From positions 5,911 through 69,910 of the forward strand of contig DAOUJT010000006.1 of NCBI GenBank assembly GCA_034422315.1: DNA of 64,000 nt, in the 5' to 3' direction. Origin of the DNA: Chloroflexota bacterium. Its GTDB lineage: Bacteria > Chloroflexota > UBA11872. The notes beneath the pieces were generated by a model. That model ran no database searches. It worked only from the letters and a program-made list of their open reading frames with translations, and was not told the origin of the DNA. Within the stretch, counting starts at the first letter, position 1; every line of letters starts with the position of its first letter. Positions 1 through 64,000 of this stretch are shown one piece after another. The translations under genes and the position numbers were made by a program.

Positions 1-17
1 GCACCTACTTTCGGCAG

Positions 18-1316
18 GTGAACGACTCCTATGGCGCGACGCTTGCGACGCTGATGGATTCGGGGCTGTACGCGAAGCTCACGGCACAGGGCCTGCTGCT
101 TCCGCACGAGACCGTCGACCCGGGCCTAGCGCCGGAGCCCGGCGCGGCCACGGTGATTCGGCCGGCCCAACTGACGTTTATCTCGTACCCGTTCGAGTGG
201 TCGTTCTCGCAACTGAAGGCCTCGGCCCTGACGACGCTGCGGGTGCAGCGGCTGGCCCTGGCGTACGGCCTGTCGCTGAAGGATGCGAGCGCCTACAACA
301 TCCAGTTGCACGAGGGTCGGCCGACGCTGATCGACACGTTGTCGTTCGAGCCCTATGAGCCGGGGCTGCCGTGGGTGGGGTATCGCCAGTTCTGCCAGCA
401 TTTCCTGGCGCCGCTGGCGCTGCTGGCCTACCGGGACGTGCGGTTGGGCACGCTGCTGCAGAGCCACCTGGACGGGCTGCCCTTGGATATGGCGGCCGGC
501 TTGCTGCCGTGGCGGACGCGGCTGCGACCCGGCTTGTTGATGCACTTGCACCTGCATAGCCGGGCGCAGGCACGCCACGCCGACTCGACGCGGGACCGGG
601 AGCATCTGAAGGGTCGCATGAGCCAGCGCCGGCTGGAGGCGGTGCTGGAGAGCCTGGAGTCGACCGTCCGCAAGCTGTCGTGGAATCCGGGCGACACTCC
701 GTGGGCCAGCTACGGGGACCAGTCGAGCTACAGCGACGCCGGGCAGGCCGATAAGGAACGGCTGGTGGCCGAGTACCTGACGCAGGTGGAGGCCGCTTCG
801 GTGTGGGACCTGGGCGGCAATGTTGGGATCTTCAGCCGGATCGCGGCGGCCGCCGGTGTTCCGGTGGTGTCGATCGACAGCGATCCGGGGGCGGTTGATC
901 TGAACTACCGGCGGATGGTCGAGAAGAACGAACGGAATCTGTTTCCGATCGTGGCCGATCTGGCGAGCCCGAGCCCGGCACTGGGCTGGGACAACCGCGA
1001 GGTGCGGTCGCTGACGGAACGGGGTCCCGCCGGGCTGGTGATGGCTTTGGCGCTGGTTCATCACCTGGCCATCGGCAACAACACGCGCTTTGAGCGGCTG
1101 GCCGGGTTCTTTGCTTCGCTGGGGCGGAGCCTGTTGATCGAATTCGTGCCGCCGGACGACCCGATGGTGAGGCGCCTGTTGGCGATGCGGAATCACACGT
1201 TTCCTTGGTACACGCAAGAGGGTTTTGAAGCCGCGTTCGCCCGGTTTTTCCGGATCGAGCGGTCGGACGGCATTGCCGACTCGCCGCGACGTCTGTACCT
1301 GATGCGATCGCTCTAG
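18..1316 (+). CDS. Class I SAM-dependent methyltransferase with a ~250-aa N-terminal domain of unknown function. The reading frame is open to the window start, so the gene may begin upstream.
   Basis: Rossmann SAM-binding motif VWDLGGNVGIFS at about aa 255. Acidic motif II FPIVADLAS follows. The ORF has no in-frame stop between position 3 and 18. Strong codon bias (GC3). Confidence 0.7.
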   Translation: MNDSYGATLATLMDSGLYAKLTAQGLLLPHETVDPGLAPEPGAATVIRPAQLTFISYPFEWSFSQLKASALTTLRVQRLALAYGLSLKDASAYNIQLHEGRPTLIDTLSFEPYEPGLPWVGYRQFCQHFLAPLALLAYRDVRLGTLLQSHLDGLPLDMAAGLLPWRTRLRPGLLMHLHLHSRAQARHADSTRDREHLKGRMSQRRLEAVLESLESTVRKLSWNPGDTPWASYGDQSSYSDAGQADKERLVAEYLTQVEAASVWDLGGNVGIFSRIAAAAGVPVVSIDSDPGAVDLNYRRMVEKNERNLFPIVADLASPSPALGWDNREVRSLTERGPAGLVMALALVHHLAIGNNTRFERLAGFFASLGRSLLIEFVPPDDPMVRRLLAMRNHTFPWYTQEGFEAAFARFFRIERSDGIADSPRRLYLMRSL

Positions 1317-1414
1317 CGGGCGGGACGTGCGGTAAGGCGCGGCGGTCGTGCGGGGCTGGTTGTACCCACAGGGTTGACAGAGCGCCGGCCCCTGAGTATC
1401 CTCTATGTGTACAG

Positions 1415-2227
1415 ATGGCGCCGCACCGGGGATTGGTGCTTTCGACATCGCTGGCTTGGGCGGCCCCGGTGCGGACGCCCTGTCGCCATGGAAAGGTTGA
1501 CGTGCTGAAGATCCAGCGCCTGGACGGGCGCCTGACCCTGCAGGCCCGGACGCCGGGCCACGATGACGCGGCGGAATACGCGTTCACACCCGCCGACTAC
1601 GACGCGGCCCGCCGCACGGTGAAGCAGACGCTGCTGGAGGCGGAGCCATCGCGCTTTGAACGAGCGTGCCTGGCGGCGTTGGCAGGTTCGAGCGACGGGG
1701 ATGCCATGTCGCCAGCCCGGCGCCGCTACGTGAGCCAACGCCTGGACGAGGAAGCCGTGCGGCGGGGCGTGCTGCTGCGGGCGCATTGGCATTGCCCACA
1801 GTGCGGCGCACCGGGCAGCCAGTGGACCCCGGGCTGCCTGCGCGTTGTTTGTCCCGAGCCCTCGCCGGAACGCCTGGCGCACTGGGACCTATGCCGGGTG
1901 GCTTCGGCCGACGAACTGCTGACGCTGATGGTGAGCGAGGGCTACGAACGGATTGGCGCCTCAGCCCACACGGCTCGGCTGCGCCGGCTGCGGTTTGACC
2001 TGACCGCCTTGCTGCGGAAGTGCCGACCGAGCCTGGCGCGGCGCCTCACCCGCTGGGCTGAAGAGGCGGACGAGATCCACGCCGTGCGCGCAACCGAAAT
2101 GCTGGACCTGGCGGCGAGGCTGGGCACCCGGATTCACGCAGGACCCGATTCGACACCGGAGGCCGATCTGACATCGGCCCTAACCGGCGCCCACAGGCAG
2201 TCAATGGGCGCACCCGCGAAGGAGTAG
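1415..2227 (+). CDS. Hypothetical protein with a Cys-rich segment (HWHCPQCG...CLRVVCPEP), possibly a zinc ribbon.
   Basis: Long ORF with GC3 bias. No family recognised. Start uncertain. Confidence 0.4.
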   Translation: MAPHRGLVLSTSLAWAAPVRTPCRHGKVDVLKIQRLDGRLTLQARTPGHDDAAEYAFTPADYDAARRTVKQTLLEAEPSRFERACLAALAGSSDGDAMSPARRRYVSQRLDEEAVRRGVLLRAHWHCPQCGAPGSQWTPGCLRVVCPEPSPERLAHWDLCRVASADELLTLMVSEGYERIGASAHTARLRRLRFDLTALLRKCRPSLARRLTRWAEEADEIHAVRATEMLDLAARLGTRIHAGPDSTPEADLTSALTGAHRQSMGAPAKE

Positions 2228-2229
2228 AT

Positions 2230-2952
2230 ATGAGCAGCGATTCCCCCGAAGCAGCAACGCTGACCGAGACGGATGGACCGGAAGCCAGGCGCGCCGGCGA
2301 ACCGGTGGACCCCACGGATTCGACGGCGGCGTTTCAGGCAGCGCTGGAAGCGGAGATGGCGCGGCGCATCGAGGCCGTGGAACGCCGCTGGCAGTCGCGC
2401 AAGGACCGCGAGCTGAACCGCGCCCGGCGGCGCTGGGAGTCGGAGGCCGGCCAGGCTATCGACCCGGAACTGCTGGCCTGGATTGCGCAGGCGGACCCGC
2501 GCGAGGTGGGCGACTGGCTGAAGGCGGGGCTGACGGCAGGTCAAGCATCAGAGGCGCCGGTATCGAACGCCGAGCAGGAGAGCCGGGCGGTCCCCGCCGC
2601 GCCGAAGGAAACGTCCGACGCAGCTGCGGGATCTGACGAAGAGACCGAGGACTCGCAGCCAAGATCCGTGGATGCCGGACCCGAAGCGGTCCCCGAGGCG
2701 GCCAGGGAGCAGGAGGACGGGCCAGGCGACGCCGGGGAGACGGAGGCTGCGTCGCCGGCGCCGGACCTGGAGCGCGAGGCGGAGGCGCGGGAACGTTTGG
2801 CGGAACGGCGCAGCCAGGATCCGTCGCCCGACCTGTTTCCAAGCCGGGGCGCGCCGGCGGACGCGTTTCAGCAGATCGAGGCCGGGTTTGCCCGCGGCGA
2901 GGTGGACCTGGAGACCTATGAGACTGCCCGGCGGCGGCGTGGGCTGACGTAG
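2230..2952 (+). CDS. Hypothetical acidic, low-complexity protein.
   Basis: GAAGGAG Shine-Dalgarno 6 nt upstream of the ATG. Stop-start adjacency with the upstream ORF. Glu/Ala/Arg-rich sequence. Confidence 0.5.
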   Translation: MSSDSPEAATLTETDGPEARRAGEPVDPTDSTAAFQAALEAEMARRIEAVERRWQSRKDRELNRARRRWESEAGQAIDPELLAWIAQADPREVGDWLKAGLTAGQASEAPVSNAEQESRAVPAAPKETSDAAAGSDEETEDSQPRSVDAGPEAVPEAAREQEDGPGDAGETEAASPAPDLEREAEARERLAERRSQDPSPDLFPSRGAPADAFQQIEAGFARGEVDLETYETARRRRGLT

Positions 2953-3182
2953 CGGGTTCCCGGTTTGCCCGCTTCGGCCAACGGACACCGGCCCGGCGCT
3001 TCGGCACCGGGCCGGTGTCCGTATTTGGGTGCGGCGACAGTTGGAGGCGCGGCCTCTGGCCGAGCGACTATCGTGAGTCGACAACGGGTTGGCCAGCCGG
3101 CATGGGGGCGTTGGCCGCAACGCGAAACTTGCGCTGGCAGTGTGACGGTGGCCTGGCTCCAGCAGGGGAAAGGTGAGCGCCT

Positions 3183-3650
3183 ATGGCATCGGTTTCCAGG
3201 ATTCACCCGTTTCTGTGGTTCGATGGCCGGGCCGAGGAAGCGGCGAGGTTCTACGTGTCGATCTTTCCGAATTCGAGGATCGTGCACGTGGAGAAGATCG
3301 CGGCCGGGCCGGCGGAGGACGACGCCATCGTGGAGTTCGAATTGGACGGGCAGCGATTCGGGGCGGTGGACGGCGGGCCGATGTATAGCTTTACGCCGGC
3401 GGTCTCGTTTGTGGTGGAGTGCGAGACGCAGGAGGAGATCGACTATTACTGGGAGCGGCTATCGGACGGTGGGCAGACGCAGCCGTGCGGCTGGGTGGCC
3501 GACAAGTTCGGCCTGTCGTGGCAGGTCATTCCGGCGGGACTGGGCGAGATCATGGCGCCGGCGCCCCAGGCGGTGATGGAGGCGTTGCTGGGGATGTCGA
3601 AGATCGAGATCGACAAGCTGCGGAAGGCCGCAAAACTGTCGACGAGCTAG
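3183..3650 (+). CDS. VOC-fold protein of the PhnB / 3-demethylubiquinone-9 3-methyltransferase-like family.
   Basis: Conserved HPFLWFDG...YYWERLSDGG...CGWVADKFGLSWQV signature of the PhnB-like glyoxalase-fold family. Confidence 0.85.
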   Translation: MASVSRIHPFLWFDGRAEEAARFYVSIFPNSRIVHVEKIAAGPAEDDAIVEFELDGQRFGAVDGGPMYSFTPAVSFVVECETQEEIDYYWERLSDGGQTQPCGWVADKFGLSWQVIPAGLGEIMAPAPQAVMEALLGMSKIEIDKLRKAAKLSTS

Positions 3651-3705
3651 GTAGCGTCGGCAAAGACGTCGCAAGCGGCAGGGCGCGGGCTGGTTTCGAC
3701 GAGGA

Positions 3706-3966
3706 TCAGTACCGGTGCTTGGCGGCGATGACTCGGGCGACCGTGGGTTTGGCATCCCTGGCCGGAGCCTGCGAGTAGCCTCCAAGCCCGAGATCAAGCC
3801 GGCGATAAACATCGTAGGGACGTGTCGCCGCTTCCTGGCGGGACGCTTCGTCGTAGGCGCACAGGCCGCGCTTCAGGATTTCCGTGATCGTGAGGCCGGT
3901 TCGCTTGCGCACGGCGGCGAGTGTGCGTTCATCCTCGTCGTCGAGTCGCACGGTCCTGACGTCCAT
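3706..3966 (-). CDS. Ribbon-helix-helix (CopG/Arc-like) DNA-binding protein, a solitary antitoxin-like regulator.
   Basis: N-terminal RLDDEDERTLAAVRKRTGLTITEILKRGL is a typical RHH beta-strand/helix. No toxin partner ORF downstream. Confidence 0.6.
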   Translation of the reverse strand: MDVRTVRLDDEDERTLAAVRKRTGLTITEILKRGLCAYDEASRQEAATRPYDVYRRLDLGLGGYSQAPARDAKPTVARVIAAKHRY

Positions 3967-4057
3967 CCGAGACCTCAGTGCCTGGCTGAATTGCAGATTG
4001 TCCTATATGGCCCTTCGCCAATCTGCCGGCGGCGGAAACCGGGGTGGTGACGACTGT

Positions 4058-4087
4058 GTACGTGCATAGAAGATGCACGAGTACGTG
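4058..4087. promoter_or_regulatory. Inverted repeat GTACGTGCAT-agaag-ATGCACGaGTACGTG upstream of hicA. Candidate operator.
   Basis: The palindrome TGCATAGAAGATGCA is flanked by GTACGTG direct repeats, about 20 nt upstream of the hicA start. Confidence 0.35.
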
Positions 4088-4104
4088 TTGATATCATGCA
4101 CTGA

Positions 4105-4293
4105 ATGGAATTAGCGGTTCGGCGAATCACGCGGCGGCTGGAGCGGGAGGGCTGGTATTTGCAGCGACACGGAGCAAGTCACGACATCTACCGTCATCCG
4201 AGTGTGAGTGGGATCATCGTCGTACCGCGACATCAGACGGTTTCGCCCGGCGTGGCTCGATCCATTGCAAAAAAGGCCGGCTGGGAGGCGTAG
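4105..4293 (+). CDS. hicA: Type II toxin-antitoxin system HicA-family toxin (mRNA interferase).
   Basis: 62 aa. REGWYLQRHGASHDIYRHP... matches the HicA/YcfA fold. Lies immediately upstream of hicB. Confidence 0.85.
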   Translation: MELAVRRITRRLEREGWYLQRHGASHDIYRHPSVSGIIVVPRHQTVSPGVARSIAKKAGWEA

Positions 4294-4299
4294 GCGACC

Positions 4300-4692
4300 G
4301 TGGCGAGATATCCAGCCCTCATCGACGGAGTCAAGGGCGCGTACGGCATGGTGTTCCCTGATCTGCCGGGGGTCGTCGCCATGGGCGCCACGGTGGAGGA
4401 GGCGATGGTGAACGCGGAAGCGGCGCTTCAGGATGCGGCTTTGGAGGCTGAGCGGGACGGCCTAGCGCTGAGCCCTCCGAGCGCGCTGGAGGACGTGGAC
4501 GTGCCGGTCGGTAGCGCTCTGTCGTCGATCCTGCTGGTCCGCGCTGCTCCGGCGCGACGGAGTGTTCGACTCAATCTCACCCTGGACGCCGCGATTGCCG
4601 ACGTCATTACATCTGAGGCGGAGCGGCGCGGCATGTCGCGCAAGCGTTACGTGGAGTGGATGACGCGTCGAGTGGCGCAAATCGGGGGATAG
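4300..4692 (+). CDS. hicB: HicB-family antitoxin with a C-terminal RHH DNA-binding domain.
   Basis: N-terminal YPALIDGVKGAYGMVFPDLPGVVAMGATVEEA is a HicB RNase-H-like fold. The C-terminus is RHH-like. 6-nt gap after hicA. Confidence 0.8.
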   Translation: MARYPALIDGVKGAYGMVFPDLPGVVAMGATVEEAMVNAEAALQDAALEAERDGLALSPPSALEDVDVPVGSALSSILLVRAAPARRSVRLNLTLDAAIADVITSEAERRGMSRKRYVEWMTRRVAQIGG

Positions 4693-4743
4693 GCCCCGTG
4701 CGGCCGCAAGGACGGTAGCTCCTCCGGCAAGAACCGGCCGGGA

Positions 4744-5313
4744 CTATTGTCCGGCTTCGATGCGGGCCAGGATGTCGCGGATTTCGGTGAGGAGTTGGGT
4801 GGCGTCGCTCGGAGCCGCTGCCGGCCTGGGGGCGTCTTCCGACGGTTCCGCACCCAGGGCTACTTGCCGCTGCCGGAGGATGGCGTTGCGGAAGGCCACG
4901 GCGTCGACGACGCCGAGCAGGTTGCCTTCGCTGCTGGCGTTCTGGCCGGACTGACCGGCTGTTTCCACCTTGACCCCCTGCAGGTTGAAGGCGCGCATGA
5001 GGGGACCCTGGTAGAGCCTGAGGTCGGTGATTCGGTTGAGCGGGATGGTGGACTCGCTGCGGGTGAAGACGCCCTTGCGTAGTTCCAGGGCCTGGGTTGT
5101 CAGGCGAGCCGATAGACCATCGAAGTACTTCGGGCCGAACCAGAGGCTGTAGATGAGCCAGAAGGGAATGAACGGGATACCCACGACGGTGACGACCATG
5201 AAGAGCGAGACGAGCACGCGCCAATAGGCGACGGCGCTGCGATCGAACTGAGCATCGAGCAAGGTCTTGCCAGTGACGCCAGGTTGGTCTGATTGCATGG
5301 CTGGATCCTCCAA
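4744..5313 (-). CDS. Bacterial PH-domain (bPH_2, YdbS/YdbT-like) membrane-flanked protein.
   Basis: Two N-terminal TM helices. Then the ...RSESTIPLNRITDLRLYQGPLMRAFNLQGVKVETAG motif typical of bPH_2. Confidence 0.7.
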   Translation of the reverse strand: MEDPAMQSDQPGVTGKTLLDAQFDRSAVAYWRVLVSLFMVVTVVGIPFIPFWLIYSLWFGPKYFDGLSARLTTQALELRKGVFTRSESTIPLNRITDLRLYQGPLMRAFNLQGVKVETAGQSGQNASSEGNLLGVVDAVAFRNAILRQRQVALGAEPSEDAPRPAAAPSDATQLLTEIRDILARIEAGQ

Positions 5314-5367
5314 CTGCCCGATGCCGCGGGTGGCGGGACGCGAGGTAGGGCGGGCGCTAGCCGCGAC

Positions 5368-5799
5368 TCACTTTTGACCGACGGCGCGCCAGAGGTAGAG
5401 GCCGGCGCTGCCGGCGACCCAGGTGAAGAGTACGTCCATCCAGGGGAAGTGGTTGATGTGGGACTGGGCGGCGAGGCCGACTTCGTTCTCAGGGAAGAAG
5501 GTCCACAGCCAGTTCCAGAAGAAGATGATGATGAGGCCTGTGGACCCGAGAAGCAGCGCGGTGGCACCCAGGTACTCGCGGGTGACGGTGTCGTTGGGAC
5601 TGCCGTTGAGGCTGCGGACGCGGTGGTAGCTGATGAGCAGGGAGACAACTACGGCCACGGCCATGAACCAGTTGAGCGCTTGCCAGAGGGGGTACGTATC
5701 GCCGCCGTCGTGGTAGACGGGGGTGAGCATGAGGTTCAGCCCGACAGCGACGGCCACGACGATGAGGGCGACCGCGACAACTCGACAAACCTGATCCAT
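5368..5799 (-). CDS. Small polytopic membrane protein (about 4 TM). Hypothetical.
   Basis: Hydrophobic segments throughout. Internal Met start MDQVCRV preceded by GAGGAAG. The longer ORF upstream is Ser/Pro-rich shadow. Confidence 0.5.
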   Translation of the reverse strand: MDQVCRVVAVALIVVAVAVGLNLMLTPVYHDGGDTYPLWQALNWFMAVAVVVSLLISYHRVRSLNGSPNDTVTREYLGATALLLGSTGLIIIFFWNWLWTFFPENEVGLAAQSHINHFPWMDVLFTWVAGSAGLYLWRAVGQK

Positions 5800-5944
5800 T
5801 GGGCCGCTCACTTCCTCGACCAGGGGGTGAAGTCTGCTGCTGTTCGAGCGGGAGGGTAGCACCCGGGGTTCGGGTGCTTGGGGTATGAGAGAGAAGGCGG
5901 GATTCCTCGGCCCCGCTGCGCTGCGCTCGGAGTGACGGCTGGGG

Positions 5945-6322
5945 TTAGCCGAATGTTCCGTCGTTGCGCTGGTGGAGGATGACGGGGTTGCCCTCGGGAT
6001 CGGAGACGACAGCGAAACGGCAGGCGCCGGGGTCGACCGGCTCGACGACGACGCGAGCGCCGGATGTTCGGACGGTCTCAAGCACGGTATCCAGGCTGTC
6101 GCAGGCAAACGCAGCGGCGGGGCGCAGACCGGCGTCGCCCACCGCGACTGGCATTTCCTGCGATCCATCAAGGGCGACCGTGACGCCTCCGGCGTCGAAC
6201 TCGACCCACTGGTCACCGTACGCCTCGGCCGGTTGGAGTCCCAGCACGTCGCGGTAGAAGGTCACGGCGCGCTGCATGTCTTGCACGGGGTAGTAGAAGA
6301 AGTCGATGCCTCGGACAGGCAT
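5945..6322 (-). CDS. VOC family protein (glyoxalase / bleomycin-resistance fold).
   Basis: GIDFFYYPVQDMQRAVTFYRDVLGL...GARVVVEPVDP...AVVSDPEGNPVIL is a classic VOC betaalphabetabetabeta signature. Confidence 0.8.
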   Translation of the reverse strand: MPVRGIDFFYYPVQDMQRAVTFYRDVLGLQPAEAYGDQWVEFDAGGVTVALDGSQEMPVAVGDAGLRPAAAFACDSLDTVLETVRTSGARVVVEPVDPGACRFAVVSDPEGNPVILHQRNDGTFG

Positions 6323-6467
6323 AGCGGCTCCCACGGGGGTGTGGTGAATCGACCGTCAGCTTACCGAGGAACGGCGTGGACCCTTGACCGATGGGCGGCC
6401 AGCGGGATTCCGTCCGCGACGGAAGGGACGCCCGGTCGCCTTTCGCGGCGAGGGGCCGCCCGTGGGC

Positions 6468-7955
6468 TCAGTTGATGCGGAACTGTTCGGGGGCGCGGGT
6501 GAAGTTGACTTGCTGGCCGGCGGCAAGCACGGCGGTGAGGCCGCCGTTGGTTCTAATGCAACGCGCTTGGTCGGCTTTGGCGTCGGCGTCGGTGGCGCTT
6601 GGGTCGCAGATGGCGGCCAAGCGTCGGCGGAAGTCGGCAATGCGCTCCTGGTGTTCCGGCCGGTCGGCGAGGTTGGTCAACTCGTGGGGATCGGATTGCA
6701 TGTCGAAGAGTTGGGGGTCGTGGCCGACGAAGTGGATGTATTTCCAGCGCCGGTCTCGCAGTAGGTAGGTGGCGGAGGCGGAGCCGGTGGCGTGGTATTC
6801 GCTGAATACGGTGCGGTCGGCGGGCTCTTCGCCCGACGCCATCGACCACAAGTCAGTACCTGGCAGGTCCGCGTCCGCAGCGGCGGGTTCGACGCCGGTG
6901 CCGGCCATGATGGTGGGCGCGAGGTCAACCAGCGATACGGGGCAGTCGACTGAACGGCCGGCTGGCACGTCGGGTCCGGCCAGGATGAGGGGGACGGCGG
7001 CGGCGCTGTCGTACATGACGCTCTTGCCCCAGAGGCCATAGTCACCAAGGGTTTCGCCGTGGTCGCTGGTGTAGACGATGCGAGTGTCGTGAGCCAAGCC
7101 GGCGTCGCCGAGTGCGCCAAGGACATCCCCGATCAGCTCATCGACGAACGAGCACATGGCGTAGTAGACGAGGCGAGCGCGACGGATGGCGTCTTCGGAG
7201 CGGACGTCTGCCGCCGTTTGGATGCGCGCCTTTCGGAAGGCGGCCAACGGCGGATGCGTGGGCCACTGGTCCGGCGACCAGGCGATGGGCATGTCGATGT
7301 CGTCCAGCCGATAGCGGCGCTGATGATGCTCGGGGGCCGCGAATGGGAAATGGGGCAGGGTGAAGGACACGAACAGGCACCAGGGCTTGTCGTGCGTTTG
7401 CGCCTCGGTTTGGATCCAGCGCACGGCTTCGGCGGCGATGGCGGTGTCGTAGCGGATGTACTCGGAGTCGGTGTCGCCGGCATGGTCGACGTGGCCGAGC
7501 TGATAGCGGGTGACAGGCATGTTGGAGCGAAGGCAGCCGTAGACGTCCCCTATCCCGTGCATGACGTGCATGGGGATGCGCTGGTCGGGGAAGCCGATGT
7601 CGTCGGCGGTGTTGCGGTAGTGGAGCTTGCCGATGGTGGTGACGGCGTGGCCCTGTTCGAGGAGCCGATGCCCCCAGCTTTGCGCGGCGCCGCCGGTGTA
7701 GGGCGCGGCGTTATCCCAGGCGCGTATCTGATGGACGTAGCGGCCGGTGGCGAAGCTGGCGCGGGAGGGGACGCAGATGGGGGAGTTGCAGTAGGCGGTG
7801 GCGAATGAGGTACCGGCCGCAGCCAAGGCATCCAGGTTGGGTGTTTGCACCAGGGGATGGTCGGCGGAACCCAGCATGCGCGGGTTGTGCTCGTCGGACA
7901 TGAGAACCAGGAGGTTCTTGGGTTCCACAGCGTCTCCGGACTCAGGGGGTGGCAC
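6468..7955 (-). CDS. Cys-type sulfatase (arylsulfatase / choline-sulfatase family).
   Basis: Sulfatase signature CNSPICVPSRASFATGRY (C-x-P-x-R formylglycine motif) and an alkaline-phosphatase-like core. Confidence 0.85.
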   Translation of the reverse strand: MPPPESGDAVEPKNLLVLMSDEHNPRMLGSADHPLVQTPNLDALAAAGTSFATAYCNSPICVPSRASFATGRYVHQIRAWDNAAPYTGGAAQSWGHRLLEQGHAVTTIGKLHYRNTADDIGFPDQRIPMHVMHGIGDVYGCLRSNMPVTRYQLGHVDHAGDTDSEYIRYDTAIAAEAVRWIQTEAQTHDKPWCLFVSFTLPHFPFAAPEHHQRRYRLDDIDMPIAWSPDQWPTHPPLAAFRKARIQTAADVRSEDAIRRARLVYYAMCSFVDELIGDVLGALGDAGLAHDTRIVYTSDHGETLGDYGLWGKSVMYDSAAAVPLILAGPDVPAGRSVDCPVSLVDLAPTIMAGTGVEPAAADADLPGTDLWSMASGEEPADRTVFSEYHATGSASATYLLRDRRWKYIHFVGHDPQLFDMQSDPHELTNLADRPEHQERIADFRRRLAAICDPSATDADAKADQARCIRTNGGLTAVLAAGQQVNFTRAPEQFRIN

Positions 7956-8035
7956 GCGGGTGGGAGCCTAGCCCACGGTGCAGATGAGCTACGAGCGAAG
8001 TCTTGTCGCGTGCTTTAAAAGCCTTGGGGGGCGAC

Positions 8036-8065
8036 AGCTTGTCCCGTCGCCCCCCAAAAAGGGCA
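8036..8065. terminator. GC-rich hairpin (GGGGGGCGAC-10 nt loop-GTCGCCCCCC) flanked by A/T runs. Probable terminator of the BNR-protein gene.
   Basis: Perfect 10-bp stem directly 3' of the minus-strand gene ending at 8083. TTTTT/AAAAA on both sides. Confidence 0.5.
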
Positions 8066-8082
8066 AGGTCGGCTACACCGCT

Positions 8083-9456
8083 CTAGCCGATGGGGCCCAC
8101 CGGGTTGGGATAGGTGTACCAGTCGGCCGCGGAGGAGTGGCTGAACGCGAACTGGACCTCGCCAGCGGCCCAGAGCGACCGGTCCTGCAGGTAGTTGTTG
8201 CTGAAGGCGATGCCCCGAACCTTCGAGATGTTCAGGTTCACACTGCGATGCCTCCAGTCCGACTTGTTACCCGGGTCCGTGACGGTGCCGGCCCGAACGA
8301 CCTTCCTGCTTATGTAGAGCCCCTTCTTTGTGGTTCCGACCGCGACGGTTCCGTCACGGGTGATATTGGGCGAAAGGGCAATCGTGTTGATGCGGCCCAA
8401 CTCATCCTTGTGATTCTCAATGACCTTCGAGAAGCTCTCGCCGGCATCCCTCGAGCGGTAGACGCCGTGCTGCACGGAACCGACAAAAATGATCGGTTTG
8501 CTGCGAAACTCGGGGTGGAAGGCGACGGCCGAAATAAGGAGATCGTTCGGCAAAGCCCCGCGACCAACCTGCGATCGGAAGCCTCGGCCATTGTTGTTGC
8601 TGCCGAGCAAGCTGGTGGAGGTCCAAGCAAAGACGTGCCTGGAGCTTCCGCGTCCATCGACCGCGGCCAATCCGAGGTACCGTCCGCGCGCCAAGCCGTT
8701 CCCATGCACAGCGGGCACGGGCGACCAGTTCGCCCCGCCGTCGGTGGATTCGAACAGTCCGCCGGCATCGGCAACGGCAAAGAAAGCGTTGTCAGTCTCG
8801 AATGCCGACGAAGCCGCCAAGCCTCCGATTCGACCGGCGGGAAGGCCCGACGCGACCATCCAAGTCTCACCGCGGTTCGTGGAGCGTGCCAGCCCGGCGT
8901 CCGTGGCAGCCAAGATCACGCCGTCGAGATTCACGTTCGGCGACGGCAGGATGGCATTGATGGTCAGATTGGGTAGCCCGCTGGTGACCTGATGAAAGTT
9001 GGCACCCGTATTTGTGGATCGGAGAACGCCGCCGGCGGAGGTGCCGAGCCAGATGTTCCCATCCTGGAAGACGAACGGCGAGGCGGCCATAACCGTGACT
9101 TCGCCGATCGGGGGTGAGGCGGGAAACGGCGCGGGCGCGGGCGCAGGGGCCGGCTGGGGCACAGGCGCAGGGGCCGGCGTGGGAATCGCCCAGGCGAAGG
9201 TTGACTGGACGTCGCTGCGATGGTCGTTCCGGCAAGCCTGCTCGGCCTGGTCGCCGAAGACGCGCTGATAGATGCCGACGTTCTGGCTGTTGCCCAAGTC
9301 GGCCTCGACGATGTCGTTTAGTTCCACACAACTGGTGGGCCACTGAGCCAAGGCTGGCGTGGCCACAAGCGCCAGCAGAAGAGCCGTGGCAAGCGCCGCG
9401 CCTGCGAACAGTCCGCGGACCGTGATTTGCCTGAAACTGGAGTGCCTAGCCAGCAT
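8083..9456 (-). CDS. Secreted BNR/Ycf48-like beta-propeller repeat protein with an N-terminal signal peptide and a PAPAPAP linker.
   Basis: Signal peptide LFAGAALATALLLALVATPALA. Repeated S-x-D-x-G-x-T/W BNR-like motifs (STNTGANF, STNRGETW, STDGGANW, SRDAGESF). Start chosen at MLARHSSF. Confidence 0.7.
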   Translation of the reverse strand: MLARHSSFRQITVRGLFAGAALATALLLALVATPALAQWPTSCVELNDIVEADLGNSQNVGIYQRVFGDQAEQACRNDHRSDVQSTFAWAIPTPAPAPVPQPAPAPAPAPFPASPPIGEVTVMAASPFVFQDGNIWLGTSAGGVLRSTNTGANFHQVTSGLPNLTINAILPSPNVNLDGVILAATDAGLARSTNRGETWMVASGLPAGRIGGLAASSAFETDNAFFAVADAGGLFESTDGGANWSPVPAVHGNGLARGRYLGLAAVDGRGSSRHVFAWTSTSLLGSNNNGRGFRSQVGRGALPNDLLISAVAFHPEFRSKPIIFVGSVQHGVYRSRDAGESFSKVIENHKDELGRINTIALSPNITRDGTVAVGTTKKGLYISRKVVRAGTVTDPGNKSDWRHRSVNLNISKVRGIAFSNNYLQDRSLWAAGEVQFAFSHSSAADWYTYPNPVGPIG

Positions 9457-9700
9457 GCGCCGTCTCCATGGATTACCCGGTAGACATAAGCATCGTAGCC
9501 GCAGGCTACCGGCATGGAAAGAGTAAAGGGCGCTAACTGGCAGGGTTACGGTGTTGATGGGGCGGTTAGTGCGGGTTGCGCGCCGTATCCCAATCGTATA
9601 CAATAGCGGTGTAGCGCTTCGGACCTGATCGATTCGGCCGGACGATCGGCGGTCAGTCGAAGCGGGGCCGTGGCGGCCCGCGTTGGGTGATCCGACGCCT

Positions 9701-9740
9701 GTCCTCGGCGCGCGGCAACTGAATGCCGCGCGCCGAGGAC
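9701..9740. other. Perfect 16-bp GC-rich stem-loop (GTCCTCGGCGCGCGGC-aactgaat-GCCGCGCGCCGAGGAC) in a ~400-bp intergenic region upstream of the capsid-like gene.
   Basis: Seen directly in the sequence. No flanking T-run. Lies between divergent genes. Confidence 0.5.
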
Positions 9741-10008
9741 GAGAGCGCCGGGAATTCCAGCGGCGGCGTCATCACCGCCCGCGCGCTTGTGCGGAGTACG
9801 AGGGCGGCGGACCGCTCGCATCGACCGATGGGATATCGGGACGGGTGCGATTCCGCCGCCCCTGCGGGCCGGGAGGCGACCCGGCGTGCCCCGCGAGACC
9901 AAGCGCCGGCGAAGCGGGGCTTTGCCGAGCAGGCGCCCACGAGCGGCGCCGCCCTGATTCACGACATACCGAGCGCTCCGCATTCGCGGGTGCTCCGGAG
10001 GCAATGCA

Positions 10009-10863
10009 GTGGCGATAACGAAGACCGATTCAATTGGCGACGTGGTGGACACGGTGATTGCCGAAGCCCGTCGCACGCAGATGCACCGCACGGTGATGGA
10101 ACCGCTGGTGCGGACCTATCGGGTCTCGCGCGGGGCTGGCGACCGGCTGGAGATTCCCAAGTTCGGGACGGTATCGGCCAGCGCTCTGACCGAGGGTGTG
10201 GACATGACGAACCCGCAGACGCTGACCACCAGCAAGATCACGATCACGCCCGCCGAGGTGGGTGCGCAGATCGTGCTGACGGACCGCGCGCTGCGGACGG
10301 CCAAGGAAGACATGGCCCGGGCGGCCGGGCGCGTGTTGGGCGATGCGATCGCCCGCAAGCTGGACAAGGACCTGCTGGGGCTGCTGGACGGCTTCAGCGC
10401 GTCGCTGGGCGGGGCCGGCCAGGACATTTCGATGGGCCACCTGCGGGCGGCGGTGTCGCGCCTGCACGGGGCGGCCGAACCGGCGCCGCAGCCGTTCCAC
10501 GCGGTGCTGCATCCGTACCAGGCGCACGACCTGGCGGCGGACATTTCGCCCACGGGCACCTATCCGGTGCCGGCCGGCATCTCGCAGACGGTGCTGGAAA
10601 ACCACTGGGTGGCGCGCGCATTCGGCGTGGATGTCTTCCAGGCCGGAAACCTGGCGGTGGACAGCAGCGACGACGCCAAGGGCGCGGTGTTCTCGAAGGA
10701 GGCGCTGGTGCTGGTGATGTTCAAGGACTGGGCCGTGGAACGCGAGCGCGACGCCTCGCTGCGGGCCTGGGAGTTGAACGTCGTGGCGGACTACGGCCTG
10801 GGCGAATACGCGGACGCCTGGGGCGTGGAGATGTACTTCGACGCGTCCACCCCGTCCAGCTAA
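10009..10863 (+). CDS. Phage major capsid-like protein (P22-coat / HK97-fold-like, 284 aa).
   Basis: The N-terminal pattern (…AEARRTQMHRTVMEPLVRTYRV.RGAGDRLEIPKFG…) resembles coat-protein families. It heads a co-directional structural operon that ends with a tail-fibre-like gene. Assigned by pattern memory, not by alignment. Confidence 0.5.
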   Translation: MAITKTDSIGDVVDTVIAEARRTQMHRTVMEPLVRTYRVSRGAGDRLEIPKFGTVSASALTEGVDMTNPQTLTTSKITITPAEVGAQIVLTDRALRTAKEDMARAAGRVLGDAIARKLDKDLLGLLDGFSASLGGAGQDISMGHLRAAVSRLHGAAEPAPQPFHAVLHPYQAHDLAADISPTGTYPVPAGISQTVLENHWVARAFGVDVFQAGNLAVDSSDDAKGAVFSKEALVLVMFKDWAVERERDASLRAWELNVVADYGLGEYADAWGVEMYFDASTPSS

Positions 10864-10895
10864 GGCTGGGCGATTCCAGGAGGAGGTAGCGGCAC

Positions 10896-11147
10896 ATGCA
10901 CGCTCCCATCATCTGGATCAGGCGCCGCCCGGCGCGGCGCCTGATCCACCGCTTTCCCGGCGCGGAGGGCGGACGCCAGATCCTGGTGATCACGCCGGAT
11001 CGCCAGGAAGCGCAGGACACGGCGCTGGCCATGCGCGAGCGCCAGGCGGCGCGGCTGCACGACCACGGTACAGCCGATCTGGACGCGCTGGACGCGCAGC
11101 GATCGGCCTGGGGCCGGCGCGGCGCCAAGCCCTCGGAGGCCAGCTGA
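10896..11147 (+). CDS. Small hypothetical protein (83 aa) within the phage-like module.
   Basis: Strong SD GGAGGAGG upstream. Its stop overlaps the next start (TGATG). Confidence 0.5.
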   Translation: MHAPIIWIRRRPARRLIHRFPGAEGGRQILVITPDRQEAQDTALAMRERQAARLHDHGTADLDALDAQRSAWGRRGAKPSEAS

Positions 11148-12370
11148 TGAGCGTGACGAGGCGCGCCTTGCGCCATCGAATCGCACAGCGGCTGGCGCCG
11201 TTTCTGACAGGGATGGCGGACGGCGGGTCTATGGTGACGCTGGTCGACCCGGCGCGGCTCCAGGACTCGACGGCATCCGCCGACCTGTGGACCGATAGCT
11301 GGGTCCACCTGCTTGATGGTCCAAGCGCAGGCGAAACCCGGCGCGTGGCGGCCTACGATCCGGCGGATGGCTCGGTAACGGTCAGCCGGGCGTTTCCCCG
11401 CTCGGTCGACGCTGGGTCGTCCTATGAACTCTCGCGGCTGGTTGGGCCCGACGTGATCAACGGGGCCATCGACGCCACGCTCGCGCGCTGTTGGTTCCAG
11501 ACGCTTTCGCCATTGAGCATGCTGGCCGACGGCGCCATGGAACGCCGGGACACGCGGGCCTGGCGTACCTGGAACGCAGACGCGGCCAAAGTGGCGGCCG
11601 GCTCGGACGCGGCCAGCGGAGCCGCGAGCCTGGAAGTGACCACGACGGCGGCGGGCGGTTACGCGGCCTCAACCACGCTGGCCGTGCTGCCGGGCCAGCC
11701 GTACACGCTGGAAGCGTCATTGGCGCCGGGCGGGTCTACGGCGCGACTGGCGGTTCACAACCTGACCGGCAGCGTTGACCTGGACACCGTCACGGCCACG
11801 GGCCGGGCCTGGCAGCGGGTGCGCCTGACGTTCGTGATTCCCGAAGGATGCGAAGAGATCGAGGTCCGCCTGGGCGCCGCAGAGGCGGGGGCGGCGAACC
11901 TTTGGGACGAGGTGGTCCTGCTAGCGGCCGGCCGCCGCCGGTTCCCACTGCCCGCCTGGATCACGCACCGCCAGCAAGTGGTGGAGGTCTGGCGGCGGGC
12001 GGCGGCCCACCCACAGCGGGTGATGTCGGCGGTGACCTGGTGGCGAACCACGGCCAACCCAGGGCCGGCGGGGCCGGAATTGTGGCTGGAAGCGGACCCG
12101 CCGCCCAGCCTGGGCGAGACGCTGCTGATCGAAGGGCTGCGGGCCTACGACCCGCTGGCCAGCGATGACGCCGTGACCGACGCCCCGGTGGACTGGGTGG
12201 TGCAAGGGGCACTGGTGGAGGTCTACCGCCACCTGCACCGCGACGCGCCGGCCGGCGACGTGGCGCGCTACGCAGCCTTGCAACGCGACGCCGCGCTGGA
12301 GTTCCAGCAGCTTTCCCGCCTCTACCGCCCGCGCGCCACTCGACGGGTGATGCTGGGGGGAGGTTGGTAA
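11147..12370 (+). CDS. Hypothetical structural protein (407 aa) of the phage-like module.
   Basis: Translationally coupled on both sides. No recognised family. Confidence 0.55.
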   Translation: MSVTRRALRHRIAQRLAPFLTGMADGGSMVTLVDPARLQDSTASADLWTDSWVHLLDGPSAGETRRVAAYDPADGSVTVSRAFPRSVDAGSSYELSRLVGPDVINGAIDATLARCWFQTLSPLSMLADGAMERRDTRAWRTWNADAAKVAAGSDAASGAASLEVTTTAAGGYAASTTLAVLPGQPYTLEASLAPGGSTARLAVHNLTGSVDLDTVTATGRAWQRVRLTFVIPEGCEEIEVRLGAAEAGAANLWDEVVLLAAGRRRFPLPAWITHRQQVVEVWRRAAAHPQRVMSAVTWWRTTANPGPAGPELWLEADPPPSLGETLLIEGLRAYDPLASDDAVTDAPVDWVVQGALVEVYRHLHRDAPAGDVARYAALQRDAALEFQQLSRLYRPRATRRVMLGGGW

Positions 12371-14749
12371 ATGCCACGCGGCAATCGCCCGCCCTATCCC
12401 TACGACTGCATGGTGGACGGGACGGGCCTGATGCTCAGCACCGGGGCCGAAGGCACGATGGCCTGGCACGAGCGCAAGCTGGATTTCTTTGCGCCGCGCG
12501 TCAGCCAGACCGACCAGTCCTATGCCCAGTTCCCGCCAGAAGACGAGACGACATGGGCGGTAGACGACCTCTCCGGCGGGTATGGCCAGCGGGTCGTTCC
12601 GCGCAGCGGGTCCACCGGCTACGCCCACGGGCTGGCCGACACGCGCATCCCACACCAGGTCACCCTGCCGCCGGACGTCGTGACAACGCCGATTACGTCG
12701 TCGGGAACGATTACGGACCACTTCGAACTGGACGACGCCATCTACGTGCTGGTGGGGTCCGCCGTCTACCGCTCGCGGGACGGCCGGACCTGGACGCTGG
12801 CCAAGGCGTTCGAGCCAGGAGTTACGGCGACGTCCGCCGCGGTCTTCAAGGGACGCGCGGAGCGGCCGATGGCCTTCGTGGGCGTAGGCGGCTCGGCGGC
12901 CGAGGAGCCGTTCTGGACGTTCGACGGCACGACCTGGACGCAGCACGCCGGTCAGCGCGCCAACCCGACGGCGGTGCTGCGAACCGGCGACAGCGGTCAA
13001 ACGTACGCCGATCTCACCGAGGCCGTCAGCGATGCGGACGCGGGGACGTACGGGCACCTGGACTCGCTGGGCGCGGTGCACGACGGCGCCTGGCTGCTGG
13101 TGGGAGGCAAGGCGCCGTTCGCGGCGGTGGCCATCGAGATGAACGTCGCCGCGAATGGCAACGCGACCGATCTGGCAGCGGAGTATTGGAACGGCTCGGT
13201 CTGGACGACCGTGGGCGGGCTAAGCGACGGCACGGCACAGGACGACAAAACGTTGGCCCGTGACGGCGAACTGAGGTTCGAGGAACCGGCGGGCTGGCGG
13301 CGGACGACGATTAACGGGATGGAGGCCTTCTGGCTGCGGCTGACCGTTGCGTCGGCGCTGGACTCCTCAACCCGCATCAACGAACTGGCGGTACGCGAAG
13401 TCCGCAAGGCCGACGCGTTTCTGGTGATCGGTTCGCGGGTGGCGCGGGTGAGCCGAGAGACTGGCGCGCCCAGGCTGTCGATCTCAATGGACGGTGGGTC
13501 GGCTTCCACCTGGACAGACGGCGCACCGGTGGGCGACGGCGCGTCCACCGCCAATGCGCTCCTGCGTCTGGGCGGCACGGCCTACGTGGTGAAGGAAGAC
13601 GGCCTCTACGCGCTGCGACCCGGCGCTGAAAGCGGCGCGGTGGCGGAGCACGTGTGGTCACAGCGGGCCCGGCATTCAAGTCCGCATAGCGGCCGCGGCG
13701 CCGCGGCCTGGCGCGGCTATCTGTGGCTCCCGATGGCGCAGGGGCTTTATCGATTCCGGTCAGGCGACCTGACGCCCACCGGCCCGGAACGTCTGCGCGA
13801 AAACAACTCGCCGATCCGGGGCCGCATCACCGCCTGCGCCGGCGACGCTCACTTCCTGTATGCAGCGCTGCGAGACGAGACCGGGCACACCACGCTGCTG
13901 GCGTTCAATCCCGACCAGCAGTCCTGGCATCCCCTGGCGCAGCTTGGGCGGGTGGACTGCCGGCACATGTGGGTGTCGGACCGGCCGGGGCCGAACCCGC
14001 GGTTGTACCTGGGGATCGGCGGATCGCTGGCCACGATCGTGCTGCCGCGGGGTTCGGCTAATCCGCTGCACGACCCCAACTGTCGCTTCGCGGCCAGCGC
14101 GGAGGTGTACCTTTCGCGCTTCGACGCGGCGTTCGCAGCGCAGCCCAAGGCCTTCCTGGCCCTGACGCTGAGCGGCGAGCGGCTGACGGCGTCCACCTGG
14201 GTGGATGCGGCCTACCGGCTGGCCGACGGCGCGCCGTTCAAACAACTGGGACGCTTTGCCGCCAGCGGTCAGCGCATCGAGTTTGGGCCGGAGGCCGCGG
14301 CGATGGCCATTGACCTGCGGCTGACGCTGCATAGCGACGACCCCGCGACTACGCCGGTAGTCCACGCAGTCTCGCTGGCTTACGCCATTCGCGCGGATTT
14401 CAAGCGGGTGTTTCAGTTCGTGGCGCGGATCGCGGACCAGACGCCGCTGCGCGACGGACGCCGCGACCGGCGGTCGGGCCGCGCGATCAAGCAGGCCATC
14501 GCCGCCGCGGCGGCCACGCGTGAGCCGGTGGTGCTGGTCAGCCCGGACGGTGAGCACATCGAAGCGCTGGTCCGCGGAGCCGAAGCCCAGGGGCGTCGCA
14601 GCGAGGCCGGGCGCGACCTGGAATGGCTGATGCCCGTGACCGCCACCGAATACCGGTCAACCGCCGGCACCGGCACGCACAACCGACTGGCGGCTTATGC
14701 CCACCAGGCCCAGGCCGCCTATCTGCATACCCAACTCGCCAGGCTCTAG
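12371..14749 (+). CDS. Large hypothetical structural protein (792 aa), possibly tail or tubular protein.
   Basis: Its ATG directly abuts the preceding stop. Size and position between capsid and tail fibre. No recognised motifs. Confidence 0.55.
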   Translation: MPRGNRPPYPYDCMVDGTGLMLSTGAEGTMAWHERKLDFFAPRVSQTDQSYAQFPPEDETTWAVDDLSGGYGQRVVPRSGSTGYAHGLADTRIPHQVTLPPDVVTTPITSSGTITDHFELDDAIYVLVGSAVYRSRDGRTWTLAKAFEPGVTATSAAVFKGRAERPMAFVGVGGSAAEEPFWTFDGTTWTQHAGQRANPTAVLRTGDSGQTYADLTEAVSDADAGTYGHLDSLGAVHDGAWLLVGGKAPFAAVAIEMNVAANGNATDLAAEYWNGSVWTTVGGLSDGTAQDDKTLARDGELRFEEPAGWRRTTINGMEAFWLRLTVASALDSSTRINELAVREVRKADAFLVIGSRVARVSRETGAPRLSISMDGGSASTWTDGAPVGDGASTANALLRLGGTAYVVKEDGLYALRPGAESGAVAEHVWSQRARHSSPHSGRGAAAWRGYLWLPMAQGLYRFRSGDLTPTGPERLRENNSPIRGRITACAGDAHFLYAALRDETGHTTLLAFNPDQQSWHPLAQLGRVDCRHMWVSDRPGPNPRLYLGIGGSLATIVLPRGSANPLHDPNCRFAASAEVYLSRFDAAFAAQPKAFLALTLSGERLTASTWVDAAYRLADGAPFKQLGRFAASGQRIEFGPEAAAMAIDLRLTLHSDDPATTPVVHAVSLAYAIRADFKRVFQFVARIADQTPLRDGRRDRRSGRAIKQAIAAAAATREPVVLVSPDGEHIEALVRGAEAQGRRSEAGRDLEWLMPVTATEYRSTAGTGTHNRLAAYAHQAQAAYLHTQLARL

Positions 14750-14760
14750 GAGGCCCCTGT

Positions 14761-15813
14761 ATGGCAACAACCACGGCGAACCTGCGGCTGACGAAGCCGC
14801 TGGGCGCCGAGCGATACGACATCAATGTGTTCAACAACAACGCCGACCTGATCGACGCCGGCTTCCACGCCACGACCGGGCACGACCACTCCGGCAGGGC
14901 GGGCGAAGGCCCTCAACTGACGGAGGCGGCGCTGGCCGCAGGCGCGGTGACGACGGCCAAGCTGGCGCCGGACACCTTCCACGCCGAGCAGTTTCACAAC
15001 GCGCTGCCGAACGGCGACTTCGAGTCGTGGTCGGCCGGCGGAACGGCGGCGCCGGACGGCTGGGCGCTGGCCGGCAATGCGGCCCGGGTCGCGCGCGCGA
15101 CCTCCGTCGTCAAGCACGGGCGCTATGCGGCCTCGCTGACGCGGCGGGGCGCCGACTGCGATCTGCGCCGCGGCCTGGCCGACGACCTGGGCGGGCTGAC
15201 TTACCTGCGCGGGCGTACGTTCACCCTGGGCGGTTGGGTCTACGCGACCGTTCCCAATCGAGCGCGGCTGGAACTGGGCGACGGCGTAACCACGTCCATC
15301 TCGGCCTATCACTCCGGAAGTTCGGCCTGGGAGTGGCTGACCGCGACGATCGTGGCGGATAGCGCGGCGCCGGCGCTGCTGGCGCTCTGCAAGCTCAAGC
15401 AGGGCGACACCACGGCCTGGTTCGACGGGCTGCAGGTGGCCGAAGGCACGCTGGCACCGGCGTTTACGCCCAACCCGCTGGACCAAGCCCTGCGCCTGAC
15501 CAACTTCCAAGACAGCACGCCAGCCAACCACGTGGACCGGGGACAGTGGCGGGCGGAGGTTGGGATGGCCTCGGTGGCGGGCGTGACCTCGCAGAACTGG
15601 TCGGATCTTGACGTGACGTTCGAGACGGCTTTCCGCACGGTCTACGCGGCCCTGGCCACGCCACGCGAGGACATTGGCGGGCGCCGCGTGATTGCGCGCT
15701 GCACCAACCTGCGCGTCAACGGCTTCACCCTGCAAGCCGCCACCGGGGACGCGCGCAATTTCAGCAACACCACGCCGGGCCTGGTCTATTGGCTGGCGAT
15801 TGGAGCGGTGTGA
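14761..15813 (+). CDS. Phage tail-fibre-like / minor structural protein with a conserved N-terminal MATTTANLxLTKP...YD...N.N.D.ID motif.
   Basis: Characteristic N-terminus shared by many prophage tail-fibre proteins. SD TAGGAGG upstream. The C-terminal part is Gly/Ala/Thr-rich and beta-rich. Confidence 0.65.
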   Translation: MATTTANLRLTKPLGAERYDINVFNNNADLIDAGFHATTGHDHSGRAGEGPQLTEAALAAGAVTTAKLAPDTFHAEQFHNALPNGDFESWSAGGTAAPDGWALAGNAARVARATSVVKHGRYAASLTRRGADCDLRRGLADDLGGLTYLRGRTFTLGGWVYATVPNRARLELGDGVTTSISAYHSGSSAWEWLTATIVADSAAPALLALCKLKQGDTTAWFDGLQVAEGTLAPAFTPNPLDQALRLTNFQDSTPANHVDRGQWRAEVGMASVAGVTSQNWSDLDVTFETAFRTVYAALATPREDIGGRRVIARCTNLRVNGFTLQAATGDARNFSNTTPGLVYWLAIGAV

Positions 15814-16163
15814 TGGGAGTCCCCGACCAGCCCGGCTCAATGGAGCCGAGTTCATTCGACGCGCCGGCCGACGCAAGTCCCAGCATTGACATGGATCACC
15901 CGAAGGAGGAACGAGCTTTGGAACCCGAAACCATTGGCATCATCACGGCCGTGACCGTGTATCTCGCGCGCGTGGTGCGCAACGAGATGGTGCGCTGGCG
16001 CAGCCGCGCCCGCGGCACCGACTCGGAAACTCGCGCGTTGCAGCTGCTGGAAAACATCGACCGCAGCCTGATGACGCATCACACCGAAATGACGCGCTAC
16101 CAGGCGTCGATCGCGGACTCGCTGGGCCAGATCAAAGGCCGGCTGGCCCAGGGACGCGTCTAG
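15813..16163 (+). CDS. Small protein (116 aa) with one hydrophobic helix (TIGIITAVTVYLARVV). Possible holin-like or membrane-active protein.
   Basis: TGATG overlap with the tail-fibre gene. Last gene before the terminator hairpins. Confidence 0.4.
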   Translation: MGVPDQPGSMEPSSFDAPADASPSIDMDHPKEERALEPETIGIITAVTVYLARVVRNEMVRWRSRARGTDSETRALQLLENIDRSLMTHHTEMTRYQASIADSLGQIKGRLAQGRV

Positions 16164-16196
16164 ACACGGCTGCGGGGCGTTGGCCCCGAGGCGTTG

Positions 16197-16231
16197 AAGG
16201 CCGGCTCCGTTTGGCGTACGGAGCCGGCCTT
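16197..16231. terminator. Perfect 14-bp stem-loop (AAGGCCGGCTCCGT-ttggcgt-ACGGAGCCGGCCTT), preceded by a second hairpin at 16172-16189. Candidate terminator of the phage-like operon.
   Basis: Located 34 nt after the stop at 16163. No strong U-tract. Confidence 0.45.
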
Positions 16232-16345
16232 CGGTCGTTAGAGCGGCGAATCAACGCTTCACGGAACGCCGGGGGCGGTCGGCGCCGTAGTAGGCTCAAG
16301 CGGCCGCGCAACGCGGCGCGGCGCAGCCCCAAGGAAGGGGCGGCG

Positions 16346-17977
16346 ATGGTCGGTATCCGAGGCCGAACCACGCGCGCCACGGGGCGCTTCTTTGGCTTGG
16401 CTGGCGCGACCCTGCTGACCGTCGTCTTGCTGGCCTGCGGCGCCGACGGGCACGAACCGGGCGCGACCGATCTGGCAGCGGTTGCCGCCGTCGTCGACCG
16501 GTTGGGCGCCTCCGACGATCCGCAACAGGAGTTTGCCGAACTTCCGGCTGAAACCCGCCAATCGGTCATTGACTACCTGAGGCTCGAAGAGACGGAGTCG
16601 TCTGGCGGCGGCGGTCCCACGACCCCGATCAACGCGCCGGAAAACTGCGAACGGCAGGCATCGGGGTACGTGGCTCGCAACGCGCACGGGCGCGAGCTCT
16701 GGACGTACGAGTCCATTACCGAGTGGTGCTGGGCCGACGGGATCATTACCACGGCGCCGGTCTTCACGGTCAACGCGAAGATCCATGCTCCCCTGTGGGA
16801 ATTCGCCGGCCACGTCGAACGGGAGGAATCCGGCGGCCAAGGCGAGGCGGAGCACAGCGACGTGGCGGAGGGTCTGTTCCGGCTCTGCCCGGAGGCTCCA
16901 GACAGTTGCGTTCAGGACGAAAGCGTTCGGGTCAAGAAACGGCAAGACGGCGACGGCGGATACGGCTCGGAGACCTCCGACATCGACCACAGCCCCGAAC
17001 CGTCAGGCCCTTGGACCCGCCCAGGGTATTACCTGGCGTTCCTCGTCTATATCCCGCTGGCCGCCACGCCGCTGATTGCCGGGGACGTCATGCGCCGGAA
17101 GTCGCCGCGCGGTTCCGCCGCCTGGGGGCTGGGGGTCGTGGCCACCGCCCTGGGCGTGCTGGTCTCGCTGTACGTCGCCGTGATGGTGGTCTATACGGCG
17201 ATCTTCAGCATCGGGTCGTTGTTCGGCTCGGATTCGACATCGGTGTCAATGACAACGAGCGTCGAGCGGGTCGAGGTGATGGAGGTCCCGATCGAGGAAA
17301 CGGTGGTGGCGCCGGTGGAGACGCCGGCGGTCGGGGGACAACCCGGAAGCTCGGCAGCGGCCAGTGGGCAATCCGGCGCCGCACCGCCGCCCAGAGATTC
17401 CGCAGGGCCAGGGCCGCGCGCCGACGAATGCACGGATCACGAGGTCAGGCTGACGGCGCGCAACCTATTCGGCCAGCCGGTGTGGAGCTACCGATCCGGA
17501 ACCTGGTGGTGTTGGGACGGGGTGGAGATTACGGACGAGCCCAACGTTTCCACGTGGACCTTGTCGCAGGGTCTGTTCTGGAACCCCGTGGACGACAATA
17601 CCGAGGAGTACGGCGGCCAGGGCGAGTGGACGCATAGGGACACGGTCTACCTGACCTTCGAACTCTGCGTCCCGTTGATTGGATGCACTCAGCGCGACAA
17701 TCAGTTGCTTCGAAAGTCCCAGCACGCCGACGGAACGTCCGCCGTCGACGACTTGCCAAGGCAGGATTCATATCCAGCCGCTTTGTTCTCGCTGATTGGT
17801 CCGCTGGTAGTGGCCCTGACGCTGCTGGTTATCGGTCGGGTGCTGCGGCGGGGCGCCGAACGCGGTGCGCTGGCCTGGGGGTTCGGCGTCAGCGCCACGT
17901 CGCTGGGAGTCTTGATGCTGACGCTCCTCGTTGTCACGGGGCTGTTCTTCGTAGCGGCCAGCCATACGGTGGGATAA
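16346..17977 (+). CDS. Lipoprotein or membrane protein carrying two copies of a W-x-[YF]-x-S-x-T-WCW-x-G Cys-containing domain. Each copy is followed by an R-rich/GS-AWG-GV TM segment.
   Basis: Lipobox LLAC after the signal peptide. Internal duplication: ELWTYESITEWCWADG... and PVWSYRSGTWWCWDG.... Each copy is followed by RR..RGSAAWG(L/F)GV..LGVL TM helices. Confidence 0.6.
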   Translation: MVGIRGRTTRATGRFFGLAGATLLTVVLLACGADGHEPGATDLAAVAAVVDRLGASDDPQQEFAELPAETRQSVIDYLRLEETESSGGGGPTTPINAPENCERQASGYVARNAHGRELWTYESITEWCWADGIITTAPVFTVNAKIHAPLWEFAGHVEREESGGQGEAEHSDVAEGLFRLCPEAPDSCVQDESVRVKKRQDGDGGYGSETSDIDHSPEPSGPWTRPGYYLAFLVYIPLAATPLIAGDVMRRKSPRGSAAWGLGVVATALGVLVSLYVAVMVVYTAIFSIGSLFGSDSTSVSMTTSVERVEVMEVPIEETVVAPVETPAVGGQPGSSAAASGQSGAAPPPRDSAGPGPRADECTDHEVRLTARNLFGQPVWSYRSGTWWCWDGVEITDEPNVSTWTLSQGLFWNPVDDNTEEYGGQGEWTHRDTVYLTFELCVPLIGCTQRDNQLLRKSQHADGTSAVDDLPRQDSYPAALFSLIGPLVVALTLLVIGRVLRRGAERGALAWGFGVSATSLGVLMLTLLVVTGLFFVAASHTVG

Positions 17978-18041
17978 GTCATGCCCAAACCCCGTGGACC
18001 GTGCCGCAACGCAACTCCAGGCAGGGTGGAGGAGCGAGGTA

Positions 18042-19166
18042 ATGCCAGCCGGGCCTGAGCCGCTGCTGGCGGGTATCGCCTACACCCTGCTGATCGTCGT
18101 CCCAATCTGCGCGGCGGCTTTTATCGCGGGGTGGGTACTCCGTCGGTCGGGCGGGCACGAGTCGCTGGTCTGGGGGTTGGGCGTCATCGTCACGGCTTGG
18201 GGCGCCGCCCTGGCCCTTGAGCATGGTCTGCGGATCCTGATCTTCGAAGCTCGGCTGTTTCCAGTCAGTGGGGTGACTATCACCGTGCTTTACTTCCCCC
18301 TGACCAACGCGATCCCACCGATTGTCGCGGCGCTCGGCGCGGGTGTGGTCATGTTGAAAGCGGCGGAGCGAGGCTCGACGACCTGGGCGCTTGGCGTTGT
18401 TGGCGTGGCCTTTGGTGCAGTTGGCCTTGTCAGGGCAATCGCCCCTGTGGCGATCTACCTGCCGACGGCTATTGGATCGCTGGGATTGGGATCCGTTGTC
18501 GAAGTCGAGACCGTGGTCACAGAGATTTCGGTTGAGGAATTCGACGCGCGATCCGCGTATAGGGACAGGGTGACGGTTGAGGACGGCGTGTGTGAGGTGC
18601 ATCGCCGGGGGATCGAAGGCCACAACCTGATCGGGCAGCGGCTGTGGACGTTTCACTCAGAGACACGGTGGTGCTGGAACGGCCGCGAAGTCGGCGCCGA
18701 CCCATCGTACTCGCCCACAGTCAGCGCCTCCGTGGATTCTCACATTCCCTTCGTAAGGGGTGGCTTTCCCGTGGATCCATCGCCTAACGATTCCGAGCTT
18801 CCCTGGGAGCTCGGCGACTGGGCGACCCAAGTCATCCACGTGTGCCCGCCGTTGCTGGAATGCGTGCAAAACGCATATGCGACCGTAGAAAAGCGCCAGT
18901 TTTCGGATGGGTCGACCACTGTGGACTACCCAAGTCTGACGGACCACTCGCAGCGCAGTCCCTGGCACCCGGTGCTGGGCCTGCTGCCTTCGATTGTCAT
19001 AAGTACGACGGCGCTGGTTACCGGTTGGATCCTGCTACGACGGTCCCGGCGCGGATCGGCGGCCTGGGGATTCGGTGTCGTCGCTGTTGGGCTGGGAGTG
19101 CTGGTCCCGATCCTGGTTGTTGTGGTCGGCGTGTTTTTCCTGACGACCAGCTACACCGTGTTTTAG
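18042..19166 (+). CDS. Paralogous membrane protein with one WCW Cys domain and three copies of the R..GS..WG.GV TM motif.
   Basis: RLWTFHSETRWCWNG. C-terminus LRRSRRGSAAWGFGVVAVGLGVLV...TTSYTVF nearly identical in pattern to the upstream gene's C-terminus ...AASHTVG. GGAGG SD. Confidence 0.6.
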   Translation: MPAGPEPLLAGIAYTLLIVVPICAAAFIAGWVLRRSGGHESLVWGLGVIVTAWGAALALEHGLRILIFEARLFPVSGVTITVLYFPLTNAIPPIVAALGAGVVMLKAAERGSTTWALGVVGVAFGAVGLVRAIAPVAIYLPTAIGSLGLGSVVEVETVVTEISVEEFDARSAYRDRVTVEDGVCEVHRRGIEGHNLIGQRLWTFHSETRWCWNGREVGADPSYSPTVSASVDSHIPFVRGGFPVDPSPNDSELPWELGDWATQVIHVCPPLLECVQNAYATVEKRQFSDGSTTVDYPSLTDHSQRSPWHPVLGLLPSIVISTTALVTGWILLRRSRRGSAAWGFGVVAVGLGVLVPILVVVVGVFFLTTSYTVF

Positions 19167-19595
19167 CGAGTCGCGGCCGCAACCCCAGGACGCGCCCAGC
19201 GCCAGCGCAGACAGGACAGGCCAAAACAGACCGGGGAGGGGCAGGCAGCCTTTGCGGGCAGGTTGGTCCGGGACGATGTCGGATGGGAAGTGGCCGGGAT
19301 AACGCTCCTGTAGGTCGGCGTTGGTGGCGATGGGGGTGAGGCGCAGGCCGGGTTTGTGTTCGAGGACGTACCAGGCGACGGGTGGACGACGGCGGCGGTC
19401 GGTGACGCGCGGCGACGTGGTTTCGACGGCGCGTGGATGAACATCCGCGGCAGGCTGCCAGCGCAGCAGGGCGGTGCGCTCGTCGAGTTGGGAGCGGGTG
19501 ATCAGTTCGATTCGGCAGTCGTCGAACTGGCTGCGCAGGAAGCGCGCCTCAGCGCTGTCGAAGTCACCGACCAGTTCGACCGACCTGTCGCGCAT
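19035..19595 (-). CDS. Hypothetical protein translationally coupled to tsaC. Its 3' end overlaps the convergent membrane-protein gene by ~130 bp, so the C-terminal extent is uncertain.
   Basis: ATGA start/stop overlap with tsaC. No recognised family. Confidence 0.4.
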   Translation of the reverse strand: MRDRSVELVGDFDSAEARFLRSQFDDCRIELITRSQLDERTALLRWQPAADVHPRAVETTSPRVTDRRRRPPVAWYVLEHKPGLRLTPIATNADLQERYPGHFPSDIVPDQPARKGCLPLPGLFWPVLSALALGASWGCGRDSLKHGVAGRQEKHADHNNQDRDQHSQPNSDDTESPGRRSAPGPS

Positions 19596-20218
19596 CAGTG
19601 GGGAGGCATGGGCGGGCGGACGGCGGGGACCACGGCCTGAATGGTCGGTGCGTCCACGGCGCCGGCGCGCAGGATCAGCGGGGGATCCTGCGCAAGGTCG
19701 ATCACGGTTGAGGGCGCGCCGGCCCCCGGGCCGCCATCCAACACCAGGTCCACCAGGGTTCCCACCGCGTCGGCGGCCGCCTGGGCGGTCATGGGCGGCG
19801 GCTCGGTGTGCAGATTGGCGCTGGTGCCCGTAAGCGGGGAACCGACGAGGCGTATCAGTTCGCGCACCACGCCGGAAGCGGGAACGCGGACGCCGACCGT
19901 TTCGCCAGGGCCAAGCAGCCGCCGGTCAACGCCCGGGCGGGCCGGCAGCACCAGCGTGACGGCGCCTGGCCAGAAGGCTTGAGCGAGGCGATGGGCGTTG
20001 GGCGACATGTGGGCGATCTCGCGAGCCTGGGCCGCGCTCTCGACAAGGATCGGGATGCCCCCGCCGGGGCCGCGGGTCTTGATGCGAAGGACGCGCGCCA
20101 CGGCCGGGGGGACGCGGATACTGGCGGCCAATCCGTAGAGGGTGTCCGTTGGGATGGCGGCAACCCCGCCGTCAGCCAGCAGTCTGGCGCACCGAGTTAC
20201 CGCAACTGTCGACGCCAT
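19595..20218 (-). CDS. tsaC: L-threonylcarbamoyladenylate synthase (YrdC/TsaC/Sua5 family).
   Basis: AIPTDTLYGLAASI...GPGGGIPILVE...WPGAVTLVLPA...SPLTGTSANLHTEPP is the YrdC domain signature. Confidence 0.85.
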   Translation of the reverse strand: MASTVAVTRCARLLADGGVAAIPTDTLYGLAASIRVPPAVARVLRIKTRGPGGGIPILVESAAQAREIAHMSPNAHRLAQAFWPGAVTLVLPARPGVDRRLLGPGETVGVRVPASGVVRELIRLVGSPLTGTSANLHTEPPPMTAQAAADAVGTLVDLVLDGGPGAGAPSTVIDLAQDPPLILRAGAVDAPTIQAVVPAVRPPMPPH

Positions 20219-20726
20219 CCCGTCACGCAGGGGGCGCGGCGTCAGGCGGGTTGAACTGTCCAGCCATGAGGGTGGGCCAGTGAACTCCTCAGCACGTCGA
20301 ATGGTCAGTCGCCGGTCGCGCACCGGCCGGGCGGCAGCGGTGCCGCCATGCCAGATGATATTTCGCGCCGGGCCACGACCGTTGAATGGAAGCCGACCAC
20401 CCGGGTGTGTCGTCAGGACGACGCGGCACGGTCGTTGCCGTGCACCCCGGGGACACAGGTTTCTGCTAGGCTACGCGAACCTATTCGCAAGTTGGCGGTG
20501 CTGCCGTCCGCACAAGGCCAAACCGTTCTGCCTACGATGCCGATATCAAATACTGAGATACACGTCTCGGGCAATGATGTCGTGGGCGTTACGGTCGTCA
20601 ATGGGCCCGTGGGCAGTAGTGGCCTCGAACTCTGCGCGGCCTGGGCCCGCGAAACGCTGTCGCGTCCGACGATGACCTCGGCCCCACGCGTAGGAGACTG
20701 CTGGAGCAGGCAAGGAGACGAACCCC

Positions 20727-21071
20727 ATGAGCGTTAGCACCGAGTGGGCGTGGAACGATGAAGCCATCGTGGTCACCGCGGATGGCCGGGTGGACGGTAC
20801 CAACGCCCGCGATTTCCAGAGTGCCCTGGAGGCCGTGATCGAGGCCAGCGACCAGGCAGTGATTCTGGACATGGAGCGGCTGACGTACATCAGCAGTGCG
20901 GGGCTGCGGGTGATCCTGCTGGCGGCGAAGTCGCTGCAGCGCAAGGACGCCACGCTTACCATCTGCTCGCTGTCGGATCCGATCCGCGAGATCTTCAGCG
21001 TGAGCGGCTTCGACCAGATCATCCCCATTCACGCCACCCAGGCCGAAGCGCTCGCCGCCCGCAAGAGCTGA
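20727..21071 (+). CDS. STAS-domain anti-sigma-factor antagonist (SpoIIAA/RsbV-like).
   Basis: ILDMERLTYISSAGLRVIL...VSGFDQIIPIHAT is a typical STAS domain with a phosphorylatable Ser. Confidence 0.8.
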   Translation: MSVSTEWAWNDEAIVVTADGRVDGTNARDFQSALEAVIEASDQAVILDMERLTYISSAGLRVILLAAKSLQRKDATLTICSLSDPIREIFSVSGFDQIIPIHATQAEALAARKS

Positions 21072-21185
21072 GCCCGGCGTGCGTGGCGGACGGCGACGGG
21101 GCCGATCCGCGAGAGGCCGAACGGGGTACACGCCGACAGCAACGCGGCCTGTCCTGTTGCCTGTCAGCAGGAAGCCTGAGACCAA

Positions 21186-21530
21186 GTGAAGCTGAGTGTG
21201 GTGAACGTTACGGGGAACGGGGTGATGGTCGTCGCGATCGAGGGCCGAGTCGATAGTTCCAACGCCCAGCGGTTTGAGCGGGTGCTGGATGCCGTGGCGG
21301 ACGCCGGCAAGCGGGGGATCGTCCTGGACCTGGAGAACCTGACGTACATCAGCAGTGCGGCGCTGCGCGTGCTGCTGGGACTCACCAAGGCCCAGGCGCG
21401 GAAAGGCGGCACCCTCACGGTCTGCACCGTGCCGGAGTCCCTGCGCAAGGTTCTCGAGGTGAGCGGCTTCGATCAGATCATTCCCGTGCATGACTCCCAG
21501 GCCGAGGCTTTGGCCGCATGTTCAAGCTAG
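21186..21530 (+). CDS. Second STAS-domain anti-sigma-factor antagonist paralog.
   Basis: VLDLENLTYISSAALRVLL...VSGFDQIIPVHDS. Confidence 0.8.
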   Translation: MKLSVVNVTGNGVMVVAIEGRVDSSNAQRFERVLDAVADAGKRGIVLDLENLTYISSAALRVLLGLTKAQARKGGTLTVCTVPESLRKVLEVSGFDQIIPVHDSQAEALAACSS

Positions 21531-21591
21531 CAATCACCGATACCACGACGGCGGCGCCCGATCCGGGCCATTCCCTCGCGAACCTGGCGGC

Positions 21592-22488
21592 GTGACCGTG
21601 GACGCGGGGTCCCCATCGAAAATCCTGGTTGTCGACGACGAGGCTGACCTTGAGGTGCTGATGCGCCAGCGGATGCGCCGGAGCATCCGAAAGGGCCAGT
21701 TTGAGTTTGTGTTTGCCCGCAACGGCGTGGAAGCGCTGGCGCGGCTACGGGAGAACGACTTTGACGTAGTTCTCTCGGATATCAACATGCCAGAGATGGA
21801 CGGACTGACCCTGCTCCAGCAGATTCCGGATGTGGATCCGGAGGTGCGATCGGTGATCGTTACGGCCTACGGCGATATCGACAACATCCGATCGGCCTTG
21901 AACCGCGGAGCGTTTGACTTCATCACCAAGCCCATCGACTTCCGGGACTTGCGCGCCACGATTGAGCGGGCCCTGGAGCACCGGGCGCTCCTGCGCAGCG
22001 CGACGGAGTCGAGTGGCGACGGCCGGGTGGAAACTGCCAACGACCGACGGGCGATGGCCGGTGCCCCGGTGCTGATCCACATGGAGCACGATGGCATGTA
22101 CGCGGATGACGCGGATGAGGGCAGGCCGCCGGCGAGGAGTGGCATCAAGATTTCGGTGCTCAATGCAACCCCGGACGGAGCCGTCGTAGTTGCGCTGGAA
22201 GGGCGCGTGGACGCCAACACCGTGCGGCAATTCGAACGCGCCATCAACGTGGTGAGCAAGGCTTGCAAACTGGCCATGATTCTCGACTGCCGAAAGCTCG
22301 ACTACATCAGCAGCGCCGGGCTTCGCGTGGTGCTGGGGCTGTCCAAGTCCCTTCGACAAAAAGGGGCCGAGTTGGGCCTTTGCGCGGTGACCGAGCCGGT
22401 CCGCAAGGTCTTCAATGTGAGCGGCTTCGATCAGATCATTCCCGTGCGTGACACTCAGGCCGAGGCGCTGACCGCATGTGCAAGTTGA
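21592..22488 (+). CDS. Response-regulator receiver domain fused to a C-terminal STAS domain.
   Basis: REC: KILVVDDEADLE...VVLSDINMPEMDGLTLLQ...AYGD...GAFDFITKP. C-terminal STAS: LDCRKLDYISSAGLRVVLG...VSGFDQIIPV. GTG start inferred. Confidence 0.75.
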   Translation: MTVDAGSPSKILVVDDEADLEVLMRQRMRRSIRKGQFEFVFARNGVEALARLRENDFDVVLSDINMPEMDGLTLLQQIPDVDPEVRSVIVTAYGDIDNIRSALNRGAFDFITKPIDFRDLRATIERALEHRALLRSATESSGDGRVETANDRRAMAGAPVLIHMEHDGMYADDADEGRPPARSGIKISVLNATPDGAVVVALEGRVDANTVRQFERAINVVSKACKLAMILDCRKLDYISSAGLRVVLGLSKSLRQKGAELGLCAVTEPVRKVFNVSGFDQIIPVRDTQAEALTACAS

Positions 22489-22554
22489 ACTCCGCCTGCC
22501 TCATCCGGGGGGAATTCGCCCGGGCCATGGCACGGGGAACATGGGGGTGAAATC

Positions 22555-23727
22555 GTGGTAGTCAAGCCTCCGTACAAGATCCTGGTCGTTGACGATGAGC
22601 CGGACCTTGAGCCGCTCATGCTGCAGCGCATGCGTCGCAGTATCCGACGAGGCGAGTACACGTTCGTGTTTGCGCGGAACGGAGTCCAGGCCCTTGATCG
22701 ACTGCACGCGGACGACGACATCGACATGGTGGTGTCGGACATCAACATGCCGGAGATGGACGGGCTGACGCTGCTTCAGCAGATACCCAAGGTCGACCCC
22801 AACATCAAGTCCATCATCGTTTCCGCGTATGGCGACATGGAGAACATCCGGACGGCCATGAACCGCGGGGCCTTTGACTTCGTGACCAAGCCCATTGATT
22901 TCCGCGACCTGCGGGTGACGATCGACCGCACGCTGCAACACCTGATGGAGTGGCGCGAGGCACTGGCGTCGCGCGACCAACTGGTGGCGCTGCAGAACGA
23001 GCTGAGCGTCGCCAGCAAGATGCAGCAGTCGATTCTCCCCACCCACTTTCCGGAGAGCCCCGACTACCAGCTCTTCGCCAACATGGAACCGGCCCGCAGC
23101 GTTGGCGGTGACTTTTTCGACGTCGTGATGCTGGAGAACGATCGCATCGGCATGACCGTTGCCGATGTGTCCGACAAGGGCGTGCCCGCCGCCCTGTTCA
23201 TGATGTCGACGCGAACCCTGATCAAGGGCTCGGCGATTGGATCAGCCGGTCCCGGCGACGTGCTGCGCGAGGTCAACGACCTGCTGTACGAGGACAACGA
23301 GACCGAGATGTTTGTGACGGTGCTCTACGCGGAGTACAACCCGGCGAACGGTGAATTCACCTATGCCAGCGGCGGGCATGACCCGCCCTTGCTGGTCAAG
23401 CCGGACGGCACGTCGTCATCCCTGCCCTTGACCGGCGGCATTGCCCTGGGCCTGCTGCCCGACCTGGAGTATCGGCAGAACAGCGTCACGCTGGAGCCGG
23501 GCGAGACCATCGTGCTCTACACCGATGGCGTGAGCGAAGCGATGACCAGCACCGAGGAGCAATTTGGCCTGGAGCGGCTGCAAGCGGCGATGGCGGACGG
23601 CCCCGGCGATGACGCGCGAGCGGCCAACCAGGCGATCTTTCAAGCGGTGAGTGACTTTGTGGGAGACACCCCGGCGTCGGACGACATTACCTGCCTGACG
23701 TTTCGCCGTACGGGGGGTGGGGGATGA
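22555..23727 (+). CDS. Response-regulator receiver fused to a PP2C-type Ser/Thr phosphatase (RsbU/SpoIIE-like).
   Basis: N-terminal REC nearly identical to the upstream REC. PPM motifs GGDFFDV, GMTVADVSDKG, LYTDGVSEA and ASDDITCL. Confidence 0.85.
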   Translation: MVVKPPYKILVVDDEPDLEPLMLQRMRRSIRRGEYTFVFARNGVQALDRLHADDDIDMVVSDINMPEMDGLTLLQQIPKVDPNIKSIIVSAYGDMENIRTAMNRGAFDFVTKPIDFRDLRVTIDRTLQHLMEWREALASRDQLVALQNELSVASKMQQSILPTHFPESPDYQLFANMEPARSVGGDFFDVVMLENDRIGMTVADVSDKGVPAALFMMSTRTLIKGSAIGSAGPGDVLREVNDLLYEDNETEMFVTVLYAEYNPANGEFTYASGGHDPPLLVKPDGTSSSLPLTGGIALGLLPDLEYRQNSVTLEPGETIVLYTDGVSEAMTSTEEQFGLERLQAAMADGPGDDARAANQAIFQAVSDFVGDTPASDDITCLTFRRTGGGG

Positions 23728-24143
23728 GCCTCACGCGCACCGTCGTGATCGAGACGAGGCTGGCGGAACTGACGCGACTGACCGAGGTGGTGGAGAATCT
23801 GGGTGAGGAAGACGACTGGTCGCCCGGTCTGGTTGGCAAGGTGAACTTGGTGCTTGAAGAGTTGGCCATCAACACCATCAATCATGGTCACGACGGCGGG
23901 CTGCACGAGATTTCCTTTACCTTTAGCTCCAGCGACGATGCCTTGACCATCGAGATGGTGGACGACGGTAAGCCGTTCGACCCCCTGACCGAAGCGCCCG
24001 TTCCGGACGTGAACGCGCCGATGGACGAACGGCCGATCGGGGGACTGGGGGTCTTCCTGGTGCGGAAGCTGATGGACGAACTGACATATCGGCGGGAAGA
24101 AGGCCGCAACCACCTGACGCTCGTCGCCTATCGGGCGGAATGA
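23724..24143 (+). CDS. Anti-sigma regulatory factor / Ser-protein kinase of the GHKL ATPase family (RsbW/SpoIIAB-like).
   Basis: 139 aa. ELAINTINHG (N-box) and GGLGVFLVRKLMDE (G2 box). ATGA overlap with the phosphatase gene. Confidence 0.75.
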   Translation: MSLTRTVVIETRLAELTRLTEVVENLGEEDDWSPGLVGKVNLVLEELAINTINHGHDGGLHEISFTFSSSDDALTIEMVDDGKPFDPLTEAPVPDVNAPMDERPIGGLGVFLVRKLMDELTYRREEGRNHLTLVAYRAE

Positions 24144-25426
24144 CTCGGTTGGCCCCCGTGCCCAGGGCATGGCTGCTCGCAGCACTAGGGATTGGGGGCC
24201 TTGCTGCCATCGCGATCGTGGTCTGGGCCATGCTGGCGGTGGGTGGCATGACGGTAACGACCGTTAGCGCGCCGGCGCCGCCGACGGCCCAGGTGGACGC
24301 GACTGCCTCCGTGATAGGCGCGGCTTCCGCTCCCGCGGCCGGTGTGTCTGATGAACGCGTCCTGTTCGGCCAGTCGGCCGCGTTCAGCGGTCCGGCCAGC
24401 GAGCTGGGCCTGAACATGCGTTTGGGCATTCAGGCCGCATTTCAGGAGGCGAACGAAAAGGGCGGCGTGCACGGTCGCCGGCTGGACCTGACGACGCTGG
24501 ATGATGCCTATGAGCCCGAGGCCGCCATTGCCAACACCAAGCAGTTGATCGAGCAGGAGAACGTGTTTGCGCTGATCGGCGCCGTGGGCACGCCGACCTC
24601 GCGTTCCGCCGTGCCCGTGGCGGTTGAGGCGAATACGCCCTACCTGGCGCCGTTTACCGGCGCGGCGTTTCTGCGCGGCGAGGATCTGCATGACGTCGTG
24701 ATCAATCTGCGGGCTTCCTACAACCAGGAGACCGAGGAGATGGTGGATCGCCTGACCAACGACCTGGGGATCAGTCGAATTGCCTTGCTGTACCAGGACG
24801 ATTCCTACGGGCGAGCCGGCTACAACGGCGTGCAGGCCGCCCTGGAGCGGCGCGGCATGACACTGGCCGCGGTTGGCGTGTATCCGCGCAACACCACGGC
24901 CGTGAAGACCGCGCTGCTGGACCTGCGCGAGGGGCAGCCGGAAGCCGTGATCATGGTTGGCGCCTACGAACCGGTGGCTGCCCTGGTTGCGTGGTCACGG
25001 CACCTGGGGTTCATACCGGTGTTCATGACCATTTCCTTTGTCGGCAGCAACGCCCTGGCCCAGGAACTGGGGCCGGAGGGCGCCGGCGTCTTCGTCACGC
25101 AGGTGGTGCCCTTTCCCACGGACACGTCGCTGCCGGTGGTTCAGGCCTACCATCGCGCGTTGGCCGAGTTCGATCCAGACGCTGTTCCGGGCTTTGTTTC
25201 CTTCGAGGGCTATCTGGCTGGCCGTCTGACCATCCTGGGCCTGGAGCGGTGCGGACGCGAGCTGAGCCGTGAGTGCTTCCTGAACAGCCTGCGCAGCGCC
25301 GAGGAGATCGATGGGTTCAGGCTTCACTACGACGATGCCGACAACCAGGGCTCCGATGCGGTGTTCCTCTCGGTCATTGGCGCGGACGGTCGCTACCGCT
25401 CCGTCACCAGACTGTCGAGTTCGTGA
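24140..25426 (+). CDS. LivK-like periplasmic substrate-binding protein (branched-chain amino acid-binding fold, type I PBP) with an N-terminal membrane anchor.
   Basis: ATGA overlap with the kinase gene. LFGQSAAFSGPASELGLNMRLGIQAAFQEANEKGGVHGRRL...FALIGAVGTPTS matches the Leu/Ile/Val-binding family. Confidence 0.75.
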   Translation: MTRLAPVPRAWLLAALGIGGLAAIAIVVWAMLAVGGMTVTTVSAPAPPTAQVDATASVIGAASAPAAGVSDERVLFGQSAAFSGPASELGLNMRLGIQAAFQEANEKGGVHGRRLDLTTLDDAYEPEAAIANTKQLIEQENVFALIGAVGTPTSRSAVPVAVEANTPYLAPFTGAAFLRGEDLHDVVINLRASYNQETEEMVDRLTNDLGISRIALLYQDDSYGRAGYNGVQAALERRGMTLAAVGVYPRNTTAVKTALLDLREGQPEAVIMVGAYEPVAALVAWSRHLGFIPVFMTISFVGSNALAQELGPEGAGVFVTQVVPFPTDTSLPVVQAYHRALAEFDPDAVPGFVSFEGYLAGRLTILGLERCGRELSRECFLNSLRSAEEIDGFRLHYDDADNQGSDAVFLSVIGADGRYRSVTRLSSS

Positions 25427-25428
25427 GC

Positions 25429-27615
25429 ATGTTCGACAGACTGAAACGCTTGCTTGAGGCCCGCTATCGCCTGTCGACCCAGTTGTACTTCGGTATCGGC
25501 GGCGCGGTGGCGCTCACGGTGGCTGCCAGCATCGTCGGGCTGGCGTCCTTTACACAGGTCGGCGAGGCGCAGAGCCGGGTCAACGAGGGAAGCGTGCCTG
25601 AACTGGCCGCGGCCTTCGGCGTGGCCGAATACAGCAGCACGCTGGTGGCCGCGGCGCCGCGCCTGGCGGCGGCCGCCAGTGGCGACGAGGTGAATGAGGT
25701 CGCCCAGAACATCGAGGGTTCGCGCCAGGATCTGGAGGTGCTGTTCGCCATCTTGAATCGCAGCACCGGTGACCCGGAGCGAACCCAGCGCCTTCGGCGC
25801 TACGCCGACACGCTGCTTTCCAACATTGACACGATCAAACGCGAGCGGTTTGACCTCTTCGACCTCGGCGAGCAACGGCAGGCCCTGCGAACCGAACTTG
25901 AAGACCTTCGAAGCAGCCTGGAGGGCGTGATCGTCCCGGCCCTCGACGACCAGTTGTTTTACACGATGACAGGTTTTCGGGCGATCGAGGAATTGCCGCC
26001 AATCCGCCAGGTGTACTTCTCCGAGCCTGAACTCAACCGGTACCGACGCCTGGCGGAACTGCAGTCGGACGTCAACATTGCGACGCAACTGCTGGCCAGT
26101 GCCTTTACGTTATCCAGCCCTTCCCTGATTGAGCCGTTGCGCGAACGGTTCGAGGCCTCGGCTCGCCGTATCGAACGCAACCTCAATGGGCTCTCGGATT
26201 CCGAGTTTTACGCCGAGCTGGTGCCGCTCTTTGACCGGCTCTTTGAGGTTGGCACGGGTGAACCCAGCGGCTTCGATGTGCTTGAACAGGAACTCACCCT
26301 GCTGGAGCGCCAGCAAGTGTTGCTGGCAGGCAACCGCGCCCAGGCTATTGAACTGCTGGATGAGGTCGACGGCCTGGTGAATGCGGCGCGCGCCAGCGCC
26401 GACGAGGCGACGCAGAGTTCGACCGACACCATCGCCACCGGCCGCTTCCTGCTGCTGGTCATCGGAGCGATCAGCGTCGGCGGCGCGCTGCTGATTGCCT
26501 GGCTCTTCGTTGGCCGATTCCTCTTGCGCCGCCTGCAAATGCTGTCCGACTGGATGCTCCGCATGGCCGGCGGCGATCTCGAGACTCGCGTCGAAATGAC
26601 CGGCCGCGACGAGGTGGCGGACATGGCTGCGGCCCTGGAGGTCTTTCGTCGTCACGCCCTTGAAGTCCAGCGACTGAACCTTGTCGAGAAGCTGGCCGAT
26701 GAACTGCAGGACAAGAACGAGCAGTTGGAAAGCGTGCTTGGTGATCTGCAGAAGGCGCAGGACCAGATCGTGATGCGCGAGAAGCTGGCGGCGCTGGGTG
26801 AACTGACCGCCGGGGTGGCCCACGAGATCCGCAACCCGCTCAATTTCGTCAAGAATTTTGCGGAAGCTTCGGAAGAGCTGCTGGAGGAGTTTCAGGAGGT
26901 TCTTGAAGAGAGCGGCGACAGTCTGCCGGAGGCTGACCGCGAGATTATCGAAGAGGTGTCACAAGACCTGACCGACAACCTGGCGCGCATTCGTTCGCAC
27001 GGCGACCGCGCCAACCGGATCGTGCAGGACATGCTGTCCATGGGCCGGGGCTCGGGGGACCGATCGCCCACCGACATCAACCAGTTGGTGGACGAATACG
27101 CGCGGCTGGCCTACCACAGCGCGCGGGGTATGGACCAGAACTTTCAGCTCAGTATTGAGCGGGACTTTGACGACGCCGTTGGGGAACTCAATGTTGTATC
27201 CCAAGACTTGGGACGCGTCTTCCTGAACATGGTGGCCAATTCGTGCTACGCGACCGACGCGCGACGCCAGGCGTCCAAGGCGGACGACGGGGACGCACCA
27301 TTCATGCCGGTGGTCTGGCTGGCTACCCGGCGGCATGAGGACCACATTGAAGTCCGCATCCGCGACAACGGCGGGGGCATGCCGCCGGACGTGGTTGAGA
27401 AGATCTTCAACCCCTTCTTTACCACCAAGCCCACGGGCCAGGGCACCGGGCTGGGCCTTGCCATGTGCAGCGACATCGTGCGCCAGCACGGCGGCCACAT
27501 CAGGGTCGACGTGGAGGACGGCGAAGGCACCGAGATGATGATCGACCTGCCGCTGGTGCCGCCGTCGGATACCGCCGAACAAGAAGCCGATTCCCTACTC
27601 ACACCCTCCGCGTGA
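25429..27615 (+). CDS. Sensor histidine kinase: 2 TM helices, a large periplasmic domain, HAMP, HisKA and HATPase_c.
   Basis: H-box ELTAGVAHEIRNPLNF. G-boxes DNGGGMP and GTGLGLAMC. The ATG lies 3 nt after the SBP stop. Confidence 0.85.
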   Translation: MFDRLKRLLEARYRLSTQLYFGIGGAVALTVAASIVGLASFTQVGEAQSRVNEGSVPELAAAFGVAEYSSTLVAAAPRLAAAASGDEVNEVAQNIEGSRQDLEVLFAILNRSTGDPERTQRLRRYADTLLSNIDTIKRERFDLFDLGEQRQALRTELEDLRSSLEGVIVPALDDQLFYTMTGFRAIEELPPIRQVYFSEPELNRYRRLAELQSDVNIATQLLASAFTLSSPSLIEPLRERFEASARRIERNLNGLSDSEFYAELVPLFDRLFEVGTGEPSGFDVLEQELTLLERQQVLLAGNRAQAIELLDEVDGLVNAARASADEATQSSTDTIATGRFLLLVIGAISVGGALLIAWLFVGRFLLRRLQMLSDWMLRMAGGDLETRVEMTGRDEVADMAAALEVFRRHALEVQRLNLVEKLADELQDKNEQLESVLGDLQKAQDQIVMREKLAALGELTAGVAHEIRNPLNFVKNFAEASEELLEEFQEVLEESGDSLPEADREIIEEVSQDLTDNLARIRSHGDRANRIVQDMLSMGRGSGDRSPTDINQLVDEYARLAYHSARGMDQNFQLSIERDFDDAVGELNVVSQDLGRVFLNMVANSCYATDARRQASKADDGDAPFMPVVWLATRRHEDHIEVRIRDNGGGMPPDVVEKIFNPFFTTKPTGQGTGLGLAMCSDIVRQHGGHIRVDVEDGEGTEMMIDLPLVPPSDTAEQEADSLLTPSA

Positions 27616-28082
27616 CGCGGCCCGGCCGTAGCGCCGGTTTCTAGAACTCACGCGCCCCGTTCGTAGTGAGCCTATTCCATTCATGGTGCGCCGGTAGGAC
27701 CGTGAACGGCCCTGCGACCGGCTCAGAGCGAACGGAGCCACCACTGGGTCGCAGGTTCTGAAGCACGTGCCTTGCGCCCGTCCTCACTCCAAGCCGCCCA
27801 CTCACCGCTGGCCTCGCTGTTGCCCCGTGCCTCCTTCATCACGCCGAGAGCCTCGCCAAGAATCGCAAGTGCCGTCCTCGGTAAGGTCCAGCGGCGTCTG
27901 TAGTCCGCAGCGCGCGATACCGCATGACCAACGGCCAAGCGCCAGGCGATTCCACGCACGCCCAAGCCACTAGGCCAGGGGCAAACGCGTCAACTTCGCT
28001 TCAAGGATTGGCATCGTAGGTTGCCAGATACGATTGTGGCTCTGCGAGAATCCCGATGGTAAGCGTCAGGCCGACGACTCAA

Positions 28083-28664
28083 TTACGATGATGACATTAC
28101 CGCTACGATGACTACTAGTGTGGCTACTTGCCCGAGCAACAGCGCCCCTGTTGCGAGCCATAGCCCCCGGGAATGTTTGGCGTGGGATTCCGGAATCGAC
28201 CGCCTTAAGAAGCTGGTCATCTTCGAGATATCCCGCTTCGCTTCTTGCCGTGCCCTGGACTGAGCTTCGCGAAGCGCCGCAATTTCACGCTGCGCTTCGG
28301 CCTGCGCTGTAGATTGCGCCTCGCGGAGTGCGGAGATTTGCTCATCCAACCCATTGGCGGTGACAGCAAGTTCTGCCAGGATAGGGCTGTCAAGCAGTTT
28401 GGCGCCAGCCCTCAGAATCTCATCCGCGAGGCGCACATGCTGCGTTGCTTGGTCCAGCAAGGCCTTGGCGCTGGCGCTGTAGTCTTCGACCGCCCGCGCC
28501 GTCTCGGATAGCGACTGCGCGCGGGCCTCGGACGTCTTCTCCGCCGCGCGCAGCGACATGAGATGTCGGCCTGTCTGATTCAGCAACGTCTCGGCCTCCG
28601 CGAAGCGCCGCACGACCTCGTCCAATTCCAGCGAGCGGTCGTTGTTCAATCGCTCACCTACCAT
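28083..28664 (-). CDS. Coiled-coil protein with a C-terminal transmembrane anchor. Translationally coupled to the upstream helicase gene.
   Basis: Heptad-rich, with repeats AQSTAQAEAQREIAALREAQSRARQEAK. C-terminal TM GLWLATGALLLGQVATLVVIVAV. 11-nt overlap with the helicase ORF. Confidence 0.55.
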   Translation of the reverse strand: MVGERLNNDRSLELDEVVRRFAEAETLLNQTGRHLMSLRAAEKTSEARAQSLSETARAVEDYSASAKALLDQATQHVRLADEILRAGAKLLDSPILAELAVTANGLDEQISALREAQSTAQAEAQREIAALREAQSRARQEAKRDISKMTSFLRRSIPESHAKHSRGLWLATGALLLGQVATLVVIVAVMSSS

Positions 28665-31600
28665 GTCCGCCCTCCCATGGTTGCTCCGTCAGCGATCCAA
28701 GAAGCTGAACCGTCCTGGTAAGCCGATCGGTGAGCGCCAGTATGCACAATCCCAGTTCGCCGCCGCCCTCGAGCGACCGGTTGACGAGCTGCTGCCGAAC
28801 TGCAGGCGCTTTCCCTGACTGCTCCAAGGCAAGCGTCAATGCTGTCAGCGTGGCTAGCCTGCGCTCCGCCATCCAGTCGCGGAGACCTGCCGCTCCCTGT
28901 TCGATCCCATCGTCCGACACGCTGTAGTTCTCATGGGCAAGCGTGAACGAGGATGCAACGTGGGAGGTGAACTCGTTTAGGTTTCCGTCTGGGATTAACG
29001 CCTCGCTGAGGCCACGGGTCAGCAGCAGTCCCGGGTGGTCCGGGTAGGACTCGAGCAGGCGACCGCTGCTGCCGCGCAACTCGTGCGCCTCGGCAGCCCC
29101 TAGAGTGTCGGCCGTCGCCCGCAGCCAGGCGTCGTAGTCGAAGTACGGGCGGTCGATCAGCTTCTCTAGCACCGGCGCGATGTCGCCTTCCGTCAGGTAA
29201 TCCAGGATGCGTTTCCTGAATTCCGTATCGGGACGGGCCCGTGTAGCGTGGACGGCCAGCCAGAGTTCCCGAAGCGCACGCCGGCGTGCGCGCTCGATCT
29301 CGTCATAGACGAACTCCAGGAGCAGGCGCCCGCAGCCGAGCACGGCGTCACGCAGCGGCTCGGCCTCGTACCGGTTTGCCTTCCGGCGCTCGTTTTCGAC
29401 GCGTTGGATGTTGTGGCGCCGCACGTAATCGAGGTAATGCTCGACAACGGTCGGAGCGTCGATAAGATTCAAGTCCAAGGTGAACGACCTCGAACTCCAC
29501 TCAACCCAGTACTTACCAACGATGCCGAGGACTTGGAGCCGATAGACGGCGCGTTCACGGCTGGTCTGTGTTTCATTCTGCCAAGTGAGGTTGGCCGACT
29601 CCCTGTTGCCGAGGTCAGGAAGATCGTCCACTACTCGTCGCAGCGCCGCTTGGTCCTCTGGAACTCCCGGGAAGCTGTTGAGGTGCATCCAGAGTTGGTT
29701 GGTAACGTCATCCCGTTCACCCCAAGGCAAATATTTGACAACCCGACGGGCTTCCTCTATATCTCGGTCATCTGCGAGTAAACGTCGGATACGATCCTCG
29801 TCGTACTCGATCACCAGCAGAACACATTCAGCGTCCTGGCCGTCGCGTCCCGCACGTCCCACCTCTTGGTAATAGCCTTCGATGCTGCTGGGCATGCCGT
29901 AGTGGACGACGTACCGAATGTTGGGCTTATCGATGCCCATGCCAAACGCCTTGGTCGATACGAGTAACGGGCTTTCGTTCTCCATGAACTGACGTGCATT
30001 CTCACGTTTTTCCCTCTCCCAGTCGCCGGGAAAATGCCTAGGCGCAGTTCCCGAAAAAATCCTAGGATTCAGACCTATACCGGAGTACGAGTCCGCTAGC
30101 AAATCATCTATTTCGACTACGCCGAAACTGCCATTGACGTGGGGACAGAATACGATTCCGGAGTACGTGTTGTGACCCTGGGATTGGAAGAAATTCTGCT
30201 GCGGTATATTGAAACGAGGCGGCAACTGTGAAAGTGCGCCGCACAGCGCGGCGTGCGCGGATTCAGGCTCAGCTATGACGATTCGATAGTGTAGTTCCCG
30301 CCGATCGAAGCTCGCAGGCTTGACCACCGCATGCTCGGACTGTGAATCGTCGATGTCCAATTCCAGCAGCACCTCCTTGAGCACGGCTCGCGAAGCGGTA
30401 CCGGTGAGGGCCAGTACGGGAAGCTGCGAATCCCTGGCGACATCACGAACCGTCGCGCCAAGCCTGAGATAGGCGGGCCGAAAGTCGTGCCCCCACTCGC
30501 TGACGCAGTGAGCCTCGTCAATCACCGCAAAGTTGATTCCGCGTCCAGCGAATGCCGCCGCAGCCAACCGCTGCTGAAACTGCCGTTGCTGTAGCCGCTC
30601 CGGCGCGCAGAAGACGAAGAGCGCTTCACCGGTACCCACGGCCGCTAGTAGCGATGCTTGCTGTCCCTGTCTCGTCAGGTACGAGGAGAACTGCGCAACT
30701 CGCTCGATTCCATACCCGCGCAATCCCTCCGCCTGGTTTTCCATCAGGGCAATCAGTGGATCGATCACCAGCGAGAGGCCCGGCAAACACAGGCCGGCAA
30801 GCTGGTAGATCAGGCTTTTGCCCGCGCCGGTGGGCAGCAGCACGGCACAGTCGCGACCCTGCAGGATTTCCCTAATCGCCTCCATCTGACCTTCGCGGAA
30901 GTCCTTCTTGGCGAACACGGACCACAGCACCTGGCGCAGCGCCCGCGGGAGGCCCGCCGCGTCCGATGGTGACCGCGCATCGGCCGGCAGATGCTCCCAG
31001 ACGAGGTCCACGGGCAGAAATGCACTGCGGACGATGATCTGCGGCGGCTTGCCGAGCGCCGGCAGGCTCTCGCCGGGCGCGCGGTGGGAGTCAAGGCGGA
31101 TCACCAGGTCCGCACGTTCCCCATCCAGGTAAGCGCCATCCGCTTGCTCGCCGAGCGCCGTGTAGCCCTCATCCGGCGTGCGCTGGAGGTCAAGCGATAA
31201 TTCGCCGCCTTCCAGTTGAATGCGGTCCGGACAGGCGCCACTGCCGGCAATCACATCCAGGGCCAGCATGAGACTTAGGTAGCGCGGCAGAGACTCGACC
31301 GACCACGCCGAGCAGCCCTGAAGCTCGACGCGCCAACAGGGGCCCGAGAGCAGCCCTGCGCTCAGCGCCTCGGTGACCGCGGCCATGATGCGGTGCAACT
31401 CGACTGGGCCGTATGCCAACTGCCATCCCTGGCCAGTGGTAAGCGGCGGCGCGGCGGCCGACTGCAGCCGGCGGAACACTTCACCGAGCTTGGGTCCATC
31501 GCGCGTACGCATCTCGGCGGCAGGAATCCGTACAACGTCTATTCCGGACGCTCTCAGTGAGGCGTCACGTTCTTCGTCCTGCTCAATCGACTCGGTGTGC

Positions 31601-32451
31601 TGCTCGCCGTCGATCTCCACGACAAATGGCTGACGAGCCGGCGGGCAGATAAGGAAGTCAACGCGCCTTGACGTACCGTTGGGGTTCTCGATGAGTGCGT
31701 CCAATGAAGCCTGTGGGGTTGTCCAGCGCACGGCCCATGGCACGGTGGCCGCGAGCCATTTCGTAAAGAAGACCCTCTCTTCGTCCGAGTCGAACTCGAG
31801 CGTCGGGTCAGGGTCAGGGGGGCTGTCCCGCGTGACGATTCGTGGATCGAAAACCGGCAGCTGTAACGGAGTTCGGAGCTGTGGACTGAGGTCGCCAGGC
31901 AACGTCGAGGTCGTGACTTTGTCGCCCAACCCTACGTGTTGCAGCAGCGTGTGCTCGGCTGTGGGATCGAGCGGTGGGGCGCTTCCGCGTTGCAGCACTT
32001 TCCACATCACCGCGGCCAGACGCTTGGCGCCCTCGGCCGGATCCTGGGCGACGTCTGGGCGGGCGATCCAGCACTGTTCCAGGGCCGGCTGCCGCGTGGG
32101 AATGGCTCGCAGCGAACCACCCACGTTCACATAGCGGCACACCCATCCGTGGCGTGGCCTAGATGTTGCGTCTACCCACGCGGCGCGGCGCGGCAACGTG
32201 ACGGCCACTCCCGCCGCCGCTCGGCTGGTTGCGTCTACCTGCAAAGCACGGCGCGACAAATGGTCTCGTTCCGGCTGGGGCCTGCCATTGTCGTCATTCG
32301 ATCCATCAATGTTGACCAGTCCATTGCAGCGCGGCCAATTCCCACAGCCCCAGAAAGGTGAGCCGGCTCGCTTGCCGCGTCTGGCGACGCGCCGCACTGT
32401 TGCCGATCCGCAGATGGGGCATGGGGGCGGAGCAGCCACTTGCTGGATCAT
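28654..32451 (-). CDS. 1265-aa multidomain protein: an N-terminal topoisomerase-type C4 zinc ribbon, a DUF559 (Vsr-like endonuclease fold) domain, a RecQ-family DEAH helicase core, and a long uncharacterised C-terminal region.
   Basis: Zinc ribbon CPICGS...WGCGNWPRC. DUF559-like VDFLICPPARQPFVVEIDGEQH. Helicase motif I LLPTGAGKSLIYQL, motif II VIDEAHCVSEWGHDFRPAY, motif III LALTGTAS. Confidence 0.75.
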   Translation of the reverse strand: MIQQVAAPPPCPICGSATVRRVARRGKRAGSPFWGCGNWPRCNGLVNIDGSNDDNGRPQPERDHLSRRALQVDATSRAAAGVAVTLPRRAAWVDATSRPRHGWVCRYVNVGGSLRAIPTRQPALEQCWIARPDVAQDPAEGAKRLAAVMWKVLQRGSAPPLDPTAEHTLLQHVGLGDKVTTSTLPGDLSPQLRTPLQLPVFDPRIVTRDSPPDPDPTLEFDSDEERVFFTKWLAATVPWAVRWTTPQASLDALIENPNGTSRRVDFLICPPARQPFVVEIDGEQHTESIEQDEERDASLRASGIDVVRIPAAEMRTRDGPKLGEVFRRLQSAAAPPLTTGQGWQLAYGPVELHRIMAAVTEALSAGLLSGPCWRVELQGCSAWSVESLPRYLSLMLALDVIAGSGACPDRIQLEGGELSLDLQRTPDEGYTALGEQADGAYLDGERADLVIRLDSHRAPGESLPALGKPPQIIVRSAFLPVDLVWEHLPADARSPSDAAGLPRALRQVLWSVFAKKDFREGQMEAIREILQGRDCAVLLPTGAGKSLIYQLAGLCLPGLSLVIDPLIALMENQAEGLRGYGIERVAQFSSYLTRQGQQASLLAAVGTGEALFVFCAPERLQQRQFQQRLAAAAFAGRGINFAVIDEAHCVSEWGHDFRPAYLRLGATVRDVARDSQLPVLALTGTASRAVLKEVLLELDIDDSQSEHAVVKPASFDRRELHYRIVIAEPESAHAALCGALSQLPPRFNIPQQNFFQSQGHNTYSGIVFCPHVNGSFGVVEIDDLLADSYSGIGLNPRIFSGTAPRHFPGDWEREKRENARQFMENESPLLVSTKAFGMGIDKPNIRYVVHYGMPSSIEGYYQEVGRAGRDGQDAECVLLVIEYDEDRIRRLLADDRDIEEARRVVKYLPWGERDDVTNQLWMHLNSFPGVPEDQAALRRVVDDLPDLGNRESANLTWQNETQTSRERAVYRLQVLGIVGKYWVEWSSRSFTLDLNLIDAPTVVEHYLDYVRRHNIQRVENERRKANRYEAEPLRDAVLGCGRLLLEFVYDEIERARRRALRELWLAVHATRARPDTEFRKRILDYLTEGDIAPVLEKLIDRPYFDYDAWLRATADTLGAAEAHELRGSSGRLLESYPDHPGLLLTRGLSEALIPDGNLNEFTSHVASSFTLAHENYSVSDDGIEQGAAGLRDWMAERRLATLTALTLALEQSGKAPAVRQQLVNRSLEGGGELGLCILALTDRLTRTVQLLGSLTEQPWEGGHGR

Positions 32452-32654
32452 CGGTCTTCGCTAGCCTCTACGGTGGTAGGAGCGCACTGTCGGGTGTCAC
32501 TGAGTCATCTAGCCCCGTCATGATCATGGGGGAATGACGCTGGGCTACGCAAAGGTCTCCGGCGGGAATGTCAATAGCGGATGGTTGCTCTCAGTCCGAC
32601 GAAGGGCGAGCGGGGCAGCCCGACCGAGCGCGGAGCTTCGTCACCAACTACGAA

Positions 32655-33530
32655 TCACTCGTTCAGCAGGCGGTCGATGGCTTGGGCCACGCCGTCGTCC
32701 TCGTAGCTGCCGGTAATCCAGTCGGCGGCCGCCAACACGCGGGGATCGCCGTCGCCCATGGCCACGCCAATGCCCGCGGCGCGTACCAGGTCCAGGTCGT
32801 TCAGGTTGTCGCCGATCCCCATCATCTGGTCAATTGGAACATTCGCCACCGCGGCCACCTGCACCAGCGCGCGGCCTTTATTCACGTCGCACCGCACCAG
32901 TTCGGCAAAGCGCGGGTGCGAGCGCGTCGCTTGCACCGCCGCGCCAAAGCGGCCGTCCATCTCCGCAATGGCGTCAAGCACGCGGTCCTCATCCATCACG
33001 AACACCAGCTTGGTGCTGCCGGCGGTTACCGCTGCGGCCAGGTCGTCGACAAACGTGATGGGAACGTTGGAACTGGCGGCGTAGAAGCGGCCCTCGGGCG
33101 TATCGGCTTCCATGTACAACTCGTCGTCGATGTAGGCGTTGACGTGCAGCCCGCGCTCGCGGGCGAATTCGACGGCCGCCTGAGCCGGTGCTGACGGCAG
33201 CACGTCGTGCTGGTGGGTCACGCCCGTTACCGGGTCTCGCACCAAGGATCCCTGGTAGCAGATGATCGGCAGCGTGACCTTGAGGTCGGTGGCAAAGCGC
33301 CGCGCCGAGCGAAACATCCGCCCGGTGGCGATGGTGATCTCGATCCCTGCGGCGCGTACGTCGTCGATCGCCCGACGAACGCGCGGCGTAATGCCCTGCT
33401 CGCCCTTGACCAGGGTGCCGTCCAAGTCCATGGCAATGATGCGGATGTTCGCGGCCTCAGGCACGGCGCACGGCCCGCCCACCTGTCGCACCGCGGCGAT
33501 ATACTTTCGACCAATGCCGTACGGCTTCAT
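32655..33530 (-). CDS. Cof-type HAD-IIB family hydrolase. Start uncertain; the ORF is open to 33650.
   Basis: IRIIAMDLDGTLV (motif I), ITIATGR, and GDNLNDLDLVRAAGIGVAMGDG (motifs III/IV). Confidence 0.75.
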   Translation of the reverse strand: MKPYGIGRKYIAAVRQVGGPCAVPEAANIRIIAMDLDGTLVKGEQGITPRVRRAIDDVRAAGIEITIATGRMFRSARRFATDLKVTLPIICYQGSLVRDPVTGVTHQHDVLPSAPAQAAVEFARERGLHVNAYIDDELYMEADTPEGRFYAASSNVPITFVDDLAAAVTAGSTKLVFVMDEDRVLDAIAEMDGRFGAAVQATRSHPRFAELVRCDVNKGRALVQVAAVANVPIDQMMGIGDNLNDLDLVRAAGIGVAMGDGDPRVLAAADWITGSYEDDGVAQAIDRLLNE

Positions 33531-33609
33531 CCACGCGCTTGGCTCGTCCCGGTATCCGCGAAAGCGGCGGGCCAATCTTGGCATGAACTCCGGTCTTCGA
33601 GGCCCATAA

Positions 33610-34932
33610 ATGCGCTCCCGTCGCTGGCTGACGCTCGGCATTGGCGTCAAACGCTATCTGCTTCTGATCTTTCTGGGCACCGTCGTCCTGGCGCTGGCCC
33701 TGGCCATGTTCCTGGCCTTCGTCTATCGCACGATCGATATTCCGGGACCGGCGGGGACAGTTGTCTACTACCTCACTCTTCAGTTTCTGGCCCACCCGGT
33801 TCGCGAGCTGACCGTAGGCGCGCTGGGCCTGATAATCGCGGCCTCGGGTGCGTTCCTGCTCGGCCGCAGCGTGCTGTCGGTGGTGGTGGATCCAAAGGAC
33901 GACCTCGCCGAGATTCTCTATCAGAACAGGCGCCTGCAACGCGGGCCACGAGTCGTGGCCATCGGCGGCGGAACCGGTCTGGGTGTATTGCTGCGCGGTC
34001 TGAAGGCGTTCACCAACAACATCACCGCCGTCGTAACCGTGGCCGACGACGGGGGCAGTTCCGGCCGTCTGCGCGAGGAGTTAGGCCTGATGCCCCCTGG
34101 CGACATCCGGCAGTGTCTGGCCGCGCTGGCCGATTCCGAGTCGTTGATGCAGGACGTCATGGAATACCGCTTCAGCCGCGGTCAGGGGTTGCAGGGTCAC
34201 AGCCTGGGCAACCTGCTGATTGCCGCCATGGCTGATCTGAACCAGGGCAATTTTGAGCGCGGGGTTAATGACCTGAGCGAGGTCCTGCGAGTGCGGGGCC
34301 GCATCCTGCCCTCCACCCTGACCGACGTGCGGCTGGCAGCCCAGATGGACGACGGATCGATCGTACGCGGCGAATCGCGCATCCGCTCCGCCGGAAAGCC
34401 GATTGCGCGGGTGCTGATTGAACCGCGCTACGTTGCCGCCAACGATGAGGCCGTCAAGGAACTGCTGGCTGCCGACATGATCGTGCTGGGGCCGGGCAGC
34501 GTGCACACCAGCGTGCTGCCCAATCTGCTCGTCGGCGACATTGCGGCCGCGGTGCGCGCCTCCAACGCGGTGAAGGTGTACGTCTGCAACGTGGCCACGG
34601 AACCGGGCGAAACCGACGGCTACAGCCTGGCCGACCACGTGACGTCGCTTACCTCAAACGTCGGGCCCGGTCTCTTTCAGTACACGCTGGTCAACAACTT
34701 CACCAACCTGGGCATCCAGCCGGGCAGCGGGTCGCGGATTGTCGACTGCGATCCGGCGGTTCAGGTCGAGTTACTGGAAACGGGCGTGCAGGCCGTGATG
34801 GCCGACGTGGTGGACCATAACGACCCACGACACCACGACTCAGTGACGCTTGCCGCCACTCTGATGGAACTGTACGAGGAAGCGTCGCAAAAGACGCCGA
34901 CGCCATTAGCCGCGGGGGCGGCACGCTACTAG
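33610..34932 (+). CDS. YvcK/CofD-like gluconeogenesis-factor family protein (UPF0052) with an N-terminal membrane anchor.
   Basis: VVAIGGGTGLGVLLRGLK...TAVVTVADDGGSSGRLR...PPGDIRQCL is the YvcK signature. Confidence 0.8.
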   Translation: MRSRRWLTLGIGVKRYLLLIFLGTVVLALALAMFLAFVYRTIDIPGPAGTVVYYLTLQFLAHPVRELTVGALGLIIAASGAFLLGRSVLSVVVDPKDDLAEILYQNRRLQRGPRVVAIGGGTGLGVLLRGLKAFTNNITAVVTVADDGGSSGRLREELGLMPPGDIRQCLAALADSESLMQDVMEYRFSRGQGLQGHSLGNLLIAAMADLNQGNFERGVNDLSEVLRVRGRILPSTLTDVRLAAQMDDGSIVRGESRIRSAGKPIARVLIEPRYVAANDEAVKELLAADMIVLGPGSVHTSVLPNLLVGDIAAAVRASNAVKVYVCNVATEPGETDGYSLADHVTSLTSNVGPGLFQYTLVNNFTNLGIQPGSGSRIVDCDPAVQVELLETGVQAVMADVVDHNDPRHHDSVTLAATLMELYEEASQKTPTPLAAGAARY

Positions 34933-34965
34933 GGCCCCAGGCCCCTCACTACTCCTGCTGTTGAC

Positions 34966-35976
34966 TTAGCGGTCGCGCGTCGCGATGTAAGCCGCCACGG
35001 CCTCCAGGTTGCGACGACCCCAATCACTGACAGGTAGCCGGCCCAAGGCCTCGCTGGCCTGGCGCGCGTGCTGGCGAAGACGGTGTTCTGTAAAGACTCG
35101 GGATTCCGCCCGTTCCAGAATCGCCGTGGTCGTCTCTACGTCGGGCGGCACGCCGTCGTCACTGAACATGGATCGCAGGCGTGACCGGTCGGGCCCGTCA
35201 GCCGTCGCCAGCGCGTGAATGATGGGCAAGGTCTTCTTTCGCTTTTGGATGTCGGCGCCCACCGGTTTCCCGGTCACGGCGGGATTGCCCCAGATGCCCA
35301 GCACGTCGTCGCGGATTTGAAAAACGATGCCCAGTTCCCGGCCGTAGGCGCGGCAGGCGTCCCGTGTGGCCGGGTCGTTTCCAGCAAATATGGCGCCGAG
35401 TTCAAAGGCTACGGCGAGCAACGCCGCCGACTTGCGGGCAATCATGTCCAGGTAGTCGGCCACACCCACGTTTGCGGCAGTCTCGAACGCGATGTCCAGG
35501 TGTTGACCCTCGGTTACCAGCCGACATCCCTGTGTGACCACTTCGGTGGCGTCCTTGGCCAGCGGCGCTGACGCGCCGTTGCCTCCGCTCCGCAGCACGC
35601 TGAGCGTCGCCAGCACGTGCAGCAGGTCGCCGGCGTCAATGGCTTGGGGACGTCCCCAGACCACCCAGACGGTGGGGCGGTGTCGGCGCGTCTCGTCATC
35701 GTCCATCACGTCGTCGTGCACCAGCGTGAAGTTGTGCAGCAGTTCCAGCCCGGCCGCCGCAGGCAGCGCTGCCTCCAGGTCACCGCCCAGCGCCTCGCAC
35801 ATCAGCAGGCACAGCGTGGGACGGACGGCCTTGCCTCGGTCGGTGGTGGCGGGCGATCCGTCAGCGTTGACCTGGCCAAGCTGGTAGCGGGCCATGGTGT
35901 ACAGGGCCAAGTCGGGTCCCTCGACGGCGCGGTGGAGTTCGGCGTCGATACGCTCGCGATAGCGGTCGAGAACCAC
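34966..35976 (-). CDS. Polyprenyl synthetase (FPP/GGPP synthase family).
   Basis: FARM LVHDDVMDDDETRRHRPT and SARM FQIRDDVLG aspartate-rich motifs. Confidence 0.85.
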   Translation of the reverse strand: MVLDRYRERIDAELHRAVEGPDLALYTMARYQLGQVNADGSPATTDRGKAVRPTLCLLMCEALGGDLEAALPAAAGLELLHNFTLVHDDVMDDDETRRHRPTVWVVWGRPQAIDAGDLLHVLATLSVLRSGGNGASAPLAKDATEVVTQGCRLVTEGQHLDIAFETAANVGVADYLDMIARKSAALLAVAFELGAIFAGNDPATRDACRAYGRELGIVFQIRDDVLGIWGNPAVTGKPVGADIQKRKKTLPIIHALATADGPDRSRLRSMFSDDGVPPDVETTTAILERAESRVFTEHRLRQHARQASEALGRLPVSDWGRRNLEAVAAYIATRDR

Positions 35977-36022
35977 AGGTGGCGGAACTGACGCCGACGG
36001 CCGTGTGCTCAGCGGTCCGGCC

Positions 36023-37981
36023 TCAGGATCCGACGATCAGTCGTCCCGCGTCGATGCGAACCGCAACTGCGTGGTCGGTGAGGGCGCAAGCGGCATCCAC
36101 GATGCCTGACGCGCTGAGGCCGTGGGCCGCTCGAATGCTGTCAGCCGGTCCGTGCTCATGGAACATGTCCGGCATGGCGACCCGGCGGACCTGCACATCG
36201 CCCAGACCGTTGTCGGCCAGCAACTCAACCACCGCGCTGCCAAAGCCGCCCATCAGATTGTGGTCCTCGACTGTGACCACGCAACGGGTCCGTGCGGCAA
36301 GCTCACAGATCAAGTCACGGTCCAGCGGCTTGACGAAGCGTGCGTTTACGACGGCGGCCTTGACGCCCAGCCGGTCGAGTCGGTCGGCGGCCTCAATGGA
36401 GGGAGCCACACCCCAGCCAACGGCCAACAAGGCAATGTCGGAGCCGTCGCGCAGCATCTCAGCCCGGCCTATGGGCAGAACGCGGGGCGGTCCCTGAATC
36501 GGGACGCCGACCCCGGAGCCGCGCGAATAGCGGATTGCAAATGGTCGGTCGCTGTCCAACGCCGTGCGGAAGAGGTGGCGCAGTTCGTCCTCGTCCTTGG
36601 GCGCCGCCACGACGAAATTGGGGATCGCGCGCAGGTAGGCCAGGTCCAGCACCCCGTGATGCGTGCGCCCGTCGTCGCCCACGATCCCGGCGCGGTCCAC
36701 CCCCAGAATGACCGGCAGATTCTGGATGGCCACGTCGTGCACGATCTGATCGAAGGCCCGCTGCAGGAAGGTGCTGTAGATGCAGACCACGGGTCGCAGC
36801 CCCTGCGTGGCCAGTCCGGCGGCCATGGCTACGGCATGACTCTCGGCGATGCCAACGTCAAAGACCCGCTCCGGCAGCTCGCGCTGCATGTCGGCGAGTG
36901 CAGTGCCCTCGCACATCGCGGCACTGATGGCCACGATGCGCTCGTCCTTGCGGGCCAGATCCGTCAGCGTACGCGCCAGCACCTTGCTGTAGCTGGTGGC
37001 GTTGGCGGCGCCCACGGCCTGGGCGGTGCCGGGTTGGTGCAGCGTTACCGGATCGGCCTCGGCTGTCGGCAGCCCCTTGCCTTTTCGCGTAAAGACGTGA
37101 ATCAGCACCGGACCACGGCGTTCAACGGCGGCCCGAATCACTGATTCAAGCTCCGGCCGATCATGGCCGTCCACGGGGCCCATGTACTCAAACCCGAACG
37201 CTCCACAAAAATCGGCGGCATCGGCGAACGGTTCGGTCGGCTCGGTTGCCATCTGGGTCGCGGTGAAGCGGGCCTGAGCTTTAGGGTCGTCCGGCTGCCA
37301 GGTCTCGCGTCCGCGCCCCATGTTGCGGCTCAACGCACCCACATTCGGCGAGATTGACATCCCGTTGTCGTTCAGCAGCACCACAAAGGGCAAACCCAGG
37401 TCGCCCGCCTGATTCAGCGCCTCGAAGACCACGCCTGAGGTGAACGATCCGTCGCCGATGACGGCCACAGTGGCGGATTCTTCGCCGCGTAGCTGGCCTG
37501 CTACCGCGATTCCCACACCGGCGGAAACGCCCGTGCCGGCGTGGCCGGCGCCCATGACATCGTGATCGCTTTCCTCACGGGCGGCGAACCCCGATAGGCC
37601 GCCTGGCTGTCGCAGGGTCGGGAAGTCGGCGGCGCGGCCCGTGACGAGCTTGTGCGGGTAGGTCTGGTTGCTGGTGTCCCAGACGATCTTGTCCCTGGGA
37701 CTCTCGAGCACACGATGCAGCGCCAGGGTGATCTCAACCACACCGAGATTGCTGGCCAGATGGCCGCCGTTGGCGTCGACGGTTTCGATGATGACCTCGC
37801 GAATTTCGCCGGCCAAGCGGTCGAGCTCCGCGTCCGACATCGCGCGCAGATCCGATGGATCCGCAATCCGGTCGAGTATGCGGTCCACCACGGTCCCCCT
37901 TTTTGAAGCACCCGGGCCGCGGGTGTTCTTCGATACTGCCCGTTGAACGGGGATTCGCGCAATACTTACGCCCCCGCCCAA
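36023..37981 (-). CDS. dxs: 1-deoxy-D-xylulose-5-phosphate synthase.
   Basis: ILDRIADPSDLR...GGHLASNLGVVEITLALH...DKIVWDTSNQTYPHKLVTGR, a TPP-binding GDG motif, and a transketolase-like C-terminus. Confidence 0.9.
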   Translation of the reverse strand: MGGGVSIARIPVQRAVSKNTRGPGASKRGTVVDRILDRIADPSDLRAMSDAELDRLAGEIREVIIETVDANGGHLASNLGVVEITLALHRVLESPRDKIVWDTSNQTYPHKLVTGRAADFPTLRQPGGLSGFAAREESDHDVMGAGHAGTGVSAGVGIAVAGQLRGEESATVAVIGDGSFTSGVVFEALNQAGDLGLPFVVLLNDNGMSISPNVGALSRNMGRGRETWQPDDPKAQARFTATQMATEPTEPFADAADFCGAFGFEYMGPVDGHDRPELESVIRAAVERRGPVLIHVFTRKGKGLPTAEADPVTLHQPGTAQAVGAANATSYSKVLARTLTDLARKDERIVAISAAMCEGTALADMQRELPERVFDVGIAESHAVAMAAGLATQGLRPVVCIYSTFLQRAFDQIVHDVAIQNLPVILGVDRAGIVGDDGRTHHGVLDLAYLRAIPNFVVAAPKDEDELRHLFRTALDSDRPFAIRYSRGSGVGVPIQGPPRVLPIGRAEMLRDGSDIALLAVGWGVAPSIEAADRLDRLGVKAAVVNARFVKPLDRDLICELAARTRCVVTVEDHNLMGGFGSAVVELLADNGLGDVQVRRVAMPDMFHEHGPADSIRAAHGLSASGIVDAACALTDHAVAVRIDAGRLIVGS

Positions 37982-38005
37982 TCAACTGCCCAACGTCTAT
38001 CCGGC

Positions 38006-38758
38006 ATGGATATCGTCGGCTCCACCGCCCTCGTTACGGGCGCCAGCAGCGGGATCGGGCGCGCCGTCGCTAGGGCCCTGGCGCAAGGCGGCGCGCGCGT
38101 TGTTGGTCTTGGCCGCGACCAGCCCGCGCTCAGGTCGCTGGCGGAGGCCACCGGCGCAACCGTGCTGCAAGTGAACCTCGAATCCGACAGCGAGCTACAG
38201 CGATTCGTGGAACAGTCGCTGCCCGACCTTCCGGCGGTCGACGTCCTGGTCAACTGCGCGGGGTCAGGGCGCTTCGGGCCGCTGGCCGAGCACAGCGTGG
38301 AGGACATTGACCGGCTGCTAGCTGTCAACGTGCGCGCTCCAATCGCGCTGACTCAGGCGGTACTGCCGGGCATGCGGCGGCGTGGTCGCGGTCGGGTGGT
38401 GAATGTCGCTTCGATTGCGGGTCGCTTGGGCGTGCCGAACGAGACCGTCTATAGCGCGTCCAAAGGCGCATTGGCGGTCTTCAGCCGCGCCCTGGATGCG
38501 GAGCTGGCCGGAACCGGCGTGGGGGTGACAGTCGTCATTCCGGGTGTGGTGCAAACACCCTTCTTCGAACGTCGGGGCGCACCCTACGACCGGGGCTGGC
38601 CGCGGCCGCTGCCGCCGGAACGCGTGGCGCGGACCATCGTGCGCGCCGTCTCCCGCGACCAGTCGGAGGTCGTGGTTCCAGCCTGGCTGCGGATTCCAGT
38701 CTGGTTGCAGGCCACCATGCCCGGTCTTTACGGAAGGCTGGAGCGCTTGGTTGGCTAA
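38006..38758 (+). CDS. SDR-family short-chain dehydrogenase/reductase.
   Basis: TGASSGIGRAVARAL Rossmann motif. Catalytic YSASKGAL. N-terminal start chosen at MDIVGS. Confidence 0.8.
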   Translation: MDIVGSTALVTGASSGIGRAVARALAQGGARVVGLGRDQPALRSLAEATGATVLQVNLESDSELQRFVEQSLPDLPAVDVLVNCAGSGRFGPLAEHSVEDIDRLLAVNVRAPIALTQAVLPGMRRRGRGRVVNVASIAGRLGVPNETVYSASKGALAVFSRALDAELAGTGVGVTVVIPGVVQTPFFERRGAPYDRGWPRPLPPERVARTIVRAVSRDQSEVVVPAWLRIPVWLQATMPGLYGRLERLVG

Positions 38759-38766
38759 GCGCGCGC

Positions 38767-39777
38767 CTAACGCAACGCGCCGGCCAGAGCGCGAACTGAT
38801 TCCTTGGCCGAAGAGGCGGTATCCAGCACCGCGGTCGGCTCGTAGCCGCAGTGGGCCATGCAGTTGGCGCAGCGCGGGTCCTTACCTCGGCCGTAGGCGT
38901 CCCAATCGGTGGTCTCCAGCAGCTCTTTGTATGACTCCGTGTAGCCGTCGGCCATGAGGTAGCAGGGCCGCTGCCAGCCGAAGATGGAGTAGCTGGGAAT
39001 CCCCCAGGCCGTGCACTGGTAGTCAACCTTGCCTTCGAGGAAGTCCAGAAACCGCGGGCTGTGGTTCAGGCGCCAGCGATCGCGCCTGCCGTCAGCAAAG
39101 GCCTCGCTGAAGACGGCGCGGGTGCGATCAACCGGGAGGAAATGATCCTGGTCGGGCGCCTTCTCGTAGGCGTAGCCGGGCGAGATCATCATGCTGTCCA
39201 CTTCCAACTCGTCATTCAGGAAATCCAGCACCGCCCGCACGTCCTGCGCCGAATCCTGGGTGAAGAAGGTCGTGTTGGTCGTGACCCGGAAACCGGCGTT
39301 CTGGGCGGCCTTGATGGCGGCGACGGCCACTTCGAACACGCCCTCGCGCGCCACGGACTGGTCGTGCCGCTCCTTCAGACCGTCCAGGTGAATGGCGAAC
39401 GCAAAGTAGGGCGACGGCGTGAACAGGTGCAGCTTCTGCTCCAGCATGATCGCGTTGGTGCACAGGTACACGAACTTGCGCCGGCGCACCAGTTCCTCGG
39501 CGATGTGGTCGATCTCGGGATGAATCAGCGGCTCGCCGCCGGCGATGGAAACCATCGGCGCGCCGCTTTCCTCGATTGCCGCCAGCGCTTGCTCCACCGG
39601 CATGCGCCGTCGCAGCGTCTCGGTGGGATGCTGGATTTTCCCGCAGCCCTCGCAGGCCAGATTGCAGGCGTATAGCGGCTCGAGTTCCACGATCAGCGGA
39701 AACTTCTCCCGCCCCTGCAGCCGCTGGCGAAAGAGATACCACCCCACCGCCAGGCTCTGACGCAGCGGAACGCCCAT
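38767..39777 (-). CDS. hpnH: Hopanoid-biosynthesis radical SAM protein HpnH (adenosylhopane synthase).
   Basis: CNLACEGCGK radical-SAM cluster motif. HpnH-specific segments ISPGYAYEKAPDQDHFL, GWQRPCYLMADGY and DPRCANCMAHCGYEP. Confidence 0.85.
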   Translation of the reverse strand: MGVPLRQSLAVGWYLFRQRLQGREKFPLIVELEPLYACNLACEGCGKIQHPTETLRRRMPVEQALAAIEESGAPMVSIAGGEPLIHPEIDHIAEELVRRRKFVYLCTNAIMLEQKLHLFTPSPYFAFAIHLDGLKERHDQSVAREGVFEVAVAAIKAAQNAGFRVTTNTTFFTQDSAQDVRAVLDFLNDELEVDSMMISPGYAYEKAPDQDHFLPVDRTRAVFSEAFADGRRDRWRLNHSPRFLDFLEGKVDYQCTAWGIPSYSIFGWQRPCYLMADGYTESYKELLETTDWDAYGRGKDPRCANCMAHCGYEPTAVLDTASSAKESVRALAGALR

Positions 39778-39844
39778 GAATAACCATTCACCTTCCAGAG
39801 GCGGCCGCCAAACCTACGACGGGAGCGCGCGAGCGTCCAGAGTC

Positions 39845-40189
39845 CTACAGGTCGAGGACTAGACGAAGGCCTTCGTCAATGCGCGCCATCACCTGGAGCG
39901 GCGCCTGGCCCACTGGGTCCGAGAGATAGGCTCGGTCAACGGTCAACAGTTGCGTCACGTTGACCACCGATGGTCGAGGGAGCCCGGCTTCCGACGCCGT
40001 CAAAACGACATTGCCGGGAGCGGCGGCCAGCCGCAGGTTTGTTGTCAGCGCCAGCCCTAGAACCGTCCGAAGCCGGCTACGGTTGAAGGCGTCCGCCTGC
40101 ACGATGAGCACCGGTCGCCGAAACCCAGGCTCGGATCCTCGCGGCTCGTCCAGATCGGCCCAGCAAATGTCGCCCCGCTCGACTACCAC
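39845..40189 (-). CDS. mazF: MazF/PemK-family type II toxin endoribonuclease.
   Basis: RGDICWADLDEPRGSEPGFRRPVLIVQADAFN is the classic PemK/MazF N-terminus. Overlaps the upstream antitoxin gene. Confidence 0.8.
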   Translation of the reverse strand: MVVERGDICWADLDEPRGSEPGFRRPVLIVQADAFNRSRLRTVLGLALTTNLRLAAAPGNVVLTASEAGLPRPSVVNVTQLLTVDRAYLSDPVGQAPLQVMARIDEGLRLVLDL

Positions 40190-40419
40190 TCGTCAGCCGC
40201 GAGACTACGCCCTTGCATGCGGCGCAGTTCGGGTGCCAGCTGACTCGGCTGCTCGCGATAGACCTCGTCCAGCAGCGCCGTGATGTGCTCGTCGCGGCGC
40301 CTCGCGAGGTATTCGGAAACGGCGGTGGCGTACAGCTTGCTGCGAGTTACGCCCAACTCCTTTGCCAGCTCGTCGGCCGCCTGGAACAGATCGTCGGGAA
40401 GCGAAATTGCCGTTTTCAT
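40183..40419 (-). CDS. RHH/MazE-like antitoxin paired with the MazF-family toxin.
   Basis: MKTAISLPDDLFQAADELAKELGVTRSKLYATAVSEYL. 7-nt overlap with the toxin gene. Confidence 0.7.
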   Translation of the reverse strand: MKTAISLPDDLFQAADELAKELGVTRSKLYATAVSEYLARRRDEHITALLDEVYREQPSQLAPELRRMQGRSLAADEW

Positions 40420-40626
40420 ACCGAAATCATACCTCAGCCTGACCCCTGATGTCACGTCCGAGGCAAGGTTGTCACCAGCTTTGGGCTCATCAGATAGCTG
40501 TAGGTGCCGGTGGGACCATGCGAACGTGCATTGGCACCGTGATGGACCCAGGATAGGAATTACCCTCCGTTCAGCCCATGCTGTCCGTGCGCGGTAGCTT
40601 CGGCACGATGCATCGATTCAGCGGGA

Positions 40627-41355
40627 TCAGCGCGGCTTCAGGCTGTGCCCATCGAAGTCATATGCGTCGCTGTTGCGCTCGGCCACGACCCTTAGCGCAT
40701 CCGTGATGACACGGTCCAGCTCAAACTCCGAGTCCGGCTGGCCCACTCTGGCGAACGGAATCGTGGACTGTTCCGGGCTGGCTGATACAAGCCCGAGGTA
40801 GAAGCTCTCAAATTGCTCGTCGCGGCCTGCTGGGTCTTGGCGGCCCGTAAACAGCCTGAGGCCGCGGTGAGCATTCTCAATTGTCGGAGAGCGGCGGCTC
40901 GTTCCGTCGTGGCGGGCACCTTCGTCAAATACGAAGAGTCCAACCAGCGTGGCGTATGGAAATCGACGGTGAAGCGTGACGGCCTCGAACAGCATGTCAC
41001 CTCGCCGGTTAGTGAAGTTCTTCTGGTAGTTCTTCGTTCGCAGGTCGGGGAAGCTGATGCACTTGACCGAGAACGCAAGAAGTAAGCCGGCCTCTTCGGT
41101 CGCCCAGGTCACGTCGACTCGCTTATCACCAATCCCTCCAGCCATCCGGCGCTCGGCTCCAGAAACGCGGTTGCCGCTGGCAACAGGGCGTGCGCCAGAT
41201 AATCCGCGCTGTCGCAGACACTCGGCGACCACTTGGGCAATGGCGGCCGACATCAACTCCGAATAGCGCTTCTTGTCGCTGGCGCGTGCTTTAAGGGTCG
41301 GTTTCGGCTCGAGCCCACAGAGCACATTGAGCAGTCGCTGATGATCGGTGCTCAT
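40627..41355 (-). CDS. Putative Type II restriction endonuclease (novel, no family recognised). Candidate PD-(D/E)xK residues lie around GDKRVDV...EEAGLLLAFSVK.
   Basis: Immediately downstream of, and overlapping by 4 nt, an N6-adenine DNA methyltransferase gene. Size 242 aa. Assignment by genomic context. Confidence 0.45.
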   Translation of the reverse strand: MSTDHQRLLNVLCGLEPKPTLKARASDKKRYSELMSAAIAQVVAECLRQRGLSGARPVASGNRVSGAERRMAGGIGDKRVDVTWATEEAGLLLAFSVKCISFPDLRTKNYQKNFTNRRGDMLFEAVTLHRRFPYATLVGLFVFDEGARHDGTSRRSPTIENAHRGLRLFTGRQDPAGRDEQFESFYLGLVSASPEQSTIPFARVGQPDSEFELDRVITDALRVVAERNSDAYDFDGHSLKPR

Positions 41356-43040
41356 TGCGAGCGAGTCCGCGCGAACCTGCGCGAGCGGAGTATGTCCCGC
41401 GTCTTTCTTACCTGCGATAAGAGGACGGCGCGCGATGCACGTTGCTGACCGAGCAGTACTTCATCGACCCTGGCCCGGATGTCGTCATGCGCCGCAGAGC
41501 GAAGCAGCCGTCCCGTGGATGCTTCCATGGACCGCAATTCACGCGCGCAACGCTCAATAGTCCGAGGCGATGGGACAGGTAGCTGTGCTGCTTCACGAGG
41601 CTCCATTTTCAAAACCCCTCCGCCGTATGAGCGGCCAGCAATTTCGGCGCCGAGAGCGGTAACGGAATTGAGCGCCGCAAGAGGCAGCAGTTCCCAGTCG
41701 CGTCGAAACGGTGCGTGGAGGCGCAGTCCATGTACTGAGTTCAGGGCATGAACTCTGGCCGTGTTGGCAATCAGGCGTGGAGAGTCGTGGCTCATATAAG
41801 TGACGAACATGTCGGGGAGCTTCGGCAGTGGAACGCTCCACCAGGGACGACGAACCCGACACTTGTAGGCCTGATGCACTTTCTGCTGCTCACCGATTTC
41901 TACGTACGTGCGGGCAGCTGGGGATCGCAGGGCGTCGCCCGGATAGAAGAGTTGCGTTTTGGAGTTTCGTTCCGTGAGCTCACGATGAACGTCGCGCGAG
42001 TACGCAAGGTTCTTGAGAGCACCTGATCCTGGCGGAAGCACATCGATGAGATCGCTCGGACCAAGATTCAACCGGTTCGCTTGAGCCTTTGACATTCGAA
42101 AGTACGTGTTGTTCCCAGTTACAGCGCCGAGGTGAACTGTGCCCCACCGAGACAGGGGCACGAAGTCCTGTGAATCAAGCAACTCTCTGTAGAAGTCGAA
42201 AGATTCTCCAGCGACCAACGCCGACGTCCATTTCGTCTCCTCCGGGGCAGGAGTCCAGTTCCTGCGCGTGACCTGGTGACGTTGCAAACTCTCCAAGTCT
42301 TTTGCCTGCACGAGTTCGATGGAATCGGTGGAGCCTCGTCCTTCGGCGAGCAGCAGAACAATCTCGCTGATCACACCGGGAAACACTCGCGTTTCGAATG
42401 TGACCAGTGTGACCCGGGCAAACTGGCACATCAGGTATCGGCGGACGGGGGCGGCGTACCTGACATGTAGAAGCTCGGCGGGAAGAACCAGTGCCAAGCG
42501 CCCGTCCCTATTGAGGAATTGAGAGGCGTGCACAACAAATGCCGCCCAGGAATTGGCTAGGCCATCAAGCTGAACGCCTCCCGCAGCCGCGGCGCGTTGC
42601 GCCTTCGTCCTGGCGTTGCCAGCGAACGACTGGTACCGCACAAACGGTGGGTTTCCGATCACGGCGTCGGCCGTCGGCGTCGGCCGTATGTCAAAGAAGT
42701 CGGCTGCCTCAACTCGCGCATTGGCGTGTAGCGATGCAATGGTTGAACGCGCGATGTCGCTGGCGACCGCGTCAAGTTCGAAGCCCAAGATTGAGGCAGC
42801 CGGCTGCTCTCCGAGATCGCTCAGGTTCTTTAGCCGCTGCGAGGCCGCGGCCAGAAAAGCTCCTTCTCCGCAAGAGGGTTCGACAACCGTGTCACGTGAT
42901 CCGCGGATGGCCCATTCCGCTAGAAAGTTCGCGATCTGCGGAGGCGTATAGAAGGCCCCGCGAGCCTTCAACGGCGAAACAGCGACGGTCAGACATCCTT
43001 CACGACTGATGAAAAAACCGTAGCACGCATGGACCGCCAC
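41352..43040 (-). CDS. N6-adenine-specific DNA methyltransferase (gamma-class, Type II/IIG-like).
   Basis: GAFYTPPQIANFL (AdoMet-binding motif I region) and IGNPPFVRY (catalytic NPPF motif IV). Confidence 0.8.
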   Translation of the reverse strand: MAVHACYGFFISREGCLTVAVSPLKARGAFYTPPQIANFLAEWAIRGSRDTVVEPSCGEGAFLAAASQRLKNLSDLGEQPAASILGFELDAVASDIARSTIASLHANARVEAADFFDIRPTPTADAVIGNPPFVRYQSFAGNARTKAQRAAAAGGVQLDGLANSWAAFVVHASQFLNRDGRLALVLPAELLHVRYAAPVRRYLMCQFARVTLVTFETRVFPGVISEIVLLLAEGRGSTDSIELVQAKDLESLQRHQVTRRNWTPAPEETKWTSALVAGESFDFYRELLDSQDFVPLSRWGTVHLGAVTGNNTYFRMSKAQANRLNLGPSDLIDVLPPGSGALKNLAYSRDVHRELTERNSKTQLFYPGDALRSPAARTYVEIGEQQKVHQAYKCRVRRPWWSVPLPKLPDMFVTYMSHDSPRLIANTARVHALNSVHGLRLHAPFRRDWELLPLAALNSVTALGAEIAGRSYGGGVLKMEPREAAQLPVPSPRTIERCARELRSMEASTGRLLRSAAHDDIRARVDEVLLGQQRASRAVLLSQVRKTRDILRSRRFARTRSQ

Positions 43041-43115
43041 CTGCCTGCCAAGCGCTTTCGACGCAAGCTACTGTGCTGGAGGCTTGGCAAGTCGCCGAGA
43101 GCAACTGCCGCCGCG

Positions 43116-43406
43116 TCAGGGCGTATCCTCGCCGGGCTCGAAGCTGATCGTGAGCCGCATCCCGGTGGCCTGGGCGAACTTCTCGAGCGTGCGGGTGGAG
43201 GGGTGGGCGCGTCCGCTTTCGAGTCGGGCCACGACCGACTGGGTGGTCTGCATGCGTTCGGCCAGCTGTGCCTGCGTGAGCCCGGCGTTCGTGCGCGCCT
43301 CGATCAGGGCCCGCGCCAGCCGGAACTTTGGCGCGAATTCGTCATAAGCCTCTCGATAGGCCGGATCGCGTAGCCACGTCGTGTGCAGGGATTGAACATT
43401 GCGCAT
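43116..43406 (-). CDS. XRE-family HTH transcriptional regulator. Candidate controller (C) protein of the adjacent R-M system.
   Basis: HTH LTQAQLAERMQTTQSVVARLESG. Located immediately upstream of the methylase and endonuclease genes on the same strand. Confidence 0.65.
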   Translation of the reverse strand: MRNVQSLHTTWLRDPAYREAYDEFAPKFRLARALIEARTNAGLTQAQLAERMQTTQSVVARLESGRAHPSTRTLEKFAQATGMRLTISFEPGEDTP

Positions 43407-43476
43407 GCCATGAGCATACGAACGCTTCGCAACTCCAACTAGATTTCCTGGTTTGGCCGGCTGCGACCTGACGCTG

Positions 43477-45372
43477 TCACCGACCGTCCTCGTCCCGCCC
43501 CGCTTTCCTGGCGTACCGCCCCAGTGCCATCAACGGAAATAGCAGTCGATAGAAGTGATAGTTGATGTAGAAGGCGCCGGGGAAACCGGTGCCGGTGTAG
43601 TGGTCTTCGTCCCAGTTCCCGTCGTGGCGTTGCGTGCGAATCAGGAATTCGACGCCGCCTCGCACCGCCGGCGATTCGAGGTCCGCCTCCAGCAGGGCCA
43701 TGAGCGCCCAGGCGGTCTGCGACGCGGTGCTGGCCCCGCGACCGATCCAGGCGGGGTCGTCGTAGGAGCGGAGGTCCTCGCCCCAGCCGCCGTCGGCGTT
43801 CTGGTGCGCTTCCAGCCAGGCCACGGCGCGGCGCAGCGCGGGATCGTCAAGCGGCGTGCCGGTGGCAACCAGCGCCGGGACAACCACGCTCAGCCCGTAG
43901 ATGTGGTTGGCGCCCCAGCGGCCGAACCAGGAGCCGCCGGTCTCCTGCTCGGCGCGCAGCCAGGCCAGTCCCCGCCGCGCCGTCTCGGTGCCCAGAGCGT
44001 CCTCCTGCGCCAGGAAGTGCAGCGCACGCGCCGTCAGGTCGGCCGACGGGGGATCGATGACCTCGCCAAAGTCGCGGAACGACGGCTCGCGGCAAAGCGC
44101 ATTGGTGTTGTCGGCGTCGAACGCGCCCCAGCCGCCATTGCGCGACTGCATGCCTTCGATCCAGCCACGCGCCCGCACCAGCGCGGCGTCGACACGATCG
44201 GGGTCGGGATGGTCGACCCGCCGCAGCGCCAGCCCGACCTCGGCGGTGTCGTCGATGTCGGGATAGTTGTCGTTGGCGAACTCGAACGCCCAGCCTGCGG
44301 GCGCCAGGTGGGGCCGCCGGACGCTCCAGTCGCCTTTCACGCGGACTTCCTGGTCCAGCAGCCAGTCCGCCGCTCGAATCAGGCGGGGATCGTCGCCTGG
44401 CGTGCCGGAGTCATTGAGCGCCACGATGGCCAAAGCGGTATCCCAGACCGGCGACTGACAGGCCTCCAGCCGGCGCGCATACCCGTCGTCAATGGTGAAG
44501 GTGTCGAGTCCATCCAGGGCGCGCGCGATCATCGGATGGTCCAGCGGATAGCCGCGCAGCGTGAGCGCAATGATTGAGTTGACCCATGCCGGCTGGATGC
44601 CGCCCCACGAACCATCGCGTTCCTGCCGGCGCACGATCCAGGCCTCGGCGCGACTCAGCGCCGCCTTGCGCAGCCAGCCGATCGGACGCTTCTGGTACCA
44701 GCGGAGCAATCGGTCGACATGGTTGAAGAGCCCGGTCCACGTCAGGAACGAATAGTCCATGCGCGGAGCGTCAAACGTACGCAGTTCGTCGATCGAAAAC
44801 GGCGCGGGGCGAACCGGCTCATGGGAGCGAATGATCGTCAACGCCACGTAGGTCTGGCGCGCCCAGCAGGCGAAGTCGTAAATGTTGAGCGGCCACCAGG
44901 GCGGAAGCAGCATGACTTCCGGCGGCATGGCCGGAACGTCGTCCCAGGACCACCAGCCGTTCAGCGCCAGCCAAAAGCGAGTGAAGGTGCGGGTCGCCTC
45001 CACGCCGCCCTGTTCGCGAATCCAGGCCGCCGTCTGCTGCATGGGGGCGTCGTCCGGCTGGTCGCCGGCCAGGCGCAGCGCCACGTAGGCCTCGGTGGTG
45101 GTGTGGAGGTCGGACGGGCCGCCGTGGAAGTTGGCCCAGGTGCCGTCCGGCTGCCGGCGCGAGCGAATCCAGCGCGCGGTTCGCTCGGTCGTACCGCTAT
45201 CCAGGATGCCCAGGTAACGCCGCAGGAACAGGTCCTCGGCCTCGATGGTGACGTTGCTCTCCAGCTCGCCTTTCCACCAGCCCTCGGGATCCTGCAGGCC
45301 CAGCAGGTATCGTCGCGCTCGCTCGATAGCGTTGGAAAGCGCGTTGGGCCTCGCGGATACCTCGACGCTCAT
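43477..45372 (-). CDS. shc: Squalene-hopene cyclase.
   Basis: QW repeats. Catalytic DIDDTAEV (DxDDTA) motif. GSWFGRWGANHIYG. Its start overlaps the hpnE stop (ATGA). Confidence 0.9.
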   Translation of the reverse strand: MSVEVSARPNALSNAIERARRYLLGLQDPEGWWKGELESNVTIEAEDLFLRRYLGILDSGTTERTARWIRSRRQPDGTWANFHGGPSDLHTTTEAYVALRLAGDQPDDAPMQQTAAWIREQGGVEATRTFTRFWLALNGWWSWDDVPAMPPEVMLLPPWWPLNIYDFACWARQTYVALTIIRSHEPVRPAPFSIDELRTFDAPRMDYSFLTWTGLFNHVDRLLRWYQKRPIGWLRKAALSRAEAWIVRRQERDGSWGGIQPAWVNSIIALTLRGYPLDHPMIARALDGLDTFTIDDGYARRLEACQSPVWDTALAIVALNDSGTPGDDPRLIRAADWLLDQEVRVKGDWSVRRPHLAPAGWAFEFANDNYPDIDDTAEVGLALRRVDHPDPDRVDAALVRARGWIEGMQSRNGGWGAFDADNTNALCREPSFRDFGEVIDPPSADLTARALHFLAQEDALGTETARRGLAWLRAEQETGGSWFGRWGANHIYGLSVVVPALVATGTPLDDPALRRAVAWLEAHQNADGGWGEDLRSYDDPAWIGRGASTASQTAWALMALLEADLESPAVRGGVEFLIRTQRHDGNWDEDHYTGTGFPGAFYINYHFYRLLFPLMALGRYARKAGRDEDGR

Positions 45373-46721
45373 GCGGCTGTCGGCAAGCCCCGATCTCGCC
45401 CGAGGGCCAGCAGGATGTTGCGGGCCGCCTGGCGGCCGCTGCGGACGGCCCCTTCCATCGTGGCGGGCCAGCCGGTATCGGTCCACGCGCCGGCCAATGC
45501 GATTCGCGGGTCAGCCGTCGCCGCGCGCGGCCGCAGCTGCAGCGTGCCGGGGGACGGACGGAAGGTGGCTCGGTGCTCTCGCGTGACATAGAACGCCGTC
45601 ACGCGAGCTTCGGCGGCCGCGGGGAACAGACGGGCGAGTTCGGGGACGAACATCGCGCGCAACTCCTCGGTCGGGCGCTCGGCGTAAGCCATGGCGCCGG
45701 AAAGCGAAACGGCCAGACACTGGCCTATAGTCAAGCCTGCCGCAGCGCTGCGGTCAAACACCCACTGCACCGGCGTCCCCACGCCCGCGGCAAACGCATG
45801 CGCCATGACCGGTCGGTCGTAGATCACGTGCAGATTGACGATTGGGCTGTGCCCCAGGCCGGTGAAGCTCGCGGCGTTGGCGTGAACCTCCGCCGGTACC
45901 AGCCGGGCCGCCTGCTCGTGCGGCACGGCCAGCACCAGGGCCGCCGCCTGGATCTCTTCCGCGCCTACCCGGACCTGAACGCCCTCGGCGTCCGAGCGCT
46001 CGACGCCCGAAATCGCGCTGTGCATCCGGACGTCTACGCCAGAGGCCCCCAGTGCCGCTTCCGCCCGCGTGCCGTGCGCTTTCCCGAGCGGCACGGTTGC
46101 GTACCCGAGATCGGCGGCGGGCCCGTCGGTCAGCAATCCCACCTGGAACACCATGGCGCTCAGCCACAACGAGGCTTCGTCGGAGGGCAGGTTCAGCGTC
46201 GGCAGGACGATCAGGTCCCAGAACGATTCAAGCGCTCGCCGCGAGACGCCGTGGTTGCGCAGCCATGCGCCAAACGTCTGCTCGTCCAGGCTGCGGTCGC
46301 CCAGGTCCAACCGCGCCAGCGCCGCCGCCGAGCGCACGACGCGCCACTTGTCCAGTCGGCCGAGATGCCGGTACGACGCCAGGCTGCGGCTCAAGTGCAG
46401 CGGCGCGGGCAAGTCGGACCGCGCCAGGCGGCTGAGGCCGCGCTCGGGATGGATGACCGGGATGTCCAGCCGCCGTTGGAGCGTCACCAGGTCGCTTGCG
46501 CCAATCCGCTCGATGAACGCACGGTAGGCCGTGCAGCAGCGCAGGAATACGTGCTGGCCGTTGTCCAGCCAGAGCCCGTCGCGCTGAAACGAGTAGGTGG
46601 CGCCGCCCAGCCGCCCGCGGGCTTCCAGCAACGTCACTCGCAGACCCGCGTCCGCCAGCGCCAGCGCCGCGCTGATTCCGGCCAGGCCGCCGCCTGCCAC
46701 CACCACCGGCGCGGCGCTCAC
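45369..46721 (-). CDS. hpnE: Hydroxysqualene dehydroxylase HpnE (FAD-dependent amine-oxidase fold).
   Basis: VVVAGGGLAGISAALALADAGLRVTLLEARGRLGG dinucleotide-binding motif. Positioned between hpnD and shc. Confidence 0.8.
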   Translation of the reverse strand: MSAAPVVVAGGGLAGISAALALADAGLRVTLLEARGRLGGATYSFQRDGLWLDNGQHVFLRCCTAYRAFIERIGASDLVTLQRRLDIPVIHPERGLSRLARSDLPAPLHLSRSLASYRHLGRLDKWRVVRSAAALARLDLGDRSLDEQTFGAWLRNHGVSRRALESFWDLIVLPTLNLPSDEASLWLSAMVFQVGLLTDGPAADLGYATVPLGKAHGTRAEAALGASGVDVRMHSAISGVERSDAEGVQVRVGAEEIQAAALVLAVPHEQAARLVPAEVHANAASFTGLGHSPIVNLHVIYDRPVMAHAFAAGVGTPVQWVFDRSAAAGLTIGQCLAVSLSGAMAYAERPTEELRAMFVPELARLFPAAAEARVTAFYVTREHRATFRPSPGTLQLRPRAATADPRIALAGAWTDTGWPATMEGAVRSGRQAARNILLALGRDRGLPTAA

Positions 46722-47554
46722 CGGCCCGCCAAGCTCTGCGCCGCGACCAGCGCCTTCTCCCAGGCCGGCAGCGCCACGCGTCCCCGCAAGACGGCCGCCG
46801 GATCGCGCTCGATGCGCCGCAAGACGCGTCGATAGATGCCCGCCATGGCTCCCGCACAGGCGGAGCTGCGCGGGTCCAGCATGGGGCGCAGCCGCAGCCC
46901 CTCATCGAACCACTGCGTCGCGCGAATAGTCTGGAACCGAATCATCTCGTCGAATTGCGGGCCGGGCGGCGCGTCCGGGTCAAGCGTGCACTTGAACCGG
47001 CGCAGGTCTTCCCGCGGCAGGTAGATGCGATCGTTGCGATAGTCCTCCCGTACGTCTCGCAGGATGTTCGTGAGCTGCAACGCTACGCCCAGGGCATCGG
47101 CCAGCGGGGCCGCGCGCTCCATATTGTTGGCGCCGAACACCCCCAGCGACAGCCGGCCGATGGTGCCAGCGACTCTCCGGCAGTAGACCACCAGGTCGTC
47201 GAAGGTCTCGTACGTCGTGCCTCGAACGTCCATTTCCACGCCGTCGATCAGTTCGCCGAAGGCTTCCAGCGGAATCGGGAGCTGCCGGGAGGCGTGTCCG
47301 AGTGCGGCCAGCACCGGCTGATCCGCATCCGGCCCGATCTCCGTCAGTCGTTCTCTCGCCGTGCCCAGCGCCCTCGCCTTGGCCTCGGCGGGCAGGTCGC
47401 CGTCACCGATGTCGTCTATCTCACGCGCCAGCGCGTAGACCGCGCAGAGCGCCTGCCGCTTCGGTCCCGGTAGCAGGCGGATGCCCCAGTAGAAATTGCC
47501 GGCCTGCGTGCGGGTGATGTGCTCGCAGTGGGCGTAGGCCGCGGCCGGGTCCAT
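46718..47554 (-). CDS. hpnD: Presqualene diphosphate synthase HpnD (squalene/phytoene synthase family).
   Basis: NFYWGIRLLPGPKRQALCAVYALAREIDDIGD is the HpnD pattern. 4-nt overlap with hpnE. Confidence 0.8.
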   Translation of the reverse strand: MDPAAAYAHCEHITRTQAGNFYWGIRLLPGPKRQALCAVYALAREIDDIGDGDLPAEAKARALGTARERLTEIGPDADQPVLAALGHASRQLPIPLEAFGELIDGVEMDVRGTTYETFDDLVVYCRRVAGTIGRLSLGVFGANNMERAAPLADALGVALQLTNILRDVREDYRNDRIYLPREDLRRFKCTLDPDAPPGPQFDEMIRFQTIRATQWFDEGLRLRPMLDPRSSACAGAMAGIYRRVLRRIERDPAAVLRGRVALPAWEKALVAAQSLAGR

Positions 47555-47557
47555 CGC

Positions 47558-48454
47558 CTACCAGTCCAGCGCGATGCGCAACACTCGCAGCGCGGCCCGC
47601 GCCTTGGCCCGGGCGTTTGGCCGCGGCGACTGCGTCAGGACGTCGTAGTCAGCGTGGCGAATTGCCTGCAGGGCCGCGCGGCCGCCTTCGATGAACGACG
47701 CGATGGCCATGCCGCGCACGCCGGGCAGCGTTCGCACCAGCGTGGCGCCCTGGTCGAAGAGGCTCCAGGCCCGGTCCACCTCGAAGTGCATCAACTCCCG
47801 AAACTCCCGCGTGGGCCGGCCTTCGGCAATCGCCTCGAGCGAGCCGTCGAAGCGGTCCAGGTCTTCCAGCGGCAGGTACACCCGGTCCATCTGGAAGTCC
47901 TCGGCCACGTCCTGCCAGTGCTCGGTCAGTTGCAGGCCCGTGCAGATCAGGTCCGAAAGCCAGAACCGCTCCGGGGTGGCCGCCTCGAAGACATACAGCA
48001 CCAGGTGGCCCACGGGGTTGGCGGACAGTTCGCAGTAGGCCGCCAACTCTTCATGGGTCGCGTATCGCTTCTTGGTCTGGTCCTGCCGGTTGGCGCCAAT
48101 GAGTGCGCGGAACGGCGTGTCGGGGATCGAGTAGCGTTCCACCGTCGGGACGATGCGCCGCATCACGTCGTGGCTGGGTAGGCCTCCGCTGAAGACGGCG
48201 TCCACCTCGCCATCCAGCCAGTCCAGCAACGCCAGCCGGTCGCCTTCGGCGTAGTCGCCCAGCTGATCGGTCAGGCGGGCGAATCCGTAGATGTTGTGAA
48301 GGTGCCGCCGCAACTGTCCCGGCAGCAGCCGCGATGCCACCGGGAAGTTCTCGCCGCCCGCGCGCTGCATGACGGCGGCCAGAGACGGGACGGACTTGGG
48401 AGGGGAGGTGGTGGTCATCGGATCAGGTCGGGACGGGCGCGGGCGGCGGAGCAT
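47558..48454 (-). CDS. hpnC: Hydroxysqualene synthase HpnC (squalene-synthase family).
   Basis: ENFPVASRLLPGQLRRHLHNIYGFARLTDQLGD is HpnC-type. First gene of the hpnCDE-shc operon. Confidence 0.8.
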   Translation of the reverse strand: MLRRPRPSRPDPMTTTSPPKSVPSLAAVMQRAGGENFPVASRLLPGQLRRHLHNIYGFARLTDQLGDYAEGDRLALLDWLDGEVDAVFSGGLPSHDVMRRIVPTVERYSIPDTPFRALIGANRQDQTKKRYATHEELAAYCELSANPVGHLVLYVFEAATPERFWLSDLICTGLQLTEHWQDVAEDFQMDRVYLPLEDLDRFDGSLEAIAEGRPTREFRELMHFEVDRAWSLFDQGATLVRTLPGVRGMAIASFIEGGRAALQAIRHADYDVLTQSPRPNARAKARAALRVLRIALDW

Positions 48455-48771
48455 CCATGTGACACGCGCTCCCGTCCAGGGTTCCAGCGGCCGCCCACCG
48501 CCGACCGGTCCGGTGGAAGTTTAGGCCACGCCTCCATCCCGCTATCCGGGTGAGCGCTGACCAGCTGATTGGAAGACAGAAGCGATCGCTCACTCCACCG
48601 CCTCGTCGCGTAAGATCAGCGTCCGGCCGCGTCGTCCCGATACGCCGCCCGCGAGCGTCGGTGGGCAGTTACGGCCACCGCCAGCGCCGCGAACCCGACG
48701 GTGACCGGATGCGGCCGAACCGGCCATGACGGCCAGTCAATCCCTGCGCTGTGACACCGAGGAGAGCCATC

Positions 48772-49791
48772 GTGCGAATTGGAATCAACGGATTTGGGCG
48801 GATCGGCCGCCTGGCCTTGCGGGCGCTGCTGGAGCGCCATCCCCAGGCCGAGATCGTCGGCATCAACGACCTGGCCGAGTTACGCGCCTCCGCGCACCTG
48901 CTGCAGTACGACAGCAACTACGGCCGCTTTGGACAAGGCGTGGAAGCCACGGCCGGCGGGCTGGTCGTGGGCGGGACGTCGATCCCGTATTACTCCGTCC
49001 GCGACTGGACCGCGCTGCCCTGGGGCGACCTGGGCGCCGACCTGGTGGTGGAGTCCACCGGTGTGGGCACGGAACGCGCGCGGGCGGCGGCCCACCTGGA
49101 TGCGGGCGCCGGTCGAGTGCTGATCTCCGCGCCCTCCGGCGACGCCGATCTCACCGTGGTCCTGGGCGTCAACGACGATCAGTTCGATCCCGCCTCGCAC
49201 TACGTGGTCAGCAACGCCTCGTGCACCACCAACGGTCTGGCGCCGCCGCTGGACGTGGTGCACCGCGAGTTCGGCGTGCGCAAGGGGCTGATGTCAACCA
49301 TCCACGCCTACACGTCCTCGCAGAGCCTGGTGGACACCGCCATCGGCGATCTGCGCGAAGCCAGGGCCAGCGCAATGAGCATCGTGCCGGCCAGTACGGG
49401 CGCGGCTCGTGCCATCGGACTGGCCATCCCGGAACTCGACGGCCGCATGCACGGCGCGGCCTACCGGGTGCCGGTATCAACGGTCTCCATCGTCGAGTTT
49501 GTCGCGCACTTGGAGCGTCCGGTCGACGAAGGCGAGGTCACCGACGCACTGCGCGCCGCGGCGGCCGGCCGGCTGGACGGCATTTTGGGCGTTTCCGACG
49601 AGCCGCTGGTCTCGATCGACCTCAAGGGCGACACCCGCTCCTCGATCGTGGACGCCGGCTCGACCATGGTCATCGGCGGCGACCTGGTGAAGGTCGCGGC
49701 CTGGTACGACAACGAGTGGGGCTACGCCTGCCGGATCGGCGATGCGGCCATGGCCATCGGCGAGCGTGTCGGAGCGCCCGCCCAGGTCTGA
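48772..49791 (+). CDS. gap: Glyceraldehyde-3-phosphate dehydrogenase.
   Basis: VRIGINGFGRIGR. Active site SNASCTTNGLAP. GTG start preceded by GGAGAG. The upstream in-frame GTG at 48751 lies before the SD. Confidence 0.9.
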   Translation: MRIGINGFGRIGRLALRALLERHPQAEIVGINDLAELRASAHLLQYDSNYGRFGQGVEATAGGLVVGGTSIPYYSVRDWTALPWGDLGADLVVESTGVGTERARAAAHLDAGAGRVLISAPSGDADLTVVLGVNDDQFDPASHYVVSNASCTTNGLAPPLDVVHREFGVRKGLMSTIHAYTSSQSLVDTAIGDLREARASAMSIVPASTGAARAIGLAIPELDGRMHGAAYRVPVSTVSIVEFVAHLERPVDEGEVTDALRAAAAGRLDGILGVSDEPLVSIDLKGDTRSSIVDAGSTMVIGGDLVKVAAWYDNEWGYACRIGDAAMAIGERVGAPAQV

Positions 49792-49808
49792 GCGGATCGT
49801 CCGCGCCC

Positions 49809-49826
49809 AATGTTTCACGTGAAACA
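49809..49826. promoter_or_regulatory. Perfect 18-bp palindrome ATGTTTCACGTGAAACAT between gap and pgk. Candidate transcription-factor operator.
   Basis: Seen directly in the sequence. Central CACGTG core. Located 18 nt after the gap stop and 78 nt before pgk. Confidence 0.4.
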
Positions 49827-49903
49827 TCGGCGGCAGCCCGTCCCGCGAACCTCTTGGTCCGGTGCGCCAGGCTGGCCCCCGGGTCCACGTGTAGGGACGC
49901 CTT

Positions 49904-51082
49904 GTGAAACGCGGTAGCCAGGACTTGGACGTTCGCGGTCGGCGCGTTCTCTTGAGGGTGGACGCCAATGTGCCGCTGGACGTCGGCTCGATTCGCGACG
50001 ACACGCGTCTGCGGGCCATCGTGCCAACGCTGGCCGATCTGCAAGCACGAGGCGCGCGGCTGGCTGTGGCCTCACACCTTGGCCGGCCGAAGGGTCAGGT
50101 CGATCCTGGGCTATCCCTGGCCCCGGTAGCCGAGCGCCTAGGCGAACTGCTGGGCTGCGCGGTGTCGCTCGCTCCGGACAGCGTTGGTCCGGCTGTGGAA
50201 GCCCGGACTCGGAGCCTTGACGACGGCGAGGTGCTGCTCCTGGAGAACCTGCGCTTCCATCCCAGCGAGGAACAGAACGATCCCGCGCATGCCGCCGCCC
50301 TGGCGAGGCTGGCCGATGTCTACGTCAACGACGCATTCGGTACGGCCCACCGGGCGCACGCCAGCACGGTGGGCGTCGCGCGGTTGTTGCCCGCGGCCGC
50401 CGGACCCCTGATGCACGCCGAGATCCGGGCATTGGACCGCGTGACTCGCGATCCGGCTCGTCCCTACGTGGCCGTCCTTGGCGGGGCCAAGGTCTCGGAC
50501 AAGATCGGCGTGCTGCGGCGGCTGGCGACGCAGGTCGACGCGCTGCTGCTGGGCGGAGGTATCGCCAACACCTTCCTGGCCAACTCGAGCGGATCGCTCG
50601 GGCGCTCGCTGGTCGAGCCGGGCCAGGCCGGGGTCGTGGCCGACGTGCGCGCGGCCGCGGCGACTTCCGGCTGCCGAATTTTGCTGCCGGTGGACGCCGT
50701 CGCGGCATCGGAGATCGATCCTGCCGCCGCCACGACCATCGTGTCCGCCGATCAGGTTCCCGACGACCGGATGGCGCTCGACATCGGTCCGGTAACGACC
50801 GCCGCCTTCCTGGAGGTGCTGGCGGACGCCCGCACCGTGATTTGGAATGGGCCGCTGGGCGTCTATGAGCATGCGCCGTTTGCCCGGGGCACGCTGGCCG
50901 TGGCCCGCGGGCTGGCCGAGTTCTCCGCCTTCGTGGTGATCGCGGGCGGCGATGCGCTGGCCGCGGTGCAGGCCGCCGGCGTGGCGGATCGCATGGGCCA
51001 TCTCAGCACCGGCGGCGGCGCCACGCTGGAATTCCTGGAAGGCCGCGAACTGCCGGGCCTTGCCGCCTTGCCCGACGCCTGA
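49904..51082 (+). CDS. pgk: Phosphoglycerate kinase.
   Basis: RVLLRVDANVP...ASHLGRPKG...GGGIANTFL... are PGK motifs. Confidence 0.9.
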   Translation: MKRGSQDLDVRGRRVLLRVDANVPLDVGSIRDDTRLRAIVPTLADLQARGARLAVASHLGRPKGQVDPGLSLAPVAERLGELLGCAVSLAPDSVGPAVEARTRSLDDGEVLLLENLRFHPSEEQNDPAHAAALARLADVYVNDAFGTAHRAHASTVGVARLLPAAAGPLMHAEIRALDRVTRDPARPYVAVLGGAKVSDKIGVLRRLATQVDALLLGGGIANTFLANSSGSLGRSLVEPGQAGVVADVRAAAATSGCRILLPVDAVAASEIDPAAATTIVSADQVPDDRMALDIGPVTTAAFLEVLADARTVIWNGPLGVYEHAPFARGTLAVARGLAEFSAFVVIAGGDALAAVQAAGVADRMGHLSTGGGATLEFLEGRELPGLAALPDA

Positions 51083-51084
51083 GA

Positions 51085-52965
51085 CTAGTCGCGCTCCGAG
51101 TCCTCGCCCAGCCACAAGCGCGCATCGCCCACGCGGCGGGTGATGGCGCGACTGTCCAGGTACTCCAGCAGCGCGAGCGCGTACTTGCGGCTGGTTCCGA
51201 GCGCGTCTCGCACCTCGCGAACGGTAACCGACGGCGCGGATTCGAATAGCTCGCGTACCGCGCGAAGCCAGGCTTCGTAAGTCCGACGCGATAGAGCGAT
51301 ATCGGCGGCCAGCAGCACAAGCCGGCCGTCCTGCGCGAGCGCCGACGCCAGCCGCGGCGTTCCTCCGGCAGCGGTCAACGCCAGGGCAAGCGACGGCGGC
51401 GTTGATCCACCCTGGTCGAGGTGGGCGAGCAGTCGACCGGCGGCGCGCTGCTCGGCCTCGGTGAGTTCGACGCTGTGACCGGCCAGGGCCACTCGGGGTC
51501 CGTCCAGCCGCACGGCGCCCCGGGCTGCGGCCTCCGCCGCAAGCTCGCCGACCGCATCGGCCGGCGCGTCCATGGTCCGGGCAAGGTCGGACGTCCTGAG
51601 ACCGGCCGCCCCCGGGTCGGACTCGTGGTGCGTCCGCAGCGCGCTGATTAGCTCCGAAGTCAGGCGTTCAATCACCTGCACGCTGCCCACATAGCTGCGG
51701 AGCGTCCGTGCCTCGCCGCCGGCGGTCAGGCCGGTCAAGGTCTGCGCCGTGGTCTCGCTATCCAGTTCGGTTCGCCGCGCCAGCTCAGCCAGGGTGACGA
51801 GCCGGTCGGCCAGAGCGTCACGAACAAGCGTGGCGGCATCGCCGGCCGCGGCTCGCTCCAGGGCGTCCAGTACCGCCGTGTCGCCTCGCGGGGCATGGCG
51901 CGCCAGGGCGCGAACGACGTCGCCGCCCCCGATCGTGGCCGCTGGCGAGAGCCGCCGGATCACGTAGCGGTCGCCTCGGCGCGCGGCAATCGGGGCGTCC
52001 AGTCGCCACTGAACCCAGCCGGATCCGCCCGGTGGAATGGGATCGCGCTCCAGCAAACGAAGCCGCGCAATTCGTGAGGCCGCCCCGATGTGCAGCGACA
52101 CGTCCTCGCCGGGCTTCAGCGCCCGCGGCGCCGCCGGGAGCATGCGCAGCCGGGCGTCGATGCGGCGCGTTTCGAACACCGCGTCTTCCACGGCCAGCAC
52201 ATCGCCTCGACGCGTCTGCGAGGGGCTCGTTCCACCCAGGTTCACCGCCACCCGACGGCCGGGCTGCGCGGCGCCGATGGTCGCCTGGTGGGACTGCAGG
52301 CCGCGGACCCGAACGCTGCGTGCCCCGGGATAGAGGCGGGGCTGATCGCCGACGTGCAGGGTCCCGCCGGACAACGTGCCGGTGATGACGGTACCGAAGC
52401 CCGGCATGGTGAACACGCGGTCGATCGGGATGCGAGCGCCGCCGCGGTCCAGCCGTGGCGGGCGCTGAGCAAGTACGTCGTCCAGCGTCTCGACCAGCTC
52501 ATCCAGTCCGGTTCGGGACTGCGCCGACACGTGCACGATCGGCGCGTCAGCCAGCGTGCGTCCCTCCAGGGCCTCGCGTACGTCCTCTTCGACCAGTTCC
52601 GCCCACTCGTCGTCAACCAGGTCGGCCTTGGTCAGGGCGACCACGCCGGCATCGATTTCCAGCAGGTCGATGATGTCCAGGTGCTCGCGCGTCTGGGGCA
52701 TGACGCCCTCGTCCGCCGCAATGACCAGCAGCACCGCGTCGATCCCGCCGACGCCGGCCAGCATGTTGGAGACAAAGCGCTCGTGCCCCGGTACATCAAT
52801 CACCGAGACCTCGCGTCCGCCGGGCAGCGTGAACCAGGCGAAGCCCAGATCGATGGTCAAGCCGCGTTCGCGTTCCTCGGCCAGTCGGTCCGGGAAGATC
52901 GAGGTCAGCGCTTCGACCAGGGTGGACTTGCCGTGGTCCACGTGACCGGCCGTGCCCACCGTCAT
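51085..52965 (-). CDS. selB: Selenocysteine-specific translation elongation factor SelB.
   Basis: N-terminal GTPase GTAGHVDHGKSTL...DVPGHERF. Long C-terminal winged-helix region typical of SelB (626 aa). Confidence 0.85.
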   Translation of the reverse strand: MTVGTAGHVDHGKSTLVEALTSIFPDRLAEERERGLTIDLGFAWFTLPGGREVSVIDVPGHERFVSNMLAGVGGIDAVLLVIAADEGVMPQTREHLDIIDLLEIDAGVVALTKADLVDDEWAELVEEDVREALEGRTLADAPIVHVSAQSRTGLDELVETLDDVLAQRPPRLDRGGARIPIDRVFTMPGFGTVITGTLSGGTLHVGDQPRLYPGARSVRVRGLQSHQATIGAAQPGRRVAVNLGGTSPSQTRRGDVLAVEDAVFETRRIDARLRMLPAAPRALKPGEDVSLHIGAASRIARLRLLERDPIPPGGSGWVQWRLDAPIAARRGDRYVIRRLSPAATIGGGDVVRALARHAPRGDTAVLDALERAAAGDAATLVRDALADRLVTLAELARRTELDSETTAQTLTGLTAGGEARTLRSYVGSVQVIERLTSELISALRTHHESDPGAAGLRTSDLARTMDAPADAVGELAAEAAARGAVRLDGPRVALAGHSVELTEAEQRAAGRLLAHLDQGGSTPPSLALALTAAGGTPRLASALAQDGRLVLLAADIALSRRTYEAWLRAVRELFESAPSVTVREVRDALGTSRKYALALLEYLDSRAITRRVGDARLWLGEDSERD

Positions 52966-52991
52966 CGGGGCCAGCGCGTCAGCGGACGCGG

Positions 52992-53714
52992 TCAGAAGTG
53001 CTCCATGTCTTCGCGGGTCATCGTCGGCCAGGAGCCATCGCGGGGCAACGGCTGCGGCTCGCGCACGAGGTCGCCGTCCGCGTCCGCATGAAGGACCACG
53101 AAGACCGGCAACAGGCTCCAGCGCAGATCGTCCGCGCCACCCTGCAAATAGGCTTGGCGCACCGGGGCAAAGTCCGCCAGTTGCAGGGACTCGTGCGCCA
53201 CCCCCGTCTCGCTTAGCCGGTCAAAGAAGATCTTGCACAGCATCGGGAGATTGACCGTGTGCGCCACGCGCCCGAAGGCCCGGCAGATCATGGGTCGCCC
53301 GTGGTAGCCGGCGCAGAGGTTGTCGTTGGTGAGCAGCACGCAGCGCTGGACGCGCCGCCGGTCGACGTTCTGCATCAGCCGGCTCAGCTCCTCCATGCTG
53401 CGCGCCCGCAAGGCCCGTCGAAAGGGGCCGCGCTTGCGGTCCAGCAGCCGGCGGGCGCGTCGGACGATTCGGCGTCGCTCGTCGGCCGTGGAGTCCCGAT
53501 GCAGCGCCGGCAGCAGGATGGCCCATTCCTCTTCGCTGATATAGACCTGCTGATGGCAGCAGCGGGCGCAGCCGCTGGGACAGCGCAGGATGGGATGCGC
53601 GCCTTCAACCATGACGTTCAGCGTGTCCACCACCTCAAGCGTGGTGATCAGGTTTGGGTCGTCGCCTAGCGTGTCGGTAACACGCGTAAACGCGGTGGAC
53701 AGGTCAGCGGGCAT
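52992..53714 (-). CDS. YkgJ-family cysteine-cluster protein (CxxCxxCC; putative Fe-S or Zn-binding oxidoreductase).
   Basis: RCPSGCARCCHQ and later CAGYHGRPMICR motifs. Co-directional with selB, 27 nt upstream of it. Confidence 0.6.
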   Translation of the reverse strand: MPADLSTAFTRVTDTLGDDPNLITTLEVVDTLNVMVEGAHPILRCPSGCARCCHQQVYISEEEWAILLPALHRDSTADERRRIVRRARRLLDRKRGPFRRALRARSMEELSRLMQNVDRRRVQRCVLLTNDNLCAGYHGRPMICRAFGRVAHTVNLPMLCKIFFDRLSETGVAHESLQLADFAPVRQAYLQGGADDLRWSLLPVFVVLHADADGDLVREPQPLPRDGSWPTMTREDMEHF

Positions 53715-53788
53715 GACCTGATTCTCTCAGCGAGGCCGCTCGCCCCTGGCGAATTCCGTGGACCGCGCAACGCATGACAACTCTCGGC

Positions 53789-54157
53789 CTAGCCAAATGC
53801 GCCGAGCAATACGAGCAGGACGGCCGTGCCAAGGCCAATGCCATAGGCGACGACGGCCGTCGCAAACGTCAGCACTGTGCGCCGCCACCTGATTTGCTGC
53901 TCAAGGCGCTCCATGCGGCGTCCCATGCGATCCAGACGAGCAGCGTCGCGCTCGGCTCGGGCCTGAGCCTGGCCAGCTTCCGCGCGCAGCTCGCCGATCG
54001 CCAGCGCGTTCATCCGCGGGAGGTCCCCCATTGGGGCCTGTTGGGGAGAGCCGGGCTGGGTCCGCGCCATGAGTTCCGGCAGTTGCTGGATTACCCGCGG
54101 CAGCACCTGCTGCGTCACCTGCTGTAGTACCACGCGGCTCAAGAGTTGGGTCGCCAT
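53789..54157 (-). CDS. Small C-terminally membrane-anchored protein with a coiled-coil segment. Hypothetical.
   Basis: C-terminal TM VLTFATAVVAYGIGLGTAVLLVLLGAF. Confidence 0.45.
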   Translation of the reverse strand: MATQLLSRVVLQQVTQQVLPRVIQQLPELMARTQPGSPQQAPMGDLPRMNALAIGELRAEAGQAQARAERDAARLDRMGRRMERLEQQIRWRRTVLTFATAVVAYGIGLGTAVLLVLLGAFG

Positions 54158-54191
54158 CTCACGCCTGCCCTCGGTGTCGCCAACGCGTGCG

Positions 54192-57100
54192 TCATCCGGC
54201 CGGCGCCGGCTGACTGGTGGGATCTACGCGATAGATCACCGTAGCATCGTCCCGGTATATCTCGCGTACGCCGAACGCCGCCATACGGTCGAACTTTGCC
54301 AGCGCTTCCGCCGGGTAGATGCTCCGTTCGAGTTCGCCAACGTAGACCAGACCGACGTTGAACGTCGAGAGCAGCGCGCGAGCCCGACGGACGTCCCCGG
54401 TCGCAAACAGCTCGCGGGCGTCGTCAAACCTGGCCTCGACTTCGTGTACGTAGCCCCAGTGTTGCTGCTTGGCGTGCCAGTCCCAGGCCATGACCGTTGG
54501 GAGGCCAGTGTAGACCGAGACCCGTCCGCCCCAGCGATAAATGGTGGTTGGCGTTTCCGCCACCACGGGGGCTCCAGGCACGTTTGCCCGCAGCCATTCG
54601 ATGGCGCGTTGGTCGGCGCTCAGGCCAACCGGCACACCCCGGTCATAGATGACGCCGCCGTCCATAAAGGCTTCGCCATCCAGCGTTGCGGGCAGCGGCT
54701 GAATGCGCAGGTCCAGCTTGTGCGGCGTGGCCAGGAGGGGATAGGACAGCGCGGTGATCGCCAGCAGCACGAGCCCGGCGCTCCAGGCCATGCGCGCCCC
54801 ATTGAATCGCCGTCCGCGCCGGGGCCTTAGCACGCGAACCAGGCATGGGAGGGCAAGCGCCGCGCCCAGGCCCAGCAGGGTCCAGGCTTGCAGATAGGAC
54901 TTGAAGATGGTGTTGAGCCGCCCAATGTCGTCCCGAACCACGATGAACTCAGGCGCCGCCGTTAGCCCCACGCCGGCCAGCAGCAGCGCGAGCGGCGCGA
55001 GCGCCCTGGGGTCGCCACGAAGCGGCCACGCCGAGGTGGCGCCCAGGACGAGCAGGCCGACGATGAGCGCGCGAGTCGACCAGTCGGCGCCGGCGCCCAT
55101 GAGGCCTGCCAGCAGAAGTGCGCCGGCTGCCAGGCCGGAGGCCCGGCGCGCGATTGACGGCCGTTTCCGCAGGCCATCCACCAGGCGCAGCGCCGCGTAG
55201 GACGCGAGCACGGCGACCGGCAATCCGAAGATGAGCAGCCATTGCGCCGCGGGCGTGGTTCCCGGTGTGGGATCAAAGCCTCCGTAGAACTCCACGTAGG
55301 CCGCGTGGAAGGGCTGGAAGAGCAGCTGCGACGCGAGCGACAGTCCGATGCCCACGCCGAGCAAGGTCACGACCAGGGTTCGTGGTCCAGGAGAACCACC
55401 GCGCCAGAGCGCATAGGCAAGCGCGGCGAGCGTGATGACGGTGTACGTCGGGTAGTCCCAGGGGTTGATGACCCGGTGGAGCGCCAGCACGAACGCCTGG
55501 AGCGCCAGCACCGCGACCCACGGAGGCCATCCGGTCACTCGCTTGAGCCGCGCGGCCTCGCCAAGACCCAGGATCGCCACCGCGCCGATCAGCGCCATGC
55601 CGGTGTTGGCGAAGTTCATCAGGTGGGGATGGAGGTCCCCGTACATGAAGGTGAACCACGGAAACTCGTTGACCGTCCTGGGGATGACGCGTGTCGCCGC
55701 CCAGAAATCGAAGGACTCGGCCAGCCCGCCCCTGACAAGCAGCCCCGGAGCCTCCAGCGCGGCGATGCCGGACTCGCCGGCCGCACGCTGCGCGAACACC
55801 ACGAGTTGCAGCGCCACGTGCAGGTTGCCGGCCAGCAGCACCAACGCCACCGCGGCGACGCCGACGGCCACCGCCTCGGCCCATCGCCGGCCCAGGAGGG
55901 TCCAGAAACCTGCGGCCGCGCCGAAGATCGCGGCGACGGTGGCCGCGAACGCGCCGGCCACCGCCAGGTTGTAGGCCGTGGCCGGCAGGATGCCCAGCGT
56001 CCTGGCCAGCGCGGCCGTGGGCACGTGGCCCAAGTAGTAATAGTTCAGCCGGCTGCCCGCGTGCCAGGGATCGTGCGGCGGAAAGACCGGGCTGCGAATC
56101 ACGGCATTGAGATGCGCGAAGTCCATGGGCTTCTCGCCGCCGAACACGGGATGCCAGAGGTCCGGGTTGCGCGCCCGCAGGATCAGCATGGCGCCGAAGG
56201 CCAGCAGCATGAGCGTTTCGATCAGCAATACCGGTCCGGTTGACGTCGCGATTGATGAACGCATTTCGCTGCCGCGGCGCCAGACCACGATGCCCGCAGC
56301 CGCCGCAACGACACCCGCGCCGACCAGGATCGCCGGCGTGTCGAAGCGCAGCACCCCGGTACTGGCCAACCACCACGCAGGGAATACAACGACGGCCGGT
56401 CCCAGCACCCGCGCCGCCGCATATCCCCGGTCGGGCAATTGCCGCAGCGCCGGCCAGACGAGGGGCCAGGCCAGGAGTCCCGACAGCCAGACGGCTGCGA
56501 ACCAGGCCAGGGCTGCGCCCGCGCCCCCGATGGGACGGTCCTGGAACTGGCTGGGCCAGCTGGCCTGCGTCTGTATCCGGGCCGCCTCCGCCGTCGTGAG
56601 GACGGTGCGGCGGGTAACGGCATCCTTGGGCAGCACCTGCATCACGCCGCGCAGGTCAACGGCGCCAAGCTCCCGCTGGATGGTGGCCGACGTTCCGGGC
56701 CCTCGCCGTCCGTAGATCGAGACCGTGGGGTGGTCGTAGACGCTGAACGCCTCTTCGGCCGCGCGGTCATCGATGCTCCAGCGGCCGAGCGTGGGCCGCG
56801 ATTCGAAGCGCGCCAGCAGGTCGAAGCCCAGCGAACCGTCAGCCAGGGCTTCGTAGTAGCGACCCGTGAGCGGATAACGCTGCGGCATGCGCGGGATGGT
56901 GGCCGCGCCGCGATCGCTGGCCAGCACCACGAGGTCGGCCTGGCTGAGTGTCCGGATCAGATGGGTGCGTTTCGCCTCGTCGTCTGGTTCGTAGACCCGC
57001 AGTTGCAGGTGCGTGAATAGATCCGGGCCAAGCCCCTCCAGCGGCAGGGGCAGCGCGTCGTCCCAGTGCTCCACGGCAATCGCCGATCCCGAAGGGACAT

Positions 57101-58457
57101 GGTTGTAGATGAAGGCCGACGCCTCGACCCGCGTGTGGTCGCGACCGTAGATCTGCTCGAAGGCCAGCGTCCAAAACGCCGTCGCACCCAGGACTAACGT
57201 GAGCGCTGCGCCGACGCCCCAGCCCGCCAGCCCGCGCAGTCGCCCGCGCCGCGCCCAGCCCCACGCAAACATCCAGGCTGCCGCCAGGGCCAGAACCGGG
57301 TAGACCGGGTGGAAGTAGCGCATGGTCTTGAGCACGAATGCGCCGAAGACCAGGACGTTCAGCCCGCCCCAGGCCAGCGGCAGCGCCAGAGGGTGCGCCC
57401 GCCCGCGCCACCACACCGCGGCCGCCAGGCCGAGCGCCGCAAGCGCCGCCAGGCCAAACGCGGGGCCCGCGCCCCAGCGGACGATCTGTTCCAGCGGAAA
57501 GAGCCAGGCGGCGGTCCCCGCCCACTGGATGCCGGGCGGCCAGTCCAGGGCGCCCGATTGGATGGCCTGCTGCTGGGCCAGGGCGCTCGAGAACGCGGAG
57601 GACAGCCGCCAGTCCCAGGGCCATGCCTCGGCGAAGGCGTAGGGCTGGAAGAGTCGAAAGGTCAGCGCCGCAAACGCGCCAAATGCGAGCAGGTGTCCCA
57701 GCCACAGGCCACGCCGCGCCCAGGTGTCGCGGAGCATTCCCTCGCGCAGCCACGTCAGCGCCCACCAGCCGGCAAAGAGCACGAGCAATAGACCGGTGCT
57801 CAACTTGCTGGCCATCGCCAGTCCGGCGGCGATACCGGCGAGTCCCAGGCCGCGGGTGTCGCGCGAGGCGGCGTAGCGAACCAGCAGCCAGAGCGCGAGC
57901 GTGGCGAAGAAGGTGGCGAAGGTGTCGACGGCGAAAAAGTGGGCGATCTGGATGGAGTGCACGGCCACGGTCATGAGGGCTGCCGCGATTACGGCCGGCC
58001 ATGGTCCGAGCAGCCGCCGACCCAGCAGGTAGACGAGCAGCACGGTCCCAAGGTCGAACAGGGCCGAAGAGGCACGGCCAACCAGGTAGGCCTCGTCGTA
58101 TCCGGTGCGGCCCAGCGCGCGCGCGAGCGACTCGACGAGGAACAGCGGGAAGGTTCCGTAGACGAAGAACGAAATGTCGTGGTTGAACGGATTCAGGGGC
58201 GAGCGGCCGGGATCGAAGTAGGTCCACACGTCCGGCGCGGGCTGGATCTGCAGCAGCACCGTGCTGAGGAAGCGCTCGTCCGGGTGCTGGTGCTGTCCCT
58301 GGTCCCAATCAAGGCCGATGAAGCGCAGGGCCGCGGCCATGGCCAGCACCACGGCGACCACACCCGCGTGCAACGTCAGGGCCGGCGCAGGTGGATGCGC
58401 GACCTGGCGCAGCAACCGTGAGACCGCTGTGGCCAGCGCTGTGGCGCGGTCGCTCAT
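54192..58457 (-). CDS. Giant (1421 aa) polytopic membrane protein with an internally duplicated architecture: two GT-C / DUF2298-like glycosyltransferase-type modules.
   Basis: More than 20 predicted TM helices. N-terminal ...DERFLSTV...YGTFPLFLVE resembles PMT/ArnT/DUF2298 families. The second half repeats a TM-bundle plus soluble-domain layout. Its start overlaps the birA stop (ATGA). Confidence 0.6.
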   Translation of the reverse strand: MSDRATALATAVSRLLRQVAHPPAPALTLHAGVVAVVLAMAAALRFIGLDWDQGQHQHPDERFLSTVLLQIQPAPDVWTYFDPGRSPLNPFNHDISFFVYGTFPLFLVESLARALGRTGYDEAYLVGRASSALFDLGTVLLVYLLGRRLLGPWPAVIAAALMTVAVHSIQIAHFFAVDTFATFFATLALWLLVRYAASRDTRGLGLAGIAAGLAMASKLSTGLLLVLFAGWWALTWLREGMLRDTWARRGLWLGHLLAFGAFAALTFRLFQPYAFAEAWPWDWRLSSAFSSALAQQQAIQSGALDWPPGIQWAGTAAWLFPLEQIVRWGAGPAFGLAALAALGLAAAVWWRGRAHPLALPLAWGGLNVLVFGAFVLKTMRYFHPVYPVLALAAAWMFAWGWARRGRLRGLAGWGVGAALTLVLGATAFWTLAFEQIYGRDHTRVEASAFIYNHVPSGSAIAVEHWDDALPLPLEGLGPDLFTHLQLRVYEPDDEAKRTHLIRTLSQADLVVLASDRGAATIPRMPQRYPLTGRYYEALADGSLGFDLLARFESRPTLGRWSIDDRAAEEAFSVYDHPTVSIYGRRGPGTSATIQRELGAVDLRGVMQVLPKDAVTRRTVLTTAEAARIQTQASWPSQFQDRPIGGAGAALAWFAAVWLSGLLAWPLVWPALRQLPDRGYAAARVLGPAVVVFPAWWLASTGVLRFDTPAILVGAGVVAAAAGIVVWRRGSEMRSSIATSTGPVLLIETLMLLAFGAMLILRARNPDLWHPVFGGEKPMDFAHLNAVIRSPVFPPHDPWHAGSRLNYYYLGHVPTAALARTLGILPATAYNLAVAGAFAATVAAIFGAAAGFWTLLGRRWAEAVAVGVAAVALVLLAGNLHVALQLVVFAQRAAGESGIAALEAPGLLVRGGLAESFDFWAATRVIPRTVNEFPWFTFMYGDLHPHLMNFANTGMALIGAVAILGLGEAARLKRVTGWPPWVAVLALQAFVLALHRVINPWDYPTYTVITLAALAYALWRGGSPGPRTLVVTLLGVGIGLSLASQLLFQPFHAAYVEFYGGFDPTPGTTPAAQWLLIFGLPVAVLASYAALRLVDGLRKRPSIARRASGLAAGALLLAGLMGAGADWSTRALIVGLLVLGATSAWPLRGDPRALAPLALLLAGVGLTAAPEFIVVRDDIGRLNTIFKSYLQAWTLLGLGAALALPCLVRVLRPRRGRRFNGARMAWSAGLVLLAITALSYPLLATPHKLDLRIQPLPATLDGEAFMDGGVIYDRGVPVGLSADQRAIEWLRANVPGAPVVAETPTTIYRWGGRVSVYTGLPTVMAWDWHAKQQHWGYVHEVEARFDDARELFATGDVRRARALLSTFNVGLVYVGELERSIYPAEALAKFDRMAAFGVREIYRDDATVIYRVDPTSQPAPAG

Positions 58458-59263
58458 GGACGCCGCGACTGGACGTCCGGTATCAGCCGCACGGAGACAT
58501 CGCCGCTGGAGATCCGCTGGAGATCGCCGGCCGCGTCGCGCAGGCGCAGCGCACCGTCGGGATCGAAGCCTTCAACCAGGCCGCGCGCAGACAGGGCGCC
58601 GCTCAGCCTGACCTGGCGGCCCAACAGCGCCGACCGGCGAACCCACGCCGAGAAGACCGCGTCCCAGGCGGCACCCTCGGCCGCCAGGCACTCCAGGACC
58701 CGGGCAACGCAGGTCGCCAGCAGGTGGTTTCGATCAAACGGCCGGGTTGCATAGGCGGCAATGGTCGTTGTGGCCTGCCCCTCGGCCATGCCAGTCCCGC
58801 TAAATGCGTTCAGCCCAACGCCAATCACGGCGGCGTTCCCGGATGTCTCAACCAGGACGCCTCCGGCCTTGGCCTCGCCAACGACCAGGTCGTTCGGCCA
58901 CTTGATGGAGACCGAGGCGCCTGTACACGCCTGGATCGCTCGCGCCACGCCCACCGCGGCCGCGATGGTCAGGCGACCCGTCGCGCCGGAAGCCGCGGAC
59001 ACGGGGCGCACGACGACAGAGAACAGCAGGCCGCCCGGGGTGGTGAGCCAACGGCGGCCCCGACGCCCACGTCCCCGCGTCTGGCGCTCGGCCGCGTACA
59101 CCGCTCCGTGCGGCGTGCCGGCGCGCAGGCCGGCCAGCGCCTCGTCCTGCGTGGAGCCAATGCGTTCCCACACGGTCACGGGTCCGTGCAGGCCGTGTGC
59201 CGACAGTCCCGCTTGAATGGCCGACGGGCAAAGCGACGTCCACTGAATCGGCGAGCTCTTCAA
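58454..59263 (-). CDS. birA: Biotin--[acetyl-CoA-carboxylase] ligase.
   Basis: RQTRGRGRRGRRW biotin-binding loop. KWPNDL motif. Confidence 0.85.
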   Translation of the reverse strand: MKSSPIQWTSLCPSAIQAGLSAHGLHGPVTVWERIGSTQDEALAGLRAGTPHGAVYAAERQTRGRGRRGRRWLTTPGGLLFSVVVRPVSAASGATGRLTIAAAVGVARAIQACTGASVSIKWPNDLVVGEAKAGGVLVETSGNAAVIGVGLNAFSGTGMAEGQATTTIAAYATRPFDRNHLLATCVARVLECLAAEGAAWDAVFSAWVRRSALLGRQVRLSGALSARGLVEGFDPDGALRLRDAAGDLQRISSGDVSVRLIPDVQSRRP

Positions 59264-59486
59264 CGGCTTTTTGAGCGGGGTGGCGACGCGCCCAGTTTCA
59301 CCGACGCCTGGTTCCGGCGAAAGACCGGGGCACGGCCGCGGCCCCGGTGGCTATACACTGGGCCAAGCGGTCAGCGACAGGTCACCGTTGACCAGTAGGC
59401 GGCGCCTGCGGCTTTGTAGCTTGCAGGCTTGGCGGATATGCTCCCCGCTGCCACTCCAGCTAGTGTGGCCATGTGGGGGAAAGACT

Positions 59487-59687
59487 GTGGCGTATAGCGT
59501 GATCAGCCAGAAGTCCGGACACACGTACCACTTGCACTCGCGAGTGGTGACGCTGCGCGGCGGTCGTCAGCAGCGCATCTATTACTTCGCCAAAACGGTG
59601 GGCGAAGGGGCGGTTGACGAGATGCCCGAGGGGTACGTTGTCTCGGAAAACCCGCGCACCGGGCTTCCCTTGCTCAAAAAGGGCTGA
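59487..59687 (+). CDS. Small hypothetical protein (66 aa, GTG start).
   Basis: GGGGGAAAG SD-like sequence upstream. Sequence KSGHTYHLHSRVVTLRGGRQQRIYYF. No family recognised. Confidence 0.35.
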   Translation: MAYSVISQKSGHTYHLHSRVVTLRGGRQQRIYYFAKTVGEGAVDEMPEGYVVSENPRTGLPLLKKG

Positions 59688-59689
59688 TC

Positions 59690-60172
59690 CTAGAGCCGCA
59701 GCTCGCGAATTCGACGCGACAGATAGCTTCCGCGCACACCTAGCCGGGCCGCCGTAGCGGCCGCCGAGCAACGACGCTCGCGGATGGCCCGCCGCACAAG
59801 TTCTTCCGGCAGCAGCAGTTCGGCCGCAAACCGATTCGCCTCCCATTCGAGGCGTTGGCGCCCGCACCGGCTGCCGATGTTGTGTGGAGTGCCCGCGTGC
59901 AGCACCCAGTGCCCCAGTTCGTGGGCGGCGGTAACGTTCCGGTCGGCGCCTGCCAGCCGCGTGTTGAGCACGAGCGCCGGACGTTGACCGTCCAGGTCGG
60001 CCAGCAGGCCGCGGATCCCGAGCGGCAACGGTTGTTGGTAGACGCGCAGCCGCGTTGCCGATTCGGCCAGGTCCGTGGCGTCGAGGATCGGGGCTGACGG
60101 CGCCAGGCCGCCCTGACGTCGCAGCAGGACGGCAGCCGCCTGGATTTCCCGGATGGTGCGACGGCGAGCCAT
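59690..60172 (-). CDS. ImmA/IrrE-family zinc metallopeptidase.
   Basis: HELGHWVLH (HExxH) followed by ...EWEANRFAAELLLP, typical of ImmA/IrrE. The longer ORF continuing to 60541 is Pro/Arg-rich and probably untranslated. Confidence 0.7.
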   Translation of the reverse strand: MARRRTIREIQAAAVLLRRQGGLAPSAPILDATDLAESATRLRVYQQPLPLGIRGLLADLDGQRPALVLNTRLAGADRNVTAAHELGHWVLHAGTPHNIGSRCGRQRLEWEANRFAAELLLPEELVRRAIRERRCSAAATAARLGVRGSYLSRRIRELRL

Positions 60173-60324
60173 GCCTATACCATACATATACCGAACATAA
60201 CCTCGCCGGACGATACGCCCGTATGCCGTGGACTCAGCCGGCTGACCGCCGGCTCGGCGCCGCCTACCATGCCCGCGTACCTTGACGAATCCGACCGCGG
60301 CGCCGAGGAGGCGCGAGCGCTCCA

Positions 60325-61704
60325 GTGACGACCGCCTTGCTTGCCGACCTTCAGCGACTCGGGGGCGCGCCCCACCTGCTGGTGCATCCCGATGAGCTTG
60401 TCGCTTATGGCTACGACGCCACGATGGGATACCGCGGGGCGCCGGCCGCCGTGGTGTTGGCCGAGACGGAGGCCCAGGTTGTCGAGGGTCTGGCGGCGGC
60501 GGTAGCACGGGGCGTGCCCTGCCTGGCGCGGGGCGCGGCAACGAGCCTGTCCGCTTCGGCCGTGCCGCCCGACGGCGCCCTGGTGATCGATACGAATCGA
60601 ATGCGCCGCATTGCGGACTTTGATGCGGAACGCCGGCGCGCCGTGGTCGAGCCCGGCGTGGTCACCCGCGACTTTCGAGACTTTGCCGCCGAGCGAGGTC
60701 TGTTCTACGCGCCCGATCCCTCATCCGAAGCGGCTGCCACGATCGGCGGCAACGTGGCCACCAACGCCGGTGGTCCATACGCCTTCAAGTACGGGGTCAC
60801 CCGCGACGCGGTCGTCGGTCTGCGCGTGGTCACGCCCCGCCACGGTCTGCTGAGCCTGGCGCGCGGGGCGGACGATGGCGTGATCGACCTGATCATTGGC
60901 TCGGAGGGAACGCTGGGCATCGTGACCCAGGTCACGCTCCAGCTTCGCCCGTTGCCGTCCCACCGGACCGTGCGCGCGGCCAGCTTCCCCGATGGGGAAT
61001 CCGCGCTGCGGGTGGTGGCCAGGATCATGGAAGGCGGCATCACGCCGGCCAAGCTCGAGTTCCTGGACGACATCACGGTCGAGTCGCTGGAGCGCTCGCG
61101 TCCCTGGGGATTCCCTCGCGATGCGGGCGGCCTGCTGCTCGTTGAACTGGACGGCACCGAAGCCGAGGTGCGAGACGAGAGCATCGCGCTGGATGAGTTG
61201 CTGAGGTCGGCGGGAGGCGGGATGGACCGCGTGAATCCCGACCGCGCCGAGCGTTGGTGGGAGGCACGGCGTGGAATCACGGCCTCGCTGGCGAAGATCC
61301 GGCCGGCCAAGATCGGCGAGGACATCTGCGTGCCTTACTCCCAGCTGGCACCCACGTTCGCGGCCATCAAGCAGGCTGCCGACGACGCCGACGTAGTGGT
61401 GGCGATCTTCGGCCACGCGGCGGACGGCACGCTGCACCCGAACATGCTCTACGACCCGACTGACGCGGACGAGCGCGAGCGAGCCCTTGGCTTGCTGCCG
61501 ATCGTGGCGGACGCCGGTCTGTCCGCAGGCGGCATTCTCTCGGGCGAGCACGGCCTGGGGCGGGTGAAGCAGCCCTTCGTCGACCGTGCGTACGACGCGC
61601 CCACGCTGGCGGCTATGCGACGGATCAAGCGCGCGTTTGATCCGGACAACATCATGAACCCGGGCGCCATGTGGCCGACGGAGTCAGTGGAAGCTCACGG
61701 GTAG
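60325..61704 (+). CDS. FAD-linked oxidase (GlcD / D-lactate dehydrogenase-like, PCMH-type FAD-binding).
   Basis: FAD-binding PCMH domain (…VVEPGVV…) and C-terminal FAD-oxidase domain (HAADGTLHPN, SGEHGLG). Confidence 0.8.
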   Translation: MTTALLADLQRLGGAPHLLVHPDELVAYGYDATMGYRGAPAAVVLAETEAQVVEGLAAAVARGVPCLARGAATSLSASAVPPDGALVIDTNRMRRIADFDAERRRAVVEPGVVTRDFRDFAAERGLFYAPDPSSEAAATIGGNVATNAGGPYAFKYGVTRDAVVGLRVVTPRHGLLSLARGADDGVIDLIIGSEGTLGIVTQVTLQLRPLPSHRTVRAASFPDGESALRVVARIMEGGITPAKLEFLDDITVESLERSRPWGFPRDAGGLLLVELDGTEAEVRDESIALDELLRSAGGGMDRVNPDRAERWWEARRGITASLAKIRPAKIGEDICVPYSQLAPTFAAIKQAADDADVVVAIFGHAADGTLHPNMLYDPTDADERERALGLLPIVADAGLSAGGILSGEHGLGRVKQPFVDRAYDAPTLAAMRRIKRAFDPDNIMNPGAMWPTESVEAHG

Positions 61705-61782
61705 GTCAGTCCGAAATAGCCGAGGGGCCGCGGCGACCGCCGCGGCCCCTCGTGTTGCCCGTTGCCAGCGGGCAGGTTGGCG

Positions 61783-63198
61783 TTACGAAGCCTCGACCGG
61801 GTAGGTCTCTTCGCCGTGTTCCGGCATGTCGAGACCGCTCATTTCCTCCTCGGGCGACGCGCGCAGGCCCATGGTGAGCTTCAGCGCGTTGAAGAGCAGG
61901 AGGCCGGTGCCCAACGCCCAGACGACCGCCACGACAGCGGCGATCAACTGCGCCACGAATTGGATCCCGTTGCCGGCAACGAAGCCGCTGACGCCGTAGG
62001 TGCCGTCGGCGAAGATGCCGACCGCCAGCAGGCCCCAGACGCCAGCCACGCCGTGGACCGAGGATGCGCCAATCGGGTCGTCGATCTTCAGCTTGGTGTC
62101 GATGAACCAGACGCCGACCAGCATGACGATGGCGCCAACCGCGCCAACCACCACGGCGGCCCAGGGCGCGATGAAGGCGCAGGGGGCGGTGACGCCGACC
62201 AGGCCGGCCAGCGCGCCGTTGGCGGTGTCGGCCGCGCTGATCTTGCCGCGCTGCACCAGCCGGATGTAGGCGGCCGTAACCGCGCCCGCGGCGCCGGCCA
62301 GGAAGGTGTTGGCAATGATGACCGCGATGCGCGGGTCGTTGCCGTTGACCGTGCTGCCGGCGTTGAAGCCGAACCAGCCGAAGAACAGGATGAACGTCCC
62401 AATGACCACGTACACCATGTTGTGGCCCCTGAGATCGCGTACCTCGCCGTTGGGTCCGTACTTGCCCATGCGGGCGCCCACGGTGTAGGCGCCGGCCAGC
62501 GCCAGCACGCCGCCGATGGTGTGCACCACGCCGGAACCGGCGAAGTCCACGGCTGCGGCGCCGATCCAGCTTTCCAGCTGCTCGCCGCCCAGCCAGCCGC
62601 CGCCCCACATCCAGTGCCCGTAAATCGGGTACACCAGCGCGGTGACCAGGAAGCTGTAGGCCAGGTAGGCGGTGACCTTGGTGCGCTCGGCCACGGCGCC
62701 GGCCACGATGGTGGCGGTGGTGGCGGCGAACACCATCTGGAAGAACCAGAACATCGCCGTCGACACGTCGTAGGCCTGGTTGACCAGGAAGAACCCGGAG
62801 TAGCCGATGAAGGCGTTGCCCTGGTCAAGTCCGGGGAAAGCTCCCGACCCGCCGAACATGAACGCGTAGCCGAAGGCCCAGAACGAGAGGCCACCAGCCG
62901 CGAAGTCCAGCATGTTCTTGGTCAGGTAGTTGACGGTGTTCTTGGCGCGGATGAGGCCGGCGCCCAGGAAGGCAAAGCCGGCCTGCATGAAGAACACCAG
63001 GGCGCCGGAAAGCAGCGTCCATACGAAGGTGAGGCCGACGGTTGGGTCGGCCTCGAGCGTGGCTTCGCCCGACGGGTCGGCCTGGGCGAAGACCAGGTTG
63101 CGAATGAGCATGAAGGCCGTGAGCGCCAGCAGCACGGCGGTCACCGCGCGAACAGTCAACGCCCAGCGGGGCGCGTCGCGCGTCCAGAGAAGCGACAT
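61783..63198 (-). CDS. amt: Ammonium transporter (Amt family).
   Basis: FFMQAGFAFLGAGLIRAKN...DFAGSGVVH Amt signatures. 11 TM. Start at MSLLWT. Confidence 0.85.
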   Translation of the reverse strand: MSLLWTRDAPRWALTVRAVTAVLLALTAFMLIRNLVFAQADPSGEATLEADPTVGLTFVWTLLSGALVFFMQAGFAFLGAGLIRAKNTVNYLTKNMLDFAAGGLSFWAFGYAFMFGGSGAFPGLDQGNAFIGYSGFFLVNQAYDVSTAMFWFFQMVFAATTATIVAGAVAERTKVTAYLAYSFLVTALVYPIYGHWMWGGGWLGGEQLESWIGAAAVDFAGSGVVHTIGGVLALAGAYTVGARMGKYGPNGEVRDLRGHNMVYVVIGTFILFFGWFGFNAGSTVNGNDPRIAVIIANTFLAGAAGAVTAAYIRLVQRGKISAADTANGALAGLVGVTAPCAFIAPWAAVVVGAVGAIVMLVGVWFIDTKLKIDDPIGASSVHGVAGVWGLLAVGIFADGTYGVSGFVAGNGIQFVAQLIAAVVAVVWALGTGLLLFNALKLTMGLRASPEEEMSGLDMPEHGEETYPVEAS

Positions 63199-63515
63199 CG
63201 TTGCGTGTCTCCGTTCAAAGAGAAAAGGGTTGAGTTCCGCGCCCGCGCGCCATCGCCGGGCATTCCCCATCGCCACGAGTCGTCTTCGGGCGCCTGCGCC
63301 GCACCTGCCGTGGCGGCACGTTGAGGGCGCGCGCCCCACGGGGATTCGTCCTCGATCCCCGCGCTCTGGACGTTTACATAGGCCGGCTCGCTTGACTCAA
63401 TTGGCGGAAGTTGGACAAGCGTAGCGCGCGAGCGACAGAACTGCGAAACGCGGCTGCCTCAGGACTGAATGATCGCGACGCGGATCGCGCCTGAGGGTGC
63501 CCAACCGTCGTTAGG

Positions 63516-64000
63516 CTACATCACCAGGTTTTCGCCGCCGTCCACGCCGATCACGTTGCCGGTGATCCAGGCGGCGTCGGCCACGGTGAGGGCGGCGATG
63601 GCGCGGGCCACGTCGTCGGTGGTGGTTATTCGTTTGGCCGGGTTCATGCGCCGGGCCTGGTCAATCATGGCGTCGTTGCCGGGGATCTTTCGTAGGGCTG
63701 GCGTGTCGGTCACGCCGGCGCGGATGGCGTTGGCCGAGATTCCCTGGGGGGCCAACTCCACCGCCAGTTGCCGGATGTGCTGTTCCAGGCCGGCCTTGGC
63801 GGCGCCGACCGGGCCGTAGCTGGGCCAGATGGTTGAGGTCCCGGCGCTGGTCATGGCGTAGATGCGCGAGCCCTGGCTCATCAGGCCGCGCTCAACCAGG
63901 TCCTGCGACCAGTAGACGAGGGTGTGAGCCATCAGGTCCAGCGTCATGTCCATCTGCTTGGAGGTGACGCCGGGCGTGTCGTCGGTTCCCACGTAGGGAA
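63516..64000 (-). CDS. SDR-family oxidoreductase (enoyl-ACP reductase-like), C-terminal part only. The gene runs off the window end.
   Basis: YGPVGAAKAGLE catalytic Y-x3-K region. ITGNVIGVDGG C-terminal motif. The reading frame is open to position 64000. Confidence 0.6.
   Translation of the reverse strand, partial: PYVGTDDTPGVTSKQMDMTLDLMAHTLVYWSQDLVERGLMSQGSRIYAMTSAGTSTIWPSYGPVGAAKAGLEQHIRQLAVELAPQGISANAIRAGVTDTPALRKIPGNDAMIDQARRMNPAKRITTTDDVARAIAALTVADAAWITGNVIGVDGGENLVM

What the first reader, a model, noticed from the sequence alone, without database searches (positions are those of the whole stretch)
10009..16231. Orphan phage-like structural module (capsid to tail fibre) with no packaging, portal or integration genes
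Six tightly coupled co-directional genes encode a capsid-like protein, three unknown structural proteins and a tail-fibre-like protein. Stop/start overlaps include TGATG at 11147 and 15813, and the 12371 ATG directly abuts the preceding stop. The tail-fibre-like protein carries the canonical MATTTANL.LTKP N-terminus. The module ends in a double hairpin. Upstream lies an unrelated secreted BNR protein and ~400 bp of non-coding DNA containing a perfect 16-bp hairpin. Nowhere in the window is a terminase, portal, protease, sheath, tube or integrase recognisable. This could be a decayed prophage, a domesticated particle or tailocin-like element, or a structural cassette of a larger element. The 407-aa and 792-aa proteins have no family I can recognise.
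Basis: partly seen in the sequence, partly recalled or inferred. Interest (0 to 1): 0.7.

Follow-up and report, generated by a model that had tools for sequence, protein, structure and literature searches.

The report
Domesticated podovirus head-tail operon in Chloroflexota
The six genes are the capsid, tail-adaptor, tail-nozzle and tail-fibre operon of an ancient short-tailed phage that is now a fixed, vertically inherited and selectively maintained part of the chromosome in a whole clade of Chloroflexota, making it a candidate new kind of gene transfer agent.

Summary
Six tightly coupled + strand genes (10009-16163) encode an HK97-type major capsid protein, an 83-aa protein, a podovirus tail adaptor (T7 gp11 class) with an inserted carbohydrate-binding module, a podovirus nozzle (T7 gp12 / P22 gp10 class), a tail fibre and a 116-aa protein.

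It is not a decaying orphan. The same operon sits at the same chromosomal place, between a sulfatase and Sua5, in 28 loci from 27 species-representative Chloroflexota genomes. It diverges in step with its cellular neighbours, has no internal stop codon in the aligned orthologues, and is under purifying selection (median dN/dS 0.13-0.35; capsid at least 83% identical where Sua5 falls to 49%).

Packaging genes exist. An intact large terminase lies about 3.8 kb left of the window on the same contig. In relatives, portal, a small ORF and terminase lie upstream, almost contiguous with the capsid gene in one genome. No integrase, repressor, replication gene or tRNA was found in the annotated flanks.

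A conserved, structured leader of about 400 nt with no Rfam match precedes the capsid gene.

Best reading: an exapted podovirus-derived particle, probably GTA-like. DNA packaging and transfer are untested.

The parts
9576..9604 (+). Promoter-like element: TTGCGC (9576-9581), a 17-nt spacer, then TACAAT (9599-9604). It would start a leader of about 400 nt.
   Evidence: Read from the sequence. The TTGCG and TACAAT/TACACT blocks are conserved at the same alignment columns in the window clade. The strict sigma-70 scan did not call it, because the -35 matches only 3 of 6 positions. Inference only.
9611..10008 (+). Conserved 5' leader of the capsid operon.
   Evidence: The non-coding region aligns across all clades, including loci whose nozzle is only 50% identical. 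RNAalifold predicts 93 pairs, 23 of them with compensatory changes. No Rfam match at E up to 1.
9783..9927 (+). Structured core of the leader: P1 (9783-9799 with 9886-9906), long hairpin P2 (9802-9861, apical loop GGGAU at 9830-9834 with an invariant GGA), P3 (9868-9885) and P4 (9907-9927).
   Evidence: A single-sequence fold gives this three-way junction at -88.7 kcal/mol, z = -2.96.

P2 was counted on 26 loci from all clades. 97% of cells are paired, 9 of 18 pairs carry compensatory changes, 0 of 500 shuffles reach this, and slid controls give 42-47% paired.

The whole core was counted on 16 loci. 97.4% of cells are paired, against 40-47% when slid.

The motif occurs once per locus, always about 190 nt before the capsid start.
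10009..10863 (+). Major capsid protein, 284 aa, HK97 class, with no delta domain.
   Evidence: - Pfam PF25209 6.5e-11 (above cut-off); PHROG 267/544 major head.
- 31-36% identity to capsid proteins of Pelagibacter phages HTVC026P/111P/112P/202P, phage DSL-LC06 and Microcystis phage Mae-JY09.
- Median dN/dS 0.13; at least 83% identical across all loci.
- Among the highest GC3 values in the window at 0.90.
10896..11147 (+). p83, a small conserved protein of unknown role. Candidates are a head-completion, decoration or scaffolding-like factor.
   Evidence: No family hit. Conserved at this position in 21-26 loci at 43-90% identity. Median dN/dS 0.35.
11147..12370 (+). Tail adaptor (T7 gp11 / tail tubular protein A class), 407 aa. 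A carbohydrate-binding jelly-roll is inserted at aa 128-261 (nt 11528-11929).
   Evidence: AF2 model, pLDDT 79.7.

The insertion is absent from the 258-273 aa orthologues. It gives a sub-threshold NCBIfam match to the GTA_spike_fiber domain. Median dN/dS 0.22.
12371..14749 (+). Tail nozzle or hub (T7 gp12 / P22 gp10 class), 792 aa, with a beta-propeller core and an extra inserted domain at about aa 200-345.
   Evidence: AF2 model, pLDDT 77.5.

A profile search finds 4,943 cluster representatives at E up to 0.001, most of 640-690 aa and matching in two stretches around the insert. There is no Pfam or PHROG family for it. Median dN/dS 0.24.
14761..15813 (+). Tail fibre, 350 aa, with a conserved N-terminal anchor (about 70 aa) and a clade-specific C-terminal part.
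   Evidence: - 85-95% identical within the window clade; only residues 1-70/86 are conserved (53-61%) in the distant clades.
- The clade-D counterpart hits tail-fibre PHROGs at 7.8e-9.
- A weak Gp53-like_C match for the window protein.
- Its position after the nozzle fits a fibre.
- Median dN/dS 0.17.
15813..16163 (+). p116, a small protein with one moderately hydrophobic segment (aa 37-55) and a helical C-terminal half. Its role is unknown; a lysis or release factor is a guess.
   Evidence: No family hit. Conserved in 15-16 loci. KD19 maximum 1.09. Median dN/dS 0.27.
16174..16232 (+). Two GC-rich hairpins that end the operon, a putative terminator without a U-tract.
   Evidence: A perfect 15-bp inverted repeat at 16196-16210 with 16218-16232. 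A small hairpin read from the sequence. Function is inferred.

Best explanation
The six genes are the head-and-tail structural operon of a podovirus-derived element that entered the chromosome of an ancestor of a Chloroflexota clade. Since then it has been inherited vertically and kept functional by selection.

Shown:
- The proteins are a capsid, a tail adaptor, a tail nozzle and a tail fibre of podovirus type.
- The operon occupies one conserved chromosomal position in 28 loci.
- It co-diverges with its cellular neighbours.
- All its genes are under purifying selection, and so are terL and portal in the loci that carry them.
- Cellular genes have been inserted between the packaging genes and the capsid gene.
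- No integration, lysogeny or replication genes were found in the flanks annotated in detail.

Inferred:
- The operon is transcribed from a conserved promoter through a structured leader of about 400 nt that controls expression.
- The capsid protein assembles around a portal that is encoded elsewhere in this genome.
- Terminase fills the heads with DNA.
- Adaptor, nozzle and fibres form a short tail. The carbohydrate-binding insertion and the fibre tips bind surface glycans of recipient cells.
- The particles therefore act like a gene transfer agent, serving the host rather than the element.
For: 1. Identity of the parts. Capsid: Pfam, PHROG and 31-36% identity to cultured-phage capsids. Adaptor and nozzle: fold matches. 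Fibre.

2. Packaging genes. TerL scores PHROG_2 at 1.3e-23. The 560-607 aa gene just upstream has homologues carrying the portal family PF05133. In locus L017 the order is portal, 83-aa ORF, terL, MR_MLE enzyme, capsid, p83, adaptor, nozzle, fibre, all within about 12.5 kb. In a close relative the portal is 15.4 kb upstream of the capsid gene. On the window's own contig an intact terL is 13.8 kb upstream of the capsid gene.

3. Fixed position. The order sulfatase(-), capsid operon(+), then Sua5(-) further downstream is found in 28 loci of 27 species-representative genomes, several of them closed 3-3.8 Mb chromosomes.

4. Co-divergence. Pairwise identities of nozzle, capsid and adaptor correlate with those of the flanking sulfatase and Sua5 (Pearson 0.88-0.96).

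5. Selection. No internal stop in the aligned orthologues (16-29 genomes per gene). Median dN/dS is 0.13-0.35, against 0.25 for sulfatase and 0.23 for Sua5. TerL and portal give 0.06-0.42. A wrong-frame translation of the fibre gave about 1, an accidental negative control.

6. Nothing prophage-like around it. No integrase, repressor, replication gene or tRNA appears in the window or in the flanks annotated in detail.

7. Phage origin. The capsid, and in one locus (L022) the terL, match the Pelagibacter phage HTVC111P group. A 35-kb IMG/VR contig has the same order of 284-aa capsid, nozzle and fibre. The nozzle family has thousands of metagenomic relatives.

8. Dedicated regulation. The conserved structured leader occurs once per locus.
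Against: - No experiment or expression data. Particle formation, DNA packaging and transfer are all unverified.
- The portal of the window's own genome was not located. On its contig a Type ISP restriction gene sits where the portal lies in relatives.
- No scaffolding protein, head-maturation protease or ejection protein was recognised.
- The M23+SLT peptidoglycan hydrolase that follows the fibre in the distant clades is missing from the window clade's locus.
- Head capacity relative to locus size is unknown. The most compact version (12.5 kb in L017) could in principle fit inside a capsid of the related 31-32 kb phages, so the GTA criterion 'cannot package itself' is not established.
- Co-divergence was tested by correlating pairwise identities, not by formal tree reconciliation.
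- Only 10 kb on each side of each locus could be examined.
Confidence: 0.55

Rival explanations
1. The element is domesticated and selected, but not for gene transfer. The particles, or just the capsid and tail proteins, serve another host function. Possibilities are killing or marking competitor cells, delivering proteins, interfering with infecting phages, or interacting with an animal host.
For: Everything that shows domestication also fits this reading. The capsid protein is far more conserved than any other part (at least 83% identity). The adaptor carries a glycan-binding module. The window genome shows no portal next to its terL. A lysis enzyme is missing from the window clade's locus.
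Against: TerL and portal are retained, intact and under purifying selection wherever they were seen. That is hard to explain without DNA packaging. No toxin-like or cargo gene is linked to the operon. No known defence-system model matches.
Confidence: 0.25
2. It is a functional or recently active temperate phage, or a phage satellite, that integrates at the same chromosomal site in many hosts.
For: The gene set (portal, terminase, capsid, adaptor, nozzle, fibre and, in some clades, a hydrolase) comes close to a minimal virion module. Distant relatives occur in IMG/VR viral contigs.
Against: - No integrase, repressor, replication gene or flanking tRNA.
- Cellular genes in a conserved order interrupt the element.
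- Divergence tracks that of the flanking cellular genes.
- One copy per locus set.
- G+C content (0.70) is close to that of the surroundings.
- tblastn against 50,697 phage genomes finds nothing for the nozzle.
Confidence: 0.05
3. It is a neutral, decaying prophage remnant with no function.
For: Parts are missing or displaced. There is no scaffold or protease. In the window genome the portal is not next to terL, and a duplicated terL C-terminal fragment lies nearby. One MAG (L024) shows an apparent frameshift in the capsid gene.
Against: No internal stop in the aligned orthologues across 16-29 genomes per gene, spanning divergence where Sua5 is only 49% identical. dN/dS is 0.13-0.35, equal to or below that of housekeeping neighbours. 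The regulatory leader is also conserved.
Confidence: 0.03
4. The 284-aa HK97-fold protein is an encapsulin-like nanocompartment shell and the neighbouring genes are unrelated.
For: Its size (284 aa) and its lack of a delta domain or an adjacent scaffold resemble encapsulins.
Against: The Pfam hits are phage capsid families, not the encapsulin family. The translationally coupled downstream genes are a tail adaptor, a nozzle and a fibre. Portal and terminase belong to the same conserved locus.
Confidence: 0.02

Closest known systems
Gene transfer agents as defined by Kogay et al. 2022 (viriforms; RcGTA, Bartonella and Brachyspira types) (PMC9662315)
   Same: - Tailed-phage-derived structural and packaging genes are fully endogenised.
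- The genes are split by cellular genes.
- The element is inherited vertically and co-diverges with the host.
- It is under purifying selection.
- No integration or replication genes were found.
   Different: - The tail is of podovirus type (adaptor plus nozzle). There is no tube or tape-measure module as in RcGTA.
- No sequence family is shared with RcGTA, apart from the HK97 fold and a sub-threshold match of the adaptor's insertion to the GTA head-spike-fibre domain.
- The phylum is different.
- The three experimental criteria (random host DNA packaged, cannot package itself, delivery to cells) are untested.
Podovirus tail machines: T7 gp11/gp12, P22 gp4/gp10, and solved tails of GP4, SU10, cyanophage A4, PhiM1, Kp9 and Pa223
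   Same: The adaptor and nozzle folds match, and the gene order adaptor, nozzle, fibre directly after the capsid gene is the same.
   Different: - Sequence identity is only 7-12%, with no Pfam or PHROG family.
- The adaptor carries a carbohydrate-binding insertion, and the nozzle carries an extra domain (aa ~200-345) that most relatives lack.
- The genes are chromosomal and fixed, not part of a virus genome.
Pelagibacter phages HTVC111P / HTVC026P / HTVC112P / HTVC202P, phage DSL-LC06 and Microcystis phage Mae-JY09
   Same: These hold the closest capsid proteins by sequence (31-36% over the whole length). HTVC111P terL is 22% identical over its full length to the element's terL in locus L022.
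   Different: - They are complete 30-39 kb phage genomes with portal and scaffold next to the capsid gene.
- Their portal and tail genes give no detectable match to the element.
Domesticated defective prophages under purifying selection in enterobacteria (from my own knowledge: Bobay et al. 2014 PNAS; not checked here)
   Same: Vertically inherited phage remnants whose genes evolve under purifying selection.
   Different: Here the conservation is much deeper, reaching housekeeping proteins at about 50% identity. A coherent virion gene set is retained rather than scattered genes.
Dd1 of Desulfovibrio desulfuricans. It is listed as a functional GTA of a sulfate-reducing deltaproteobacterium in PMC9662315; its short-tailed morphology is from my own memory.
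   Same: Possibly a short-tailed GTA particle.
   Different: As far as I recall, the genes of Dd1 are not identified, so no comparison is possible.

Membership tests
Gene transfer agent (criteria of Kogay et al. 2022, PMC9662315) | Uses proteins derived from a tailed-phage ancestor to form phage-like particles | tested here: met
   The capsid, adaptor, nozzle, fibre, portal and terL are all of tailed-phage type. The particles themselves have not been observed.
Gene transfer agent (criteria of Kogay et al. 2022) | Genome fully endogenised in the host genome, often across multiple loci | tested here: met
   The element has a fixed chromosomal position in 28 loci. Cellular genes lie between terL and the capsid gene. 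No integrase, replication gene or tRNA was found in the annotated flanks. Only 10 kb on each side of each locus was seen.
Gene transfer agent (criteria of Kogay et al. 2022) | Mostly vertical inheritance and co-diversification with hosts | tested here: met
   Synteny is conserved. Pairwise identities of element proteins correlate with those of the flanking sulfatase and Sua5 (Pearson 0.88-0.96). Formal tree congruence was not computed.
Gene transfer agent (criteria of Kogay et al. 2022) | Mostly encapsidates random pieces of host DNA | not testable with these tools
   Needs sequencing of DNA from purified particles.
Gene transfer agent (criteria of Kogay et al. 2022) | Cannot package its whole genome because the head is too small | tested here: inconclusive
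   Head size is unknown. The capsid's nearest relatives belong to 30-39 kb phages. The recognised genes span about 12.5 kb in L017 and at least 21 kb, plus an unlocated portal, in the window genome.
Gene transfer agent (criteria of Kogay et al. 2022) | Packaged DNA is delivered to other cells | not testable with these tools
   Experimental criterion.
RcGTA-like GTAs (Rhodogtaviriformidae) | Homology to the RcGTA head-tail cluster, a siphovirus-type set with tail tube, tape measure and distal tail proteins | tested here: not met
   No RcGTA family matches in Pfam or NCBIfam, apart from a sub-threshold domain match (30.9 bits against a cut-off of 36). The tail is adaptor plus nozzle, and no tube or tape-measure gene is present.
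HK97-fold major capsid proteins | Match to a curated phage capsid family above its threshold | tested here: met
   PF25209 scores 43.4 bits (cut-off 27) and PF05065 scores 24.6 bits (cut-off 24.2).
Podovirus tail (T7/P22 type) | Adaptor (gp11/gp4 class) and nozzle or hub (gp12/gp10 class) folds encoded side by side | tested here: met
Intact temperate prophage | Integrase, repressor or lysogeny switch, replication genes, lysis cassette and attachment-site repeats | tested here: not met
   None were found in the scanned part of the window or in the flanks annotated in detail (window, its contig L036, L001, L002, L033). Attachment-site repeats were not searched for specifically.
Tailocin (R- or F-type) | Tail with sheath and/or tube and baseplate, and no capsid genes | tested here: not met
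   A capsid gene is present and strongly conserved. No sheath, tube or baseplate family was found.
Encapsulin | HK97-fold shell protein of the encapsulin family with a cargo enzyme, and no portal or tail | tested here: not met
   Only phage capsid families match. The coupled genes are tail parts, and portal and terL are linked.
Known anti-phage defence systems (PADLOC) | Match to a defence-system protein model | tested here: not met
   No hit for any of the six proteins or four neighbours.

The most novel reading that the evidence does not exclude
This is an independently exapted, podovirus-derived gene transfer agent that arose in the ancestor of a large clade of Chloroflexota and has been kept ever since. 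Many of the genome names in this clade suggest marine sponges, by my own reading. It would be the first GTA in that phylum and the first short-tailed GTA with a defined gene set. It would also have its own previously undescribed structured leader RNA controlling capsid-operon expression.
Probability: 0.35. Interest if true: 0.85.

Novelty: new variant of a known kind. Interest (0 to 1): 0.72.

Why it matters
Only a few genetically defined GTA lineages exist. Those classified by Kogay et al. 2022 are from Alphaproteobacteria and spirochaetes.

- **A new case of phage domestication.** A deeply conserved podovirus-type element in Chloroflexota would show that domestication of phages into host-serving particles has happened in another phylum and from a different virion architecture.
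- **A candidate route for gene exchange.** It would offer a possible mechanism for gene exchange among uncultured Chloroflexota.
- **A recognisable signature.** The element can be searched for elsewhere as a capsid, adaptor, nozzle and fibre operon at a fixed locus, diverging in step with the host.
- **Naming an unannotated protein family.** The work identifies a large family as podovirus nozzles: 4,943 cluster representatives with no Pfam or PHROG model.
- **A new RNA to test.** It points to a new conserved RNA structure open to direct biochemical testing.

Tried and rejected
- **Family and sequence searches for p407 and p792.** Pfam and PHROG scans gave nothing usable for p83, p407, p792 or p116. 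tblastn of p792 against 50,697 phage genomes found nothing. Fold prediction was therefore needed.
- **First window ORF as terminase.** I first suspected that window ORF 3-1316 was the terminase seen in locus L001. BLASTP showed no relation. It is a weakly methyltransferase-like gene of the inserted block.
- **Wrong strand in L017.** I first tested the wrong strand of the ORF upstream of terL (1806-3980, minus) and a 542-aa ORF, and found nothing. GC3-guided gene calling then revealed the + strand 575-aa gene, which is the portal.
- **Portal confirmation attempts that failed.** A profile search against PDB sequences and hhalign against the HTVC111P portal found nothing. The portal assignment rests on PF05133 in homologues, a weak PHROG_156 hit, and position.
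- **Wrong-frame fibre.** My first fibre query started one base late (14762). It was out of frame and gave dN/dS of about 1. I redid it from 14761.
- **Portal of the window's own genome.** It is not on the 8.6 kb left of the window. No portal-cluster member listed lies on a 110,910-bp contig. This remains unresolved.
- **Literature.** Searches for a described GTA in Chloroflexi or Chloroflexota, or a podovirus-type GTA, found no report of this element. A sponge-virome paper checked for the sample accession contained none of the terms searched.
- **PDB sequence searches.** Queries with the capsid and the fibre found no relative.
- **Rfam.** The search found no family in 9400-16400.

Full report
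**1. The observation**

The window is G+C-rich (0.61-0.72). Positions 10009-16163 hold six co-directional + strand ORFs with strong third-position G+C (0.80-0.90) and no internal stops.

- TGATG at the p83/p407 boundary and at the fibre/p116 boundary.
- TAAATG at the p407/p792 boundary.
- A GGAGG-type ribosome-binding site before every gene.

Corrections:
- The fibre starts at ATG 14761 (350 aa).
- The last gene is 15813-16163 (116 aa).
- The upstream hairpin is 17 bp and perfect (9701-9717 with 9724-9740).
- The operon ends with a small hairpin and a perfect 15-bp hairpin (16196-16210 with 16218-16232), neither with a U-tract.

The flanks are cellular:
- Upstream on the minus strand are a sulfatase and a BNR/sortilin-like secreted protein.
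- Downstream are two paralogous membrane proteins, Sua5/YrdC, a STAS/SpoIIE/anti-sigma-kinase cluster, a large helicase, DXP synthase and hopanoid-synthesis genes.
- No tRNA occurs in the window.
- ORFs beyond about 47.5 kb were not scanned against family libraries.

**2. What the proteins are**

- **Capsid.** The 284-aa protein is an HK97-class major capsid protein. Pfam Phage_capsid_4 scores above its threshold, and several PHROG major-head families match. It is 31-36% identical over 94-98% of its length to annotated capsid proteins of Pelagibacter phages HTVC026P/111P/112P/202P, phage DSL-LC06 and Microcystis phage Mae-JY09.
- **Fibre.** The N-terminal 70 or so residues are shared by all clades, while the rest is clade-specific. 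The clade-D version hits tail-fibre PHROGs.
- **p83 and p116.** They remain unassigned. p116 has one moderately hydrophobic segment.

The operon is therefore capsid, p83, adaptor, nozzle, fibre, p116, which is a podovirus head-and-tail module.

**3. It is not an orphan**

- In locus L001 a 440-aa large terminase lies upstream of the same operon. Pfam Terminase_3C matches it, and the L022 orthologue scores PHROG_2 at 1.3e-23. Cellular genes separate it from the capsid gene.
- GC3-guided gene calling and clustering of all fetched loci showed a conserved 560-607 aa gene and a small ORF immediately upstream of terL. Homologues of the large gene carry the portal family PF05133, and it gives a weak PHROG portal match.
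- In L017 the element is almost contiguous: portal, 83-aa ORF, terL, one enolase-superfamily enzyme, capsid, p83, adaptor, nozzle, fibre.
- In a close relative of the window genome (p407 90% identical), portal and terL lie 15.4 and 11.7 kb upstream of the capsid gene. The DNA between them aligns with window positions 8-4696.
- The window's own contig was recovered (110,910 bp; window position 1 is L036 position 8587). It carries an intact terL at L036 3505-4806, about 3.8 kb left of the window and 13.8 kb upstream of the capsid gene. A duplicated terL C-terminal fragment lies nearby.
- No portal was found on that contig stretch. A Type ISP restriction gene occupies the place where relatives have the portal. 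I could not locate this genome's portal.

**4. Conservation, inheritance and selection**

- The nozzle has full-length homologues at 50-96% identity, all in Chloroflexota MAGs and including multi-megabase contigs.
- A scan of one genome per GTDB species returned 28 Chloroflexota loci from 27 genomes, plus one distant Gemmatimonadaceae locus.
- In every locus that reaches the flanking genes, the operon has the sulfatase just upstream on the opposite strand and, where the locus extends that far, Sua5 further downstream on the opposite strand.
- Pairwise identities of nozzle, capsid and adaptor correlate with those of the sulfatase and Sua5 (Pearson 0.88-0.96). No aligned orthologue contains a stop codon.
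- Median dN/dS (Nei-Gojobori, pairs with dS 0.05-1.0):

| Gene | Median dN/dS |
|---|---|
| capsid | 0.13 |
| fibre | 0.17 |
| adaptor | 0.22 |
| nozzle | 0.24 |
| p116 | 0.27 |
| p83 | 0.35 |
| sulfatase (flank) | 0.25 |
| Sua5 (flank) | 0.23 |

- TerL and portal give 0.06-0.42.
- An accidental wrong-frame fibre query gave about 1, which serves as a negative control.
- The capsid protein never falls below 83% identity, while the sulfatase falls to 58% and Sua5 to 49%. It also has a GC3 of 0.90, among the highest in the window, a hint of high expression.
- No integrase, repressor or replication gene appears in the scanned part of the window or in the flanks annotated in detail. No defence-system model matches.

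**5. Origin**

- The capsid, and in locus L022 the terL, match the Pelagibacter phage HTVC111P group. In that phage the order is terL, portal, two genes, scaffold, capsid.
- A 35-kb IMG/VR contig carries a 284-aa capsid gene. Further downstream it has a nozzle relative directly followed by a fibre of the same PHROG families as the clade-D fibre.
- A full HMMER scan of 1.84 billion cluster representatives with the nozzle profile finds 4,943 relatives (470 at E up to 1e-30). Most are 640-690 aa and match in two stretches around the region where p792 has an extra domain.
- The element thus derives from a large, poorly annotated group of short-tailed phages. The chromosomal Chloroflexota version accounts for only about two of those 50%-identity clusters.

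**6. Regulation (secondary finding)**

- The roughly 550-nt non-coding stretch before the capsid gene aligns across all clades.
- It starts with a promoter-like TTGCGC, 17-nt spacer and TACAAT (9576-9604), which the strict scan did not call.
- It contains a structured core at 9783-9927. A single-sequence fold gives a three-way junction plus a following hairpin, z = -2.96.
- The long hairpin P2 (9802-9861) has an invariant GGA in its apical loop. On 26 loci it has 97% paired cells, 9 of 18 pairs with compensatory changes, 0 of 500 shuffles as good, and 42-47% pairing when slid.
- The caveats are that the structure was derived from these sequences, and that most compensatory changes separate two clades, so independent events are few.
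- Within the window clade the whole core is 97.4% paired but varies little.
- The motif occurs once per locus, always before the capsid gene and never near portal or terL.
- Rfam has no match.
It keeps pairing while its sequence changes.

**7. Interpretation**

Measured against the published GTA definition (PMC9662315), the three criteria that sequence can address are met: phage-derived virion proteins, full endogenisation across interrupted loci, and vertical co-diversification. The head-capacity criterion is inconclusive. The two experimental criteria, random host DNA packaged and delivery to other cells, cannot be tested here.

The element is not a member of the RcGTA family. Its tail is of a different architecture and no family is shared.

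My best explanation is an exapted podovirus-derived particle, most likely GTA-like. Retention of terminase and portal under selection argues for DNA packaging. The glycan-binding adaptor insertion and the clade-specific fibre tips argue for adsorption to cells.

A different host-serving use of the particles is the main rival. A neutral remnant, an active prophage and an encapsulin are each contradicted by the data.

The main weaknesses are:
- There is no expression or particle evidence.
- The portal of the window genome is unlocated.
- No scaffold, protease or ejection proteins were recognised.
- The peptidoglycan hydrolase is absent from the window clade's locus.
- Only 10 kb on each side of each locus was visible.

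**8. Novelty**

Full-text searches found no description of a GTA or comparable element in Chloroflexi or Chloroflexota, or of a genetically defined podovirus-type GTA. I rate it a new variant of a known kind, phage domestication of the GTA type.

Noticed in passing
window 9576-10008 (core 9783-9927): A conserved, structured 5' leader RNA precedes the capsid gene. It forms a three-way junction plus a hairpin, with an invariant GGA in the apical loop of P2. It has no Rfam match and occurs once per locus in all clades. It is a candidate new cis-regulatory RNA.
   Followed up: partly
window 16211-17977 and 17994-19166: Two paralogous multi-pass membrane proteins (588 and 390 aa) carry repeated soluble domains with a conserved W-C-W motif and have no family match. 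They sit between p116 and Sua5 in only 4 of the loci (window, L004, L008, L014), so they look like a later insertion into the locus.
   Followed up: partly
L036 1-5261 (window's own contig, left of the window): A Type ISP restriction-modification gene (N6_Mtase + Type_ISP_C) lies where relatives have the portal gene. A duplicated 71-aa C-terminal fragment of terL (5035-5247) follows the intact terL. Both are signs of rearrangement at the packaging end of the element.
   Followed up: partly
L020 14252-15229; also L018, L021-L029: In the distant clades the fibre is followed by small membrane proteins and a bifunctional Peptidase_M23 + SLT protein (325-346 aa) plus an 81-129 aa membrane protein. 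This looks like a lysis or cell-wall-penetration cassette. It is absent from the window clade's locus.
   Followed up: partly
window 20727-24143: A partner-switching signalling cluster (two STAS proteins, a receiver-STAS protein, a receiver-SpoIIE phosphatase and an anti-sigma-type kinase) lies just beyond Sua5 and is syntenic in the window clade. From my own knowledge, RcGTA production is influenced by an Rsb-like partner-switching system. The proximity here may be coincidence.
   Followed up: no
L007 5123-5219 and L008 5092-5189: The leader covariance model gives weak extra hits (27-31 bits, E 0.005-0.03) between the sulfatase and the BNR gene in two loci. They may be chance matches in G+C-rich DNA or a degenerate second copy.
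   Followed up: no
L024 7916-8739: The capsid gene of this MAG aligns in two frames, an apparent frameshift. It is either an assembly error or a single case of decay.
   Followed up: no
L025 and L030 (both from MAG jk18xAbins.55): One MAG carries two copies of the operon, belonging to different clades (nozzle 51% and 81% identical to the window). The bin is probably a mixture of two organisms.
   Followed up: no
L023-L029, about 6000-7300: A PIN-domain toxin plus a small antitoxin-like gene is inserted between the sulfatase and the capsid gene in clade D. The window clade has a HicB antitoxin gene (window 4300-4692) in the block between terL and the capsid gene.
   Followed up: no
window 38767-39777 and 43477-48454: A hopanoid-biosynthesis cluster is present: squalene-hopene cyclase, an amine-oxidase-type enzyme, a squalene/phytoene synthase, and a radical-SAM protein with DUF3463. 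It is ordinary, but it confirms the chromosomal context.
   Followed up: no
window 28654-32451 (minus strand): A 1265-aa protein combines a topoisomerase-type zinc ribbon, a DUF559/DUF2726 nuclease-like domain and a DEAD/Helicase_C core. It sits in the lowest-G+C part of the window (0.61) and may be a mobile or defence-related insertion.
   Followed up: no
L031 (Gemmatimonadaceae MAG) 1980-12346: A distant relative of the capsid (29%) and nozzle (27%) lies in a co-directional cluster with virion-structural and tail-fibre PHROG hits and a glycosyl/methyl-transferase. It is probably a prophage or phage contig of the ancestral phage group in another phylum.
   Followed up: partly

Follow-up and report, generated by a model that had tools for sequence, protein, structure and literature searches.

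Paralogous predicted membrane proteins with a repeated WCW cysteine domain at the end of a phage-derived gene cluster in a Chloroflexota bacterium

The window analysed here, a stretch of 64,000 nucleotides from a Chloroflexota bacterium, contains two adjacent genes, A and B. They close off, on the 3' side, a conserved capsid and tail-fibre cluster of six genes that derives from a phage. A tail-fibre-like gene is followed on the same strand by a small gene and then by A. Both open reading frames were confirmed on the forward strand (Table 1), and their products are paralogues (BLASTP E=7e-20, 30% identity across 331 columns), as a sequence-only reading of this DNA had proposed. Gene A is preceded by the SD sequence AAGGAAGGGG at 16331-16340. 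The product of gene B would be 390 aa long from GTG 17994 and 374 aa long from ATG 18042; the ATG appears to be the more likely start, because GGAGGAG lies 7 nt upstream of it (18028-18034). B corresponds to the body of ~595-aa homologues, here called C-type, minus their lipoprotein and D1 part.

Table 1 Features of genes A and B and of the stem-loop upstream of them (positions in the window)
Feature	Position	Strand	Description or basis
Perfect stem-loop, 15-16 bp	16196..16232	+	inverted repeat I10, 100% complementary
Gene A	16346..17977	+	543 aa; lipoprotein signal, helical region, domain D1, hairpin, linker, domain D2, hairpin
Signal peptide of A with lipobox LLAC (Cys31)	16346..16438	+	sequence
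Three short helices of A	16472..16579	+	motif L..A.DP..F..L....Q.AV.DYL; AF2 model; same fold as D1
Domain D1 (A)	16589..16984	+	eight long antiparallel strands; Cys101/128/181/188; WCW at 127-129
Hairpin a (A), 2-TM, loop MRRKSPRGSAAWGLGV	17021..17233	+	sequence, hairpin HMM, DNA repeat
Domain D2 (A)	17411..17770	+	Cys362/389/441/447; WCW at 388-390
Hairpin b (A), 2-TM, loop RVLRRGAERGALAWGFGV	17768..17974	+	sequence, hairpin HMM, DNA repeat
Gene B	17994 or 18042..19166	+	hairpin, hairpin, domain D3, hairpin
Hairpin 1 (B), loop VLRRSGGHESLVWGLGV	18069..18221	+	sequence, hairpin HMM, DNA repeat
Hairpin 2 (B), loop MLKAAERGSTTWALGV	18276..18473	+	sequence, hairpin HMM, DNA repeat
Domain D3 (B)	18573..18947	+	Cys200/227/284/290; WCW at 226-228
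Hairpin 3 (B), loop LLRRSRRGSAAWGFGV	18969..19163	+	sequence, hairpin HMM, DNA repeat

The signature W-[TS]-[YF]-x-S-x-T-x-WCW-x-G occurs twice in A and once in B (A127, A388 and B226), in agreement with the sequence-only reading. That reading had also described a cysteine domain of ~70 aa. The cysteine pairs are indeed present, with four cysteines per copy at fixed spacing, the first 27 residues ahead of the WCW cysteine, and all four invariant in 19 copies from relatives; the domain, at ~120-135 aa, is larger than had been thought. Similarly, the arginine-rich membrane unit said to follow each domain, with two extra units in B, is confirmed as five units (two in A, three in B, alternating with the domains), each of which is a hairpin of two TM helices rather than a single helix. 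The motif RRxxRGSxAWGxGV forms the loop between the two helices. A hairpin HMM recovers all five units (per-domain E-values 1.8e-18 to 2.6e-29), and in the DNA they are the five register copies of a repeat family (labelled D1, like the domain) with 62-70% identity. Given that the hairpins are 28-47% identical, their description as near-identical fits the loop motif only. The three domains of the window share 34-37% identity. Repeats are present in every homologue. An E-x-GG-x-G motif retained in D1, D2 and most members of the family has been lost from D3, and a Val/Glu-rich linker precedes D2 in A.

The signal peptide of protein A, MVGIRGRTTRATGRFFGLAGATLLTVVLLAC, bears the marks by which we recognise bacterial lipoproteins: its n-region is basic, its core is hydrophobic, and a lipobox of the form [LVI]-x-[AGS]-C follows; lipidation itself is only predicted. 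The lipobox, which had been noticed earlier, is kept as (V/L)LLAC at Cys31 in most A- and C-type homologues. Based on the positive-inside rule, and given that the cysteine domains would have to be outside, we infer that the hairpin loops face the cytoplasm. All three cysteine domains would face outward, A would end on the outer side of the membrane, and the disulfides are expected to pair the first cysteine with the second and the third with the fourth. The earlier picture of a Cys-stabilised extracytoplasmic domain on a multi-helix anchor is supported, with the topology as predicted here. Among A-type proteins, conservation is 0.82 in D1, 0.74-0.82 in the hairpins, 0.69 in D2 and 0.66 in the linker, and the conserved positions of the domain are mostly structural residues (Cys, Trp, Gly, Phe). 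Because the hairpins are as conserved as D1 and are rich in small-residue packing motifs, they probably do more than anchor the protein.

An AF2 model of the full unit (pLDDT 93.8, pTM 0.86) combines three helices (model residues 12-24, 28-33 and 37-47; adding 31 gives the residue in A) with an eight-strand antiparallel meander. The helical motif is common to A and to relatives of ~200 aa. We took a significant Foldseek E-value or a TM above 0.5 as the mark of a known fold, and this model found none in the PDB (best E=0.03, TM<=0.41) or in BFVD (best E=0.014, TM<=0.32 among the top-ranked matches); a 71-residue BFVD target at rank 39 has a TM of 0.56 when normalised on its own length. The domain profile found nothing below E=1 among PDB sequences. 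Foldseek searches with an earlier domain-only model (pLDDT 72) returned noise alone, and a lipid-binding fold, considered for its weak BPI/Takeout-like and NTF2-like matches, was set aside as these were not convincingly repeated with the confident model. The WCW domain may represent a new fold.

The WCW domain is absent from the catalogued families of Pfam, NCBIfam, PHROGs and PADLOC and from PDB sequences, and the earlier statement that no characterised family carries this signature holds across these resources and the Foldseek searches of PDB and BFVD. Proteins A and B matched nothing in Pfam and NCBIfam at E<=1, in PHROGs at E<=0.01 or in PADLOC at E<=0.1. No Pfam family is common to 108 members and no NCBIfam family to 18 members, and curated-family scans with isolated hairpins, miniproteins and relatives gave nothing above threshold. 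Sub-threshold matches of hairpins to DUF7649, DUF308 and PepSY_TM recur and were taken as hydrophobic noise. A literature search found nothing relevant to this family.

An initial metagenome scan found no relatives, and a word-indexed homologue search with a deep alignment found only 28 proteins. The exhaustive profile search returned at least 319 cluster representatives at E<=1e-3 (89 at <=1e-10), with clusters defined at 50% identity. Most members are secreted proteins of ~200 aa with a signal peptide and four cysteines, and the family occurs in organisms of 40-71% GC, an archaeal contig among them. If this reading holds, the proteins make up an uncatalogued family of these 319 or more clusters in bacteria and at least one archaeal contig. 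Should the function prove trivial (e.g., a structural envelope protein), the value would lie in the annotation of a new domain of unknown function.

The stand-alone relatives suggest how the window proteins are built. At 9 of 11 stand-alone loci, a small ORF with two TM helices (66-114 aa) lies within ~40 nt 3' of the domain gene or overlaps its end (gene-pair loci L006, L007, L015, L017, L020, L021/22 and L024/25); these 11 loci, on which the rule rests, range from 40 to 71% GC and include one archaeal contig. In other lineages domain and hairpin are fused, either as domain-hairpin or as hairpin-domain, in at least six representatives beyond the window (P0044, P0034 and P0021 versus P0046, P0058 and P0082; the sequence around P0021 and P0044 was too limited in length or quality to be used in the context comparison). 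Profile comparison of the window-clade hairpins with the other hairpins by hhalign gave P=0.0014 over 47 collinear columns (six controls, 0.019-0.63), and the window-clade hairpin HMM did not detect the stand-alone miniproteins at E<=10. The hhalign result is only suggestive of homology between fused hairpins and miniproteins. Given the adjacent ORFs and the fusions in both orders, A and B appear to be a two-gene cassette fused in tandem. If true, gene adjacency and independent fusions would point to an obligate small membrane partner, which would be a clue to mechanism.

The two-gene unit of A and B is bounded by a stem-loop at its upstream edge and by convergent genes at its downstream edge. 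The stem-loop lies just 3' of the stop codon of the last phage-like gene (16161-16163). Its region folds with a dG of -59 kcal/mol (z -5.8, 0/200 shuffles as stable), and perfect hairpins of 14-15 bp, in two sequence forms, occupy the equivalent intergenic site in three relatives (L005, L010 and L012). It is probably a terminator or unit boundary upstream of A. In every clade member, A and B share a strand with the phage-like cluster and remain linked to it; such persistent linkage would also be expected if there were a functional link to the cluster.

The locus itself is variable. Relatives carry A and B, A and C, or C only. Orthologues of A are 66-98% identical, and A and B evolve faster than the neighbouring genes, with dN/dS of 0.29-0.34 for A and 0.25-0.45 for B (0.68 against L009, where dS is only 0.05). 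B has undergone a clean allelic replacement: compared with L010, its nucleotide identity is 58-63% between flanks of 83-94%, and compared with L009 it is 96-97% between flanks of ~90-93%. A polymorphic surface determinant is a speculative reading of this swapped B allele and of the differences in gene content. If true, this would be a hypervariable surface locus in sponge symbionts beside a strongly conserved capsid and tail-fibre cluster.

We suspect, at about even odds, that A and B are tandem, covalent versions of a two-part envelope module (secreted domain plus 2-TM hairpin) of cellular origin. In this scenario, A and B would be polytopic proteins in the cytoplasmic membrane of the bacterium, a sponge-associated member of the Chloroflexota; the hairpins probably dock the ectodomain and join A to B as a bundle of ~10 helices. 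The ectodomains would bind something in the envelope or the environment. Rather than a structural part of a phage, the module would be a cellular cassette lodged where a domesticated phage-derived cluster ends, and might serve as a polymorphic surface determinant. Our best guess is a polymorphic surface module tethered to the membrane. A ligand-binding or scaffold role is conjecture, given that the searches found no function-bearing homologue, motif or structural match. If true, the module could be a test case for the membrane retention of secreted proteins in Chloroflexota, whose envelope is poorly understood.

The sequence-only reading had suggested a phage-linked function from position, which is not supported here. 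In one such scenario, an ancestral prophage would have brought A and B as morons that act in superinfection exclusion or receptor masking. The genes do occupy a typical moron slot, directly after the tail-fibre-like and small genes and linked to them across the clade; A has a lipoprotein signal, and the rapid evolution, replaced B allele and variable gene content are what an arms race would give. Phage-encoded exclusion proteins such as T5 Llp and Cor of phi80/N15 are lipoproteins or membrane proteins of the envelope, and A resembles them in its lipoprotein signal, envelope location and slot at the tail-fibre side, ending a phage structural module. Unlike them, A and B are 374-543 aa long and polytopic with repeated domains, and no sequence or fold similarity was found. 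Morons sit within (pro)phage genomes and recur in viral collections, whereas this family was not found in IMG/VR (pattern scans), BFVD, PHROGs or PADLOC, and its stand-alone members lie in ordinary chromosomal, non-phage contexts, including an archaeal ribosomal-protein context (L025). A stem-loop separates A and B from the cluster, and more distant versions of the cluster lack WCW genes and have an M23 lysin cassette instead.

No terminase, portal or integrase belonging to the cluster was found within the window; an active phage that would profit from keeping competitors out is therefore not evident, which also speaks against an exclusion role. Positions 1-6400 of the window contain no recognisable phage genes except a HicB-like ORF. 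The IMG/VR relative of the capsid has the capsid gene alone in common with the cluster, and PDB sequences yielded nothing informative for the cluster proteins of 407, 792 and 350 aa. We consider a moron-type role, for all its fitting slot and replaced allele, unlikely.

A more ambitious version of the cellular reading joins the two. A widespread, hitherto unrecognised bacterial and archaeal two-component envelope module (a secreted disulfide protein of new fold plus its dedicated 2-TM partner) would have been fused, multiplied and recruited in sponge-symbiont Chloroflexota to a domesticated phage-derived particle cluster, where it would stand in place of the lysis cassette and, in polymorphic form, determine how particles are released or targeted, or act in exclusion. 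We regard this as quite unlikely.

The layout of the stand-alone pairs also calls to mind a secreted toxin or bacteriocin with a small membrane immunity protein, with A and B as degenerate or tethered descendants of such a pair. Classic bacteriocin-immunity loci (class II and lactococcin-972-type) likewise place a small hydrophobic ORF after the gene of a secreted, Cys-stabilised protein; alleles are polymorphic, and in L007 the pair adjoins an ABC ATPase and an ECF sigma factor. However, this ABC neighbour occurs at a single locus, the conserved residues are mostly structural, and no bacteriocin or immunity family in Pfam was matched. Unlike in those systems, domain and hairpin are repeatedly found in one chain, in either order and in tandem, and such fusions would leave the toxin joined both to its own antidote and to the membrane of the producing cell. 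This makes a bacteriocin origin very unlikely.

Equally low in probability is an extracytoplasmic sensor, in which a signal bound by the ectodomains would be passed on through the hairpins to cytoplasmic proteins, for instance those of the partner-switching module nearby (STAS, SpoIIE, anti-sigma kinase). The basic RGSxAWG loop, predicted to be cytoplasmic, is highly conserved; a conserved block of STAS, RR-SpoIIE, HATPase_c_2, binding-protein and histidine-kinase genes is found 1.5 kb downstream in every clade member, and an ECF sigma/anti-sigma pair adjoins one stand-alone member. The loops are only ~9 residues long and have no output domain, two convergent genes lie between A/B and the signalling block, and stand-alone members have no consistent signalling neighbour, all of which argues against signal relay.

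PepSY/PepSY_TM (PF03929) proteins resemble A and B in that they alternate small extracytoplasmic alpha/beta domains with TM segments, and the L024 miniprotein reaches 26.0 bits against PepSY_TM, below the gathering threshold of 28.8 bits; in contrast, the window hairpins and other miniproteins do not match it, and the WCW ectodomain is about twice as large as PepSY, with four cysteines and no Pfam match.

Finally, it is extremely improbable that A and B act as spanin- or holin-like disruptors in the release of phage-derived particles, having replaced the lysis genes found at their position in the distant relatives L013 and L014, which lack WCW genes (small TM proteins, a Peptidase_M23 (+SLT) protein and an 84-86-aa 2-TM holin-like protein): A does pair an N-terminal lipobox with C-terminal TM segments like unimolecular spanins (T1 gp11 type), but A and B share no sequence similarity with that cassette, are 3-5 times larger than holins and spanins (~70-200 aa), carry repeated disulfide domains, have a predicted N-out/C-out hairpin topology opposite to that of class II holins, lack a lysin partner in the clade (Pfam, NCBIfam and PHROGs scans found no endolysin in the window cluster), and belong to a family that is mostly soluble, secreted and free of any phage link.

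Judged by their alignment (BLASTP E=7e-20, 30% identity), A and B, the neighbouring membrane-protein genes (543 aa and 390 or 374 aa), are paralogues. A starts at ATG 16346, with AAGGAAGGGG upstream at 16331-16340, and its product carries the lipobox recognized in the sequence-only reading, at the end of a typical N-terminal lipoprotein signal (LLAC, Cys31). Translation of B could begin at the GTG of the ORF listing (17994) or at an in-frame ATG at 18042; a good Shine-Dalgarno sequence (GGAGGAG, 18028-18034, 7 nt upstream) precedes only the latter, and 18042 is the likelier start. A127, A388 and B226 mark the three copies of the motif W-[TS]-[YF]-x-S-x-T-x-WCW-x-G, which lie in domains D1 and D2 of A and the single domain D3 of B. 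Four Cys recur in every copy with constant spacing: the first precedes the WCW Cys by 27 residues, and 5-6 residues separate the final pair. The Arg-rich/AWGxGV element occurs five times in A and B. The repeat organization first noticed by eye thus holds, but the domain spans ~120-135 aa with its four Cys rather than the ~70 aa claimed, and the membrane unit taken for a single helix is, by hydropathy, a two-helix hairpin in which each Arg-rich/AWGxGV copy forms the loop and the start of helix 2. Pairwise identity is 34-37% among the three domains and 28-47% among the hairpins. The five hairpin copies are also seen at the DNA level as a repeat family (likewise labelled D1), and the 64-kb window has no further copies of either unit beyond A and B. 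An E-x-GG-x-G motif is kept in D1 and D2 and lost from D3.

Features of the A/B locus (window coordinates, except the last row)
Feature	Position	Strand	Remark
HicB-like antitoxin ORF	4300-4692	+	phrog_497, E=3.6e-15
Sulfatase	6468-7955	-	upstream of cluster
BNR/Sortilin-like protein	8083-9603	-	upstream of cluster
Capsid-like gene, 284 aa	10009-10863	+	Phage_capsid_4, 43 bits; major-head PHROGs
Cluster gene 2, 83 aa	10896-11147	+	
Cluster gene 3, 407 aa	11147-12370	+	
Cluster gene 4, 792 aa	12371-14749	+	
Cluster gene 5, 350 aa	14761-15813	+	tail-fibre-like
Cluster gene 6, about 110 aa	about 15789-16163	+	
Stem-loop	16196-16232		perfect, 15-16 bp
A	16211/16346-17977	+	ORF listing
B	17994-19166	+	ORF listing
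186-aa ORF	19035-19595	-	convergent with B, overlaps its last 132 nt
Sua5/TsaC	19595-20323	-	after B
STAS genes	20727-21071 and 21186-21530	+	
332-aa ORF	21490-22488	+	aligns with response-regulator-STAS protein of relatives
2-TM ORF of L007, 66 aa (L007 coordinates)	8636-8836	+	uncalled by source; starts 3 nt past WCW-gene stop

The expectation that the WCW domain belongs to no characterized family was borne out. Members have neither a Pfam family (108 members) nor an NCBIfam family (18 members) in common, source annotations give only 'hypothetical protein', and the family is new insofar as no known family or fold matched. A word-indexed search returned only 18 clusters; when the domain profile was run exhaustively with HMMER, 319 representatives came up at E<=1e-3 (89 at <=1e-10). 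Most members are ~200 aa long and begin with a signal peptide, followed by a short helical region (motif L..A.DP..F..L....Q.AV.DYL) and a C-terminal 4-Cys domain, and because A residues 1-216 have the same layout they are a complete copy of this unit. Family loci span 40-71% GC. In one (L025; 24-2386 and 2908-3717), a WCW-family gene and a 98-aa hairpin ORF lie beside archaeal-type ribosomal protein genes (L24, S4e and L5, identified by eye from translations, with the WCW gene 3' of them), and thus the family seems to extend to Archaea.

In the AF2 model of A residues 32-216, built from a 108-sequence alignment (pLDDT 93.8, pTM 0.86), three helices lead into eight long antiparallel strands of 8-14 residues each. 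C101 is placed at the start of strand 2 and C128 at the end of the neighbouring strand 3, with C181 and C188 on either side of the strand 6-7 turn; these positions would fit disulfides C1-C2 and C3-C4. Cys, Trp, Gly and Phe make up the positions that 90% or more of members keep, a pattern that points to a scaffold or binding domain more than to an obvious enzyme.

Stand-alone members have a small 2-TM ORF just after the domain gene, from overlapping its end to ~40 nt downstream. Its length is 70 aa in L006, 66 aa in L007, 68 aa in L015, 103 aa in L017, 83 aa in L020, up to 114 aa in L021/22 and 98 aa in L024/25; L018 has none, and L023 is too short for judging. These partner miniproteins can escape source annotation, as in L007. 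Among cluster representatives, the domain precedes the hairpin in one chain (P0044, P0034 and P0021) or follows it (P0046, P0058 and P0082), and P0048 is a fragment of a multi-unit protein. Adjacency in divergent lineages, together with independent fusions, argues that the domain and its hairpin function together as a single physical unit. Stand-alone, fused and window hairpins share a common plan (TM1, basic loop, aromatic residue, [LV]G, TM2). Statistically, homology between the window hairpins and the miniproteins is weakly supported: an HMM of window-clade hairpins did not detect the miniproteins, and hhalign aligned 47 collinear columns at P=0.0014, where one reversed and five column-shuffled controls gave 0.019-0.63. 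The two-component/fusion model is reasonably supported, and the window proteins would be tandem covalent versions of the domain/hairpin module.

All four GTDB hits, like every relative that carries an organism name, come from Chloroflexota MAGs. The bin names of some, e.g. RHO3_bin_23 and SB0662_bin_61, look sponge-derived, and a sponge origin is our reading of these names. A-type proteins consist of a lipoprotein signal, domain, hairpin, domain and hairpin; C-type proteins (~595 aa) of a lipoprotein signal, domain, two hairpins, domain and hairpin; and B-type proteins correspond to the C body minus its lipoprotein signal and first domain. A and B occur together in the window, L005, L009, L010 and L012, A with a frameshifted C in L001/L011, and C alone in L002 and L003/4. 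The flanking order is kept across loci: cluster, WCW gene(s), convergent ~186-aa ORF, Sua5/TsaC and a STAS/SpoIIE partner-switching block. The genes flanking the cluster and A/B (6468-9603 and 20727-22488) are cellular. In relatives, the partner-switching block goes on with SpoIIE, an anti-sigma kinase, a binding protein and a histidine kinase. The convergent ORF, called at 131-186 aa in relatives (66-96% aa identity), matched no family, and the C-terminal stretch that overlaps B could be spurious.

Given dN/dS values of 0.29-0.34 for A and 0.25-0.45 for B, compared with 0.05-0.13 for the capsid, about 0.2 for the 792-aa gene and 0.16-0.21 for Sua5, the WCW genes are real and constrained, yet the fastest-evolving in the locus. 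Within A-type proteins, mean pairwise identity is 0.82 for D1, 0.74-0.82 for hairpins, 0.69 for D2 and 0.66 for the linker. Against L010, nucleotide identity is 58-63% exactly over B and 83-94% in the flanks; against L009, it is 96-97% over B and about 90-93% in the flanks (window 17800-19300 compared). The dS of B exceeds 1 against L010 and L005 and is 0.05 against L009. There are two ancient B types (window, L009 and L012 versus L005, L010 and P0020), and B behaves as a swappable cassette, with clean allelic replacement. We consider both the architecture and the reality of an uncatalogued family well supported. Our best guess for the role is a membrane-tethered, polymorphic surface module, and we put the package as a whole at about even odds; the function itself is conjecture.

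The capsid-like protein of the six-gene, phage-derived cluster just upstream of A is a true major capsid protein of the phage type. A relative at 41% identity is encoded on a 66-kb contig of IMG/VR, which has nothing else in common with the window. The 407- and 792-aa cluster proteins matched no known family, and no terminase, portal or integrase is recognizable in the window. We read the cluster as a domesticated remnant, possibly GTA-like, because its gene order and lengths are kept in at least 10 loci while, across the genomes that keep it, Sua5 is 74-92% and the capsid 93-97% identical (aa) to that of the window. The capsid is thus under stronger constraint than the neighbouring Sua5. Pattern-based scans of IMG/VR, which distant relatives would escape, turned up no member of the WCW family; that this pair beside a phage-derived cluster is a phage exclusion moron seems doubtful, and less supported than a surface module.

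L013 and L014 have more distant cluster versions (792-aa protein at 52-59% identity) with no WCW genes. Their WCW slot (L013 13438-15552, L014 12341-15650) holds small coiled-coil/TM proteins, a lysin (Peptidase_M23 (+SLT), 325-335 aa) and a holin-like protein (84-86 aa, 2-TM). We conclude that A and B are a separate unit that, in one clade, either took the place of the cluster's lysis cassette or was inserted where that cassette lies. As a toxin-immunity pair or, equally, as a sensor, this unit would be unlikely, a shade more so than as a moron, and both are less supported than the surface module; a lysis function like that of the other occupants of the slot is the most improbable and also falls behind the surface module.

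About 6 kb upstream of the L013 cluster, and separated from it by cellular genes, an ORF of 440 aa weakly matches Terminase_3C. The HicB-like ORF is the only mobile-element-type gene recognized in window 1-6400. The stem-loop that immediately follows the stop codon of cluster gene 6 is GC-rich and has no T-run, and its region folds with z=-5.8. The same spacer has comparable perfect hairpins in L005, L010 and L012, in two sequence forms: that of L005 is of the window type, and L010 and L012 have a different sequence.

Follow-up and report, generated by a model that had tools for sequence, protein, structure and literature searches.

PP2C partner switches that are driven by two-component systems and lack a neighbouring sigma factor have already been characterised (PMC10950880, PMC3999984). 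Known examples of this control are RsfSR/RsfB/RsbW2 of M. smegmatis, RsbK/RsbY of B. cereus and Rba of R. capsulatus. The M. smegmatis system follows the same logic as the locus described below: RsfS signals to RsfR (a REC-PP2C protein), which acts on RsfB~P; RsbW2 serves as a kinase only, and sigma F is encoded elsewhere. The REC-PP2C/STAS/RsbW set of R. capsulatus is also related, and no sigma partner was found there. On the input side, TorT docks on TorS, and the pair of a solute-binding protein (SBP) and a histidine kinase (HK) reported here is likened to TorT-TorS. BasB, which works with BasT, is a Peripla_BP_6 protein that serves signalling only, as we predict for the SBP of this locus.

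Analysis of a 64-kb stretch of DNA from an uncultured Chloroflexota bacterium (hereafter the window) confirmed a seven-gene signalling cluster at 20727-27615 (Table 1). Pfam matches to each of the seven genes gave the same domain order as the first-pass annotation; third-position GC was high in all seven plus-strand ORFs, and the catalytic and phospho-acceptor motifs were intact across all seven proteins. The last four genes had been described as translationally coupled through two ATGA overlaps and a 3-nt gap. Both overlaps are real, joining the REC-PP2C stop to the RsbW-like start (23724-23727) and the RsbW-like stop to the SBP start (24140-24143), but the final gap is 2 nt, with the SBP stop codon at 25424-25426 and the HK ATG at 25429. 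The open frame of REC-STAS begins at 21490, and a start there would overlap STAS2; its orthologues begin at positions that correspond to GTG 21592 or 21598, and GTG 21592 is most likely the start.

Table 1. Genes of the signalling cluster (positions in the 64-kb window).
Feature	Coordinates	Strand	Length, start and Pfam matches (E-value)
STAS1	20727..21071	+	114 aa; STAS 2.7e-21
STAS2	21186..21530	+	114 aa, GTG start; STAS 3.2e-20
REC-STAS	21592..22488	+	298 aa from GTG 21592; Response_reg 1.1e-27, STAS 6.3e-20
REC-PP2C	22555..23727	+	390 aa, GTG start; Response_reg 3.3e-25, SpoIIE 7.5e-53
RsbW-like GHKL serine kinase	23724..24143	+	139 aa; HATPase_c_2 1.6e-24
Membrane-anchored LivK-fold SBP	24140..25426	+	428 aa; Peripla_BP_6 4.6e-55
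TorS-like sensor HK	25429..27615	+	728 aa; HAMP 4.3e-11, HisKA 1.5e-10, HATPase_c 6.5e-23

The locus is no one-off fusion of two systems; it elaborates a cassette conserved across phyla, consisting of STAS, REC-PP2C, RsbW-like, SBP and HK genes, which recurs in more than 60 loci; they are not independent phylogenetically, and sponge or marine metagenomes, in which islands may be transferred together, supplied many of them. Complete cassettes were found in Dehalococcoidia, Alphaproteobacteria and Rhodothermales MAGs; the cassette is split in Longimicrobiales MAGs, and in MAGs of Gemmatimonadaceae and Acidimicrobiales it is either reduced or falls on short contigs. Because some loci lack the RsbW-like and STAS genes (L008, L083, L084 and L117) or lack REC-PP2C (L165 and L168), its wiring is not fixed. 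Judged from these comparisons, the seven-gene cluster is a lineage-specific expansion of the five-gene cassette. STAS1 shares 90-95% identity with its orthologues in loci L162 and L164 and 49-62% with the cassette STAS proteins of other Dehalococcoidia; it is the orthologue of the lone STAS gene in the ancestral cassette. STAS2 is a lineage-specific paralogue that occurs in L002 and L164 but is missing from L162, which has a six-gene form. Pairwise identity among the three STAS domains is 51-55% (STAS2 shares 51% with STAS1 and 55% with that of REC-STAS).

The components of a partner switch are all present. In REC-PP2C, the SpoIIE match spans positions 2-191 of the 192 in the profile, the PP2C motifs GGDFFDV, DVSDKG, TDG and DDIT are readable in the translation, and the best solved-structure match is a REC-PP2C response regulator (3eq2). 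The gene was found in all 24 clustered cassette loci, and its product, a phosphoserine phosphatase of the RsbY/RsfR type, is presumed to act on STAS~P. Across the N, G1 and G2 boxes the RsbW-like protein can be aligned with B. subtilis RsbW (6m36); N-box E46/N50, G1 D80xG82 and the glycines of G2 show conservation of 95% or more among 53 orthologues. Loss of these kinase motifs, named beforehand in the first-pass annotation as evidence against its reading, was thus not seen. The predicted phospho-serine of STAS1 is S57 (20895-20897), which aligns with SpoIIAA S58.

Based on these features, we favour, with moderate confidence, a two-component system that depends on an SBP and has as its output a partner-switching module, not a DNA-binding regulator. 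From the sequences we infer the following contacts and phosphotransfers, together with their direction, ligand and target. The membrane-anchored SBP would capture a small extracellular ligand, for which our best guess is a nitrogen-containing compound, and the loaded SBP would dock on the TorS-like extracytoplasmic domain of the HK, like TorT on TorS. The HK would then phosphorylate the REC-PP2C receiver and, probably, the REC-STAS receiver too. Receiver phosphorylation would alter the phosphatase activity of REC-PP2C on phospho-Ser57 of the STAS proteins, and the 139-aa RsbW-type kinase would restore the phosphate. The signal passed on would be the ratio between the unphosphorylated and phosphorylated forms of STAS1, STAS2 and REC-STAS, proteins that may titrate the kinase or may themselves act on an unlinked target. 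This target would not be a neighbouring sigma factor; ammonium assimilation (Amt, GlnE, GS) is the leading candidate because of the gene neighbourhoods of orthologous cassettes, and a sigma/anti-sigma pair encoded elsewhere is the second.

That no sigma factor neighbours the cluster, as first proposed, was borne out. A sigma gene directly downstream, the other finding that the first-pass annotation had named as refuting its reading, was not seen; the next downstream genes lie on the opposite strand. Pfam detected no sigma-70-family gene among 68 ORFs of the window (58 called genes, the methylase ORF at 41352-43040, and further small or alternative ORFs), and tblastn of the window with SigB, RpoE and RpoD sequences gave no match at E<=1. 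It is nevertheless quite possible, albeit not probable, that the cluster is only the upstream half of a canonical anti-sigma switch with its sigma factor encoded elsewhere. The sigma factor would then be sequestered by the RsbW-like protein, or by a second RsbW elsewhere that unphosphorylated STAS antagonises. [quoted passage not shown] A second precedent comes from B. cereus RsbK/RsbY. Moreover, the STAS proteins score above the cut-off of NCBIfam TIGR00377, the superfamily model for anti-sigma antagonists (STAS1 78.8 and STAS2 80.4, cut-off 53.45), and the 64-kb window belongs to a genome of roughly 3.5 Mb, a size judged from complete contigs of relatives (3.4-3.6 Mb). However, the flanks of the cassette loci held no recurrent sigma-like family either, and the kinase scored far under the NCBIfam equivalog cut-offs for RsbW (40.7 vs 145) and SpoIIAB (23.3 vs 135). 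The occurrence of the cassette in Alphaproteobacteria, where the related R. capsulatus set yielded no sigma partner, also argues against such a switch, as does a neighbour enrichment that favours nitrogen-assimilation genes.

In relatives, the cassette often adjoins ammonium-assimilation genes, not sigma factors. Among 72 loci, a GlnK-less Amt (7 loci) and GlnE (6 loci) rank with the neighbour families seen most often outside the cassette itself, and GS was present in 2; an SDR family was also present in 7 loci, but far from the cassette. Amt, GlnE or GS adjoin 12 cassette loci (L004, L005, L006, L007, L026, L035, L098, L099, L104, L108, L114 and L119) in several gene arrangements and at least three lineages. 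For example, glnA, glnE, rsbW and STAS are consecutive on one strand in L035, and L098 and L099 read Amt-STAS-REC-PP2C-RsbW-SBP-HK. The linked Amt proteins share 66-70% identity across phyla, and no glnK was found beside this subfamily; the Amt of L003 is unrelated to it and has its own glnK. In a reciprocal test, the SBP-HK module lay within 9 kb of three of five sampled members of the linked Amt subfamily. This recurrent link appears new, and it suggests a nitrogen-assimilation output.

In its most direct form, STAS or the freed kinase would bind the GlnK-less Amt and/or GlnE/GS and control ammonium uptake or assimilation post-translationally; unphosphorylated STAS or the kinase would take a PII role, governed by a nitrogen compound that the SBP detects outside the cell. 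We regard this form as tentative and rather unlikely. Non-sigma targets of partner switches are documented, and STAS domains regulate transporters, as in SLC26/SulP and in the action of MlaB on MlaFE (PMC7367683). However, the basis for direct control is gene adjacency, and a literature search found no precedent. Nor is the link seen in the window's own lineage: no nitrogen genes adjoin the cluster in the window or in its syntenic relatives L002, L162 and L164, and the window's own Amt (61783-63339) lies 34 kb from the cluster and is 34% identical to the linked subfamily. Other recurrent neighbours (GPP34, DUF502 and CP-ATP-grasp/Alpha-E/transglutaminase) have no obvious nitrogen role.

The REC-STAS fusion also appears new. 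It comprises a receiver (aa 9-141, acceptor D63) and a STAS domain (aa 185-297) in which S241 (22312-22314) occupies the phospho-serine position, connected by a linker predicted to be disordered that carries the motif P159-x-L161-I162-H163. In an alignment of 19 orthologues, D63, T91, K113, P159, L161, I162, H163 and S241 were invariant. An AlphaFold2 model returned two folded domains, a linker with pLDDT <50, a pTM of 0.48 and no confident interdomain contact, so gating of STAS by the receiver has no structural support. The two REC domains, previously called near-identical, proved to be paralogues with 74% protein and 73.6% DNA identity, and in a neighbour-joining tree the one in REC-STAS is no recent copy of the one in REC-PP2C. 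Because both have the same sequence around the acceptor Asp and in the KPIDFRDLR segment (presumed beta5-alpha5 region), phosphorylation of both receivers by the one HK is plausible.

REC-STAS, and STAS2 with it, might be modulators and not outputs, serving as a phosphate sink for the kinase and/or as decoy substrates that buffer the STAS1 switch. Both are lineage-specific additions, and one STAS suffices in cassettes elsewhere. The STAS part of the fusion is only ~50% identical to its L164 counterpart, as against 82-95% for every other cassette protein, and thus evolves far faster; the phospho-acceptor residues are kept in both of its domains. We consider this role doubtful. The invariant linker motif and the recurrence of the architecture in ~26 protein clusters (among the 120 best matches listed) point to a specific, selected function, the window's STAS2 is 90% conserved in L164, and an independent expansion to three STAS genes in L102 suggests that multiple antagonists are adaptive in themselves.

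The input module of this partner switch looks new as well. The SBP has an N-terminal hydrophobic anchor (~aa 10-35), and its best solved-structure match is 4kv7 (E 2.6e-73). An amino-acid-like cue, suggested earlier, is not established, since the SBP scored far under the NCBIfam cut-off for LivJ and about equally, also below cut-off, for UrtA. The HK consists of TM1 (~aa 17-41), a TorS-like helical extracytoplasmic domain of ~290 aa, TM2, HAMP, a long HisKA with the H-box HEIRNPL, and HATPase_c; receiver and HPt domains are lacking. It fell 2 bits short of the Pfam TorS_sensor_domain cut-off (25.0 vs 27), which homologous sensors exceed, and residues 19-437 matched NCBIfam TIGR02956 (TorS; E 4.6e-49), under the equivalog cut-off. 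Although Pfam and NCBIfam match the SBP to ABC-type proteins that bind branched-chain amino acids and urea, it is highly improbable that the SBP is an ordinary ABC-transporter component sitting incidentally beside a kinase, given that no permease or ATPase gene was found among its neighbours in the window, that it is closely coupled to the genes on either side, that its orthologues lie directly upstream of TorS-like sensors in 24 of 24 genome-derived cassette loci and most of 80 metagenome loci, that this pairing occurs with four different output domains, and that signalling-only proteins such as BasB are known.

The SBP is predicted instead to be an extracytoplasmic co-receptor of the HK. The SBP orthologue, TorS-like sensor and HAMP are joined to an MCP in L146, L154, L129 and L122, to a cyclase in L151 and L159, and directly to PP2C in L128, where STAS and RsbW-like genes adjoin. 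The wiring of this pair to chemoreceptor, cyclase and fused PP2C outputs argues for a dedicated co-receptor, and the L128 fusion, together with the MCP and cyclase variants, shows an SBP/sensor input unit feeding a PP2C-STAS switch. In dozens of Bacteroidota loci, homologous HK catalytic cores adjoin homologous REC genes.

Seven ORFs on the forward strand, whose third-position GC is as high as that of real genes in this sequence of 65% GC, occupy the interval 20727-27615 (see the table). Pfam matches bore out the gene order proposed in the first-pass annotation, namely STAS, STAS, REC-STAS, REC-PP2C, RsbW-like kinase, SBP (a LivK-like binding protein) and HK (a sensor histidine kinase). The last four genes had been described as joined by two ATGA overlaps and a 3-nt gap; the overlaps were recovered at the REC-PP2C/kinase and kinase/SBP junctions, and the spacing from SBP stop to HK start proved to be 2 nt. 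The earlier description of the two receivers as near-identical paralogs was an overstatement, because they are 74% identical in protein and 73.6% identical in DNA. Pairwise identity among the three STAS domains was 51-55%. The REC-STAS frame is open from 21490, and orthologue starts correspond to GTG 21592 or 21598. A promoter and terminator scan of 20200-28200 yielded counts not above those of shuffled sequence and nothing usable, and an Rfam scan of 19500-28700 (E<=0.1) found no RNA element. We conclude that the seven-gene cluster is a real, well-formed operon, and that the initial reading was largely right, with some details overstated and context missing.

Features of the signalling cluster and of its surroundings
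Feature	Position	Strand	Match or content
Capsid-like set	9723-15813		capsid-like gene, then large proteins
Phage-capsid-like gene	10009-10863		Phage_capsid_4, 6.5e-11
Paralogous membrane proteins	16211-19166		588 and 390 aa
STAS1	20727-21071	+	Pfam STAS
STAS2	21186-21530	+	Pfam STAS
REC-STAS	21592-22488	+	Pfam Response_reg + STAS
REC-STAS linker segment (aa 159-173)	22066-22110	+	PVLIHMEHDGMYADD
Fused STAS of REC-STAS	22144-22482	+	
REC-PP2C	22555-23727	+	Pfam Response_reg + SpoIIE/PP2C
RsbW-like kinase	23724-24143	+	Pfam HATPase_c_2
SBP	24140-25426	+	Pfam Peripla_BP_6
HK	25429-27615	+	Pfam HAMP, HisKA, HATPase_c; TorS_sensor_domain near threshold
Lower-GC stretch	27700-32500		GC 0.61
193-aa protein	28083-28664	-	no Pfam match
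1265-aa helicase	28654-32451	-	DEAD/Helicase_C, with DUF559 domain
Isoprenoid/hopanoid region	34966-48454		
Lower-GC insert	39.8-43.4 kb		
Methylase ORF dropped from gene call	41352-43040		
SelB-type elongation factor	51085-52965		selenocysteine-specific
Window Amt	61783-63339		ammonium transporter

The same seven-gene cluster was found on the complete chromosome of a 'Chloroflexota bacterium' MAG (locus L002) and on contig L082. More distant relatives keep the cluster in chromosomal synteny, flanked by Sua5 on its upstream side and by a HAD hydrolase and CofD on its downstream side; among these, locus L164 has the seven-gene form and locus L162 a six-gene form without STAS2. A genome scan retained 80 loci, most of them matching the receiver domain only, and 24 were clustered as cassette loci, the cassette being a five-gene core of STAS, REC-PP2C, RsbW-like kinase, SBP and HK. 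Many Dehalococcoidia have this core, as do Alphaproteobacteria and Rhodothermales, and about 40 further metagenome contigs carry it. In Longimicrobiales the cassette is split, with STAS and kinase in a separate divergent operon; the Gemmatimonadaceae evidence is one short contig only, and an Acidimicrobiales locus is without kinase and STAS. SBP identities among carriers ranged from 50 to 72%. Because STAS1 is 49-62% identical to the single cassette STAS, versus 34-50% for STAS2 and for the STAS of REC-STAS, STAS1 is taken as its orthologue. The likely history runs from five genes to six, through gain of REC-STAS, and then to seven, through gain of STAS2. Three tandem STAS genes at another locus (L102) represent an independent expansion. 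As a separate observation, Bacteroidota loci (L022-L081) carry homologous HK catalytic cores in arrays of 2-5 tandem kinase genes, with a receiver pair (REC followed by REC or by REC-PP2C) immediately downstream; there, this HK/REC family is wired differently, with several kinases.

Residues expected of a working switch were then read from the translations and alignments. The phosphorylated S58 of SpoIIAA corresponds in alignment to S57 of STAS1 and STAS2 and to S241 of REC-STAS. S241 was invariant in 19 REC-STAS orthologues, and the phospho-serine position was at least 95% conserved among 63 cassette STAS sequences; STAS1, STAS2 and REC-STAS all passed NCBIfam TIGR00377, the model of the anti-sigma-antagonist superfamily. 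The RsbW-like protein scored 86.7 bits on Pfam HATPase_c_2 (cut-off 27.4). Its assignment as a kinase held up on alignment, where the kinase motifs were present: the protein, 139 aa long, could be aligned to B. subtilis RsbW (6m36) across the N, G1 and G2 boxes, whose residues were at least 95% conserved in 53 orthologues. Scores on the RsbW/SpoIIAB equivalog models were far below cut-off (NF003144, 40.7 vs 145; TIGR01924, 35.5 vs 155; TIGR01925, 23.3 vs 135), and the protein is predicted to be an RsbW-type kinase, not an anti-sigma factor. REC-PP2C matched Pfam SpoIIE with 179.8 bits over profile positions 2-191 of 192, with the PP2C metal-binding motifs legible in its translation. The HK exceeded the HisKA and HATPase_c cut-offs, and its translation displays the H (HEIRNPL), N, G1, F and G2 boxes. 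D63, T91 and K113 of the REC-STAS receiver were invariant, and the motif SDINMPEMDG is common to both receivers. By sequence, the cluster has the STAS with the S58-equivalent serine, the GHKL serine kinase and the PP2C phosphatase of a partner switch, and the HK with H-box and ATP-binding boxes and the receivers with acceptor Asp of a two-component system. The window and more than 40 related loci encode REC-PP2C, HK, STAS and its kinase together, and the pairing of HK with REC-PP2C is seen as co-localisation of homologous HK and REC genes.

The REC-STAS fusion was confined to the window's lineage; among the matches listed, about 26 clusters (at 90% identity) have this architecture. A genome scan with the REC-STAS alignment returned mostly REC-PP2C genes, and apparent full-length matches in Dehalococcoidia were discarded because they proved to be separate genes, STAS with REC-PP2C after it. 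In a neighbour-joining tree of this short domain, a weak method in which long-branch effects are possible, the REC-STAS receiver formed its own clade outside the main cassette receiver clade; its origin as a recent copy of the REC-PP2C receiver was therefore rejected. The fused STAS has diverged most. Between the window and L164, cassette proteins are 82-95% identical, but the STAS part of REC-STAS is about 50% identical; against L164 and L162 together, the figures are 40-50% for the fused STAS and 75-95% for other cassette proteins. The STAS of REC-STAS is by far the fastest-evolving cassette component, with its phospho-serine kept. A P-x-L-I-H motif is invariant in the linker, which otherwise varies and is predicted to be disordered, and this motif could be a docking site.

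The literature searched yielded nothing relevant to REC-STAS fusions. The closest parallel is PhyR of the alphaproteobacterial PhyR-NepR-EcfG system, in which an anti-anti-sigma-type domain is fused to a receiver (PMC4814048). An antagonist fused to a receiver can therefore be acted on directly by a histidine kinase, and by analogy REC-STAS may offer the HK such a route, uncharacterised so far; the parallel is one of concept and function, not of membership. In PhyR, the antagonist domain is sigma-like, not STAS, the domain order is reversed, and there is no serine phosphorylation. A PhyR-like arrangement, with the receiver covering the STAS face, was considered and set aside: in the AlphaFold2 model both domains fold, linker residues 141-179 have pLDDT <50 and pTM is 0.48, so that no interdomain packing is claimed and intramolecular gating is not supported for REC-STAS.

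On the input side, the translations indicate a single N-terminal hydrophobic anchor in the SBP and, in the HK, two transmembrane segments flanking an extracytoplasmic domain of about 290 aa. The window HK scored 25.0 bits on Pfam TorS_sensor_domain (cut-off 27; homologous sensors, 28-48 bits), and its residues 19-437, spanning sensor and HAMP, matched the NCBIfam TorS model TIGR02956 with E 4.6e-49. When metagenomes were scanned with the SBP alignment, the orthologue was followed by a membrane protein with TorS-like sensor and HAMP wherever the contig reached. The cytoplasmic output of this protein varies among histidine kinase, MCP signalling domain (loci L146, L154, L129 and L122) and adenylate/guanylate cyclase (L151 and L159). 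One further locus (L136) has MCP output, yet its sensor has no TorS match; in another (L128), PP2C is fused directly to the sensor, and STAS and RsbW-like genes adjoin. No ABC permease or ATPase genes were found near the SBP. From this modular pairing, together with the lack of permease and ATPase genes nearby, we conclude that the SBP is probably a dedicated co-receptor, working in the manner of TorT-TorS and BasB/BasT, in which an SBP is encoded beside a helical-bundle sensor and acts through it. Because the pair also serves chemotaxis and cyclic-nucleotide outputs, one ligand found would annotate many receptors. The family models do not tell an amino-acid ligand from urea or an amide: the SBP lies below the LIV and urea cut-offs (NF011933, 52.1 vs 477; TIGR03407, 48.6 vs 492.75), and its best solved-structure relative, 4kv7 (E 2.6e-73), carries a generic depositor name without ligand information. 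The precedents differ in their parts. BasB is a Peripla_BP_6 SBP for signalling only, and its partner BasT is a chemoreceptor, whereas the window HK is a histidine kinase. TorS, a hybrid kinase, has receiver and HPt domains and works with a DNA-binding regulator, and TorT belongs to a different SBP family; the window SBP is of Peripla_BP_6, and the window HK has no Response_reg or Hpt.

The first-pass annotation had found no sigma factor following the cluster, and this was confirmed. Pfam detected no sigma-70-family protein among 68 ORFs across the 64-kb window (58 from the gene call, the dropped methylase ORF, and small or alternative ORFs), and tblastn of the window with SigB, RpoE and RpoD gave no match at E<=1. 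The genes 3' of the HK, encoding a 193-aa protein and then a 1265-aa helicase, lie on the opposite strand. A two-component-controlled PP2C partner switch without an adjacent sigma factor is not new in kind, because there are precedents in M. smegmatis, B. cereus and R. capsulatus and in the HsbA, SypA and All4160 systems. In M. smegmatis, RsfS phosphorylates the REC-PP2C protein RsfR and thereby makes it less active on RsfB~P; towards RsfB, RsbW2 acts as a kinase only, and sigma F and the anti-sigma factor RsbW1 are encoded elsewhere (PMC10950880). This locus and ours share a membrane HK acting through REC-PP2C on phospho-STAS, an RsbW-type kinase beside the STAS gene, several antagonists in parallel, and no sigma factor in the locus, a likeness of described components and logic. 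Unlike the window, the M. smegmatis locus has CHASE3 input without a binding protein, one STAS and no REC-STAS, two convergent operons, and a known output (RsbW1, sigma F). In B. cereus, a sensor kinase, RsbK, activates the REC-PP2C RsbY and so drives the STAS/RsbW switch of RsbK-RsbY-RsbV-RsbW-sigmaB (PMC4574943), as sensor kinase and REC-PP2C are proposed to do here; there, RsbK is cytoplasmic/hybrid, sigB is in the same locus, and there is a single STAS and no SBP. HsbR/HsbA (Pseudomonas), SypE/SypA (Vibrio) and HenR/All4160 (Anabaena) are likewise receiver-controlled PP2C/kinase switches on STAS proteins. They have no SBP input, HsbR and SypE each combine kinase and phosphatase in a single polypeptide, unlike in the window, and their biology is biofilm, motility and heterocyst envelope.

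To look for an output, flanking ORFs of 72 cassette loci were clustered into families; these loci are not independent, and the counts that follow should be read accordingly. Among the commonest non-cassette neighbours was an ammonium transporter, Amt, at 7 loci (L006, L035, L098, L099, L104, L108 and L119). The linked Amt proteins are 66-70% identical across phyla, with no glnK adjoining. An SDR family also occurred at 7 loci, though distant from the cassette. GlnE was next, at 6 loci (L004, L005, L007, L026, L035 and L114); glutamine synthetase was a neighbour in L035 and L104, and amidases in several loci. In L098 and L099 the order on one strand is Amt-STAS-REC-PP2C-RsbW-SBP-HK; in L035, glnA, glnE, rsbW and STAS stand in a row on one strand, divergent from REC-PP2C-SBP-HK; and in alphaproteobacterial loci GlnE lies between STAS and REC-PP2C or divergent from the latter. 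In the reciprocal comparison, the SBP-HK module was found within 9 kb of three of five sampled members of the Amt subfamily on long contigs, all three also with STAS and/or kinase and/or REC-PP2C; the remaining two share one synteny, and glnK stood beside none of the five. In the window's own lineage no nitrogen gene adjoins the cluster. The window Amt, 34 kb away, is of another subfamily (34% identity to the cassette-linked Amt); no glnK or PII gene adjoins it, and no PII match was found anywhere in the window.

Because linkage to GlnK-less Amt, GlnE and glutamine synthetase repeats, gene adjacency suggests that the STAS phospho-switch may regulate nitrogen assimilation, where it might replace PII proteins or act alongside them. 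The literature searched contained no partner switch linked to Amt, GlnE or GS. Also recurring beside the cassette or linked Amt were a GPP34 (Golgi phosphoprotein 3-like) protein (L004, L005, L026, L085, L107, L165 and L169), a DUF502 membrane protein (L011, L014, L015, L017, L101, L165 and L169) and a CP-ATP-grasp/Alpha-E/transglutaminase trio (L012, L098, L104 and L165).

We propose that ligand-loaded SBP would act on the TorS-like domain of the HK and so modulate this kinase; the HK would phosphorylate REC-PP2C and probably REC-STAS; REC-PP2C and the RsbW-type kinase would set the phospho-state of all three STAS proteins; and unphosphorylated STAS would pass the signal to an unlinked target. 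We infer this chain as a whole, every interaction step included, with confidence only a little above even. That its target lies in nitrogen assimilation, directly or indirectly, is a tentative proposal that we put somewhat short of even. A distal sigma/anti-sigma pair is a rather unlikely target; it could be encoded elsewhere in the genome, as sigma F and RsbW1 are in M. smegmatis, and no sigma-like family recurred in the flanks of related cassette loci. Some other target is about equally unlikely. R. capsulatus RbaV/RbaW/RbaY resembles the window in having STAS, RsbW-like and REC-PP2C proteins with no sigma gene nearby, and differs in that rbaY is unlinked from rbaVW and no cognate kinase or SBP is identified; two-hybrid analysis found no sigma partner, its authors consider a non-sigma output, and the phenotype concerns gene-transfer-agent production and stationary-phase viability (PMC3999984). 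Targets other than, or in addition to, a cognate sigma factor are documented for HsbA (FlgM), for SypA and for All4160 of Anabaena (a biosynthetic enzyme).

Within the nitrogen-assimilation reading, direct binding of the switch to Amt, GlnE or GS appears improbable. The most specific form, which we regard as no more probable, is a PII-independent nitrogen device, in which an extracellular nitrogen compound, via the SBP, would set STAS phosphorylation, STAS or its kinase would directly gate GlnK-less Amt and/or GlnE and GS, and the window's lineage would have gained a receiver-gated REC-STAS. If so, this second antagonist would give the HK two routes into the switch. Partner switches without a sigma factor are common in genomes, and for most neither input nor output is known; the cassette supplies a defined input (a dedicated SBP with TorS-like sensor) and a testable candidate output. 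Its carriers are mostly uncultured marine and sponge-associated bacteria, for which the exchange of nitrogen with the host is a key issue. What looks new here is the SBP/TorS-like input and the REC-STAS antagonist, together with a cassette that spans phyla and whose gene neighbourhoods point towards nitrogen assimilation.

Several other features of the window were noted. The lower-GC stretch between the HK and the HAD hydrolase is missing from L162 and L164, where the hydrolase directly follows the HK, and is probably an inserted mobile or defence island; the N-terminus of its helicase has paired CxxC motifs, zinc-finger-like by eye. Upstream of the cluster, the phage-capsid-like gene precedes genes for large proteins (407, 792 and about 350-396 aa) that gave no match in Pfam. 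Because distant relatives (L162, 38-5295; L164, 1529-7342) keep this set in synteny, it did not arrive as a recent prophage; domestication of a capsid-based element could explain it. That the cluster itself is prophage-borne was rejected, the whole neighbourhood being syntenic in those relatives. Two adjoining paralogous membrane proteins with no Pfam match contain repeated modules with W-x-(Y/F)-x-S-x-T-x-W-C-W-x-G, followed by a glycine-rich transmembrane segment. The isoprenoid/hopanoid region encodes a polyprenyl synthetase, DXP synthase, a radical-SAM protein with DUF3463, squalene-hopene cyclase, an amine-oxidase-type oxidoreductase and two squalene/phytoene synthase homologues, and is split by a lower-GC insert with a MazF toxin and RHH antitoxin, an Eco57I-like N6 methylase and an HTH protein. 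Finally, the window encodes a selenocysteine-specific elongation factor of the SelB type, which implies that this organism makes selenoproteins.
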